Part shown: positions 1 to 64,000 of the stretch, in pieces
Layout of the letters: every line of letters begins with the position of its first letter
Position numbering within the stretch: position 1 is the first letter of the stretch
Assembly (NCBI GenBank): GCA_964187785.1
Contig: OZ076409.1
Location: 55,678,001 to 55,742,000, forward strand
Length of the DNA stretch: 64,000 nt
Direction of reading: 5' to 3'
Origin: Amphiscolops sp. MND2022
Taxonomy: Eukaryota
The notes under the pieces: generated by a model
Told to the model about the DNA's origin: nothing
The model's database searches: none
The model's input: only the letters and a program-made list of their open reading frames with translations
Position numbers and translations under genes: made by a program

Positions 1-571
1 GAACCATCGCAACAAATCCAACTTGTCTCCAAGGTGAAAGAACTCTCGTAAAGCCGTGGGGAAGTCCGCTTCAGATGAATGTTTTCCGACCTGTGCTAAC
101 CTTTTACTGTCATAAGTAACGCGCATCTTTCTATAATTCTGAGGACCAAGGCTCAAATACCCCATAGAAACTGGGTCAAGAATTAGGGAAATTTGCAACT
201 CCAGGGTGAAAGAGCGAAAGTGATCTAAAATCGCCTAAGTAGCTTTCGATGCAACAATACATCAAAACAATGGATCACACAGCTAAAGCTGGGCCTCGCA
301 AATATCAAACAAAGGTTATCAGGGGAAAAGACTCATTTTTCTGTTTTTGCTACTTTAGGTTACAATTCACTAAAATATATCAAAACCGTGGGTTTAGCAA
401 CTGTAATTGGAGTTATTTTAAAGTTTTTCATCTCTCTGTCTCTGTCTGCCGTCGGGCTCTCTCTATCTGCTCTCGTCTTTGATTTTTGTTCAAAATCTTG
501 CGGAGACAGCAAATATAGCAATCACATGCCCAATGCCACGTCAAATTCCGGAACATATAATTTCACAACTT

Positions 572-1460
572 CTCATGTTGAGCACTCCCTGCGAATCTGT
601 ACAGATCTGCACAGATCCTGACAGATATTCCAGGATTGTTCGAAAATTGAATAGTCATAAATTCAGTTTTCGAAAAAGAAATTAGTTGGTTAAAAAGTGC
701 TCCACGAAAAAAAAGTCTTCTTCTCTTATTTGAAGTTTTAAAACAATTAACCATACCAATAAATTACTATAACGTATTCCGAGTTTCCAGCAATTACTAA
801 AACTACTCCAGCAAACCATGTTCCCGAAATATTACAACCACAGCACTCTATCAACACCTCTACCAACCCAGAAGGTTGTCACATGTCAAATTTCATCCGT
901 CAAAACGAAGTCAATATGGCAAACGAGCCTCTCAAAGTTGAAAAACCACTTCTGGAAAGTTCAAGTGAAATGGATAAATTGAAGTGTATAACCAACACCA
1001 AAATTACCGTGATGGGGAAAAGATTTCCTGCTCAAGAAGTTTGGGCGATGGAGACTTTCAACTGACTGAGAATTGGTCAGCAAAAATACTTCTTGAAGAA
1101 TCCTACATCTCATGCTTGGCGTGATTTCCGCTTCACCTGATTTATCGCCCTGTAAAACTTGAAAAAATCATTTATGCTTCAGCATAAATCAATCTACACT
1201 TATTGTATACTGGCATCAGCTATCCCTATACAATAATACAGTGTTTTCTCTCCCTCTCTCTCCCAAAAATGCAATATATTGTTTCCCAGAAGCTCCGGAA
1301 AAAAATTTCCTGAAAAATCTGTACAGAAAATCCATGAACATCTGTAAAGATCCTTGCAGATCTGCAGTTGTCCTTACGTAGCAGTGGCACGATCTTTATA
1401 GATCCTCAAGGAAAATTGGCTCACAGATCTGTACAGATCTCAAGGAAAGCTCAACATGGG
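572..1460. mobile_element. Non-autonomous TIR DNA transposon (MITE-like)
   Basis: Left end ctcatgttgagc...atctgtacagatctg (572-609) is the inverted counterpart of the right end cagatctgtacagatct...gctcaacatggg (1424-1460). The acagatc motif repeats subterminally at both ends. No clear TSD and no intact ORF. Confidence 0.65.
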
Positions 1461-3076
1461 TTTCTGCAACCTCATGTAACGGTAAGCTAATATGGCGACT
1501 TAGGAAGTTACACAAGGGTAGCAAGCAGCAAAAAACGTTCAGGACTCACTATCATTTGTCAATAAACCATTTTTCCTCCGGTTGGGTTGTCGCGTCGTGA
1601 GGGAAGAGGTCCCGTCTCTGTAAGAAGCTCTCTAACAGATTCTGGTCTGTAAATGCTTTCTTTGGTGTGCATCTTGCTCTTTCTCAGCACCACCACTCTA
1701 ACAACCTTTAAAAACGGGTTCACGAACTGCCAAATCGATAAATACAGGAGTGCCGGAAGATGTAATAAACAGCAGCTCTCAAGTATACGACAGTTTAGTA
1801 ACATTACATTACAATACATCAAAACAAGAGAAAATGCCAAATTTCCGCCTTGCTAGCAAACTGTGGGATCCACTGATTATATAACGTTCACGCGAAGTAC
1901 ACTATTTGGAAAGGGTTTATTCTTCAGGTTGAGACAAGAACTCTTCCGCACAAGGTAGCACGCGCGCCTACTTCCACGCATATCATAGTCTACTGGATTC
2001 TAATACTTTCTCATACATCGATTGGTCTTGCCTTACACTCAAGGCCAAATGTCTTTGCGGAACAGTTCTTTCAACGATATTTTCAAAAATGAACGGAACT
2101 AAAAAACTGATCACGGAAAAAACGGGGGAAAAATTAAAAAAGTAATTCAGTTCACAAAAACGGTTCACAAATTTTGTTATTTTGTTACAATATCTGTTAA
2201 TTTGCAAAGACTTTTGGCCTTGGGTGTACTTCTGTGTGACCTTACTTTTGCGCGTTAAATCAAATCCTAAAATCAATTTTCCAGATTAATAACAATTGGA
2301 ACGCAAAAAAAACACAAAAATTTGTTTTCAATCGGAAGTCATCCATTCAATAGTCAAAAGTTGTTCTCTTACTTGTGTTCCCATCTGAGTTCTCTCTGAC
2401 TTTTGATTTAGACTTAATTTGCAGAACAGAAGTCATGAAAAGTTATCTGATACGAATCAAAATTGCAGGTGATCTCTCGCAATTCTCGTTAGTTTTTTAA
2501 TTGTCTTCTTGTACGAGATTTATGTATATTCTGTGTATCATACCATTGGTGAGCGTTATTGAGCAGCAAAAGACTTGGCAAATTGATTCCACATCGCTAG
2601 AACACTTAGTTCACGAGTACTTTTGTGCTTTATTGGTTGCATTGAAAAGTCGAGAATGGTAAAGGTTGTTTTCCGAGGTGCAACGCACAAGTTACGTTAC
2701 CTACCAATGTCTAGAGGCATCATTTTTGATTGGGGCTCTCTTCTGTCCCAAAAAATAGACACGTCTTTTGATGAACTGAACTCGGGCTCCTAAAAGTCCC
2801 GATAACATTCTGACGTATGAGTCTCCATTTATAGACAGAAGCCACAATAGTTTTCATTGAGTTTGAGTACAATAAAATAATAAGTCTAATCAAAAATTGT
2901 GTAGTGTTATTTGTTGACCCGTAAATTTTTTTTTCAAGAAACAATAAATTTTAGTTTTGAAACCTTGTTTTTTTAAATTCCTTTGCTTCATCTATTTCTG
3001 CCAATAGCTACTAGAATCGCTGGATTTCAAGGCCTGGTAGCAGGAGTACGTGGGTTCACGTCCCACTCTAAACCAG

Positions 3077-6000
3077 TTTTTTATGCTTCCAAACCCAGAG
3101 GAAAGACCAAAGAGTCCTCAAATGTTTCCTAATTTTTTGAACCGAACGGTCCCCTTCCTGATAGCAGGAACAAAGAGTTTTCCGAGCATAGACGGCCCTT
3201 ATTGTTTTTCGGCATCGAAGCAATTGTTTTTGAAAAAACAAGATTTCGCACAATTTTTGTTTCCATTAAACAAACAATTAACAATATTCGTTTTCATGCA
3301 GATTTGTACAAATTCCGTTTGATATCATGCTTTTTGTCGCCAAACTCATTTATACTCGAGTTTTCGAATATCTAGTTTTGCTTCCAACAAGTTAAATTTT
3401 GTATTCATGTCCAAGACAGAAGAGTAAAACTTTCCGCTGCATTCTCAGCTTGCTTGTTTTTGATCTAGTTGAAACCTCCACAGATCTCTATAATGCTCCC
3501 GAGTGATAATTGTTCATCTTCAGGTGAAACGTTGATCGATATTCTGGTTTGGACTAAATATTTTTGTCGTTTTTCTACCAAAAACTAGCTTCAGTGGAGA
3601 TCCACAAGTAGCATGAACCCAACAAGAACCTCGTAAAATGATGTGTTTCCGATTACAAGAAAAACAATTCTTCGAGATCGTTCGAAACCGCACTACCTGA
3701 AGAGGTTCCGGTTGGCTTCTCACTACTTCAAAACCAAACCGTTTTTTGTCCCCATGGAGGGCAAAAAAAGCATCAGTTCGGAACTGGAGCTGAAACTCTC
3801 GCGACAGAGAAATCACTTTGAGGAGCGAAACATTTCTCCCGACCTCTCAATTAAAATATCAAAGTTCTCAAAAACTGTCCATGCGATTGGAGCGAAAATT
3901 TCTACAGTCATTTTACACCATATTAGAGTCCTATATGTGCAATGACATCAAAATCGTACTAACATAAAGGCACCAAATAGACGTTCGAAGCGTTTTCACG
4001 CCGAGTAGCGGAAGAAGATTTCCACATTGAGGTTAATTTCAAAAGTTTTCGCCCAAGAGTGTTGACGAAGAACGTCTCATTCGTTGTGCAGGTTATCTTA
4101 AAATCATCTTCAGCTTCGCCTTACAGCTGATAACCATAGTCACCAAAGTCACAATGTTTTCATCAGTAAGAATGAGCATTGACACCTTTATTGTTACATG
4201 GCTGCTCAACAAAGCAAAGTTTGCACTATTTTGAAAAATTATTGCGTTATACTACTTTAAGTTATTGTTTTGTGATCTCTATTGCTTTCTCATCTGTTTT
4301 AAAAAAATACGTTTCGTTAACTATTGGTTTGTGGAAGTTTTTAGATCTATTGTGCCAACTTTCGCTCAATGCCGATACCAATACCTAAGAATGATATTGA
4401 CCCAAAACCTCCATACTAATACCAATTTGGTCGATAACAATATCCTTTTTGAGGGGTATTGAATTCCTTGTTGTATTGCAAGCTGCACCTTTCCTGTGCA
4501 GTGTCAGTGAACGCACCCATGGTCATTAAGAAACACACGAGAAAACATAGGCGCAAAGGAATTTGCGCACTGCTTCGAGCGACAGGTCCCGCAGCCATAA
4601 TTGACTATCATCATGTGCATTTGAACCATATTACCAAGTTATTAGCTATGACGAAAAGCTAAGGTTATATACGGCACGAGAATGCTCAAAATACAATGAA
4701 ATTGAAAAGAATTGCGGGTATTAATCCTATGAAGCTTAACTTTTTCGGCCTTTACCACTATATAAAAGGAAGGGCTGCCCTAGTTATCAATAGGACGGTT
4801 GATATGTGCCATCACTAGCAAGTATACTTTCAGTTCTAAAAATTAGCTGAATTGTGCATCAAACAACCTTCCAGCATCAGTGGGCACCGTTGGAAACGTA
4901 TTCCAGAGGATGAATAACCTGTTAAAATTTGCGAATGGGGCAAAATCACGAAAAGATCCCCATTTTTTATGCTTCCAAACCCAGAGGAAAGACCAAAGAG
5001 TCCTCAAATGTTTCCTAATTTTTTGAACCGAACGGTCCCCTTCCTGATAGCAGGAACAAAGAGTTTTCCGAGCATAGACGGCCCTTATTGTTTTTCGGCA
5101 TCGAAGCAATTGTTTTTGAAAAAACAAGATTTCGCACAATTTTTGTTTCCATTAAACAAACAATTAACAATATTCGTTTTCATGCAGATTTTTACAAATT
5201 CCGTTTGATATCATGCTTTTTGTCGCCAAACTCATTTATACTCGAGTTTTCGAATATCTAGTTTTGCTTCCAACAAGTTAAATTTTGTATTCATGTCCAA
5301 GACAGAAGAGTAAAACTTTCCGCTGCATTCTCAGCTTGCTTGTTTTTGATCTAGTTGAAACCTCCACAGATCTCTATAATGCTCCCGAGTGATAATTGTT
5401 CATCTTCAGGTGAAACGTTGATCGATATTCTGGTTTGGACTAAATATTTTTGTCGTTTTTCTACCAAAAACTAGCTTCAGTGGAGATCCACAAGTAGCAT
5501 GAACCCAACAAGAACCTCGTAAAATGATGTGTTTCCGATTACAAGAAAAACAATTCTTCGAGATCGTTCGAAACCGCACTACCTGAAGAGGTTCCGGTTG
5601 GCTTCTCACTACTTCAAAACCAAACCGTTTTTTGTCCCCATGGAGGGCAAAAAAAGCATCAGTTCGGAACTGGAGCTGAAACTCTCGCGACAGAGAAATC
5701 ACTTTGAGGAGCGAAACATTTCTCCCGACCTCTCAATTAAAATATCAAAGTTCTCAAAAACTGTCCATGCGATTGGAGCGAAAATTTCTACAGTCATTTT
5801 ACACCATATTAGAGTCCTATATGTGCAATGACATCAAAATCGTACTAACATAAAGGCACCAAATAGACGTTCGAAGCGTTTTCACGCCGAGTAGCGGAAG
5901 AAGATTTCCACATTGAGGTTAATTTCAAAAGTTTTCGCCCAAGAGTGTTGACGAAGAACGTCTCATTCGTTGTGCAGGTTATCTTAAAATCATCTTCAGC

Positions 6001-6845
6001 TTCGCCTTACAGCTGATAACCATAGTCACCAAAGTCACAATGTTTTCATCAGTAAGAATGAGCATTGACACCTTTATTGTTACATGGCTGCTCAACAAAG
6101 CAAAGTTTGCACTATTTTGAAAAATTATTGCGTTATACTACTTTAAGTTATTGTTTTGTGATCTCTATTGCTTTCTCATCTGTTTTAAAAAAATACGTTT
6201 CGTTAACTATTGGTTTGTGGAAGTTTTTAGATCTATTGTGCCAACTTTCGCTCAATGCCGATACCAATACCTAAGAATGATATTGACCCAAAACCTCCAT
6301 ACTAATACCAATTTGGTCGATAACAATATCCTTTTTGAGGGGTATTGAATTCCTTGTTGTATTGCAAGCTGCACCTTTCCTGTGCAGTGTCAGTGAACGC
6401 ACCCATGGTCATTAGGAAACACACGAGAAAACATAGGCGCAAAGGAATTTGCGCACTGCTTCGAGCGACAGGTCCCGCAGCCATAATTGACTATCATCAT
6501 GTGCATTTGAACCATATTACCAAGTTATTAGCTATGACGAAAAGCTAAGGTTATATACGGCACGAGAATGCTCAAAATACAATGAAATTGAAAAGAATTG
6601 CGGGTATTAATCCTATGAAGCTTAACTTTTTCGGCCTTTACCACTATATAAAAGGAAGGGCTGCCCTAGTTATCAATAGGACGGTTGATATGTGCCATCA
6701 CTAGCAAGTATACTTTCAGTTCTAAAAATTAGCTGAATTGTGCATCAAACAACCTTCCAGCATCAGTGGGCACCGTTGGAAACGTATTCCAGAGGATGAA
6801 TAACCTGTTAAAATTTGCGAATGGGGCAAAATCACGAAAAGATCC
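3077..6845. repeat. Direct tandem duplication, 1886-bp period (3077-4959 / 4963-6845)
   Basis: ORF-track pairs are offset by exactly 1886 (3520/5406, 3643/5529, 4179/6065). Only two substitutions were seen by eye (about 3306/5192 and 4529/6415). Confidence 0.95.
3828..3960 (+). repeat. Fragment of HINE family B internal repeat (second copy about 5714-5846)
   Basis: tttctcccgacc...ttctcaaaaactgtccat...acaccatattagagtcctatatgtgcaatg(a/g)catcaaaatcgta matches the array at 40615-42086. Confidence 0.8.
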
Positions 6846-8520
6846 GAAATCATTTTTGTTTTCAATACAACGTAGTTGAATATCATTGCACAGCGAGGTG
6901 TGAATATAACTTAGTGTTGTCTTGATTTAATTGTTGCATATGACATCAAATCTCTCAGGAATATTGCGGTAATGCATAATACCTTCTGTGCAGATATTCA
7001 CTGGATAGAATACGTTAAGAACGGAAATTTCGCGGTTTTACGCTTCAAACAACCACATCATCAATAACTAACGGTGAGTATGTACTCCAGTGGTCCAATA
7101 TGATCTCACTCTCGAAAACCCATACATCGAGAGGTCTGAAAAAAACTTTGGTTTCCGACATCAAAAATGGACAAAAAAACTATTCACCGAAAACTTTACA
7201 GGCATGAGACAAAGCAAATTAATGAGCAATTATGGAGTATATGATTCAATGTACATTGCCGAGAGATCTTCGAGCAATTTTACATTTTCTACTAGCAGTA
7301 TAAATGAATAAAAACCTTCCAAGGATGAAGTCAGCATTTTTAACAACAGCAGTGCAAAAAAGACAGTAGGAGGGTTACTAGGGGTAATCAGACCGCAATC
7401 TATGCATTTTTACAAGACCGATCCGGTAAATTCGTCTATTTCACTCCTTCCTAAGAATAGTTTGGAAAATGTATATTTGAAAATTGAAGGATCAAATATT
7501 CATTTATTTCAAGATTCGTAGTAAAGCACAATTTGTATAATATACAATGAACTGCCCGAAAATCCAACAACATTTAAATCTTCACCAACAAATTCAGTTC
7601 CAACAATTTGGATGGTTTTTGGATGGTCTCGAAGTATTAGGCTCCGAGAAAATAGGCCAAAACTTTTACAAAATTGAATAAGGAGAGCAATTTATCAAAA
7701 AGTCAAAAAATTTGAAAACTTTTTTGTCTCTATCTGTCCAACGTAAACGTTGTGACTTTCCAATTTCTAACTTTGGGCAGCTAAGCAGACCGTATATCGA
7801 GTAGAAACACCACTGCTTGGATTAGAACTGATTGCTACTTGAAAAAAGGTTGAGAAATTTTTTACGCAGAAAAACCGAAAAATTTTCCTATTTTTAATGG
7901 TCATTTTCGCAAAGCCCAATAATTCTAGGATAAAAAAACTTTCACCAAATTAAAGAAAACATCGTTTTACGTCGGTTAGTATCTACATCGGGCCAATGCG
8001 CTGTGGTTTGCGAAAAGAAAAATAGCAAAAATCGACAAAAACCCTAAAAATTTTCGAAAATTTCGCGCTTTCGAAGCTAATAAAATCGCACCGGTGGAAA
8101 ATTTTCGGAAAGTTTTTTACACGGTTAGAAAGAACATCAAGTTGCGTTTCTTTTTGGAAAGTTTGGATTGTCGCGGAAAAATAGGCTCTGAGAAAATAGC
8201 CTTCAATTAATACAAATGCAGAGGGTATGTCACGCGAAAAAAAAAACCAAAACGCTAGTAAATGCGGAACAATAGAGACTTCGTCGCTTCGCTTCGCTCG
8301 CTCGAAGCCTCAAAAAAACATTTATTGCATTGTATAAAAATGTCATCGCATGTTTAAAATGGAACATGCACACATTAGAACTTTCACTCTTCATTGACTG
8401 CACTAATGATCGTTCAACTCCTGATTAGCAAGGTCCGCAATTCACTGCGACGCTCAATCGAAAAGTCAGTATCTCCCATCTAACAAATTTGCTTTTTGTC
8501 GTAACGTGGTTCGAAAGGAA

Positions 8521-10400
8521 TTTGTTTTGAATTCAGCTCAATTCAGGTTTTCGTTTTACCTTAATATGGTCCGTACAATATAGTTAATAGTATTCATGAT
8601 ATAGATAACATGACCGGGTGTTAATTCTGCGTTAACACAGCATCAATAGTCACTTTTTTTTACAAAGTGTACTGTTGTACCAATAGTTCGTTTGTAACCT
8701 CATCTAACAGTCACTGGAATGCCCTTTGGTTTTCATCGGCCCACTTGAAATGCTTAGTTTTCTGTGGGAGTTCATTGATACATCGCGTCCTGTCTGCCTA
8801 ATTCGAAATCAGTCGCCCAAAGTAGCTGATAAGTCAGATGAAAGCTTCAATTTCTTTGACATCCTTCGGTGATTGCAGTTGAAGACATTTTTGAAACTGC
8901 TACGGTTCCGACATCACTGCTATACTTCTTTCACTCTGGTGAAACTTCACAGCACAAACAGGAAAACGTTGTCGAAAATGATTCTCACTTGACTTCATTA
9001 ACGGTGAAACTTTTTACTGCCAGTTGTTCTGTGATCGCATTGTATTATGGAGTTCGGTCTCGGTTGCCCCGGAGTTCCGTCTCGGTTGCGCCGATCAAAA
9101 TGACATCGCCTTGATATGCGACGCAACCCCCCAGTACCTTCAGCACTTCCTCGATTGCTTGCTGGAAAATCGCCCCTGAATATTTCATTCCTTGTGGTAA
9201 ACGGGTGACTTGAAATAGGCCACGGGTTGCACTCACTGTACAAAAAAGTTGCGATTTTAATCCAGTGGAAATTGCCAATGAGCAATAGAAAGATCAATTT
9301 TCGCAACGAAACTAGCTCCTGGCACTTTTGAGAAAATGGTTTCGATACCAGGTTGCGAGAATTCTTCGGTCTTATTTTTATCATTTACATTTACTTTATA
9401 CTCATCAATTGTCTTTTTGACTTTCCATTCAAGAGCAACAGTCCCATCCGTGCTGCGCAAATTAGTGATTTAGCATCGTGTTTCAATTTAATAGAAGTTC
9501 GTTCCGCAGTTTGAGCATTCTTCGTCTTTGTTGTAGTTGCCCAATGAAAGTTTGCCATTTCCGAATATTTTCTTTCATAACGTAATTGACCGTTCCGCAC
9601 AAAACATTTATTTCATTCGGATTCTTCTGTTTGTTCACGAACTGTACGGCTTGTGCACGCTGCTGAAAAGCCAACAGAATGTCGATATTGGAGCGACTGG
9701 GTTTAGTTTCAGATGTTTTAACTCTTTTAACTTGTGTTCGGAAAGTGATATTCCGCCGCTGAAGCGTAACAGAATTATCTAAGCTTCCGGATCAGCAATC
9801 GTTTTCAAAATACCGTCTTCAGACGTGCCAGAAAACTCCTGATGACTCATCATTTTTTGGGGTAATAGCCACGAATTATGTTTAGTGGGAAATACCAAGT
9901 CTTTTTCTCGGTTGGAGGTAATTTTCCCGTACCGCTTCACTTTCTTTGAAAGCCATTGTCTCCACTTCTGTCGGTGCAACATGCGATTTGACTTCCATAC
10001 GACTTTCCACAACGCAACGGAGAAACAATTGATCCGTTTTTTGTAGATCGGCTCATGTCATTCCAGCTACCGGTACATTGACTTTCTTTCCGACCCGACA
10101 TTGTGATTTGAATGCATCTATCCAGGATAGAGCATGTTTGGATCCATTTAAGTTAAGTTGTTTTTTGTTTCCATTGCTTGCATTTCAATATTTCCAAAGA
10201 ACGAATTCAATATTATCTTCTCCTTTTCTGTTTAAACGAGAAAATTGTAACACATCTGATGTGTCTTTGGATTCTATTTTTCAACTTTAAGTTTATTCCG
10301 GTAGTCTTAGGTTTATTCCATTTGTCGTAAATTGGTCGAAAAACTGTTTCAAATTCAGTTCAATTCAGGTTCCCGTTTTGTTTACAGTCACTACAACACA
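8521..10400 (-). mobile_element. Degenerate Ty3/Gypsy LTR retrotransposon (RT remnant with LTR-like direct repeats)
   Basis: Minus-strand RT pieces: VAKIDLSIAHWQFPLD; LPQGMKYSGAIFQQAIEEVLKVLGGCVAYQGDVILIG (YxDD decayed to YQGD); thumb/connection PKDVKEIEAF...FKWADENQRAF. Short direct repeat aattcag(c/t)tcaattcaggtt at about 8530 and 10352. Confidence 0.75.
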
Positions 10401-11029
10401 ATAAGTAGTATTCTAAACAAAAGTTGATACCAGTTAAAATGCAAGTCCATTATGTGCGAGAGTAATTGAGTTCTTACACCAGTCATCGGTAACGCATAGA
10501 GGAAATCTACATCCTTCGGTAATACACAAGAGATACTGGGAACCAATGAAGTTAGAATAGCGAATGGTAGTTGTTTACCAAATAACTAAAAATGACAATG
10601 ATGTCACCACACTTTTCACTGCTTGTCTCTGAAAATTATGGTAAAACGAAGTTTGAATCACTTCTTCCATGCACGTGGAACCATATATTCGAACGAATTT
10701 CGATTACATGAAAATTTGTTCAGTGACCTAGCTGTTATTGAAGTTGAAGATTTTTTTCCAATGGATTGACAAATCCGTTCATAACTGGAAATTCATATTT
10801 TGATCCGTTTTGCCTAAATTTGATTCGACGAATTGGAGACTGCAACAGTTTGAGCCCTCAACTGATAACAACTGCCTTGTTAAAATGACCTCCGCTTCAA
10901 TCCAACATTTCGGTTGCTCAGTGCTTCTCACTGCCATAGCAGTGAATTGCTGACCATATTGATTAGAATTCCTGATACAACAAAAATTACCAAACCAAAC
11001 TTTGTACGAGCTACAAGTACTGACATTTT

Positions 11030-12620
11030 TATCTGGCAAAATGTAATATCTTCAGCAGAATCCGTATATGATCCGACTAAAGGTGAAGCATTGGCTGTGG
11101 TCTAAGGATTGGAGTCCGCCCGCCACTTTGTTTTCAGTTGCGACAATGTAGTGGTAGCCATTGATCACAAGCCGCTTCTCGGTTTTCTCAACAACTTGCA
11201 CCTTGGCGACATCAAGAAAGAAAGACTACTGTCACTCAAGGAAAAGACGCTACCATACCTGTTTTCCATCATCCATATACCCGGCGAGAAACAACATGAG
11301 CCGGGTGCAATTACGAGGAAACCCACTGGTGATGCAAAAAACCTTCACCTGGATATTTATTTCAAGAGTCGACTCCATCGCATGCGCTAAACCGTGTGTC
11401 TTCTATCCTGTGGCAACCATGACGTGGGAACTCTTTACCTCAGCTGATCTGGAAGAAAAGCTTGCCGTTGCTGCAGCTACCAATTTCGGTGATATCCGCG
11501 CTGTTACATAGACGGAAGTCCGAGAACACACCCTGCGCGATGACAATCTACAAAATCTCCGAGAAAAGATCAAAGACGGTTTCCAGAGCCTTACCTCGCA
11601 ATTGCATTTTGACACTGGTGTAAGACAACTCTTCCAGTTCCAGGATTGACGCAGCACAGATGGAGTGATTCTATACAACAACAGGACTGTTATCCTATCA
11701 CCATTAAGAGACCTGATCCTTTACACACTGTTTTTTGCTCATCAACGTGTCTCTTGAATGATTTCCAGGGCAAAATTTAGTGTCTTTTGGCCGGCCATTA
11801 CGCAGGCTTTTGCAAAAATGATGGCCCGGTTCTGGTCATGCAACAAGCTTGCGCCCCGTCAGCCGCATGTTTATCCGCTTGCGGCTCAGGAACCAGCATA
11901 GCCTTTCCAGTGCATCTGTGCGGATTACTTCAAATACAAGGGCTAAATCTGTTTGGTGGTTGTGGCTACCTGATTGGCCGATTGTGCAACAACCACGAGA
12001 TGTTTTTTTGGGTCTTGTAAATTGCCTTCGCGAAATTTTCGTCGCATAAGGCATTGTATATGAACTATCTTCAGATCGGGGACCTGGATTTACAGCCGAG
12101 AAGACACATCAACTGTTGTCAGATTGGGATGTCAATCGTCGCCTCTCGTCTGTTGCGCTTGCCCATTCAAACGGACATGCTTATGAACAACACTGGCCTG
12201 AATGGCGAGATCAACTTCGACAAGTTTCACAGAAGCATGCTTCAATACCGTAACTTCCCCGACCGCGATACAATTTTATCCCCAGCACAGATGATTGATC
12301 TTTGGACGACCCATAAACGACTTCATCCCCATTCTGCCCGGTTGGTACTGACGTCACAACTCCTGGATAGAAACATCGCTGGCCAGGGAAGCGGCAATGC
12401 GAGCTAGAAACGTCAGAAATGCAGAACGCCTCTTTGAGCACACGGTACGATTGCAACACCTTAAAGTTGGCGACCGGGTCTATATCCAGTACCAGACAGG
12501 AAACCATCACTGCGATGGGATCGAACCGACATTGTGATCGACGTGAAACAGTTCGACCAATACGCTGTCAGAGTAGATGGCTCGGGCAAAGTTACTCTCC
12601 GGAAGTTCTAGAAGATCTTT
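11030..12620 (+). pseudogene. Ty3/Gypsy pol remnant (RNase H + integrase) with stops and frameshifts
   Basis: RNase H: AESVYDPTKGEALAVV*GLESARHF...IDHKPLLG...IIHIPGEKQ. Integrase Zn/core: AHQ...RAKFSVFWP...PFQCICADYF. C-terminal FHRSMLQYRNFPDRDTILSPAQMI. Confidence 0.85.
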
Positions 12621-13651
12621 GTGGACCGCGCACCATCTATCCGCATCATCTAGTCTCTACAAACTACCAACAACAACGGGAATCAGTATTGTGTTTGTCC
12701 AATCGATGACTCCTTGAGTATTTGTGGAAGACTCGCCGTGCATAGTTCTGGTAGAATATTGTGTTTCGCTTTCCACCGACTTAACCAGTTCATGTCCAGT
12801 CTTGCGAGAGCATTCTCATCCCACTCCGCACCAACTGGGTCCAATGCCGTCGTTTTTCAACGTTTTGTGTTCTTGTTTTTATTTCTGCAATAGCAGAATT
12901 TCTGATTCTGAAACTTCAGATACTTTGTTTGGCAGATATAAATTTCTAAAGCTGCCGACAACAATTTGTTTCTCGTGCGATAGAACGAGCGAGGGGTAGT
13001 TATGTATTCGTACGCCGAATTATTGAGATGAAGCGAACAAGAATAAATCATGTTGAATGTTCGTTTGCCAACAGCTTCGCCTGCATTCAAATCCGATTGC
13101 GAAACTTCTTCTACTCTGAGTGGTTAATTTTTCTTGAGACCGAGGATAATTAAAGGCGATGTAAACTTGTAGTGATTATTGGTGCTCTATTAAATTGATT
13201 ACGATATGCTACGATAGAAAGCAGAAATAGTAGTCTGCCCCGCAGGGGGCTATTTTTGATTTCACCGCGCTCATACTTTGCTGATATGTCTTCTGACTGT
13301 TCTTTGTTCGAGCATTTGTGACTGCATCTACAACATACTTCGTAGCCAGGTCACTTTGTTTTGAACCTGATGCAAGTTCTTGGACGACAGAGTAACGCTG
13401 CTCTTAAGAGTTAGTGTTTTTTTCTGGCGTCCCATTTCTGCCATTATAAACTCTAATTTACCGAGGACCATAACTAAGGTCTAAGGAATGCGATCTAAAG
13501 AAATTTCGTTGCTAAGATCTGAAGAACTAAGATGTAAAAAGCATGCTTCGTAACTAAGGTCTAAACTGCGAAGGACATTTATACTGAACTATCAAAACAA
13601 ACCAAAAGGGGATTTCTAACCATATGGACGTTCTGAAAGCGAAGTATCATA

Positions 13652-13775
13652 ATGTGGGGCATATGCTATGAGTGCGCGCTCGCCCTCACCGTCGCAAAGA
13701 CCAGCTCCAACTACCATCGCTTCGCGATCTCCGTTCGCGCTACGTCTTTGCTCCTGTTCGACCTCGCTTAGCAAG
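13652..13775 (-). repeat. Copy of the shared MITE core, truncated by the gap
   Basis: Reverse complement of cttgctaagcgaggtcgaacaggagcaaagac...catatgccccaca, the core repeated at 21461-26988. Confidence 0.9.
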
Positions 13776-13975
13776 NNNNNNNNNNNNNNNNNNNNNNNNN
13801 NNNNNNNNNNNNNNNNNNNNNNNNNNNNNNNNNNNNNNNNNNNNNNNNNNNNNNNNNNNNNNNNNNNNNNNNNNNNNNNNNNNNNNNNNNNNNNNNNNNN
13901 NNNNNNNNNNNNNNNNNNNNNNNNNNNNNNNNNNNNNNNNNNNNNNNNNNNNNNNNNNNNNNNNNNNNNNNNNNN
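13776..13975. other. Assembly/scaffold gap (200 N)
   Basis: Run of exactly 200 N. Confidence 0.99.
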
Positions 13976-15850
13976 CAATGTCTCCAGGTCTGATGTCATG
14001 GTATAAATCACATGACAGAAAGAAAAGTTCTGCAGTCTCTTTTGCCACTACGACACATCAGAAATTGTGTCCGCCAAATTTTCCGAGCGTAATCGGCTAT
14101 AGCGAGAGAATTGCTAATCAATTTCCCCATATTTTGACAGCTTAATACCTTTGGAGGTTGAAAGGAACGATAGATTGATACAAGTTGATGGAGTTTTGGA
14201 GCAAAATTTCAGAAAAAACTTGTTGACAATTTTCTTCCACCTAAGGTTCCACAGATGGGTAATGAAAAGGCTGACATCTTGCTGTTCATATCTCGTACGT
14301 TTTTTGTTCTCAAAAGCCTTCCGAATCGTGTAACATGACTTTCGAGGAGGTTAGCAACACTGTCCGGAAAAGAAGAAGATGCATCAAGTATCCAATGTAG
14401 TAAACGTCTTCTAGTTTGAGCTTCAAGAGTAATTTGACGTTGATGGCTGTACTCAGAAGATCAAGAAGCGGCGTGCCCAGCAGAACCTGACATGAGTCAA
14501 TATTCGACTATAATCCGTGTCTAAAGACTGTCCTTATGAAATTATTCTGTACTGCTCTGACGTATTTGAGGTTTGTCTCAAGCCATATTGGTGCTGCATA
14601 GATACCTGAGGGTAAGAGATTGGTTTTGTACAACAGAACTAACGTTGAAACTGCAACGCTCTATTTTCTACTGCATAACGACTCAAATATATTCCAATTT
14701 AGCTTTGCTTTCTCAATTGTTAAAGTAGAATGATCCCGGTAGTTGAGCTTGCTATCAATAATTACTCCAAAAGACTTTCTTGATTTTGAATTTGACGTAT
14801 ATCACCATTGAGGGACGGGAGTTCAAAGTCGTTTTTTTGCAGTTGAAAAGGGTTAATCTAGTTTTTCCTCCGTTCACCAGCATTGTTCAATCTGCACACC
14901 ACTTCTCGATCTTGGACCAAGTTTTTTGAAGGATGGCAGATAACTCTGACGGATCTTTGCCAGTGACAATGACAGAACTATTGTCTACGAACTTGAATTT
15001 CTGCGCTTGATTACATAGGGAGTCGTATAGGAAGATGATGAAGAGCAATGGCAACCACGCTCTCACCTATGGAACGTCCTTTTATTGGAACTTCAGAGAT
15101 TGTTTTCTATTCAATTCGAAGAAAACGTCTATGGTTCTTACGAACGGTTTAATTATCCGATACATTTTGCCAGAAAAATTTTGTTCAAACAGATTTAAAA
15201 AGTCCGTCCATCCACACGCTATTGCAAGCCTTTTTGAGTTCAATGTTTGGTAGAGTGAACGTTTGACTATTTCGAGCATGAGCTGTAGTCTGTAGAGCGA
15301 TCGAGTGGTGTTTTTTTAAATCTGAAACCTTCCTGTTTGTCCCGAAGCGGTCCATTCACATCGCGATGTGATTCGATTTTAGTTGCAAGTATTCTTTCCA
15401 GCGTTTTGTTGATTTTCCTGGAGGTTGAGAGTGGTCGACATGAAGAGCTTTCGTCATATCCCTCTATGTTTGATTTGCGTATGAAGAGGACTCGTGACTC
15501 CGTCCATGGCCACACATGATATTCCCAGCAAGCATTGAAAATAGTAAGCAGAAAAAGTGCTTCAGAGCTCAGCTCATCTTCAAAGTGCTTCATCTTTATC
15601 ATCACATTCTTCAATTCGTCTTGGTTGTAAAAGATAATGTATAAGGTTCGTGACTTGAAACCCCCTGCAATTAGACGAAATTGCCATTAGAGCTAAACGA
15701 AAAGCCAACCAGCATGGCGGTGTAGCCATCTTGGCTAAGAACTCTTTCGCAGACAAAATGTTGACCAAGTCTTGCTTATGGATGATCTCAATCTTCCTGT
15801 TGAAGATTGGGCGTTTTTTCCGACCATCAATACTGAAAATCTCACGCACA
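13976..15850 (-). pseudogene. Degenerate LINE ORF2 reverse transcriptase
   Basis: SSCRPLSTSRKINKTLERIL...QEGFR; DVP*VRAWLPLLFIIF...FKFVDNS (decayed GVPQGS.L.PLLF and FADD motifs); GVIIDSKLNYRDH. Confidence 0.85.
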
Positions 15851-18800
15851 CTACGAATTTTTCAAAATTTAAAACTTTTACTCAATTAGTCACTGTAGCA
15901 ACTTGAAAGGATGTGAATGTCTTGGACCTGAACTTTAGCATATTCAATGAACCTGAGATTCTCTGTATCGAAAAGCATCTATCTTTTCTGATCACTGAAA
16001 GGTATCTCTAGGCCTTCCCAGAATCAAATCCACTTTGGCTATTAATACTGACAGCAGATCGTTCAGTCTCATTGCCTCTGACGTTCAAACACTGGACTTC
16101 GAATTTTCCAACTCGCTCTTCTCCTTCGATCAGCGACAATTGTCAAATAGTTCCATTGATGATTGGCTGAAATCCTTTGAAACATTTCTAAATAGATTTT
16201 TGAATCGTAAATGGAACAAGAAAAAGCTACTACCAAGTTATTTGAGTCCACATAACGTCCACATCTTCAATCGCCTACAAACTGAATTAAAACGACTGAA
16301 AAGCTCGGATCGTGTAATTTGGCTTGTCGTTTGCATCAATCTGATCGTACTTTAAACCAGCGAAACGTCCCATGGCTCGGCACATTTTGTTAATCTCAAA
16401 ACCTGTCATGCCACTCTTTCGTGAAATGACCCAATTACCGAAATTGGCTACTGGAGACACTTTTTGGCCAAACCTTCACCTTCAAAGGGAATGTTGATGT
16501 CATCAATCTCCGGCGTAAAGTCAAGGATTTGATTGTTGACCTCGTTGACATTGTCTAATTTGCTTGTCTGCGACGGTCAGCTTTTTCAGCGGTACCGAGT
16601 TGTTGCGCCACTCGTTAGCTGTTGGTCGTGCCAATTCTTTGGCTGCCGAGGACCGTTCTTTCTTGCCATACCTTTGCTTCTGTGGACTTTTGGATAGTGG
16701 TTCTTCATCGGTCTCGGACGAACTGCTGCTAGAATCTGAAGAGCTGGATAAGTGATGTTCACGCCGTTCCTGTGGTGTTGGATTGCAGGAAAGTGTTCTA
16801 GGTGCAGGATTTCTAACAAACTGCTTCTTGTGCACTGGCACTTGCGCGAACAACTCATGTGACTGTGTAATGGCAACCATTCCATTTTGAGTTACAACAG
16901 ACATCAATGTCAAATTGGCGAAGTTTGGTAACCTCCTTCCCAACTGCATTTTGGTTGTCCTGTAGAGTTACAGAAGAGACATTTCGCCTGAGCTAAATTC
17001 AATTTCTGTCGACCGTTTGGTGCTGTTTTGGAGAGAAGTGATTCTATGGGTTGGAAACAAGCCATTGAGTCGTTTGAAGTGTGGTCACGTTTTTGACTAC
17101 TGGTGACTTCTGAAATGACTCATATGAGTCATCATACCGTTACGTAATCATAGCAAGTCGCCTCAACTCCTTGTTGCCTCTCAGTCTAAGGGTTGATTTA
17201 TATGAATAATATAATGTTTCTTCCAAAAAAAGGAATATTAAACAATAGATGAATAAAAACGGAATCGAAATTTTTCCAATATCCCGTGTGGTAAGTTACA
17301 GAGGTCCCCATAAAATAACGGAGTGTTGAGATATGTATCATCCAAATGCAACGGTTTTCTTAACTCGTTGTTCCCCGTAAGTAGGAAAAAACCACTTGCC
17401 TTGAGGAGGTTTGTCAACTCCTACATACGGGAAATGAAACTATTGTATGGCACAACTATTGTATGACCGTCGCAGCCTATCATATCGGTGTTAAACGGTT
17501 TTGGCAATTTTGGCAAAGTTGGTTCGATAAATGGCTCCGATGGTAAGTAGCAAGGTTCAACTCTGTTTAAACTCAGTCGGGTAGGGCCGTTTTTGCATTG
17601 TATCAACACTCTTTTGTCATTGCGTTTCAGAACAGGAAAAGGACCACTGTAGGGTGATTCTAATGGACGCTTAGTACGATCTACTCGAAGCCAAACGTGA
17701 CTGCACTCCTGAAGGTCCCAAGGAACATATTTCTTGTAACCCGAATGGGGAGTCACTGAAGTTGTTGTAAACTGTAATAACAGCAAATGCGTGACCAGTT
17801 TAACAACGTAATCACGAGTGAATGTTTGTCGTAGTTTTCCTTTGAAAATAGTGGGAACAAAAGCATCAAATCCTGTTACCAGTTAAAAATGTGATATTCC
17901 CATGGCATTGAGTAGAATTTTTTGACTGAATAAAATGACCGGTAAGGCTAGAGTCCACGGTAAAGGTGAGGCTGCTAAAGAAACTTTTAAAGATCGGAGG
18001 TACCTTTCGATTTTCCCATTGGCTTGGGGGTGATAAAGTGTAGTACGAAAACGTGCAAAACCAAGCTTTTTTGATAATTCAGCGAACAAATCAGATTCGA
18101 ACTGGCGTATTTGATCGGTAGTAATGTAGCGTGGGACTCCGAATCGCAAAAACCAAGTAGATTTAAACGTTTCAGCAACGACTTCTGCAGTGATAGAGCT
18201 AATGGGAGTAGCTTGTATCCAGTTTCTGAATCGATCGATATAGGAAAGAAAACCTCTATTCGGGCAATTCGACACTGTAGGCAGAGGACCTACTATGTCC
18301 AAACGTAAATGCTGGAATCGGGCTGGATAACCTTCGGTTGTTGCAGGGGCGTTATTGTGTGTCGTAAAAATTTGCTCTTCTGACAGTGTGAACATTCCTT
18401 GCACCGATCCTTCACCGTCTGATCCAAATGCGGCCAGGTTAAACGTGCCGAAATCAGTTTATTAGTTGTTTTCCAGTTCGGATCATGTTGTGAAAGTTGA
18501 GGAACAAGTTTCTCCGCAACTCTGGTGGAACAATTGCGCGGGGAATGAGAGTGATATCAGAGAGTAATTTTATGTCTGGTGGAATAGTAACAATTTTCGT
18601 GCCCTGACTATACACCTGGCACATTTCCTCCTTAAATTCCTGTGTTTACGCTTCAGCAGTTGCCTGTAAATCACAAGAGTCACAAGTTACAGCAGATACA
18701 ATTTTCGGCTGTTGTACACGACACTCTCCTTCTTCGTGTCGCGATAGACAATCAGCTACCACATTGCTGTCACCAGCAATGTGAACAATGTCGTCAAGAA

Positions 18801-21249
18801 ATTCCCACAAGAACGAGCACTGCCCGGATTTTCGAGGGGAGTGGTCGGCTGTTTTTCGAAAGGACGCAGTGATGGGTTTGTGGTCAGTAAAAACGACACC
18901 GTATCTACCTTCAATAATTTGTCTAATTTTCTGTGTTGCGGCAAAAATTGCTGAACGTTTTTTTATCAAAGACAGAGTATTTGCGTTCTGCGACAGATAA
19001 TTTTTGTGAAAATAATGCTAGAAGTACGTTTGTCCCGTGTGTTCTGTTACCGTGTGAAACTCCGCCAATTGCTTTGTCAGAAGCATCTTTGGTGAGAGTG
19101 AGAATACCCTCTGGAGACAAATAATGTAACATGGTACGTTCAGAAAGTTTGTTCTTCACTAACGTGAAAGCTTCATCGTGTAAGGGTTCCCTACGCAGTG
19201 GTGAGTTGTGTGTCAGTAGTCAAATTTGAAGTACGGGATGGCTAACTATTGTTGAGTAAAATTTGGAGAAGTTCGACCATTTCTGCATAATGGGGAACAT
19301 GTTGTCGATGAAGAGAACATTCCCATCATACTTCGCAAAGTTTTGTAACTTGGGGGATGCAGCAATCGTTGAATAGCTTCCACTTTGTCCGCTTTGGGTT
19401 GTAGACCTTCAACAGTGATCAAAAATCCGAGGAATTCGATCTCACTTTTCATCCACTCACATTTTTTGTATAGATCAGCGCAGTCCGTATGGCTTCAGGC
19501 AATCCAAAAACGCTTCGACTTCTTTCAAGTGAGTCGTTATATCGTGTGATGCAATTAGGACGTCGTCCACGAAGATAAAACCCGTATCTAATCCTTGGAA
19601 GACTGTCTTCAAGAAGCATTGGAAAAACTTTTCTGCTTTTTGGAGACCGAATAGCATACGTAGAAATTCAAAAGGGCCAAACGATGTTGTTACAGCAGTT
19701 TTCTGTGCCATCGGGATGTCTTCTGGTATCTGATGATAGGCTTTTACTAGGTCCAACTTACTGAATGTTTTTTTGACATAAAAATTGAAATCCGATTGCT
19801 GTAGAAGTCACCTTTCAGTGAACGAATTTGATCGTCGGTAGTTTCCACAAGGCGTCCAATCGTTATGTTCCTTTTTAGGTGTCATATGCAATGGGTAGGC
19901 GTATTGGCTGCTTGATGGACAACATATCCCGGTTGCTATTATGGAATCGAACCAATTCTTGTCGATTCTATACTTCTCGGTGCACAAACGCGTCGGACTG
20001 CCATACGGGCTTTTACCTGTCAGTAAGATACGATTAGTGTTTGGTGTTGAGCTGTGCTGTTGATATCAACATCATCGAAAACCTCTGTGTTTTCGGTCAT
20101 TATGGATTTCAACTCGTCGTTTCCGATATCCGGTATTACAATCTTGACTTTGTTGACAGAGACATGGTTGCATTTTTTCAATTGAGTTGTAGTGTACAAC
20201 AATGTTGTGTTATCTTTGGGGCGGCCATTTTTGCAATCAATTGAGAAATCGTTGGTAGACAAGAAATTGACCCCAGAAATGTTACACGACACGTCAGCGA
20301 CGAAAAAGGTATGGCTGACGCACCGTCGTAATGAAGGCATTTCAATTGGTATGGTAACTTTTCCGTAAACTTTCAACGCGTCACCTTTGATGGTAGATAG
20401 AACTGCGTTGGAAGGCAGAATAGTAACTGAATGGATTAAATTGGGTTTAACAATGGACAGCATTGATCCGGTGTCTATAAAAAACTTTTGCTGACTGGAA
20501 TTGATAGAGGCAGCAATCTCAATGAATAAATCACCCCAGTGCAAGCTGCCACTACGCTAGGGATTCCTAGTTTGCTGCTGGATTGTTTGGGGTCCCTGGT
20601 CGCGGTGAAGCTTCAATCAACTGCGGTTTCTGACAAGGCCACTTACACCAAGGTATCCAGCGCTTGGCATTGTTTGCATAGAAGACGTGAAATCGGAAAT
20701 CGGTATTTGGCCCGCGCTAAAGGGAAACATCCCTCCCTTTTGCTGTCTGGAAATGGGTTGAAAGATTCCTTTCGGGGAGACAGAGCCATGTTCTGACCTA
20801 GGATAGGGTCTTACTGCTGCTACTTGGTAGTCGACCGTTGAATACTGGTATATCGTGTCTGCAAAATTAGCGAAATCGTCTAAGGCCAAATTCTGATGTG
20901 TGGAAAGGGCAACGCGTGTTGTTGGAGGTAACGCTTGTGAAAAATTGTGACGTAAAAATTTGTCATCGACGGTCAAATGGCGATCTTCTAGTTAGCGCTT
21001 TATGCGATGGAAACAGACTGACGGTTTTTGGCCGTCAAGGGCAGTTGAACTAAAGCCTCCTCCATTAATTCCTGTTGAATTTTTTGGTAGACTCGAGTGA
21101 TCTGCTCCTTTAGAGATTCGTAAGAACTAACGTCCAGTGGGCGGTTGATGGCAACGTCCTCCAGTAATGCGCCAATGACGTGGTTAAACTTTGTTTGGGA
21201 GCTGGTGATAATTGCTAGTGCAAATTGGGACTCGAGTTATCTGAACCAG

Positions 21250-21855
21250 GAAACGGAAACAGTTTGTAGAAAAGCAGTTTGTAGAATCCAGTTTGTAGAA
21301 AAGTGAGATCCAATTTGTAGAAATTTTTTCTACAAACTGGATTCTACAAACTGGTTTTCTACAAACTGGTTAGGTCCAGTACGTAGAATACCAGTTTGCA
21401 GTATTCTGGAATTGAAGAAAAACAATATGACCAAAAATGTAGGAATGGGCAAAGTATAAAACGTGCCTCGGATATGTCCCCAATTCTTCCAGTGCCCTGC
21501 GGCGCCTTGGGCCGCTTACGCTCCCATCTTGCTAAGCGAGGTCGAACAGGATCAAAGACTTAGCGGGAAAGGGGATTGCGAAGCGATCGTAGTGGTAGCT
21601 GGTCTTCGCGACGGTGAAGGCGGGCGTGCGTACACCGGATATGCCCCACATTTCACTTTTTAGATCTTATTCGCTTAGATCTAAGGCAGTGGACCTCTCA
21701 GGATCTTGTGTCAAGAATGCCCTGTTTGCAGAACTTAATGATCCAGTTTGTAGAACTTATTGATCCAGTCTGTAGGAAAAAATCTACAAACTGTAGCACC
21801 TAGAACCAGTTTGTAGAATTCTACAAATTAAAATTCTACAAACTGGACCTAATTC
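21250..21855. mobile_element. MITE arm-type A (ccagtttgtagaa arrays) with shared core, inserted in Gypsy gag
   Basis: Flanking direct repeat tgaaccag (21242-21249 / 21856-21863); removing the insert rejoins gag VWFR|*LESQF. Arms are made of ccagtttgtagaa/ttctacaaactgg; core at about 21461-21650. Confidence 0.9.
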
Positions 21856-22004
21856 TGAACCAGACTTGCGGGTTGCTTCTGTAGCGTGTTGGGGGATTGA
21901 TTGTTATTCTCCCCATTTGAGCATTGTTTGTGCCATCACTGCTGCCTTCGCTAGATAAATGATTATAAGCAGTGGTAGAGTCTTCCAATTGTGTTCGATC
22001 ATCC

Positions 22005-22022
22005 ATCACGTCGGGGTTACCA
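22005..22022 (-). promoter_or_regulatory. Primer-binding site complementary to tRNA-Trp
   Basis: Minus strand reads tggtaaccccgacgtgat, one mismatch from the canonical tRNA-Trp PBS TGGTGACCCCGACGTGAT, and lies at the gag start. Confidence 0.85.
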
Positions 22023-22038
22023 ATTCGTGGGGTCAAAT

Positions 22039-22356
22039 GGTATATGCCCAGTTTGCCGAAACCCAGTTTGCTAAAACTCAGTTTGCCGCAACCCAGTTTG
22101 CCGAAACCCAGTTTGCCGAAACCCAGTTTGCCGAAACCTAGTTTGCCGAAACCCAGTTTGCCGAAACCCAGTTTGCCGAAACCCAGTTTGCCGAAGCCCA
22201 GTTTGCCGAAACCCAGTTTGCCGAAACCCAGTTTGCGGAAACCCAATTTGCCTAATCCGAGGGACACTTTGCCGGATTTTTTTTCGGCAAACTGGGCAAG
22301 GTAGGGACAATTTGCCGAATTCGGCAAACTGGGTTTCGGCAAACTGTCCCATACTC
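22039..22356. mobile_element. Coreless MITE arm-type B with about 14 x 15-bp tandem array (cccagtttgccgaaa)
   Basis: TIR ggtatatgcccagtttgccg / cggcaaactgtcccatactc. 8-bp TSD ggtcaaat/tgtcaaat. Array spans 22047-22256. Confidence 0.88.
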
Positions 22357-22651
22357 TGTCAAATAACAAAAAACAACTGTTTCGTATGAAGGTTAAATTG
22401 ATAATGAACAAATGATAAGAGATAAGAAATCAACTCTATTTATACTAGATGATTGTCCCTAAGGGCAGGATTACGGGTTAGGGACAATTTGCCGGAAGAC
22501 AATTTGCCGAAACCCAATTTGGCGAACGTGAGGACAAATTGCCGAATTTTTTTCGGCAAATTGTCCCTTTGAAATTACCGAGTTTTGTAGAGACAATTTG
22601 CCGTATTCCTGCGTTTTCAAATATCAATGTTTTTGGCCGTCGGATATGCCC

Positions 22652-23152
22652 GGGGCACGGTAATAAGTTCGAACGCATAAGTTCGACTTTTAATTTCGAA
22701 TGAATTAAGTTCGAATTTTTCAAAAACCGGAACAAGTTCGAATCACAGCGTTCGAATTTTGAACTAAGTCTAAAGCGTGCCTCTGATATGTCCCCATTTC
22801 CTCTAGTGCCCTGCGGCGCCTTGGGCCGCTTACGCTCCCATCTTGCTAAGCGAGGTCGAACAGGAGCAAAGACTTAGCGGGAAAGGAGATCGGAAAGCGA
22901 TCGTAGTGGGAGCTGCTCTTTGCGACGGTGAGGGCGAGCGTGCATACACCGGATATGTCCCACACTTCAGTTTTTAGGTTCCTTTAGATCCTAGGCGGTG
23001 GAGCTCTCAGGATCTTGTGTGAAAGATGTCCAGGTTACACTGGATCTTCCGGATATGGAAATTGTAACTTTGTGTCTCGAAACTATTCCATTCGAATTTA
23101 TTGCACTAGTTCAAATTCGAACTTAGTAAAAACGAACTTATTGCCCGAAGCC
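22652..23152. mobile_element. Nested MITE arm-type C (aagttcgaa) with shared core
   Basis: TIR ggggcacggtaataagttcg / cgaacttattgcccgaagcc. TSD atatgccc/atgtgccc; the duplicate carries exact atatgccc at 25012-25019. Confidence 0.85.
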
Positions 23153-23209
23153 ATGTGCCCCCGTTTCCTCTAGTGCTCGCGGCCCCTTGGGGCCGCCTAT
23201 GTTCTTATC

Positions 23210-23718
23210 GGGTGGGCGGAAATAGGTCGTAATAACGCGATTGAAAAAAGAGTAAGTCTTCGGGTCGACATACCAATTGTTCGAAGGGGATGGAAACAAC
23301 TCGGATCGAAATATTGATTTTTGGGAAACAAATTGAATTGCCGCAGAAATAAATTTCTAGAAAAATATAAAACGTGTCTCGGATATGTCCCCATTTCCTC
23401 CAGTACCCCGCGGTCCCTTGCGACCGCCTGTGTTCCCATCTTGCTAAGCGAGGTCGAACAGGAGCAAAGACCTAGCGGGATTGGAGGTAGCGAAGCGATC
23501 GTTGTGGGAGCTGGTCTTTGCGACGGTGAGGGTGAGCGTGCAAACACAGCATATGCCCCACATTGTGATAGTCAATCGACTTGAGGCAAACAAAAAACGT
23601 TTTCGACTAAAAGGCTTCGATCAAATTCGACCACATTCCATTCGATCCCTGCAAGTTGATCAAATGATTCGACCTCTGTCCTTTTGACCAGAAAAATTTG
23701 ACCTATTTACAGCCACCC
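23210..23718. mobile_element. Nested MITE arm-type D (aataggtcg/ttcgacc) with shared core
   Basis: TIR gggtgggcggaaataggtc / gacctatttacagccaccc. 9-bp TSD, exact gttcccatc in the duplicate (25060-25068 / 25937-25945). Confidence 0.88.
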
Positions 23719-24024
23719 GTTCCCATTTTGCTAAGCGACGTCGAACAGGAGCAACGACCTAGCGGGAACGCAGATCGCGAAGCAACCGTAGTGGGAGCTG
23801 GTCTTTGCGACGGTGAGGGCGAGCTTGCATACACCGTATATGACCCCATATTAAGTGAGGGGAAGTACCTAATCTATTTCAAACGCTTCGCAGGAGCAAA
23901 AACCGGATACGGGACATTTTGCCGAAACACAATTTGCGGAACGTGAAGGACAATTTGCCGAAAATTATTCGGCAAATTGTCCCTGAGTCAATTTTCAGCA
24001 AATTGTCCCGTATCCCGGGATTAC

Positions 24025-24321
24025 ATTCTAAATCCTTCGGACTGAGAGAAGCCGTAGCAATTTTTTTTCAGGAATTGTCAGATCGTGAACAAGGTTAATA
24101 ATTGCTTTGACATTGGTAACGGAACGGGTCTCAAAGACAGACTTCTCTGCGATATGTGGAGACACTTCGATAACCAGTTCGACGAAGACAACTCTTGTAC
24201 ATGGTTAAGGGTGTGCGACTGTGGACAATGTAGAAACATGGGACAAAGGTGTTAGAAAGAATTTGGGAGCCATCCCATCAGTGAATAGCTGAAAATCCAC
24301 ATCAACAACAACAACAACAAA
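24025..24321 (+). mobile_element. 3' end of a LINE with (CAA)n tail (duplicate about 26237-26533)
   Basis: Encodes HFDNQFDEDNSCTWLRVCDCGQCR, resembling the Cys-rich ORF2 C-terminus of CR1/L2-group LINEs, followed by a short UTR and a (caa)n tail. Confidence 0.6.
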
Positions 24322-24460
24322 CGGTACCATTAAACCATTCCTTTCGGACGTAATCGTTCCTTTTGGACGGTAACCGTTCCTTGTGGCCGTTCCTTTTGGA
24401 CGGTACTTTTCCTTTTGGACGGTGACCATTCCTTTAGGACCGTTCCACTGCTTATGGGGA

Positions 24461-25011
24461 GGTATGGAACCAGTTGGTAAAAAACCAGTTTGTAGAATCC
24501 AGTTTGTAGAAAAATGATGCCCAGTTTGTAGATTTTTTTTTCTACAAACTGGATTCTACAAACTGGTTAGGACCAGTTTGTAGAATACCAGTTTGTAGAA
24601 ATCTGGAATTGAAAAAAAACAATAAGACCAATATTGAAAAAATGATGCAAAGTACAAAACGTGCCTCGGATATGTCTCCCCTTGGACCGCTTATGTTCTT
24701 ATCTTGCTAAGCGAGTTCGAACAGGAGCAAAGATCTAGCGGGATAGGAGATCGCAAAGCGATCGTAGTGGGAGCTGGTCTTTGCGACGCTGAGGGCGAGC
24801 GTGCATACACCGGATATGTCCCACATTTCAGTTTTTAGATTCCTTTAGATCCTAGGCGGTGGAGCTCTCATGATCTTGTGTGAAAGATGTCGTTTACACC
24901 GGATCTTACGGATATGAAAATTGTTACTTTGTGTCTCTATACTATTCCGTTCGAACTTGTTGCACTAGTTCAAATTCGAACTTAGTAAAAACGAACTTAT
25001 TGTCCGAAGCC
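24461..25011. mobile_element. Chimeric MITE: type A left arm + core + type C right arm
   Basis: The left arm and first core half match 26673-26930 (same core deletion, gagttcgaac, gatcgcaaagcgatc). The second half and right arm match 22941-23152. Confidence 0.85.
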
Positions 25012-25068
25012 ATATGCCCCCGTTTCCTCTAGTGATCGCGGCCCTTTGGGGCCGCTTATGTTCCCATC

Positions 25069-25936
25069 GGGTGGGCGGAAATAGGTCGTAGTAACGCGAT
25101 CGAAAATCAGAGTAAGTCTTTGGGTCGACATACCAAATTTTTGAAAGGGATCGAAACAACTCGGATCGAAATATTGATTGTTGGGAAACAAATCGAATTG
25201 CCGAGGATAGAATTTTCTAGGAAAGTATGAAACGTGTCTCGGGTATGTCCCCATTTCCTCCAGTACCCCGCGGCCCCTTGCGACCACTATGTTCCCATCT
25301 TGCTAAGCGAGGTCGAACAGGAGCAAAGACCTAGCGGAAACGGAGATCGGGAAGCGATCGTAGTGGGAGCTGGTCTTTGCGACGGTGAGGGTGAGCGCGC
25401 ATACACAGCATATGCCCTACATTAAGATAGTCAATCGACTTGAGGCAAACAAAGAACGGGTGGGCAGAAATAGGTCGAAGGAACGGGATCGAAAATCAGA
25501 GTTAGTCCTCAGGTCGACAATACCAAATTTTTGAATGGGATCGAAACAACTCGGATCGAAATTTTTATAACGTAGTCAGATATGTTCACATACCCCTAGT
25601 GCCCTGAATGCAGGAGCGAAGCGAAGCGGAGCGACGTGCCATATGGCCATGCCTCAATGTTGCTACTTGGCGAAGGGAGCGAAGCGACCGAGCCATACAA
25701 CAAATACGATAAAATTCGACCGCATTCCATTCGATCCCTGTAATTCGATCAAAAGGTTCGACCTCAGTCCTTTCGACCAGAAAAATTCGACCTATTTACA
25801 GCCACCCACAAAGAACGTTTTCGACCCGAAGGCTTCGATCAAATTCGACCACATTCCACTCGATCCCTGCAACTCGATCAAATGGTTCGACCTCTGTCCT
25901 TTCGACCAGAAAAATTCTACCTATTTACAGCCACCC
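25069..25936. mobile_element. Type D MITE (duplicate) containing a further nested type D element at 25458-25807
   Basis: Outer TSD gttcccatc. Inner TSD acaaagaac (25449-25457 / 25808-25816). The empty site is present in the paralogous copy at about 23589-23600. Confidence 0.9.
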
Positions 25937-26672
25937 GTTCCCATCTTGCCAAGGGAACAGGAGCAACGACCTAGCGGGAACGCAGATCGCGAAGCAACCG
26001 TAGTGGGAGCTGGTCCTTGCGACGGTGAGGGCGAGCTTGCATACACCGTATATGACCTCATATTAAGTGAGGGGAAGTACCTAATCTATTTCAAACGCTT
26101 CGCAGGAGCAAAAACCGGATACGGGACATTTTGCCGAAACACAATTTGCGGAACGTGAAGGACAATTTGCCGGAAATTATTCGGCAAATTGTCCCTGAGT
26201 CAATTTTCAGCAAATTGTCCCGCATCCCGGGATTACATTCTAAATCCTTCGGACTGAGAGAAGCCGTAGCAATTTTTTTTCAGGAATTGTCAGATCGTGA
26301 ACAAGGTTAATAATTGCTTTGACATTGGTAACGGAACGGGTCTCAAAGACAGACTTCTCTGCGATATGTGGAGACACTTCGATAACCAGTTCGACGAAGA
26401 CAACTCTTGTACATGGTTAAGGGTGTGCGACTGTGGACAATGTAGAAACATGGGACAAAGGTGTTAGAAAGAATTTGGGAGCCATCCCATCAGTGAATAG
26501 CTGAAAATCCACATCAACAACAACAACAACAAACGGTACCATTAAACCATTCCTTTCGGACGTAATCGTTCCTTTTGGACGGTAACCGTTCCTTGTGGCC
26601 GTTCCTTTTGGACGGTACTTTTCCTTTTGGACGGTGACCATTCCTTTAGGACCGTTCCACTGCTTATGGGGA

Positions 26673-27171
26673 GGTATGTAACCAGTTGGTAGAAAACCAG
26701 TTTGTAGAAAAATGATGTCCAGTTTGTAGATTTTTTTTCTACAAACTGGTTAGGACCAGTTTGTAGAATTCTGGAATTGAATATAAACGACCAATTTTGA
26801 AGAATTGATGCAAAGTACAAAACGTGCCTCGGATATGTCCCCCCTTGGGCCGCTTATGTTCTCATCTTGCTAAGCGAGTTCGAACAGGAGCAAAGACCTA
26901 GCGGGATCGGAGATCGCAAAGCGATCGTAGTGGGAGCTGGTCTTTGCGACGGTGAGGGCGAGCGTGCACACACCGGATATGCCCCACATTTCAGTTTTTA
27001 GATATTTTTTTTAGATCTTAGACGGTGGACCTCTCAGAATCTTGTTTGAAGGATGTCCAGTTTGTAGAATTTAGTGCTCCAGTTTGTAGGATTCAATGAT
27101 CCAGTTTGTAGGAAAAAAATTCTACAAAATGGACCACCTAGGAATAGTATTCTACAAAGTGGACCTATTTC
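26673..27171. mobile_element. MITE arm-type A with shared core, about 370 bp upstream of the SLC45 start codon
   Basis: TSD tatgggga (26665-26672) / tataggga (27172-27179); ccagtttgtag arm arrays; core at about 26822-26988. Confidence 0.85.
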
Positions 27172-27537
27172 TATAGGGAAGCATTTTCAGATATCCATTG
27201 TTAGTAGGTTACAAATGTTTTGATGTATTTGTAAAGTGTTTCATTTCAGAGGATCATTGTGTGAAATAGATGTTTAGAATTTCGACGTTTTCGGATTTCT
27301 AAGATAGTTTTAGATTGGTGAACGCGCTGTAATTGCTCTACCTGAGTGGCTCTTCGATTTATCCCTATTTTCACATATATTCTATCAATTCTTTCAGAAG
27401 GCAATGAAAATAACACGCAGTAGTTACCGATCTCAATCATGACATCAATGTTCAAGATCAGCAGATGTCTTTTCAATCGTTGAAGTGTTTGGAAGACTCT
27501 TTGGTGCAAAAACGTCAGTGTTCATTTGGCCAATAAA

Positions 27538-27724
27538 ATGAGCAGACTGAATTTGCGAGCTGCGCTGTTTGTCAATTTCGTCAGTTGCGGGCTGGAGTTT
27601 CTATCATGTGCTGGATTCACATACATACCACCTCTTCTGAGGAAAAGTGGTTTATCCGAGTCTCTGATGGCTCTGGCTATGGGGATTGGGCCTTTACTTG
27701 GGTTCATTTTTGTTCCATATATCG
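27538..27724 (+). CDS. SLC45A3: SLC45-like exon 1
   Basis: aaaATG MSRLNLRAALFVNFVSCGLEF...GPLLGFIFVPYI; donor G|GTTAGT. Confidence 0.9.
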
Positions 27725-30700
27725 GTTAGTTCATTTTCTCCTTTATTCGCAATCTTTGTATGGAGTCATAAATGACCGTGTGTACTGAAACCCAGTTCAT
27801 ATTGAAAAACGTCTGGGAGGCCCTTGTTGTCGTGAAGCCATGTCTGAGAAAATTAGGGTGTCATAAACACTGCAAGCTGCAGAGCCTCCTTACAGTGTCA
27901 ATAACAATCTCATAAGTATTGGAAACCTTAGCAAGTGGAGGAAAATTCTCTAATTGCACTGTATAAACTATCAGTGGACTTTCGAAACTTTTTATGAGAA
28001 TGGCTTCTTATTTTTTCAGCGCTGCGCGACTTTTTCTTGAAATGTTTCCAGTTAGGGGGAAAGGGCCAAGTCTCCATGGCTATTTTTAGATCTGTAAAAT
28101 GCGTTGCTCTTTTTGAACCTTAGGCCGTTCCAAGCTTGTTTCACTTTCTCAGACATGAAAAACTTCTGGAATACTTTATTCAAAGATCTATAATCGATGA
28201 AAAGGTTTCAGCTTTGTTGGAGACAGATGAGCCCTACCCTTGAGCGTTATCCACTATTCCGTTTTCATTCCTTTTACTGTGATGATCAGTGGCCATTGAA
28301 GGGTTAAGCTGCCAATAGTGAAAATTGAACTGACGAAACCGTGATGCAAAAATAGTGAAATTTAGAATGTGAAAAAGTGAATGGCTCCAATCAGGATTCG
28401 CATGTTCAAAACATGCGTGTGGCTTGGAATGAATTTTCAGCACTCTGACGAAACACGAAATCGACTCCCAATTGAGAAAGCCAACAAACAAACCGTAAAC
28501 TCAGTCCAGTATTTGTGATAGATCGAGAATTGTGATTTTTTTTGAACCATGGCTCCAATAGAAGAATTCAAGCCTTAATAATTCCCGATTTATTCATCAC
28601 CACAGACAAATTTCGCAGTATTTCAGTTGCCTTTGTCAGCTTTTTGAATTGGGAAAAATCGCCATCTTGCCATGACATGTGAATAGCCAACCGTTGCCAA
28701 CCGATCAACGGAGAAGCTCAAATAATATTTTTTGATCCAAAAAAAGTTCACTGTAAGGTACTTTTAGAGCTAAGGTGAATTGTTAAAATTGCAAATATAG
28801 TAAATTCATACTTTCTTGTTTTATTCTGAATAATTCATGTATAATTCGAACTTTTTAATAATTCAAACGTTTTACATCCCTGGGACTTCAAACTGGGGAA
28901 ATTGATTGTGTCAATGTGGCTTGTTGAAAAAACATGAAGCTGAAAATTATTCATGATAAATTAATCGACACTCTTTTATGATTTTTTCGAAAGAATCATA
29001 CAGACTATTATCATAGGTTGAAAAAAAAAGTAAAAATCCCGAATTTATTACAAGAAATGTGGCGTTGGCCGTTGATGAAAACATGGAGGATAATGAAAGC
29101 TTCGCTCTCCTAAAGTGTTGAATAACTCAAATGTGACCTTTGAACATCGCGCTAGAAAGTTAATTAATCTAAATCTTGTTTTTGGTCAATTTGAAATACA
29201 GAATCGATGAATGAAGTCCTAGAAAAGCTTTCGATTGATAAGTCCCAAACGATTATAACGAATTATGCTCGCAGGACTAACCGAAACTAGCTACATAAAG
29301 TCTGTTATCGAATAGGTAACTATTGTTCTTTCTGAAAATTCGTTATAACAAATTCACAAAGCTATGTCAAAGACTCCATAAAAACACAAATTTGAATGGT
29401 TAACACTGATTGGTTGAAAAATTAAAACTCTTCTCTTCCGATTTCATCTATGAGTTCGCAATAAATAAGTCAGTAATTTTGTACCGTTTCAGGTGAACGC
29501 AGTGACAATTGTCGTTCAAGATATGGTAGAAGGAAACCGTTCTTAGGTGCCTTTTGTACAATAGCTGCCTTGTCTTTCGTGCTCATGCCTTGGGCTCATT
29601 CATATTTGCCTCTGATAGACCATTCAGACCGCATACCGTCTTTCTCGGAGCTATCGTCTGGTGAAAATGCAAACCCAAGTGGAATGATGCCGCCCTCGAA
29701 GTCAGTAGCTGTGGCTGTATCACTTCTAGTTGTAGTCTTTGATTTCTCTTCACAAGTCGCTTTCACACCACTAGGTAAGATGTTTTCAATTAGCATTCAA
29801 GAAACTTCTTCTATGCGTTCACTGGAATCGTATTTCAGTCAGTTGATTAAGTTTTATGGATGAAATGTTTCCCAAGTCTAGGAAGACATTCATTCCATTG
29901 AACAGATAATCCTCCCAATGAGACTAGCCGGTTTCGATTACCCAGAGCTTGTATAAGCTTTGACGTACTTTCGATTGTATTTTTTATACCCTAATGTTTT
30001 TGTCACTTGACCGAATTGGAGTTTTGACAGTATTTTATCAAACTTGCAATTATCTCGATGTGGAGCTTTTCCAAAAAATAATTGTGAGCGTGATTAAAGC
30101 CTCCACTTGAGTTCGATTTTTATTTGTTCGAGTTTTTCCCAATAAACCATGTCCCGCAGCATGCAAAAGTTGTATACAAGTTCAATTCTATTGAATGAAG
30201 CCCCTCAATCATGTCCTCGTTTACCATTCCACGGCCAGCAGGTAAACATGTTTGATGAAATGTTTAGTGACCTAACGCTCATTTTTTACTCAACATTACT
30301 CCTAGCCACTGGTAAAGTATTTTCAGTTGCAAAGTATGTCACCGCGCATTCACTGCCGTGACGAAATGTTCGCCTATAGCTGCTTCCTCGTTCGTTTGAA
30401 AAGTTCCCTTTTGCGTTCATGTTGCAAAAGTTTCAATTCAAGATTTGTGTGCTTCCACTAGAACTGAAGGTGATTGGAATAAAAACTTAACTAAAATTCG
30501 AGTCTCATGTACTCCAGATTCAAACCCCTAGAAGGTGATCGCGGTCCTGATTTTCTTAAAATCATATAGGAATAAAATTAATATACATCTTGAAATTCAT
30601 ACGTAATTAGGAAAAAATCTCAGAATTCTCGAATGATGCAACAATTTCGTCAACACTAGAATCTTCGAAATTTCATTACAACTTTACCGGCAAATGTTTA

Positions 30701-33700
30701 AGCTCTGTGTTCAAATTTGGAATCATTTTAGAAGCACTTCTGGCTGACATGGGCCGTACACTGGGGTCAACTGGTACGGAGCAGTTGTTCCAGTTCTACT
30801 CGTTCATGGTTGGCGTCGGAGGAGTGTTCGGCTACCTCATTACTTCCCTCGACTGGAGAGGTATCCCCTTCATGTCCATGTTTGGGGCCAACACCCAGGA
30901 GGAGCGCGTGTTCCTGGTGGCACTCACCTTTTTCCTGTTCACATTCACCATATCAATGAGACATGCAAAGGCACTGCTTTGAAGACCATTTTATAGATCT
31001 TTGTCATACAATGTCATAGATTAATTGATACCGTCATTATATTTTCAAAAGCTTCATATTAGGTAATCCAGAGTTGGTAGACTTCGTCTTCGATGTCCGG
31101 AAATGATCGTATCAGAATATCGAACACGAATTCTTTTTTCATTCTCTGTTGGGATGATGGACAAAAAGAGACCATTGGAATCTCGCCATTTCCCATGAGC
31201 TTCCGCCCCTGATGTAAAAAAATCCCGCGTTAGTGTTCCAATGATCTCCTATCTATGGTCCCCGTGATCATCGTGGGCTCTTGGGCCAGTTAAGTCGGGC
31301 ATCAGGTGTGCGGAAGCTATTATTATGATAGTGGGTATCAGTGCTCACGAGTTCCGATTTTTTCTCCTTTTTCGAGCTGCTTTCAGTCATTTTTTTTGTC
31401 TCCCCTGCCAATTGCGACTCCTCCCACATGAAGCTGTTTCACGGGATGAAAACCTTTCATCAAGATGTTTCAACTAGACTTGGATACTACTTTTTTCATT
31501 TACAATAATTGCGGATATATTGAATTTGCGTTGTCTACAAGAAGTTATATCCATGCGTGAGGTTTTCTCACTTCATCTATTTGAGTATTCACTAGTCCTT
31601 AACAACGTCGCCAGTACACTAGGGGTGTCTCACAGGAACAGTTACTGTCGCTTCTAGATTCGGTCCCTAAGCTTTTTTATTTTGTTGGAACTCCGCTTTC
31701 TTTTTCTGGCTACTCTGCGATGCAAGAAACAAGAGCATTCAAGAAAAAAGTAAAAAAAAATATATATATCACAAAAAAGCAATATTAGACACAACTCATT
31801 TCTATTGCGTGGATTAAGGCTTCCGTCAAGCGGGCGTTTGCCTTTGGAAGTCTTCTGTTGAATTTCTGTCATGGATTTTTTCTTCTTGAAATTATTCTTT
31901 ATTCTAGAGATAAATTAAATTATTATTATGTCTGCAGTGCTGAAGGCAATAGTTGAAGCCATTGATTCATTCAAGCCAGCCATGGTTCGGCTGATTAAAG
32001 TTATTGAAATTTTTCGAATCAGTATTGTCGTCAGTACTGGTAATAATATCAAAAGGTCATAGTTTCTTAACCCACTAATTTTTCCTTCAGTGCCTGTAAA
32101 ATTGGTAAAATTCAAATTTTCTAATTAGGTTGTTTGATTTTGAATTAAAATGGTCATCACTGAACTGAACACAGGATAACCCATCGACGGGCAAAAGAGT
32201 CCGGTTAGACTCTAAAACAGAGTTCAGAGCTTGTGCAAGTTTGACGTCGCCCAAATCATTGTGGAGTCGCGTCTTCTATTTGTTGTGCCCCACAAGTCTT
32301 CGACGTATCATGGCGCTGCCCTACTGCTTGAAGCGGTTATGCATCTACCAGTTCTTTGCCTGGAGTGGACTCATGAGTTACAGTCTGTTTTTCACGGACT
32401 TCGTCGGCGAGGCTGTTTTCAATGGCGATCCTTCGCCCGAAGCTGGTCAGATGAGGAATAATCTCTATGATCAAGGCTAGTCAGTTACCTTCCGTGATAC
32501 ATGATCTGTTGTTTTTGTCCATCAAAGTTACAAACAAAGAAACCAAGCTCGTCAAAAGATGACGTTCCTTTGATAATGAACATTCTAATGAATGAAATCA
32601 TTGCTTTTGTTTCAATACCAGTCTCTTTATTTTTATCTCTTCATAGCTATCTTTTCAACTCCTAAGCTTTGCAACGATTAGAGTGGCAATAAAGATTCTT
32701 GCATGTAGTCAATCATTTTTTTCCAGTTTCGTGCTTCTTCAGGTGTGAGAGTTGGGTCCATAGGACTGTTGGTACATTGTGTGTCGGGCAGTCTGTTTCC
32801 TATCTTGCAGAGTGCACTGTGCAAACGCCTGTCATCATGTGTTGTGCTCTCTTCTACAATCTTCTGCTCAACGCTTTCTGTGAGTATCAACGTTTCTGTT
32901 GTTGCTGTTAGGTATTTCATGTATTTCCTAACCATTATTCATCGTCGAAAAAGTTGAAAGAGAGGAAGCAATCGCCTTCCATACTTATTATGCCCCTTAT
33001 TGTGCTTCTTTTTAACTGAAATAATCGAGTTCTTAATTTTTTTTTTCATAAATTAGTTTTCAAGCGTTTACAAAGTACTGTTTATACCTTTGTTGAATTT
33101 CTGCAACAGCGACTGAACTGCCGTGTTCCTTCCATTATCTGGAGTGGAATTTATATCACACTTTCATATTGGGTCTATTGGATCTGAATACAATCAGGAA
33201 TGCTTCACTTTTCCCAAACAATGAACTTAGACTGAAAAAAATATTCGCCAAAGCAAATTTTTTCCCAAAGAAACGCAATAAAATATTAGGATAGAATCAC
33301 GTTAATTCACTAATGAGTTGTTCTTTGTTATAAGAGAAACACCGCTTGTCTTGGGAAGTTATTGAGTTTAAAAGTTATGCCTAGACATGCAGAAGAACGA
33401 CATATATTTGGCACAAATAAGCAAAATTTGACATAAAAAGTCCCTCTCGGAACGGTAAAAATGAAATGCACAAGCAATCGAGTATTGGATTTTTACATAC
33501 TGTTCTTGGAAACCATCCTTAATGCAATTCGTATTCCGGCTTTCTTGAATGTATTTTTGAAGAATATCGAAATATCGCAGTGCCACGGTGCCACTTGTTT
33601 TAATATTTCTCTGTTGAACAGAAAAAGTAAGTTTATTGTCATAAACCGCTTTAAATTGCAGCGTGTGAGTGATGCCAGTTTGTCTTGATGTTTCTCAGTT

Positions 33701-36700
33701 CTGAAGCTTGAGTACGAGGACACGGAAATGGGGTCATTATTTATTTGTGAAATTACTAGAAGTTTTGCTACGTAGCCCAGCTGTTGGGTGTCTTTTTGAA
33801 TCACGTTTCAGCTATATATGGAGCTTCAATGTTAGGTTGATCTTGTTTGTGAAGTGGTTAACGGTACTTTGTTTCGACAGATTGTGATCATGGTTTTGAT
33901 GCCTTCCTCGCTGACCATGATAACCATGTCAATATTCCCTGGATTCTTCATGGGCGCCATGCTGTCTGTGCCTTTCAATCTGGTCAGCAAATATCACGAT
34001 TACGAAAATGTTAGTCTTCACTACTTTTCTGTCAAGCTGTCTCTTTCTAAGCAAGTTGTAATAAAGTATAAAAAGTGAAGTATAAAGAAAGAAAAGTTGT
34101 AATAAAAGATGAAAGAAAGCAACTCTACTTTGAAGAAAGTTTTCTTTCCTCTGTTGTTTAAAGTCTGCAACGAAACCTGTTATTGAATCCTTGGGTCTAA
34201 ATAAACTGAAACGTTTTTGTGAGCCGTTCTAATCATGTGAAACTCATTTGGGGACCTAATGTTGTTTTGAGTGATCATAGAGTACACTGTATCCCAATGT
34301 TTTTGCATTTTCGGCTTGAACGTTTTGAAAATGTTGGAAAACAAGTTGTCAAGCTTTTCCTGATTTTGTTTGTATCCTTTATTGTGTCATCGGCCTTTTT
34401 ATCATTTTGTTATTCGATGGTAAAAATATCAAGAATATTTTGAAAGAAAGTAAAAATAAGGCAGCATCCTTCACTAAAGTGTTGCTTGCTTTATGATATA
34501 TATGCAAAAAATAAGGGTTGACTCAGAAATGTGGTTTCAGAATGCGTGCCGCTTCAAGAAATCTGATTTATGGTTGTCTGACATCTTTGTCATTCAAAAC
34601 TTCAGGCTTAAGGCCTTTCAAATCTCTCATTTTTGCGCTTTGGATGCATTGAAGAAAAGTTAATTGTGATACCTCTTTAAACCGTATGTTTTCCGCTGGT
34701 TGCGGATGCGAAAATAGATTTTTAAATTAATCATAACCTCCCCTCACTGCGATATTTGCAGGAAATACTTGTTGAGTTTTTTTGAAGTTTCAAGTGACGT
34801 CAATGAGTACAGCAGCTTGTTTTGAATCCAATTACTATAATTACCACAAAAATAATCCATAAGACTTTTCCATCAATATGACGTTCAAAATTATATTGCG
34901 TTTACTGCTAAAAATGAATAATTTGTTACGCGATTTTTTTGTGTGAGTTCTGTGTCGTTGAGTATTTGACGGTGATTTTGTGCGCACAAAACATGTTTCC
35001 TGGGCTTAATATGTAGCGTTTTGCATGTGCGTATAATAGTTTAAATAATTTATCAATTCGTATTCGTAACCAAAGGTTTCTACCATTTGTTTTATCAGAG
35101 TTAATCCAATTTGTGACTTGGCTGTAACAGCACTCAATTTTGTTCTGTTTTAAAATCGGCTGTTTTGTCCCATTTTGAAAATCGGCTGTTTTTTCCCGTT
35201 TTAAATTGGCTGTTTAGTCCCGCTCCCAATTTTTAGTTCTATTTTCTTGTAGTATGACTCTGCTTCATTTCATTTTAGAAATTTTTGACGAATTTTTTTT
35301 AATTTGAAAGCTTTGTGTAATAAATTTTAAATTCATGACAATGAACAATCCGGGGACGGCATAAGTCGGCGCCATATCTGAGGCTCAAAAATAGCAAAAG
35401 GACTTCAAAGTGTCAAGTATTCTTTTACAGTACTTGAAAAACCAAAAGTTGGAGCGAATTGGCGCAAGGGCCCTTTCGGATTTTTTAACATCCATTGTTG
35501 CAAAGCGTCAAAAAAGTTTCGATTCGATCTCTCCACAAATTCTTGTAAATACCAGTGAAGCATTCTTTTGATGATGGTCTTTTTTCGATTCTAGTACGAC
35601 TCGATATGCTGGGTATGCACTCCACTCTCAGGTTCCACAAAATTAACCGAATGATTGACGGTTTTGTGTTCCAACCCCATCCGCATAATCCCTCGGTAGG
35701 CCCGCCATTCATCAGTATGAACTACGGATCCTGGCTCCACAACTGAATTGATAATCGGCAATAACGTTTCAGTATCCCTTGTATCGACCATTTCCATGTA
35801 GCCTATAGCCGGACTAGTGCTTGTATCCACAATCCCGAAAACCCATTGCGTTTTTTGTGGGCCTCGACCACGACGATGTTTCGGTTTATGTGAGAAACAA
35901 CTTTCATCGGCTTGTACAATCACGCCCGGGCCCCCCAACCGGATAGGGTTTCTTGGCAAATAACGGTCGCAAATTTCTCAGGCACGCAAAAGCATTAATG
36001 ATAGCATACTCAGAGAGGCCGGTTTGCAATTGAGTCTGTTCGTTTGAAGTTTGTATTGACCACAGGTAAATTAAATGTAGCTATTCTGGTAACTGAATAT
36101 TGCTTTGGGCGAAAAAACTTCCCGTGCGAATGGAAAAAATACTTCTGTATTTCGCACAATCTCCATTTTGACACTTCCAGCCAAAACCATAATTGACTTT
36201 TTATATCTTGTCCAAAACAGACGATTTTTGCAGATGGGACAATTTAAACTTCGTGGGAAAATGCCCAACTTTTTGAATTGTTGAATGCAAAGTTCGTTGT
36301 TTTGTAATTATGGAAGTATGTCCGTTTGGAAGCACATTTGTATAATGATTGATTTTAACTGTCAATCAATGGAAAAGATATGATTATGTCGACATCAACT
36401 ATATTCAATGTGATGTCGACTTAATTCCTTTAAAACTGGTATTTGAACCTTCTGTATTATCCCCCCCGCCGCAGTTTAGGGGGGGGGGGGGTAGATGACA
36501 TGGTCCAAAATATTTTTCGAAAAAAGTCTCACAATGCCGAAAAAAAACTAAAAGGGGACCCTTTGGCATTTTTCCTTATCCATTCTGTCGCCAAACATCA
36601 AAAAAATTGAAGGGGACCCTTTGAGGAAAAAAAATCGAAAAAGTTGCACAATGCCGATAAAAAACTGAAAGGGGGGACCCTGTAGTCCCGCCCAGTACTG

Positions 36701-39700
36701 TACGTGACGCGGAAAAACTTTTTTGGTTGATTTCGCTAGGCCAAATAGTTCAATTTGACCCCATAAAATTTGGTAGAACTTTTATAGAACTGTTTTGGTC
36801 AGTTCGTGTGGATTGAAAAAAAGAGTCACTATAAAAGTCGCGTTTCACTTCATGAAGCGCCGACTAAAAATGGGCATCTTCTGCAAACTTCTTTCACATT
36901 AATCGCTGTTATAACGAAGAAATGAGAGATTTAAAATGGATGCCATGTTGATAATTTTTAGACTGAATCAAAGAGTGTAGAAGTTATTTGACCTTTAGAC
37001 CTATGTGACTTTTAGAAGATATGGGCCTTTCTGAATAGACTAACATCAGGTATATCTGATTGTATTATACGAATTTTCTTATACATTGTTTGTTTTTATC
37101 TGTTGCCATCTAAATAATTGGCATATCCATGTTTTAGCGACTGGCAAGTACTTGAAATTGACCAAGACCTTATATTTTTCTTTTCTTTACCTCCTTTCCT
37201 TTAATTATTTAATTTGTTTTGTATTGGATTAATGTGAATGGTTAACGGTAATTGTGAATAATAGATACATTGGGGGTTTCATGTTTGGCAATGGGGTCAG
37301 CCGATTTCTCGGAAAATAATAATTGGTTTTTTCACTAACCAAGTTTGAGTTTAACTTTTCAGTTACATCCTTATACTACCATGTTGATGAATACAGAAGA
37401 TATTGTGCATAATTTAGAAAGTACTGCAAATGATAATTGGTTTCTCGGTAGATTAAGTTTCCGACTTTTGGTAACGCAATAAAATTGTCTCAAAATTTTC
37501 AAACAATGACTATTTTATTCATAAAATCCTTTTCTTTCATAAAATGAAAGAAATACGATGAATTGGATCATTATTATTTATTCTATCATTAGCTATATAT
37601 TTTAATGTGCTCATTATTGAATTATTTTCTAGGCTATCGAATAATGATTTGCAGCATGTTTCTTCGTATTCAAAATCCGACCTATTGCTTTTTCGGTCTG
37701 CTGCAATTTCGATCCCAACTATACCACGCAACAAAATCAATGGCACAAACTTTAAAACGTGGTTATTCGGAACGGTTAATTATGATAGGTTCTCCTTTGT
37801 TATACAACAACCAATGGTTAATGCGTTTATTATGCTTAAAAACCAGTTTCAAAAACGAAGTGTCATACGAAGAGGCGCAATCTGAAGCCACCCAACGTGG
37901 CAAATTTTGCGACCAAGTGTGATAAGCTAACTATACTGTATGAGTTTGGCTGTAGATATTGATGTTTTTCAGAAAAAAAATTTTCTAGGCGGTCCATATA
38001 ACCCAATTTGGCCAAATTAATCCACGGCCATACATTCAAACTAGCTGAAAGGAGTGGACATACCAAGAAAATGTCTACCAATGTGGGCATACCATACAGC
38101 GTCGACTAAAAGCGATCGTGTTGTGACTTTTGACTAATTGATGGTGATTTCAAAGGAGTGAACGCAAAAAAAAACATTTTAGTTTTTGCGTTATCTTTAG
38201 TTTGAATGCTTCCAGATAAACTTGAACTTTCGGAAACTATTCCTGGAATTGACAGATGTGATTCTGCAAATATTCACAAGAGAAATAATCCTAAAAATTT
38301 TATGCGGAATGAAGAAGTAACACCGATCCCCGAGGTGGCTGATTTCTAACCTAAAATTTAAGCCAAACTCATTCTCTCCCAACATGATGTCTTTGAAGAT
38401 GTTTCAAATTGATGGTATATAATCATTGGGCAATTGGGTTCCAATAAAAACAAGCTGTGAAGGGCTCAAGCCTGTACCCTTCCTAATGCTCAAAGAGCGC
38501 AAATAGTTTTCAGGGAAGGCTGATGTGTTGTTTTTAGTGGCCGACTATTGACTAGATTTTTCCATGAGAGCTTTCTGATAACTTTCAAAAGAATAACCTC
38601 ATAAGGCTATCACTTTGTTTGCAAAAGTAGGGGAGACCAAAGTGTCCTTCTTTAAAAATTATGAACAGCTTTGCTCTTTTGGAACCTTGAGCGGGGCACC
38701 GATTTAGGCCGTTCCCGACTTGTTTTGCTTTGAAGTTTTCCTTCAAATGAATTTGAAACCGAAATCCAATTTGACACTGCAAATTCAAAAGTTATAGTTT
38801 TTTATTGTTTCTAATTTTATTGTACACTTGCAATGCCGATGTCTGGAAGAAATGAAATAACCAGCTCCTGTTTCGCATTTTTCGAGGCAAATTGTTTTTT
38901 TTTCAATGACTGCAGTGAAGTTTCCATGAAATCTAAATTGGTTGTAATAAAATGGCTACGCCAGATTTGAAATGACAAAACGTGACACTTAACCATGTGT
39001 CATTTCAAAAGAACACTCTTGTGGGAATTCACTTTGGTAAAAAAGGAAGCCACCAATTTGCGTGTGATTCCATTTTCTTTTACTTTCGTTCAATACATCT
39101 CTCGCCAGTTGTGTGGTTCCCTACTCGAACACATGCGGTTTATAAAGTGAAATGAAAATCTGCTATAGAATTGGTTTTCAAAAGAAATTTTAATTTCATT
39201 GAGTGCCCGGCGTTGCCACGTGGACTGCCGCCGCTGTATGATGTCTCCTCGCAATGAAATGCGCAATTTTGTACCGTTTCTGTGCTCATGTCCATGCAAG
39301 ACTAACTTTCTGCTCTTTGCTCAAAATGTGAAGTGATCAGATGTTTAAACATGTTTTGATTTCTATCAATTTGTTTGGAAAAAAATTCCTTTATCCAACC
39401 CTTGAAGGGATATTTACAGTGGCCTTTATTACAACATAAACAAATATTCTGCTGTTTGAAAATTAGATGTGTATTACATTGTGTCTGTATGACGTTCCCC
39501 TAGTTTTCAATATAGTTTTTTCAGGTTTTTGACCTTTTGTTTGGCCTTCTCTTGACACTTCAACTCGCTCTTACTTTTCATCATGAATAGTTCGTTTTTA
39601 TTGGCCGGCAGTCGAATGATTTTTGCTGCAAAACTTGGAAATCAAAATTTTTTGTCTTCTATCAATTTATATGAAGATGATGAAGTTTGAGAGATTTTAT

Positions 39701-42700
39701 TAAAGTTACGTAAATTATGGTTTGTACCATTGTTATTTTCATCTGAAATCACGGACAATGCCATGAATGTTTTTCAAAACATTACTGTTGAGTTTTTGCA
39801 AGACCTGGTGGCTATAAAAGTTTTTCAAAAATTGCTAGAATAAATGTTCCATTGCGCACTATTTACCGGTGGATTACCGCGGTTGAGGAATAAACTGTAC
39901 AGTGTAATGGATCGGTCAGTATATGCACAGAGAGCAGTGTTGGAAAAAAATCGGATTTTTATTTTAAAAAATCAAAAAATCGGATTTTTTTATTCAAATC
40001 GGATTTTTTTTATTTATATCGAAATCACCTACAGTGTTAGTCTGAAAACATTTTCACTACGCAACCTTCCATAATTCAGAACATACACTTAGAAAGCATA
40101 ATATAATACTTCAAAATCATCGGGACATGTTCAGGGTTTTCAGAAGGAAAACCAGCTTTGCTGATTTTTCCACTCCTGGGCGATTACAAAAATTTCAAAA
40201 ATACAAAATTTCCATTTCCTTCACTATATACAGATATACACTAAAAATAAATCAACCAGAAGGCTTTGATTTAAATCTTGATTTTAATCGGATTTTTACT
40301 GTTGATTTAAATCAATTGATTTAAATCAGCCAACACTGTCAGAGAGACTTGATTTGGTTGCATCCAGATTGAGATCAGCGCCGCAGTTGGGCCCTTTACT
40401 CGACAGTCTTAATGTTGAAGAATACTTCTTTCTACATTGGGTATAGTCGGCGTTCAATAAACAAGCCGGTACCGGCCCAAGTCGGCGCCATACCTAAGTC
40501 TCAAAAATAGCAAAAGGACTTCAAAGTGTCAAAGTGTTGGTGAATTGAGACCCTTTGGTGAAATTTTTAGGAGTCGGAAAAAATTTTCGACTACTTATGC
40601 AATCGTGTTGTTTTTTTTTCTCCCGACCTTTTCATGAAAATTTCAAATTTCTCAAAAACTGTCCATACGATTTCAATAAAATTTTGCACAGTCATTCTAC
40701 ACCGAAAGGGGCCCCTGCGTGCGCAATGGCATCAAAATCGTATGACTGGGTTGTGAGAAACATAGCCAAAATTAGCCCAAAAATGGCCGAAAAACAGCCA
40801 TTTTTCGACTTTTTTCGATTTTCTCAAAAACTGTCCATACTATTCGAACGAAATTTTCTACAGTTATTCTACACCATATTAGAGTCCTATATGTGCAATG
40901 GCATCAAAATCGTATGGCTGGGATGTGAGAAACATAGCCAAAATTAGCCCAAAATGGTCAAAAAAAGGGCCATTTTTCGACTTCAGAAGGAAAAAGACCT
41001 AAGCCGACTCCTTTACCGCACATGCGGCTCTGGTTTTTTCTCCCGACCTTTTCATGAAAATTTCAAATTTCTCAAAAACTGTCCATACGATTTTCACGAA
41101 ATTTTGCACAGTCATTCTACACCCAAAGGGGCCCCTGCGTGTGCAAAGGCATCAAAATCGTATGGCTGGGATGTGAGAAACATAGCCAAATTTAGCCCAA
41201 AAATGGCCAAAAAACAGCAATTTTTCGACTTTTTTCGATTTTCTCAAAAACTGTCCATACGATTCGAACGAAATTTTCTATAGTTATTCTACACCATATT
41301 AGAGTCCTATATGTGCAATGGCATCAAAATCGTATGGCTGGGATGTGAGAAACATAGCCAAAATTAGCCCAAAAATGGCCGAAAAACAGCCATTTTTCGA
41401 CTTTTTTCGATTTTCTCAAAAACTGTCCATACGATTCGAACGAAATTTTCTACAGTTATTCTACACCATATTAGAGTCCTATATGTGCAATGGCATCAAA
41501 ATCGTATGGCTGGGATGTGAGAAACATAGCCAAAATTAGCCCAAAATGGTCAAAAAAAGGGCCATTTTTCGACTTCAGAAGGAAAAAGACCTAAGCCGAC
41601 TCCTTTACCGCACATGCGGCTCTGGTTTTTTCTCCCGACCTTTTCATGAAAATTTCAAATTTCTCAAAAACTGTCCATACGATTTTCACGAAATTTTGCA
41701 CAGTCATTCTACACCCAAAGGGGCCCCTGCGTGTGCAAAGGCATCAAAATCGTATGGCTGGGATGTGAGAAACATAGCCAAATTTAGCCCAAAAATGGCC
41801 AAAAAACAGCAATTTTTCGACTTTTTTCGATTTTCTCAAAAACTGTCCATACCATTCGAACGAAATTTTCTACAGTTATTCTACACCATATTAGAGTCCT
41901 ATATGTGCAATGGCATCAAAATCGTATGGCTGGGATGTGAGAAAATTAGCCCAAAAATGGCCAAAAAACAGCCATTTTTCGACTTTTTTCGCTTTTCTCA
42001 GAAACTGTCCATACGATTCGAACGAAAGCGAGTCAGAAGGAAAAAGACTTAAGCCGACTCCTTTACCGCATATGCGGCTCTGGTTTTGAGTCTCACAATG
42101 TCGAAAAAAAACTGAAAGGGGGAGACCCTTTGCAATTTTTCAACATCCATTCTGTCGCAAAACTGCAAAACAATTGAAGGGGGATCCTTTAGGCAGAAAT
42201 TTTTTCGAGAAAAAAGTCGCACAATGCCGAAAAAACAAAGGGGGACCCTTCAATGTGTGTGTGTGTGTGTTTGTTGAAGCTCCCGTCTTCGACCGTTAAG
42301 CCGCAGTCGTCTGGATCTTTCCAGAGGCACGAAGATATTCAATGACGAATTTCGAGTTTGTCCATAATATTTCGAGGTTTGGGTTTGGGCCAAATAATTC
42401 CAAGCGTTTTCGTTCATTCATTGGGCATTTCAGGAGTGCGTGTTACAGATCATCTGTTTTGCCGCATTCGCACTTGTCTGAGTCGTCAATTCCTATGCGG
42501 TATTTGTAGCTTCGCAGCATAGGGCAGTGGCCGCCTTAGTCAGTTTTTGTCAGTTCCTTTCTGGTTTGACGGTGTGTTCCCTGCTGGTGGGATATTTTCG
42601 TGGTTGATTGATCTTCTCCAATTTTGTGTAATGCTTCGTTTGATAGCTGCCTGTGTCGAGCGGTTGTAGTGTTTGGTCTAGTCTAGTGGCAAGCCGGGCT

Positions 42701-45700
42701 GTCCTGTCTGCTGAATCGTTGCCTCTGAGTTTCGCGTGTCCCGGTGTCCATTGGATGTGGATTTCTTTCGTCATGTTACTACAATCTTTCAGGAGTTCCC
42801 AGGTTTCTAACTCCGTGGTTTCTGCCGCCACCTGGGATCCAGCTCGTAGTTTGCTGACTAGCGACTTTGAATCCGTGTAGACATGAACAGTTTTCCCTCC
42901 AACGAGGTCTGGGTTATTTTGTTAGCCATTCAAGTGCGGTTTTGAAGACAACGTACTCAGCCCTGTAGCTAGAGATTAGGCTGGCTGGAGCTAGCAGTTC
43001 AGTTTCCCCCATTTTGTTTCCGAAGATCAGGACTCCGCCTCCCCCGTTGGTGGTTCTCTGTGCTGCTGAACCATCGATCCATACTTGTACATCTGGGACG
43101 GGAAGCGCCTGTAGTGTTTCCGCTGCCGCTAGGTCGCGTGTTTCTACTGGGTCTCGTTTCGAGCATTTCCTGATTAATTGGTCACTCATGGTAATCCTGT
43201 TGATCAGATCCCCCGGGCCGTATTGCTGCATTGATGGAGCTTTTCCCGTGGTAGGTTCAATAGATTGTGAGTATTGAGTGTTTCCTTTGCCGATTCTCCA
43301 TGACGGTTGCAATTTGAGTCTACGTCGAACTTAGGCTTTCGCCGCGTCTACAGCTGGGTTGTCTGTCGGTTGGCGTAGACTTTTGTCATATGCACATGCT
43401 GCTTTAATTTCAGCTTTGACCTGGATCGATGTCAGGCTTGCTTCTGCATTTAACAAGTCCACCAGCGTGTCACGACAACAGCCTGTTATGATCCTCGCAG
43501 CACAATTTTGCAATATTTGCAACTTGTCGAGAATAGTTTTTGGCATCGCCGGTAGGTAAGCGCCTGCACAATAATCGATTGACGAGGAAATGTATGTGAT
43601 GTAGCGCTCTTCCTTTTCCATTCCCCAAGTTCTTCCTGTCTGGCATTTGAGCACGTTTATCTTCTTGTGCAGCTTTTCTTGGAGCGCTTGTGTGTGTGGC
43701 CTGAATGACAGTGTCCGGTCGAACTTGATTCCAAAGAAGGTGGGGGCGGGATAAACAGTATTTCGTTATCGTCAAAATACGGTGTTGGCTTCCATCGTGC
43801 TTTCTGTGGAGCCATGCTGAAAAAAACATTCACATTTTTCGACGATGACATTTAATCTCCATTTCTTGCACCATTTGCTTAGCACATCCATCGCATTTTG
43901 CAGTTTCTCTTGGGCCTTGTCTAGAATCTCATCCGAAACCTCCTGGTGGTGAGGCACTCCTGCTGGTAAATCATCGAGGATGTCCTTTATAAAAATTAGA
44001 AAGATTCAGGGCGAGGTCACTGAACCTTGAGGTATTCCAGCTTTGCCGATACCTGCTGTTTACATTTTCAAATCTGACTCTAGTGCTCCGGTCTTGTAGG
44101 AAGGATATGATCCATTTCACATAACACATTTTGAAACAGTCTCATAGTGCCGAAAAACCTAAAAGGGGAGACCCTTTGGGCTTTTTGAAGCTTCAGTTTG
44201 CTGCAAAATTTCGATAAACATCAAAGGGAGACCCTTTGGAGACAAAAAAAATTCGGAAAAGTCACAGTGCCAAAAAATTGAAAGGGGACCGTTTAGTCTC
44301 GTCCGCTTTCGCAAATGCTCGAAAAAGTTTCTGGCTAAAGCAAGGACTCGAACCCGTGACCGCTGGGTTCAACGTAAACCAAGTAAAGTCTATACTAAAA
44401 AGTTGTACATACATGATGAGGTCTGTGGTCTGACGGAAAAAAATTAAAAGACTAGCCACTGTAATTGTCGGGCTCTTTTCTCTAGAAAAGTGCCGACTAA
44501 AGACTAGTCATTGGTCGGGTTCGAGAACACCCTAATCACTGGACCAAATTTCGGCGTGAACAAACTCTGTTCGAAAAGTGGATTGTTTAGTGTGAGGTCT
44601 GCGGTCTGATAGAAAACAAAAGGGGAACCCTCTGGGGAAATTTGAAAAAAAAAACGCTTTTTCTCGCCTTTAAATGTAAAAAAAACAAGGCACTTCAAAA
44701 ACAGTAGCACAGTCCAGAAAATCAAAGGGAGGACCCATTGTAGTGTTTTGTTCCGTTGGTGATGTGAAAGTGAGGAAAATTTAAAGGGATGATTTTTTAG
44801 CACCTGTTGGTGCACTTTCATTCTTAGCAAGGAGATTGTAAGACGTGTACCTTCCAGAGTTGAAACTCTGGCCTTATGAAAAATTTTAATATGTTCCAAT
44901 GTAAGAGTCGCTCACTTTTCTTCAAAAAGCACCGACTAAAAACAGACAAAATGAATGTTTTGTCCATTTTCCTGGTAGGACACGCCAAATAGCAATATTT
45001 ATGCTGTCTCCAAGCCATAATGAAATACTTGCTAGCACGTGGTCAAACCATGGTTGCCTCATTGGAACGTGATTTGAAAATAGCTTGCTCAATGTCACAT
45101 CTGATGTGACTCCTCACCATTTGTTCTTTTATTTAGCTGTTATAGCCAAAAGCGTCATTTTATGTCATCTCCAGGTCACTGAAGTGTACAATAAGCCTGA
45201 AGGGTTCAACAGAGCTACTTGAGAGATGCCTATCTAGTATTGCACTAGGGCGAATGATCTAGCAAGTGAGCCGCTGATAGCAAACGGAAAAATACATTTT
45301 CAAATACGATTATCAAATACGATATCAGCTACTTGCCGTTTTAGCGTTTCCTAGAGTCTTCACCTGTTATTCTATTTATTTTATTGAAACGTTAAAAAAG
45401 TCTACCAAATCGAAATGAGATTTGAAGTATTCTTTTAGAAAACAAACAGTAAAGTGCTGTTGTCCCGTCCGGTTTTGTATCTTACGTTTGAAATGTGAAT
45501 GAAATGGGGCCCCTTGGAATAATTTAGAAGCGTTTCCGGTTGCCGTTCTAATAGTTCACACCTTTTAAAACGCAATTTGTAACTTTGAAGTGCATTCAAT
45601 TTGAAATTCAGCTGAAAAGTAAAATCAATTAAAATTCCGGGAATTCATTTTGAACAGAGTGAATAAAAACCAACAGAAGTGAGTTAACTTTGAATTTTGT

Positions 45701-48700
45701 AAATTCAATTTGAATGTCCAGATTATCCTTCAATATTGTCTCTTGCTAGACATCGGGGAATGTAGGACATAGTGTGGTTCACCATCCAATGCATTTGGTC
45801 TCGGTAATTTCACAAGCTGTGGCTTCTTTAATGCTTCTCAAAGTGTCAAATCGTACTGCTGAAGAGACCGGCCTCCAACATCAAATTCAGTAGGATTCTG
45901 AAAAGCATCCATTCGTTCAGTCAAGTTTCGATTTATTGCACTCTTCCAGCACGAAATAGCATTTTCCACCATAGATAGAAAAGGACTGTACATTGGGAGT
46001 CTCTTAATTTCAAAAATTCCATTGCAATTCGTATCCTCAACTCCATGGTGGACAGGAGCGTTGTCAAAAATACAAAATGCTCTCGCATCTCCCTCATCTG
46101 GGATAATGTTATCACATGAACCTTGCAAAAATATTGGAATGACTGTTTTTTCATGCCTCCTTGTAAAATTTCATAATGAAGACCTCCTCGTGTTGATATT
46201 GGCTCCAAGTTGGCCTGAAACTTTTCTGAAGTCTTTCTGTCCTACATTTGCGCGCCCTTGAGTTCTGGTGTGTATGTTGCATCCAGATTCATTGATCTAA
46301 TTTTCTCTGGCCTTCGCAATGTGTTCACTCATGAGCAATTTCGTACTTTTGCATCAATAGTAAACGATGAATTTCGCTCTGCTGGACAGTCCCTTACAAT
46401 TTTTACAGTAATCAATTGCCCTCCAAAACTCTGGACAAAGCTTGCTGAGTGAAGAATGGTTTTTCCGGTAGATGTGCTCGAAGTAGTGAATTCCATTGTT
46501 CCAGAGTAAGAAGTGGATTTTCTTCCAAGAACTCAACAGCTTTGCTAACAATTTCATTGTCAATTTTTTTGCAATTGCCATTCCTTTGGCCAATTTGAAC
46601 TCACGTCCTGTTTTTACAATGCTGTACGCGGTGCCTGCATTGATTCCCAGTACTTTTGCTACAGCCAAAAAGTCATTTCCAGTTTTGTGGGCGTCTAAGA
46701 GTCGCTTCCGGTCTATTTCAGAAACTGATATGTACGATCCCCGAATAGGCATTTCAATCAAAACGTGAGAAAATTCTAGTATGTTTGAATTTATTTTTCA
46801 ATGTTCAGAAAGATTTCATTTTCGGCATGAATTTTACTTCCGTTTCGAAGTTGTTCAAATTGAAAGTTCTAATTTCAGAATGTTTTTTACGGAAAAGGCA
46901 GTTTCAAAATGATTTCATTTTTGTTCAATTTGAATTTTCAAAACCCGAAATTGAACTTGTTGTTAGGTTGTTGTTAGGTTCAAAACCCTAAAAGTTGTAG
47001 TAGTTCTGTAAAAAGTGTCCACTACGCATACATTCTGTTGTCTGGCTAAAAAAAACTAGTCACTGCAATAGTCGGGGTTTTTTCCTTTAAAGGAAAAGGC
47101 GTCGAATTAAAATATGAGGTCGCAACCACATCCCTTCTTTTCGAGAAGATCCCAGCTTCTTTTCGACGTATCCAGCGAACTAAATTACTATCGCATCACA
47201 ATTTACTGAATATCTATACTCATCACAAAGTATTGTTTCACATCCAGAGACTTTCAGTAAGTTGGTGACATCTCTAAAAAGAGGACAACGGGTCATCTTG
47301 TTTTTCTTAAGTCGTTCTACATTGCCGCTCTTGGATGGGCCTTTACCTGACTGTACCCGCTTTTCTGCAGTTGTTCTTTGTAATGCACATGTTCCCATTT
47401 TCCATTAGAAATTTGAACGCTTTCAATTAACTAAGGGTTTGCCATTTGGGGTCCGGTCTGTTTCTGAGTCATCGCATCCTTATTGGATCTTCAATAGATT
47501 GTCAAGCTAGTAAAATAACCAAGAATTCATGTAACAAATTTAAAATATTGGGTTATAAATTTTCCTTTCTGTAATCAATACATTTTGAAAAGTCAACAAT
47601 AAAATGCTTTTTCATTTGGACTCGGCAAGTGTAATGCCTAAGAATATTTTTTTTTTGCCCCCGCTACTGTTTGGTAACATGACATGAGGTGGTCAAGATA
47701 AGCGTGTAGGTATGGAAAAATCAAACTTGAATTAATTCCGTTGCGATGATGAGATGTTGAAAACCATTCAAATCTGATCTTCATTTCTTTCCCTCACCTC
47801 ACGACTTCCATAAAATGTCGAATCGCCTAACGCTCAATCATCTTTCTGTCTAACTGTTTGAGTTTTATGGTAGATGAAAATATAGGTCACTGGAATTAAA
47901 AATCCATCTTGTAGTTTGAGTTGCTCATCAATCCTATCCTACATGTCATTCTAATGAAACTTTTGAATATCCTTCTGAACGTATGTATCCGATTGCAGCC
48001 AAAAATTGTGCATTGGATTTTCAAATTCTTTTCAAAGTATTCAGTGATGAAATTTGAATTGATTGGTACTTTGAAGACGGACATTTTTTCGAAGAGAGTC
48101 TACTGAATGGATGTTCTGAGCTATTTTTGGGAAAACGCATTCGAACGGCTTTTGATTAGTAAATGCTCCCTTTGCAAAACGGGCACTGCTATTTTCAATG
48201 ACGGTTTGTTATTCGGAAGAATACAGTTGATTAAAGAAATTCACAAAATGCATGAGAAAACTGGGACAATGTTAAATGAAGCTTTCCATTTTTGTTGCAG
48301 GTCTTTCTGGCGGACTCGATTGAGACGCGTGGCATTGGGACAGACATGGCCATTCTTGACTCAATGTACTTCCTGGCTGAGTTCGCTCTCACCGTTTTCG
48401 ACAGTGCTTTTGTCTTCATTATAGGCTCAACTTACGCGTACATGTACGCCACCATAGTATTCGGAGTAGTGACACTGGCTCTTGCCTTTCAAATAGTGTT
48501 CGAGGAGAAACAACTGGCTTGGATGAATCTGAAGGTCACGGACTTACGGGAACAAATCTTAGTTAAAAATAACGGAAGTAGTATTAACGAAAATCTTGAT
48601 ACCTTAACAAGTGTAAATGCTGCTGAGTTGAATCATGTAAACACCTCAGGTAATTTGGTGAGGAAAATTAGTAACCCTCTCGAAATAGTTGTTGATGGTC

Positions 48701-48729
48701 AGAGTGATAGTATGTCATCTAATGTTTAG
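27538..48729 (+). CDS. SLC45A3: SLC45-family (SLC45A3/prostein-like; GPH/MFS) sugar:H+ symporter, 7 exons, 567 aa: join(27538-27724,29493-29774,30732-30970,32175-32475,32743-32879,33881-34009,48301-48729)
   Basis: Family motifs: GLEF...GPLLGF; SDNCRSRYGRRKPF; DFSSQVAFTPLEALLAD; YSFMVGVGGVFGYLITSLDW; LFFTDFVGEAVFNGDP; YDQGVRVGSIGL; VPFNLVSKYH; RGIGTDMAILDS. Exon phases are consistent (1704 nt = 568 codons). The paralogue assignment within SLC45 is approximate. Confidence 0.92.
29493..29774 (+). CDS. SLC45A3: SLC45-like exon 2
   Basis: Acceptor tttcag; ERSDNCRSRYGRRKPF...DFSSQVAFTPL; donor G|GTAAGA. Confidence 0.93.
30732..30970 (+). CDS. SLC45A3: SLC45-like exon 3
   Basis: Acceptor ttttag; EALLADM...GGVFGYLITSLDW...SMRHAK; putative GC donor AAG|GCACTG just before an in-frame TGA. 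Confidence 0.85.
32175..32475 (+). CDS. SLC45A3: SLC45-like exon 4
   Basis: Acceptor acag; DNPS...LPYCLKRLCIYQFFAWSGLMSYSLFFTDFVGEAVFNGDP...YDQ; putative GC donor CAAG|GCTAGT. The 5' boundary is less certain. Confidence 0.85.
32743..32879 (+). CDS. SLC45A3: SLC45-like exon 5
   Basis: Acceptor cttcag; GVRVGSIGLLVHC...STLS; donor GTGAGT. Confidence 0.85.
33881..34009 (+). CDS. SLC45A3: SLC45-like exon 6
   Basis: Acceptor gacag; IVIMV...GFFMGAMLSVPFNLVSKYHDYEN; donor GTTAGT. Confidence 0.88.
35344..36870 (-). mobile_element. Helentron-type non-autonomous element (HINE family A) containing a Merlin fragment
   Basis: On the minus strand: 5' T-run + subTIR agtcggcgc + partial IR gcgact (36836-36870); 3' subTIR ggcgccgact + degenerate hairpin + TT (35344-35373); internal aaaggggaccc repeats. 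Confidence 0.8.
35525..36340 (-). pseudogene. Merlin / IS1595 (ISXO2-like) DDE transposase remnant
   Basis: Zn ribbon CPIC...WKCQNGDC. Core LGGPGVIVQADES...WVFGIV...RDTETLLPII...VHTDEWRAY...VNHSVNFVEPESGVHTQHIESY*...YLQEF. Contains stops and a frameshift. Confidence 0.92.
39935..40338. mobile_element. hAT-type MITE
   Basis: TIR cagtgttgg / ccaacactg; 8-bp TSD acagagag/tcagagag; subterminal gattt repeats. Confidence 0.85.
40564..42086 (+). mobile_element. HINE family B, head-to-tail array with three 3' ends and 172-bp internal subrepeats
   Basis: 5' ttttaggagtcggaaaaaattttcgact (subTIR + IR). 3' ccgactcct + hairpin ccgca(c/t)atgcgg + T-run at about 41004, 41596 and 42053. ctcaaaaactgtccatac recurs at 40651/40823 and 41071/41243/41415. 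Confidence 0.85.
42254..44130 (-). mobile_element. 5'-truncated RNase H-bearing LINE (I/Nimb/Ingi-like) with (AC)n tail
   Basis: RT: YVKWIISFLQDRSTRV...GIPQGSVTSP. RNase H: VWIDGSA...SSYRAE...YTDSKS...QWTPGHAKLRGNDSADRTA. C-terminal CECG...HALLKCP. Tail (gt)n at 42254-42270. Confidence 0.92.
45720..46761 (-). pseudogene. IS630/Tc1-like (DDE_3) transposase remnant, inserted in a HINE-A fragment
   Basis: HTH: RKRLLDAHKTG...VAKVLGINAGTAYSIVK. Catalytic region: CIFDNAPVHH...RLPMYSPFLSMVENAISCWKSAI. Frameshifted. The flanks 45462-45556 and 46992-47111 join into the sequence seen uninterrupted at 55773-55947. Confidence 0.88.
48301..48729 (+). CDS. SLC45A3: SLC45-like exon 7 (terminal)
   Basis: Acceptor tttttgttgcag; VFLADSIETRGIGTDMAILDSMYFLAE... 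to TAG. Confidence 0.9.
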   Translation, partial: VFLADSIETRGIGTDMAILDSMYFLAEFALTVFDSAFVFIIGSTYAYMYATIVFGVVTLALAFQIVFEEKQLAWMNLKVTDLREQILVKNNGSSINENLDTLTSVNAAELNHVNTSGNLVRKISNPLEIVVDGQSDSMSSNV

Positions 48730-51700
48730 AACTCAAAATAACATGTTCAATTCACAGAGTAATCACCCTGTAGCTTCTCCCATGATAAAGTTCACTGCGT
48801 CATTTTCCACCTTATGTTTCGATGAAGTAGTAATGGTGGACGGGATAACGTCTAAATAAATTATCGTTTTCGGGAAGATCGGCTAAAGCTGTGCCATTCC
48901 ATATCTTGATAGTTGGGTTTTGATGTTATTTCTCTAGATGTCATTCTCGCCCCTAGATTGTGTGATGTCGAGAAAAATCGACCGTACATGACATTTAATA
49001 GGGGATTCACGAATTAGTCTATCGTTTTGAATTCAATTGTGTACTTCATTATAATTTAAGGCTCTTTTCTGTTTCACCCCCCCCCCCACCACCACCAAAA
49101 TTTTTGGAAGTAAATTTCCCTAAAAACTTTAGACTAGCCTAATTAAAAGTAAAACCTTCTTTCATAATGGTAAGTTAACGTTAATTCCAATGACAATCCT
49201 TCGGGTGCGAATAACCTTAGAATCAACACCTTTTTTTTGTTTTCTTTGGACATTCAATAAAATTGAGATACGATGACCTATTTTATAAATCATCCTCCAC
49301 TTGCCGATGTTTTCAGAATTTGTTTTTATGGGACCGTTACTGACACTGTAAGGAGGCTCTGCAGCTTGCAGCGTTTTGACACCTGTTCTTCTTTGCTTTT
49401 TCTTTCAATTTTTCTTTACGGACACGCCCCCTCTGTACTATGGGCACAAACAAGCTTTTAAAAACTAACTTGTGGTTTCAATACGCGCGGTCCTTTTAGT
49501 TTTTACTAAAAGAGGAGAAAAAAGACATCAAATTATAAATAAAGAGGATGGTAAGTTAACGTTTATGGGAATAGTTTTTTGCTTGAACAAAACATTGTTC
49601 ACGCTTTTTGACTATAATTATGTTCGTATTAAGTGTTTATTGATGACTCAAAACAGGAAGCTGTTGATTCCTTCAAAAATGAGTGAGTACATATTGAAAA
49701 AGTGTGAACAAAGTTTGTATCTGAATCCTAAACTGTCACACTAAGAACAAATGTAAATTTGAAGCTTTCTGGTTTGTGTTCAAGTCTTTTTGTTATACGA
49801 TTTTCAGTAACTTTTCAAAAAAAGTTAATGGTGGGGGAAAACAGAAAAGAGCCTAATTTAAATTTTGTTCATTGGTATTTTTGCAAATTCCACCTTTATC
49901 GTTGGAAAATGAACGTGAACAGATTCCACATTTTCAAATCTGTAAACTTAATAACCTTTCGTCAATATTATCGACAATTAGCTTTCTTTTAGTGCTAAAT
50001 ATATATGGCATCGGCGGGTTTTTTCCAGAAGTCATTTTTGTAATTTTATTTCCAACTGTAAATTAACGAGTCATGCTCATCAAATATTAAATTACCTTTT
50101 CGAATTCCTGAAAAACGAGGGGGTTAAGTAAAAAAACCTCCAAAAACTTTGAGTGTTTGTAACTTAGATGCGATCCGCGGTTGCTGAACTTAATGAAATT
50201 TCACATTACACGTGGACAGTTGATATCAAGAGATGGTTTTTGGTGCTTGTTCCAAAATTCTAAATATAATACTTTTATATTCGATTCATTTTGAGGGTTT
50301 TGAATTCAAATTGTGTATCTCTTGAATCGCTCCAGATTTTCTGTTTAAAACCCTTGTACAAGCACGTTTCGAGAAAGTTGAATATTTCTGTACCGATAAA
50401 CGAGGAAGGGATTTCAGTTGATGTGATCTTCAAGTTTCCGTACGTTACATGAAACGTTGACACTTCAGGTTACAGGCTTCAATACAAAAACTTCTCTTGT
50501 TAGTGCAAGCAATGCTAAATTGTTTGATGCATCGCTAGTTATCACATTTTTCGGCGGAGCAAGATCATTCAGATGTGATTCATGCTTTCCGTACTTTTTT
50601 GGTGTTCTTTCTATTCCAAATGCAAAGTTAATTCAGGTTGAACGTTGTTGCCTTTCATGTATGTGTTTCTGATGTTGATTTGAGAACGAAGTAGTACGTG
50701 ATCTGGCGAAATTAGCTATCTGCGGTATGTTCGTTGTAGTTTATACACGTGACTCTGCTCGTGTGGTCCTTCCAAAAATTAGCAATACCGGTGTGACCTT
50801 CAGTCCCTTAACGTAATACACAACAAAAGAATCAATGAGGAATGTCGTGAAAAATTGGCATAAGGTATCAGGTTACCAATTCTTAATTCTTTGGTTGTAT
50901 TTTACTTTTAGGTTTGTGAAAACGTTAAGAGGTAATCAAAATAATGCATATTCTCAAGGTTGATGGTTGAATTTTCCAGTCTCGCTCATCTTGAATTTTC
51001 ATGCCTCAGAAAGAGCCAATTTGGGAAGTTTTACAAGTATTAATGGAAAGTTACCTGAGAAACTTGAAAGCCATATAAGCCACAAGCTTCTTAGATGGAC
51101 AGAACCTAAGTTATCGCTGCGTGTTTAAAGAGTGCATTTTTCATCTCGGAAAATCTGGAGACTAGTTTGTATGACTGATTATGCGAAACTGCATTTAGTT
51201 GGAAACGATGAAAGGAATATTTTCCGGCTTTAGATGGCTTCACTGTGATTATCTTTCTCTTAGTTTTTCTAAGTTAATTTAGTTCCAATGGAAATGCATT
51301 ATTAAAATTCCTTCGATTTCCAACATTTGCTGTAAAGTTGGAGAGGAGATTCCACTAAGTGGGATACGTAATTCATGTGATCTTATTCTCTTCAACAAAA
51401 TACAAAATTCTTCGTAGTGCTATTTAACTTCGTCATAGTTTATTCCTACGCACAATTTTCTAGATCTTTTGAAGATAAATCAAAATTTGATGATAAAAAG
51501 CCAGTTCTCTAGAATATAGCTAGCGAAGCGATTTTAAACCCTTATCTATCCTGGTCTTGATCAATCAGTATGCACTTGCTGTTTCCAATGAGATTTTCAA
51601 TCAATTTGGCAGCAGTAGCAGATTTCAGGCCATAAACGGTGATAGGACTTACACAAGCGTTGAGAAACTTCAGGAAAAAGACAAGGAAGGAAATTTGTCT

Positions 51701-51971
51701 AAACTATTAGTCGTACACTCGGTAAAAGTCACCAGCATTATTGACCAGCAAATTTAGAAGCTCTGCGTCAACGAAGAAATGGCCCCTGAGTGCTCTAACA
51801 CTTTTGCATCCGGGTAGTAGGGAAATGAAAACCATGACCCAAAGATTTGAAAGAATCGAAATTTGTTCCAAGATTACGTAAGTAAACTTGGATGAGCAGT
51901 TGGTCCAAATTAGCGGAAGCAGAGCTGAAATGTTCTACGAAAAACAAAATCATTCGAGCAAACTCTTACTA

Positions 51972-52630
51972 GCAAGCCGAACCGGCCCAAGTCGGCGCCC
52001 CGCTCGGATTTCGAAAGTTTCCAATATGCAAATGACATGTTAAAAATTTATCCTCAGTGCCGAAAAATATCCAAAGGGATACACATAAGGCACGAAAACA
52101 ACTCCCACTGCAAACCAAACCACTTTTTCTCGAAAACCTTTTCATCGGAAAAAGGTTGGGCCGAAAGTGGAGCTTTAGGGAGACACTATTGGGAAAACTT
52201 TTATCAACTATACAGTGCCAAAAATACCCGAAGGGATATCCATAAGACGAGAACCGCGTTTCCCGAAACTCGAAACATCAAAAAACTATTGAACTTATTT
52301 CATTTCAATTTTTTGAAAAAGTGCCTGAAAACCCAGAAGACCCCCAAGTTTTCATGAAAGTTAAAGGGGGACACTTTGTTCATACAAAGCTTCGGAGAAA
52401 AGTCCCACAGTGCCGAAAAACAGGTCTTCTCCATAAATGAGAAAAGTCTCACCAGGACCAAAAAAAATCAAGGAGGTCACCCTTAGGACACGGAAAAGGG
52501 GTATTACAGAAACCTCAAAAACAATAAGTATGCAAAAAAAGTTGAATTTTTAAAAAAATTCTCCGGTAAGTCTCATGGTGCCGATAAATTATAAAGAGGA
52601 GTCCTCGGCTTTTTCAAAACACTTTGTTAA
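51972..52630 (-). mobile_element. HINE-A-related partial element
   Basis: caagccgaaccggcccaagtcggcgcc terminus; cagtgccgaaaaa internal repeats. Confidence 0.65.
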
Positions 52631-52631
52631 T

Positions 52632-54051
52632 AACAAGCCGGGACCGGCCCAAGTCGGCGCCATATCTAAGGCTCAAAAATAGCACAAGCACTTCAGAGTA
52701 TTCTCTTCCACAGCACCCGAAAATTTTTTGAAAATGTCTCACAATGCCAAAAACTGAAAGGGGAACCTTTGAGATTCTTCAACATCCATTATGTCGCAAA
52801 ACTCCAAAAAAAAAATTTACGGAAAAAAGTCTCGCAATGCCGACAAAAACCAAGGGAAGACCCTCTAGTACCGTCCGGTTTTGTTACGCCGGAAAAAAAG
52901 GAAAAACCTTCTAGGTTCAGTTCGCTAAGCCAAATGAATCAATTAGGCGTCTTATTAAAATTTTGTAGAACTTTTGGTTGAACTATTTTAGTCACTTCAG
53001 GTTAAAGACCGGAAAAAATTGCGTAGTTTTTGCGCAGCTTAGAGTGTTTTTGCTAAGACGCAACTTTGACGCAAATGTAATTTTTTAACGCAATTTTAAC
53101 GCAAAATTCAGGGAAATTATAAGACATTTCTGATAAATAACTCTATTCCAGGGATGCGGTGAGACATTTCTGAGAAATACTTGACATTTCTGCGAAAAGC
53201 TTCTCGCTACGCATCACTGCACTTTTTAAAAATGGTTTATACAATTCAGTTTGTACTCATATTGCCGCCATTTTCAGTTTCTATGCCAAACGCAGAGGTT
53301 GCAGGCAAAAGTTACGTGCGCCAGTTACCAGGAGGGGAATATATTTAGCATTATAATGCAGATAATGACCTAGTTCTTTGCAAGATATGTTCCTGTGGTT
53401 TTGACTTCTCCGTATCGATTGTTACCTATCGCGTTAATAAACATATGGAGTCAAAGAAGCGCAAGATTGGGACAGAAGCTTCCACAAGTCGTCAGCAAAC
53501 CATCAATTAACTATCATTCTTGAGCAGTGAACCAAAAACTAATGTTTTCAAGACAGAACTGAATCAAATGTTGCTGAGCGCAAACATCCCAGTGTTCAAG
53601 GTTGAAAAAGAGAAATTCAAGAGCTTCATGGAAAAATTGACAGGTACTTCCGAGCGAGTCGTCCATCCGGTAAACTTACGTTCCGATTGAGTATGACAAT
53701 ACAGTTAAAACTGTACGTGACAAAATTGCAGATAATGACTATTACATCCAAATAGATGAAGCCTATGCTCCTGTTGTTTCTTGTGAAATTGAGAGGGTTT
53801 TCTCTGCGATGGATGCAACTCTATCTTCAAAAAGAAGCAACTTGACTGTCGAGCATTTACAGCATATTCTTATTATTCATTGCAATATTAATCAAATGTT
53901 TTTTGACAGCTGTTTTTACGCAATTTTTAGCGCGATTTCATTCAAATTTTAACAACTTATTCCGGTACCTACTTCAGGTGTATCGAAGAAAACACTGACG
54001 AAAAGCCATGACTGTAGTCAACTCTTTTCTCAAGAAAACCGTTGACTAAAA
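52632..54051 (-). mobile_element. HINE family A interrupted by a hAT element
   Basis: acaagccgggaccggcccaagtcggcgccatatctaaggctc at one end; agtcaac...gttgactaaaaa at the other. Confidence 0.82.
53003..53971 (+). mobile_element. Internally deleted hAT element with CGGBP1-like transposase remnant
   Basis: TIR taaagaccggaaaaaattg / caacttattccggtaccta. 8-bp TSD cttcaggt (52995-53002 / 53972-53979); empty site at about 55266-55283. Encodes LCKICS...NKHMESKK; LLSANIPVFKV...KFKSFMEK; YIQIDE fused to AYAPVVSCEIERVFSAM...KRSNLTVEHL. Confidence 0.9.
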
Positions 54052-54998
54052 ATTGACGGCCTAAAAAAGTCTTAGTTTTAGGGACGAGGGAAAAGATTGA
54101 AGAAAACGTTCCTAAAGCTTTCAAATCAATAATTTATGATAAAGTATTGAGAATGAAACAGCTATTCGGTTAAGTTGAAAAGTAATGACATAATACTGAA
54201 AACAAAGCCAAAGGGGACCCTTTGGTTTCAAATGACCGTTAATTCCTGTATGAGTTGCGTTATGGTCGGAGGAGATTCCTTTACAGCTCAATGTAGTATA
54301 TAAAACTGTTTTGGACACCTGAACTGTTTTGGACACTTCAGATGTATCAAAAAAACTGACGAAAAGCCACGACTATAGTCGTTCTTGTCTAAGCGCTAAC
54401 TAAAAATGATACTAATATTTGGATCCATTAAAATCCGAATTGAACATGAAATAAGGTTATCACTGGGCAGCTGGATATTTTCTACAGGATTACCTACGAC
54501 ATTTTTTACGACTCGAGCGTGAGAGTTTTTACTTCTTAGAATTCAATTCACGCCTTTCTTTGAAAAACCCTAAACGTATGTTTCTCCCAAGAAGTAGATG
54601 GTATACGGCAATGGGCATAAGTTCAAGACCGTTAGAGAGTTTGTCGAGCGCCGAGATACCTCGGTTGTCATCACATTGCATAAACTTATTTAAGGTGTTC
54701 AGACTGCATACATACACCTCCTTGCTTCAGCCCGGATCTCTCGATCGATTGGTGCCAGGTATTATCCATAGTATATAGGCCGTTCCTGGTTGTTCATGCA
54801 GAATCGCGCTATATTATCCCGCAAGAGGTCGCTGTGATATCGATAAAAATTTTGACAATCAATCCACGCATCAGGGTTTGTCAGAGGGTGCTGCGAGAAG
54901 CTGCAACATCTTGAGACACGGTGTGCAGTTTTGGTGTCGACTGCATTATGATTGAAACAGAGGAGAAAACACCAACTTCCACGACTATTACACTGTCA

Positions 54999-55357
54999 AA
55001 CAAGCCAGGACCGGCCCAAGTCGCCGCCATATCTAAGGCTCAAAAATAGCAAAGTGACTTCAAAGTGTCAAAGTATTCTATTCTACAGCACCCGAAATTT
55101 TTTGAAATAGTCTCACAATGCCGGAAAAATACTGAAAGGGACCCTTTGGTCTCGTCCGGTACTCTTTATGTGCGGGAAACTTTTTTTGCTTCAGTTCCTT
55201 AGGCCAACGGCTACAATTTGGCCTCTTCTTGAAACTTTGTAGAACTCTTTATAGAACTATTTTGGTCACTTCAGGTGTATCGAAAAAAATTAAAAAACAC
55301 TGACGAAAAGCCATGACTACAGTCGACTCTTTTCCTAAGGAAAGCGCCGACTAAAAA
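54999..55357 (-). mobile_element. HINE family A (complete short copy)
   Basis: aacaagccaggaccggcccaagtcgccgccatatctaaggctc ... agtcgactcttttcctaaggaaagcgccgactaaaaa. Confidence 0.85.
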
Positions 55358-55571
55358 TAGTCAATTGTTTGCAAATATTGCAATTAACGTTTATTGGAAC
55401 CTTTTCCGAAAGCAAGTAGATTTTGGTTTTGTAATTTTATCACAATGTGTTGGATCCTTGGATTCGTCCCGCCTGTTGATCGTCTCCGCTTGCGACCAGT
55501 TCATTCGAAAGGTTATCACGTTGTTAATCATGCCTCCTGGTTTATTTCTGAAAAATAACCTGATAAATAGT

Positions 55572-55947
55572 CACAAGACGGGAACGTCTAAAGTCAGCGC
55601 TATATCTAAGGCTCGAAAAGCGCAAAGTTTTTAAAATTATAAAAGAAGGACCCTTTGGGGAAGGACCCTTTGAAAAATCAAAAGAATTGAGGGGGCTCTT
55701 TTTAGACATTGAAAAATTTCAAAAGAAAGTCGCACAGTGCCGAAAAAATTCAAAGGGGAACCCTATAGGACTCGTCCGAGTTTGTATCTTACGTTAAAAT
55801 TGGAGTTAAGGAAAAGGGGACCCTTTGCACTAACTTAGATGCAGTTCTGGTTGTCGGTCCAGTAATTTGCTTCTGTAAAAAAGTCCATTCATTCTGTTGT
55901 CTGACGAAAAAAAACCTAGTCGAGCTTTTCTTCCTTAAAATAAAAGG
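55572..55947 (-). mobile_element. HINE family A variant
   Basis: acaagacgggaacgtctaaagtcagcgctatatctaaggctc ... agtcgagc...gtcgactgaaaa. Confidence 0.75.
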
Positions 55948-56259
55948 TAAAAGGTGTCGACTGAAAAACAGGTGGAAGACACCATGTTGCAGTCATGACG
56001 TGTCCGGTAAATTAGGTTGCCTTAGAGTAAAATACTGCGCTGGTTGCAAAATCTCAGTGTCGATAACGGCCCCATAAAAAGGAAATAATGAAAATTTGCA
56101 AAAGTTGCATCAATTCGTGATGTAACACTATGCTCCCCGTATAGCAAAATTATAGCAATGAATTCCACGTCTGAGGTTACCCTTCGATGTGATAATGACA
56201 GATTTTTCCTCTTGCACTATTACACCAATTGCAAACTCGATTTGTGGCTGTTGTCGTTG

Positions 56260-56535
56260 CAGTAAACAACATCCGAAGAGACATAAGACAGACCATTTTG
56301 GAAGGACAAAGCTCACTTGTGTTTCTATGTTGCCCATAATAACTGCTCATCTTTTCTCGTTTCGCTGCTTTTTAATGCGAGCCTGCTGCTTATTTTTGAG
56401 ACTATTGGTTCAGCTCCTCCTATACTGGTGAACACGAGCGCATTAAAAGTCTTAGCTTTAGTTTCGATAATTCGTTGCTCCTACTTCAACAGTTTCCAAG
56501 TTTTGTGATGGTCGTAGGTTTCTCTCATACCTTTG
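56260..56535 (-). pseudogene. Restriction-like endonuclease C-terminus of a CRE-like non-LTR retrotransposon
   Basis: YDHHKTWKLLK*EQRIIETKAKTFNALVFTSIGG...RLALK...MGNIETQVSFVL...VLCLFG resembles the recalled RI..VE.GTF.PLVF.T.GG...RLA...LSF.L...CLRG pattern. Degenerate. Confidence 0.55.
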
Positions 56536-57124
56536 AGACATAATTGAAAAAAAAACTTCCTATGGAAGATGTCCAAACATAGGCCAAGCAGCTTATTGCT
56601 TTGCTGTTTCGTTCTTGATATTCATACACGCGACACAAAACTTGCATTGAAAAACATAAATCTTAAAAAGAAGGAAATTTTTGGCATTTGTCTTGCTAAG
56701 GCAGCACTGTTTGTTTAAAAAAAACTCTATCCAAGAAGACATATGATACGACCAGACTAACTAACAATGACTCAGAAACAACATCCTTTTCCGCCTCTCG
56801 ATGCAATATCGGAACGTACCATGGTTACCCTCAGGTACAAAATTGTATTCTCATGTAAAATTATACGACACAATTATTGAAAAACCAAACACTTCCAAAT
56901 GTTTGTTAATTTTCAAGAACATCCTAATGCATTCCGATTGTCGGGTTTCAAGGCCACTCATGTTTTGACACGCGATGCTATAGTTCACGAAGAGGTCAAG
57001 TACTGACCTGACAAAGTAGTGAAGGTCATCGATGAAGGGTCAGCGAGGTCCACCATTTGTACTCGAGGTCACTGTTCTGATGGGATGGCACGCATTGGAA
57101 GTTTTAAAAAATCAATATGAAGTC

Positions 57125-57617
57125 AACAAGCCGGAAACGGCATAAATCGGCGCCATATCTAAGGCTCAAAAATAGCAGAAGGACGTGAAAGTGTCAAAAA
57201 GTTCAAAGTATCAAACTCACAAAAAGAGTAATAAACCCACGAAAAATCCAAACGACCGAACTGGCGCGCCAGGTGCCCGCTAGCGCAGGCCCCTGGCGCG
57301 CTAAAAAGGGGACCCTGTTGCATTTTTCAGCATCCATTGTTACAAAGAATCAAGAACTTGAAGGGGGACCCTTTGGTGAAATTTTCGAAAAAAACAGTGC
57401 CGAAAAAACTGAAAAGGGGACTCTTTAGTCTCTCCCGGTATTGTATGTTACGCGGAAAAATAGGAAAAACCTTTTTGGTTCAGCTCGCTAGGCCAAATAG
57501 TGCAACTTGGCACCATAAAATTTCGTAGAATTTTAAAGAACTATTTTGGTCAGTTCGTGTGGAATGAAAAAAGTCACTATAATAGTCGCGTTTCACTTCA
57601 TGAAGCGCCGACTAAAA
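57125..57617 (-). mobile_element. HINE family A (complete copy)
   Basis: aacaagccggaaacggcataaatcggcgccatatctaaggctc ... agtcgcgtttcacttcatgaagcgccgactaaaaa, identical to the terminus at 36836-36870. Confidence 0.85.
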
Positions 57618-58510
57618 ATCAATGCCAGAAGTACTAGCTATTTGAGAAATTCATCATAACACTTTGGCATCGTGTCCTAGATAAAACAACTGAAAATAGT
57701 CAGAATTGTGGAATAATTTTACTGAAGAAACGATGCGCTGTCTCACTCATGGAAAGATCTCACTCGTTCCCGACTCAATTAAATTAGTTGTCCTGGACGT
57801 TTCCTGTACACGAAAATTCCGTTTTGTGCCGTATACCAGGTTGTTTCTATTCAGAAAACACAGGCGCGACGGCTTGTCGCGCTGAACCTCGAGCAGAAAC
57901 GTTCAATGTTCTGAAGGAGGTGCTACATATTGGGTATACTGCAGGGCCCAAATCCAGATGAACTTATCTAGTCTCATATCAGGATATTTTGATGGAAGAT
58001 CTAAAAAATGAATAAACGTTTTTTTGAGAAAAATGAAAAAAAGTCTTTTTGGCAGAAACCCAAAGGCGCCATACTTGATGACGGAAACTTTGATAGTACA
58101 AAAACTTGCCTAAATCCTTGTCTCACTCTGTGAAGGATAATGGTGTTCGTATCTATTTTCAGTTCTGAGAAAAATTAGCTACAAGTTGGAAAAAAAGGAA
58201 ATATTTTTTTCATCACTATTTTTGCTCAAAAAACCAGAGCGAAAAAATTTCAACATCACTTTTAGCCTGAAACGTAGCCTACAGAACCCTCTTACACTTT
58301 ACAAACCATGAACACCGTATTTGATCTCCGTGATGAGATATAGAAGCTCAAGTAAAAAATGTCGCAAGCTGCCGCTTGTGACGGCGTCCTATACCAAATG
58401 ATGCCAGAAGGTAATGAGACACTACCAGCACCCGGGGTACTACCTATCTAAAACAAACTCTGAAACAAACTTTAGCATTTATTCTGATAGTTTAATATTA
58501 GTTTCATACA

Positions 58511-59222
58511 TGTAACGACCGAAGTATTAGCGCTAAACATGTAATTTCTATGCTACTATTTAGACCTAAAGTCAAACTGACAGCATTCAATCAGTACATT
58601 TATTCAATTGCTATTATTGATTTGTTACTATTTAGAATTTCCCATTGATGAAATTACTTACAATTAGTCTGTACCTAAAGTACATCACTTAGTTAACGAT
58701 GCAACACTCAGCAAATTAACTCAACTGCTGTTAAACGATGTTTAAAGAGTACTTTAAGACGCTTTTCTGAGCAGTTAATTAACTAGTACTCTACTGCAGT
58801 CAAATTGACGTGTGGTCACAAGTACTTGTTGACCAATCAGAGTGAAGCACCAGTCTATCATTGCAGTCATGCTGACGCATGGTCAAATTTGGAATTTCAT
58901 TGAGTATTGATGTTACCAATGCATGAAAGGTTGTTTTTAACCTGAATTTGAATACATGTAAAGATACCCACTGTTTGTTTGATGCTATTTATATCTCTTC
59001 ATTTGTGTGACGTAATGTCAAAACCTTCAGTCTATTTTTAGAACTAGTGACCTAATAATGAAACCGGGGCTATATTTAGAATGATATCACCCTAAAATTA
59101 GTTCCTGACACGCAAAATATTGAGTGTCATGCAGTATAAACTATATATACGCGGAAATTGTAAGAAAAGGATTCATTCATTGATTGAGAACGCTACGATA
59201 CAAAACCGTTCAATTTGTTACT
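58511..59222 (+). repeat. Putative 5' LTR
   Basis: Begins tgtaacga and ends ttgttac(t), an imperfect terminal IR. TATA-like tataaactatatata at about 59136; CCAAT and duplicated gcagtca...tgacg..tggtca motifs. The partner LTR is outside the window, so the boundaries are inferred. Confidence 0.6.
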
Positions 59223-59263
59223 GTTGATTAATTCACCGTTGAAATCAAACCCATTTCTTGAAA

Positions 59264-61060
59264 ATGCCTTCAACTAGAAAGCAGAAAGCAAGAGGGAAAC
59301 GTTCCAGACAGTCTGACGTAATGTCTGATATAGAAAATCTTGATGTAATGTTAGGAAATTATCAGAGAGAGAATACTGAATTCCGAAGTGAGAATAATGA
59401 AAATACATTAGACCAAAGGTCTGATGAAAGGGAAGGCCAGGATCGAAATGTGGAAGACTATCAAACCTTCCTGAATAACAATCCAAGTGAAAATAGATGT
59501 TTGACCATTGAAACTAGTAGAGTTATTAGTTCTGAAATTTCATCACAGATGTCAAGGAAATTTCAGGAAATGCAAACTAGTCTAAATTCTCAGATATTGG
59601 ATGTTATAAACACTGCAACTGACACTAGGGTGCTTCCCAGCATCAAAAATGCTGTTAGGAGACAGAATTCAGCGAGAACTACAAGTTTAGACCTTCGGTC
59701 AGATGGACTGCATGACGATACTGCCGCCCCAGGAAATTCTCAGAAGGACCTTCGGTTAAATAGACTGCATCCGGAAAATACCAACAAAACGTACCAGGAT
59801 GCTCAGAATGAGTTTCCGAGATTAATTTCAATCAAAAATAACCAAACAAATCATCGTAGAGAGAATTCAGGTGATTCTCAAGTTAGTGATGATGACTATG
59901 GTTATGACATGGTGACAGGAGCCAACCTTACCCCTCAAATGGTCCCTGAATTTCTGACCGGACGGCCCATGCATTCTCAAAATAAAACTCCCCATCAACA
60001 GTGTGTCACCGATGACACGCTCGATACAACCATCCCTGCACAAATACCAACAGTCCCTACTAACAACAGGGACGTGCCCTTTGAAGCACCAATTGATCCC
60101 ATCAATAGACTCGCAGATGTTATTATGGGAATAAATAACAAACCGTCAGCCCAGACACTGATGGTACGACCAGTCAATACGACCACATTAACATTCGATG
60201 GTAAATCCGAAAAGTTTGAACTGTTCGAAGATCTTTTTCACACGATGATAAAGATGCAACCGGACATGACGGAAACAATGAAAATCAATAATTTTCATTC
60301 GCTGTTGCGCAGTAATGCGCTACAGACCTTTCGTAATATCAACTCTGCCAATAGACAAACTTTGGAAGATATACTAGCGATCTTCCGTAGGAAATATGTC
60401 AAACCTGAGTCCCAGGCAACTGCAAAACACAAATGGCATAAATTGGTATTTGATCCGAATACTATGAAATTACCTGATTTTTTCGAAGAACTTAACCAAG
60501 GTGCTGAAAAAGCCTTTGGGGAACACGCTCACGCGATGATTGACAGTCTACTTTACGCTAAATTGCCGCCCAAACTGAAACGTTCAGTTAACATGGCACG
60601 GCTTGAAAATGCTACCTACGAAGAGATTGTCACACACCTTGAACGAGAATTGGAGTTGAATGGACTTGAGGAAGGCGACGACATTCACGTCCCCACAATG
60701 TCCACAGCCTTGACAGCAACACGACCGGGTACTGGCCTCCTCTCATCCGGCATTGACCCAAACATTACTTGCAATTATTGCAAAAAACCTGGGCACGTCA
60801 AAGAGGACTGCCGCAAACTCAAAAGAAAGGAGGAACAACGCCGCAATGAAGGGCAGGATACCAAGAAAGAATATTCAAAATGTCCAACTTGCGACAAAAC
60901 AAATCACCCGTCGGAACGATGTTGGAAAGGCGCTGGAGCTCACCTCAAGCCCAAGAACCTCAAATTGGACAACTCCAAAACAGAGGAAACGACTAAGAGT
61001 CAAGATGACTCTAGCAATACTAAACCCACCACCTCCATTCTTAAAAACTCAAAAAACTAG
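59264..61060 (+). CDS. gag: Gag polyprotein (598 aa from the ATG) with two CCHC knuckles
   Basis: TFDGKSEKFELFEDLF capsid-like start; CNYCKKPGHVKEDC and CPTCDKTNHPSERC. Confidence 0.93.
   Translation: MPSTRKQKARGKRSRQSDVMSDIENLDVMLGNYQRENTEFRSENNENTLDQRSDEREGQDRNVEDYQTFLNNNPSENRCLTIETSRVISSEISSQMSRKFQEMQTSLNSQILDVINTATDTRVLPSIKNAVRRQNSARTTSLDLRSDGLHDDTAAPGNSQKDLRLNRLHPENTNKTYQDAQNEFPRLISIKNNQTNHRRENSGDSQVSDDDYGYDMVTGANLTPQMVPEFLTGRPMHSQNKTPHQQCVTDDTLDTTIPAQIPTVPTNNRDVPFEAPIDPINRLADVIMGINNKPSAQTLMVRPVNTTTLTFDGKSEKFELFEDLFHTMIKMQPDMTETMKINNFHSLLRSNALQTFRNINSANRQTLEDILAIFRRKYVKPESQATAKHKWHKLVFDPNTMKLPDFFEELNQGAEKAFGEHAHAMIDSLLYAKLPPKLKRSVNMARLENATYEEIVTHLERELELNGLEEGDDIHVPTMSTALTATRPGTGLLSSGIDPNITCNYCKKPGHVKEDCRKLKRKEEQRRNEGQDTKKEYSKCPTCDKTNHPSERCWKGAGAHLKPKNLKLDNSKTEETTKSQDDSSNTKPTTSILKNSKN
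61051..61057 (+). promoter_or_regulatory. -1 programmed ribosomal frameshift slippery heptamer A AAA AAC
   Basis: tcA AAA AAC TAG in the gag frame, directly before the gag stop. The -1 frame is closed by TAA at 61042-61044 and is open thereafter. Confidence 0.85.
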
Positions 61061-64000
61061 ATTTGCCACGACTCTGCTTTAATGAAAAACTACGAATTAG
61101 ACAATATATAATTTCTGACCTCTCTACTGTTTACTACACTGAATATTATTCATCACTTAAAGAAACTTCATCAGCTGACTGGCAGCAGCAGCTGAAAAAT
61201 ACTCCTATCAAACTCCACGACTCGGACTACCAGTCCGATAGACAGCAATACAATACTAATACTATACGCCCTCTCCCACTCATTGATAACTATAATCCCT
61301 ATTATCCGGACCCAGATTTTGGTTTTGACCCCTATTGGGACATTCAGATCTACAATCAACATCATCTCAATTTCTATAACAAGTTCCACACAAATTTTAC
61401 GGAAATAGAACCTGGCTCATATGAAACTGACCAAAATCTCAACAAGGCTCTGACCAAGGCTCTTGTCGACCCATGGCAGAGAAAATGCTCCGCCACTAGT
61501 ATGGCTACTCAGGACGAAACAATGAAGGAGACCGCTCCAGACGGTCCTGTGGTCACGCTAGCTGCAACAGTGGAAGAACGGTTTGTGAACACGTTAATCT
61601 CACGACTCGGCGAACCCGACTACGTCCCGTTGACTACCAACCTCGGACTAAAATACAAGAGACGCATGCTCTACTTTCCAATGGATTTTGGCGAACTAAC
61701 CTTAGATGGCCTTGTAGACACGGGAGCCCTATCTAGCGCAATCCCAGAAGCTGATCTACGTAAAATCCGATTATTAGCCCCTCAGTCAATAATTAAAGAG
61801 GGCCCAGCTCCCAACTTCCAGATAATGGTAGCTAACGGACAGCTGGAGACTCCAAAGAGTACTGTCGAACTCAAATTTGAGGTCGGGGACATCGATTTCC
61901 ATGAAATCTTCATAGTTATGGAAAAACTTACGAGTCCACTAATTGGCCTTTCGTTCCTCCAACGGAACAATACCATATTAGATATGAGACAGGGAATTCT
62001 AAATTTCCCATTCTTCTCCATGCAATTGAAAACAGCGGATCACAAGTACACCAACGTCATGGAACCCATCTGCGCACGGGGGGATATAACAATTCCCCCC
62101 AATGATAGACACATGGTCTCTATGTATTCTCAACTATACGATGACGCGAATGTCACTGGAATTCTTCAACCGAGCAATGACCTTGCAGATGATGGAGATA
62201 TAACATTCTGTGCTGCTCTTGTCACTTTGACTCAAGGTCAGCTTACGATCCACGTGAACAACTTCAGTGACCAATCACACACCATCAAAAGAGGTTCACA
62301 CATCGCTAATTTCTCCGTCCTCAAGCCAGAACAGTTGAAATACGTCAAACCCATTGACCCAGTGACCACATGGCACCTTTTACAAGATAATCCCGAGAAT
62401 GCCGCCTACTATGCCAGCAGTCTCATCAAATCTCCGAAAACTGACGATAGTAGCGAACACTATTGGTTTCCTACTCCGGAAGACCCCGGAGACCCTCAAA
62501 CACATACACCAATACAACAACGGATCCTGAAAGAATTACAAAACCTACAGGAATTAGAGAAACTTAACCCTCAAGATGACATTGAGTCCAGAAAACAGTT
62601 TCTCGCCAACTTTGATTGGGCAGACTCGACGCTCAACCCAACGGAAATTGCCCAAATTGAAGAACTCCTGGTTGAATTTCATGACATTTTTGCTCGACAC
62701 CGCTTCGATATAGGCATGAATGAGGATTTCAAGATCAAACTGACTCCTAAAGATGACTCCCCTGCCTATAGTCAAAGTTTGCCCACACCAATTAACCTCA
62801 AAGAAGACATTCTTGTTGAATTAGCACTACTACACCGATATGGGATTATAACAACACTCCCGTTCTCAAAATACGCCAGTCCTATTTTTGCCCAGAAAAA
62901 ACCCAATGGCAAGCTGCGACTCTTGGTCGACCTCCGCAAGATCAACAAATTGATTTCTGACGACTACATCAACAATAACCATCCAGTCAGTACGCTAACC
63001 GATGCCGCGCAACACATGGCAGGCAAACGATTATTCTGCAAACTAGACTGTTCTCAAGCATATCACTGCCTCCAGATGGCTGACCAGAGGTCAATTGAGA
63101 TGCTGGCTTTCAACTTCGCCAGCAGAACCTTTGCCTATCGCAGACTTGCGCAAGGTCTGAGTAGGGCCCTGTCAGCCTTCTCGAGCTTTATGCGCGAATA
63201 TTTGGACAAAGTGATCAAAGCAGACCAATGCGCTCAGTATGTTGATGATATTGGGATTGCTGCCAACAACACTACGCAACTTATCAACAACCTTCGGGCA
63301 ACTTTTGAGTGCATTAGGACTGCAGGTCTTAAACTAACGATGCATAAATGCCACTTTGGTGCCAAAGAAATTGACTTCCTGGGACGCACTATCACTCCTG
63401 AAGGAGTGCGGCCACAACGACCCAGAGTCCAAAACTTCCTAGAGAAAACGAAATTCCCAAAGTCCAAAAAAGCACTCCAAAGATACTTGGGCTTCCTGAA
63501 CTATTACCGTAACTACATTCCAAGGCTTCCAGAACAACTGACACCCTTTTTCAAACTACTGAAAAATGATGCAAAGGTCACAGTCACACCTGATCTGTTA
63601 GAACAATTCACCGATATCAACAAAGCTCTTGACCGATGTTGCGAACTTGCACTCAAACAACCTCTGCCCAATAAACAAATAGCATTAATGACTGATGCTA
63701 GTTTCTCGGCAGCAGGTTATGCAGTTCTCATCGAGGACGATCCAATGCAGAAATATAGTTCAACGCGAAAAGCGTTTGCACCAATAGCATATGGATCCAA
63801 GACCTTTAGTCCCGCCCAACTGAAAATGTCCATCTATGCAAAAGAATTCCTAGCGATATTCTTTGCCTTCAAGGAGTTTGGACACATCTTTTGGGGGACC
63901 CCGAAACCGGTGACCATACTAACAGACAACAAATCAGTTACTCGCTTTTTTCAAACTAAAATCATTCCGCCAACTTTGTGGAATGCGTGTGACTACGTTA
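61051..64000 (+). CDS. pol: Pol polyprotein (PR, dUTPase-like region, RT, RNase H), -1 frame relative to gag, 3' incomplete
   Basis: Read manually, stop-free from 61045 to 64000 (absent from the ORF track because it has no stop). Motifs: LVDTGALSS; KLRLLVDLRKIN; KLDCSQAYH; LAQGL; QYVDDI; MTDASF; YAKEFLAI; LTDNKS. Confidence 0.95.

Follow-up and report, generated by a model that had tools for sequence, protein, structure and literature searches.

In the 64-kb stretch of DNA analysed here (the window), foldback-type MITEs of several arm families were found to share one interior of about 190 bp, the core. We consider it likely, with a probability of roughly 0.58, that the core is a passenger spread by recombination and by insertion of kin elements, because it offers these elements a common block of homology for recombination and is located where kin keep landing. 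This explanation does not require the core to have any function, and it leaves unexplained the sharp stop of homology at the two direct repeats of the core.

Using BLASTN, we detected nine core matches of at least 125 bp in the window, each with an E value of 4e-27 or better. Eight are inside 21250-27171 and one is on the minus strand at 13651-13775, which agrees with the eight plus one copies counted in a preliminary description of this DNA. The copies are not all independent, however, since three of the eight in the cluster are products of a local tandem duplication, and the independent carriers come down to six (A1, B2, C, D1, A3, and F). The B2 core accounts for the matches at 23718 and 25936, both of which are 3' pieces of it. 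An 11-bp direct repeat with a spacing of 167-168 bp was found in the core, and the homology of all carriers stops at or near it. A and C remain homologous for about 70 bp past the core, the A1 and C interiors being identical at 230/258 positions, and B diverges within the 5' end of the core.

Seven complete elements were delimited in the cluster, all on the forward strand, and every one has its own 8- or 9-bp TSD, as previously proposed (9 bp in 3/7). Their ends were selected after scanning several hundred start-end pairs; the chance of such TSD matches from random flank pairs is 3.5e-5 to 0.014. A1 (21250-21855, core 21461-21652) is an A-arm MITE with an 8-bp TSD (8/8), and each of its arms contains inverted motif runs of the hairpin type in the motif map. 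B1 (22039-22356; 8-bp TSD, 7/8) is a hairpin mini-MITE without the core, built from a 15-bp array (13.7 units by TRF) whose motif is between those of A and B2 and which aligns to the arms of both. B2 (22475-24015; 9-bp TSD, 8/9) is a B-arm MITE whose two arms also match each other in direct orientation (63/71), and whose core is split by the inserted C and D1 into pieces at 22641-22651, 23153-23209, and 23719-23852. The C-arm MITE C (22652-23152, core 22776-22964) has landed at the 5' copy of the direct repeat in the B2 core, carries the 3' tail common to A, and has an 8-bp TSD matching at 7/8 positions, or at 8/8 when compared with the duplicate copy. D1, a D-arm MITE (23210-23718, core 23372-23564), has a 9-bp TSD matching at 6/9 positions, and its duplicate (25069-25936, core 25232-25423; TSD 9/9) contains D2 (25458-25807; 9-bp TSD, 9/9), which landed some 35 bp downstream of a core. 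D2 has D arms, identical to those of D1 at 88/103 and 91/101 positions, around another, weakly core-like interior (best match 15/17). Finally, A3 (26673-27171, core 26822-26990 with a 23-bp deletion; 8-bp TSD, 7/8) is an A-arm MITE nested in an E element. The E arm, a 19-bp array, is located at 24320-24460 with its duplicate at 26532-26672, both on the forward strand; the A element interrupts E, which resumes past 27171, and in the database ORF P0217 an E arm runs into a core. On the minus strand, F (13464-13775) consists of a fifth arm type (13464-13600) and the 3' part of a core (13651-13775), and is cut by a 200-N gap; in the database ORF P0037, the F arm comes after a core. All 14 ends of the complete elements start with G, with the first arm motif in identical register in 14/14. 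Without nested inserts, the elements measure 318-606 bp, and 12-16 of the terminal 20 bp are inverted. As expected of MITEs, they are short, TIR-bounded, TSD-flanked, devoid of coding capacity, and present in many copies.

Four different arm families had been described previously. The C and D arms indeed do not align with A or B, but A and B proved to be related, and E and F have to be added, giving at least six arm types in the window (A-F), with further types in database copies. The alignments of the A1 left arm with the B1 and B2 left arms beat all 200 shuffles, and the arms of A, B1, and B2 grade into one another, with repeat periods of 14-15 in A and B and different unit numbers among A copies. 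In contrast, pairs among the A/B, C, D, and F arms scored 22 at most, and 2-198 of 200 shuffles matched these scores. Most arm types do not align, which is not what a single gradually diverged arm family would give. The core behaves differently from the arms: its identity is 82-93% between arm families and 89% within one, and over a 123-bp block it reaches 93% for A3-C and 92% for A3-D1, against 89% for A1 and A3, whose arms are alike. In a core tree in which the B2 sequence was short of one base, the A-arm cores formed one clade in only 1% of 200 bootstraps.

Four of the seven insertions are nested in kin elements, and a tandem duplication on the forward strand covers 22770-24655 (unit 1) and 24655-26818 (unit 2). 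At the duplication junction lies a hybrid (24461-25011, forward strand) made of an A left arm, a core, and a C right arm. Its diagnostic sites shift from A to C at about 24745-24839, which places the crossover inside the core. With its unmatched arms and lack of a TSD, this hybrid is evidence of exchange and not of a mobile product.

We then looked at core copies in public assemblies, with the translated core in one frame as a query, a 67-codon open frame being present in D1. One search gave 272 matches to this frame, and 243 unnamed ORF calls were analysed among the matches listed (150 of the 272, and 120 of 141 longer ones). The evidence from these ORFs is indirect: the flanks are short, one-frame translations, the exemplars for their classification were picked by eye, and P0041, if not further ORFs, was misassigned; moreover, one locus may recur across assemblies, and the 50%/90% clustering over-represents odd flanks. 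Both flanks were usable in 136/243 ORFs and both sides could be classified in 66, where 18 left-right combinations were found. Among the listed ORFs, 8 tails were found with the 5' class U1 and 7 with U3, the A/C, D, F, and G1 tails occurring with either class, a distribution that a tree free of exchange cannot yield. In addition, 20/243 ORFs have a core directly bordered by the outer end of an element of the B, C, or D family, in 16 distinct combinations of family, position, and side. Together, the 18 flank combinations and these abutting ends support an exchange of arms around the common core. The previously suggested swapping of arms is thus sustained by the hybrid, the tree, and the flank combinations, but not the functional cis module attached to it, nor the improved MITE propagation proposed as an alternative, since nothing that we tested shows a function. 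Window arms were natively oriented on both sides in only 2/243 ORFs, and both were matched (B-B and D-D). Class U4 places another arm type right at codon 1 of the core in 17 ORFs, of which 15 have a single 3' class in common; judged by eye, this arm forms a full hairpin, as would fit an invader that became an arm. Pattern scans of metagenomes gave 0 matches, and a prokaryote scan gave 5, each spanning no more than 20-30 bp and explicable by chance.

These observations suggest how the passenger could spread. Each arm family would have its own transposase to bind and mobilise it, with the arm motifs serving as binding sites as in Muta1, where subterminal repeats strengthen transposase binding (PMC5499845). 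Linkers, tails, and arms would be reshuffled by exchanges in the core, arising from unequal crossover or from template switching in gap repair, and hairpin mini-MITEs like B1 landing beside the core may supply a new end. A matching pair of ends could then mobilise the core as a composite.

To define the identity of the core, several candidates were considered. Across six copies, 0/50 predicted pairs were compensatory, the folding stability was not unusual (z -0.17), and neither ARAGORN nor Rfam at gathering threshold gave any match, so that a structured, SRP-like, or tRNA-derived RNA was rejected. The 65 weak Rfam E-value matches correspond mostly to miRNA-type models on hairpin arms. A protein-coding fragment was also rejected: pN/pS was 0.68 (Fisher p 0.19), no Pfam match was found for the core frame or for any of the 36 ORFs scanned out of 243, and all 120 listed longer matches are unnamed ENA calls without domains, so that the ORFs were taken as spurious calls on repeat copies. 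A Helitron or Helentron end, suggested by a hairpin beside a CTRR, was rejected as well, since homology continues past it and the carriers have TSDs.

A less probable explanation is that selection maintains the core as a cis element, either a transposition enhancer or a pair of repeats acting as preferred targets that recruit arms, so that the families acquiring it amplify faster. The arrest of carrier homology around the 11-bp repeat speaks for it, as does the TSD of C, which falls on that repeat. Near the 5' edge of the core in database copies, 10/12 B, C, or D junctions fall within the 6 codons covering the repeat (p 0.0009), as do 7/9 distinct events (p 0.012), both tests being post hoc; a clustering p of 1 in 200000, also post hoc, was left out of the support. 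The authors of the coral CMITE study proposed a role in transposition for their own core, as a proposal only (PMC2872659). Contrarily, junctions are not significantly denser at the core than in adjoining MITE DNA (p 0.32 with 243 ORFs, p 0.11 with 150), the tests of pairing, folding, and coding reported above were negative, the coreless B1 and D2-type elements moved as well, with good TSDs, and the TSDs of A1, B1, B2, and D2 are unlike the repeat. Doubtful too is a parasitic role, in which the core would be a landing cassette flanked by two copies of a target site that several foldback transposases prefer, drawing mini-MITEs to its edges, being carried off between them, and, with no ends of its own, switching each time to the transposase family then active.

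It is improbable that the core moves on its own, as a SINE-like or small DNA element that inserts into MITEs. Its fairly fixed ends with a terminal direct repeat, a TATA-like stretch ahead of it, a T run after it in A and C, and the 42 singletons among 93 unmatched flanks of at least 20 aa are what such an element could leave. However, no common TSD around the core was seen in 5 hosts, where only the internal repeat was found, and the lack of tRNA and Rfam matches, the homology shared by A and C beyond the core, and the divergence of B inside its 5' end do not fit either. Rather than unique insertion sites around a free-standing core, the flanks form recurring classes: 76/122 usable 3' flanks fall in 11 classes and 64/84 usable 5' flanks in 5.

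Very improbable is descent from one ancestral family whose arms diverged fast while the interior was inherited vertically without exchange. The graded A, B1, and B2 arms, the G start and common register of all 14 ends, and the B tail occurring with the B linker in 11/12 classified cases agree with it. The four-way combinations of 5' and 3' classes, a core identity between families equal to that within a family, the crossover inside the core, and the D arms found with two interiors (arms 85-90% identical, interiors barely aligning) contradict it as a full explanation; at a deeper level, the arms are probably related in this way. Most improbable is an artefactual origin of the mosaics, including the duplication and the hybrid, in the assembly of a high-copy repeat, for although the 200-N gap begins inside core F, the unique spacer of the duplication is 0% diverged over 445 bp against 4-12% in most repeated parts, and another near-identical tandem duplicate lies at 3077-6845, the matched TSDs around seven elements require true junctions, the differences between units are mostly substitutions, and identical arm-core joins are seen again in independent long contigs.

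As for the enzymes that moved the arm families, Mutator-foldback transposases are our somewhat favoured candidates, Merlin transposases are possible with lower probability, and others are unlikely. hAT and P elements have 8-bp TSDs only and characteristic termini. A preference for Merlin had been expressed from the G-starting TIRs with tandem subrepeats, the 8-9 bp TSDs, and a relic in the window; this broken transposase is real (35525-36340, minus strand; Pfam DDE_Tnp_IS1595, PF12762, E 4e-19), but no link between it and the arms was detected: it gave no BLAST match to the cluster at E 0.5, and its candidate 5' end compared with 7 arms did not rise above shuffles. The Merlin superfamily has 8-9 bp TSDs, as do the elements described here, along with terminal GG and tandem repeats near the ends of many families (PMC8101967); of the 14 ends here, 10 start with GG and all with G. 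Mutator foldbacks match the ends at least as well. Muta1 makes both 8- and 9-bp TSDs (PMC5225508, PMC5499845), and here the related ends of B1 and B2 gave 8 and 9 bp, respectively. As in Muta1/Muta5 and Tm1/Phantom, a short terminal motif is followed by 9-15 bp subterminal tandem repeats in variable number (PMC5225508, PMC5499845, PMC3169594). Tm1 has asymmetric 7-bp termini and then GGA (PMC3169594), and GGA occupies positions 8-10 in 3/4 B1/B2 ends. In contrast with our elements, the non-autonomous Mutator-foldback copies presented in the cited parts of these papers share ends and have heterogeneous interiors (PMC5225508, PMC5499845, PMC3169594). No MULE domain was found among the 8 window ORFs scanned, and no autonomous partner was found for the cluster.

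The reversal of the usual MITE pattern, first taken as unprecedented, is known from the CMITEs of Acropora, where six families resemble one another more in the interior than in the TIRs (Wang et al. 2010, PMC2872659), as is the case here. In the portion of that paper used here, one element has the interior of another family, tandem arrays occur, and the origin of the core is unexplained (PMC2872659). CMITEs belong to the piggyBac type and measure about 100 bp, of which the core takes 75 bp; their TIRs are 13-14 bp long and their TSDs are TTAA (PMC2872659). Our elements, by contrast, measure 500-600 bp, have arms built as repeat arrays, and combine TSDs of 8-9 bp with a core of 190 bp; their TSDs and G-starting ends, unlike the TTAA/piggyBac motif, show that they are not CMITE members. 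In open-access full text, a scope outside which Dfam, Repbase, and subscription journals fall, CMITEs were the only direct precedent. HCD (CORE-type) SINEs are alike in principle, with a conserved central domain and interchangeable partner-specific ends, but they belong to the retrotransposons and combine a tRNA head with tails that derive from LINEs (PMC11481361), features not found here. In rice and maize nested multimers, MITEs prefer MITEs as insertion sites and self-insertion is known, while the part of the review consulted describes no interior common to families (PMC5172404). The architecture is therefore known from coral, and the clues to mechanism, namely kin inserting into the core and a visible crossover point, are absent from that precedent.

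How families with different ends come to share one interior was left open in the CMITE paper, as far as its cited part goes (PMC2872659). With at least six arm types, nesting, and a visible crossover, a passenger core can be tested against a selected one from one assembly. Repeat libraries based on common interiors would merge unrelated transposase families here. Finally, if ends are swapped routinely, non-autonomous DNA elements can persist after their transposase partner is gone, like conserved-domain SINEs changing LINE partners.

We searched the window by BLASTN for the ~190-bp core and found nine copies of at least 125 bp, eight between 21250 and 27171 and one at 13651-13775. The recurring core of the preliminary description, including its count of eight, was thus reproduced, but these copies are not all independent, because a tandem duplication spans 22770-26818, with its junction inside a core, and because the core of element B2 (22475-24015) is interrupted by two others, C (22652-23152) and D1 (23210-23718). 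There are six independent carriers, named after their repeat-array arms: A1 (21250-21855), B2, C, D1, A3 (26673-27171) and F (13464-13775, minus strand). A gap of exactly 200 N (13776-13975) begins within the F core, the assembly breaking at a core copy. A flanking-repeat scan recovered 8- or 9-bp TSDs for seven elements, namely A1, B1 (22039-22356), B2, C, D1, D2 (25458-25807) and A3, B1 being core-less and D2 carrying D arms with an interior other than the core. All 14 element ends start with G, and the arm motif nearest the terminus lies in a common register at every one of them. Immediately left of the cluster lies an LTR-retrotransposon with broken reading frames (17421-20991, minus strand; integrase Pfam rve E 1e-6, RT- and protease-like by eye).

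Then, cores and arms were compared. Identity among the six cores, measured over 123 bp aligned without gaps, is 82-93%, and the A3 core matches those of C (93%) and D1 (92%) better than that of the same-armed A1 (89%). The core tree (nine rows), a check proposed in the preliminary description, was star-like: of 200 bootstrap trees, 1% united the three A-left rows (one of them a hybrid copy), and A1 grouped with C at 89/89, under the tool's strong-support mark. Since three of four pairs of A and B left arms scored over all 200 shuffles, these arms are a single graded family with B1 intermediate, while alignments between the A/B, C, D and F arms gave no convincing excess over chance in the shuffle comparison. 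Of the four different arm families first described, C and D stand apart, and A and B do not. The D2 interior (25563-25704) is a multi-copy type among database ORFs and matches the 5' end of the core at 26/31 positions; it is possibly an older paralogue of that core. A structured RNA was rejected for the core, without Rfam or tRNA match, with 0 compensatory pairs among 50 predicted and a folding z of -0.17, and so was coding constraint (14 synonymous versus 31 non-synonymous changes, pN/pS 0.68, p 0.19).

The hybrid, at 24461-25011, has a left A arm and a right C arm, and its diagnostic sites are A-like up to 24744, mixed until 24839 and C-like thereafter. Its flanks were mismatched in the TSD check, which makes it a junction left by recombination and not a copy that transposed. 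The spacer of 445 bp that separates the duplicated units (24016-24460 versus 26228-26672) is 0% diverged, the B right arm 1.2% and all other parts 4-12%; this contrast could stem from a recent conversion tract, from a haplotype mosaic or from the assembly. A 1883-bp tandem duplicate with 2 mismatches (3077-4959 and 4963-6845), either very recent or an assembly duplication, contains a piece related to the 172-bp and 420-bp higher-order tandem repeats at 40614-42027.

Insertions into kin account for four of the seven in the window: C and D1 lie within the B2 core, D2 lies ~35 bp past a D core, and A3 interrupts an element with an E-type arm (26532-26672, the duplicate of the arm at 24320-24460), whose sequence resumes on the other side. 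Nested MITE multimers are described in rice and maize (PMC5172404). In the database ORF P0217, the E arm runs into a core; the E-armed element of the window has perhaps lost its own, because the DNA past A3 (27194-27275) resembles the downstream flank of the database core copy P0005 (E 7e-7). The cluster ends ~370 bp upstream of a likely MFS-type transporter gene (27538 onward, exons to about 48729, plus strand; weak Pfam MFS_2 match in a later exon), which we take to be SLC45-like, and open chromatin may therefore contribute to the clustering.

To look at further copies, the 67-codon open frame of the core was used as a single-frame query against predicted ORFs, giving 272 (150 among the matches listed), and a search for longer ORFs gave 141 (120 among the matches listed, 93 of them new). 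Where a source was given, these were ENA calls without names or Pfam domains, and most were singletons located on long contigs. We read them as spurious ORFs on further core copies; since they have flanks like the window arms, the source is probably the same species or a close one. Flanks were analyzed for 243 ORFs among the matches listed, as single-frame translations with short flanks and exemplars chosen by eye, where one locus is possibly repeated across assemblies and clustering favours odd flanks. In this sample, automatic calls, some of them loose, assigned 47 natively oriented flanks to arms or tails of the window elements (20 to B, 11 to D, 8 to C, 6 to A and 2 to F). Among the first 150 ORFs listed, 25 flanks form a cluster that marks an additional arm type missing in the window, and smaller clusters hint at yet more. 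Recurring classes took in 76/122 3' flanks and 64/84 5' flanks among the matches listed, a length filter having dropped very short tails; the core thus mostly travels within larger elements. Among the matches listed, 136 ORFs had both flanks usable and 66 were classified on both sides, in 18 combinations; two 5' classes each combine with A/C, D, F and G1 tails (G1 being another recurring flank type), a pattern that cannot arise without exchange inside or at the core.

We consider that the core is most likely a passenger, with a probability of roughly 0.6. The arms would bear transposase-binding repeats, by analogy with Muta1, where such binding was shown (PMC5499845). The core would be a common homology block for unrelated families, through which crossovers and template switches would reshuffle modules, and nested hairpin mini-MITEs would supply new ends. 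In one 5' class, among the matches listed, 17 ORFs have a new arm immediately adjoining codon 1 of the core, and 15 of these share one 3' class, as would be expected of an invading hairpin mini-MITE turned arm. The main rival, a core selected as enhancer or preferred landing site, is a tentative possibility to which the sharp homology limits and a 5' junction peak point. Among the matches listed, a B, C or D outer end adjoins the core in 20 of 243 ORFs (16 distinct family/position/side combinations); near the 5' edge, 10/12 junctions (p 0.0009) and 7/9 distinct ones (p 0.012), both post hoc, lie on the terminal direct repeat of the core, where the C insertion also sits. Junction density at the core showed no significant excess over flanking MITE DNA in these 243 listed ORFs (p 0.32). 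An independent SINE-like core is improbable: in five hosts the core showed no TSD of its own, the sole repeat found being core-internal (11 bp, direct, copies 167-168 bp apart), and flanks recur in classes. Pure vertical divergence fits slightly worse still; D1 and D2 have arms 85-90% identical and interiors with only short matches in common, and rate differences alone cannot produce both this pattern and that of a shared core with different arms. An assembly artefact is the least probable explanation.

The proposed Merlin link gained no support. The Merlin transposase relic at 35525-36340 (minus strand) is genuine by Pfam match, but a sequence search revealed nothing in the cluster that resembles it, and the candidate 5' end of the relic matched none of seven arms better than shuffles. 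The defining features of Merlin are terminal GG and TSDs of 8-9 bp (PMC8101967); the TSD length is shared here and GG occurs at 10/14 ends. Aedes MULEs also have 8-9 bp TSDs, with 9-15 bp subterminal repeats (PMC5225508), and Tm1 has asymmetric 7-bp termini, then GGA, and ~14-bp repeats (PMC3169594), GGA being present at three of four B-type ends here. We lean slightly towards Mutator-foldback, Merlin being the less probable of the two, and file the elements under neither. A solo 26-bp x 3.4 array (35138-35227) ends like a GG-start foldback arm, and no partner end was found in the window. Also present in this eukaryotic DNA are a Tc1/mariner-like transposase relic (45838-46797, minus strand; Pfam DDE_3 E 6e-5, below cut-off), a 605-aa gag-like ORF (59243-61060, plus strand; zinc-knuckle-like motifs by eye, weak DUF1759), perhaps reminiscent of acoel retroelements, and several diverged copies of an unrelated dispersed repeat family (35339-35439, 36509-36871, 42089-42250, 52632-53002, 54998-55358, 57304-57619).

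Coral CMITEs are described as conserved in their interior and divergent in their TIRs, with one hybrid as well as tandem arrays, their authors leaving the origin open (PMC2872659). In the open-access literature, a search for follow-up work led back to that paper alone, and searches for the architecture yielded no further case. The window elements have neither TTAA nor piggyBac ends and, by that description, are not CMITE members, although the system works like them. The conserved-interior architecture is thus already known from corals, and what is new here is a different superfamily, more families and visible exchange events.
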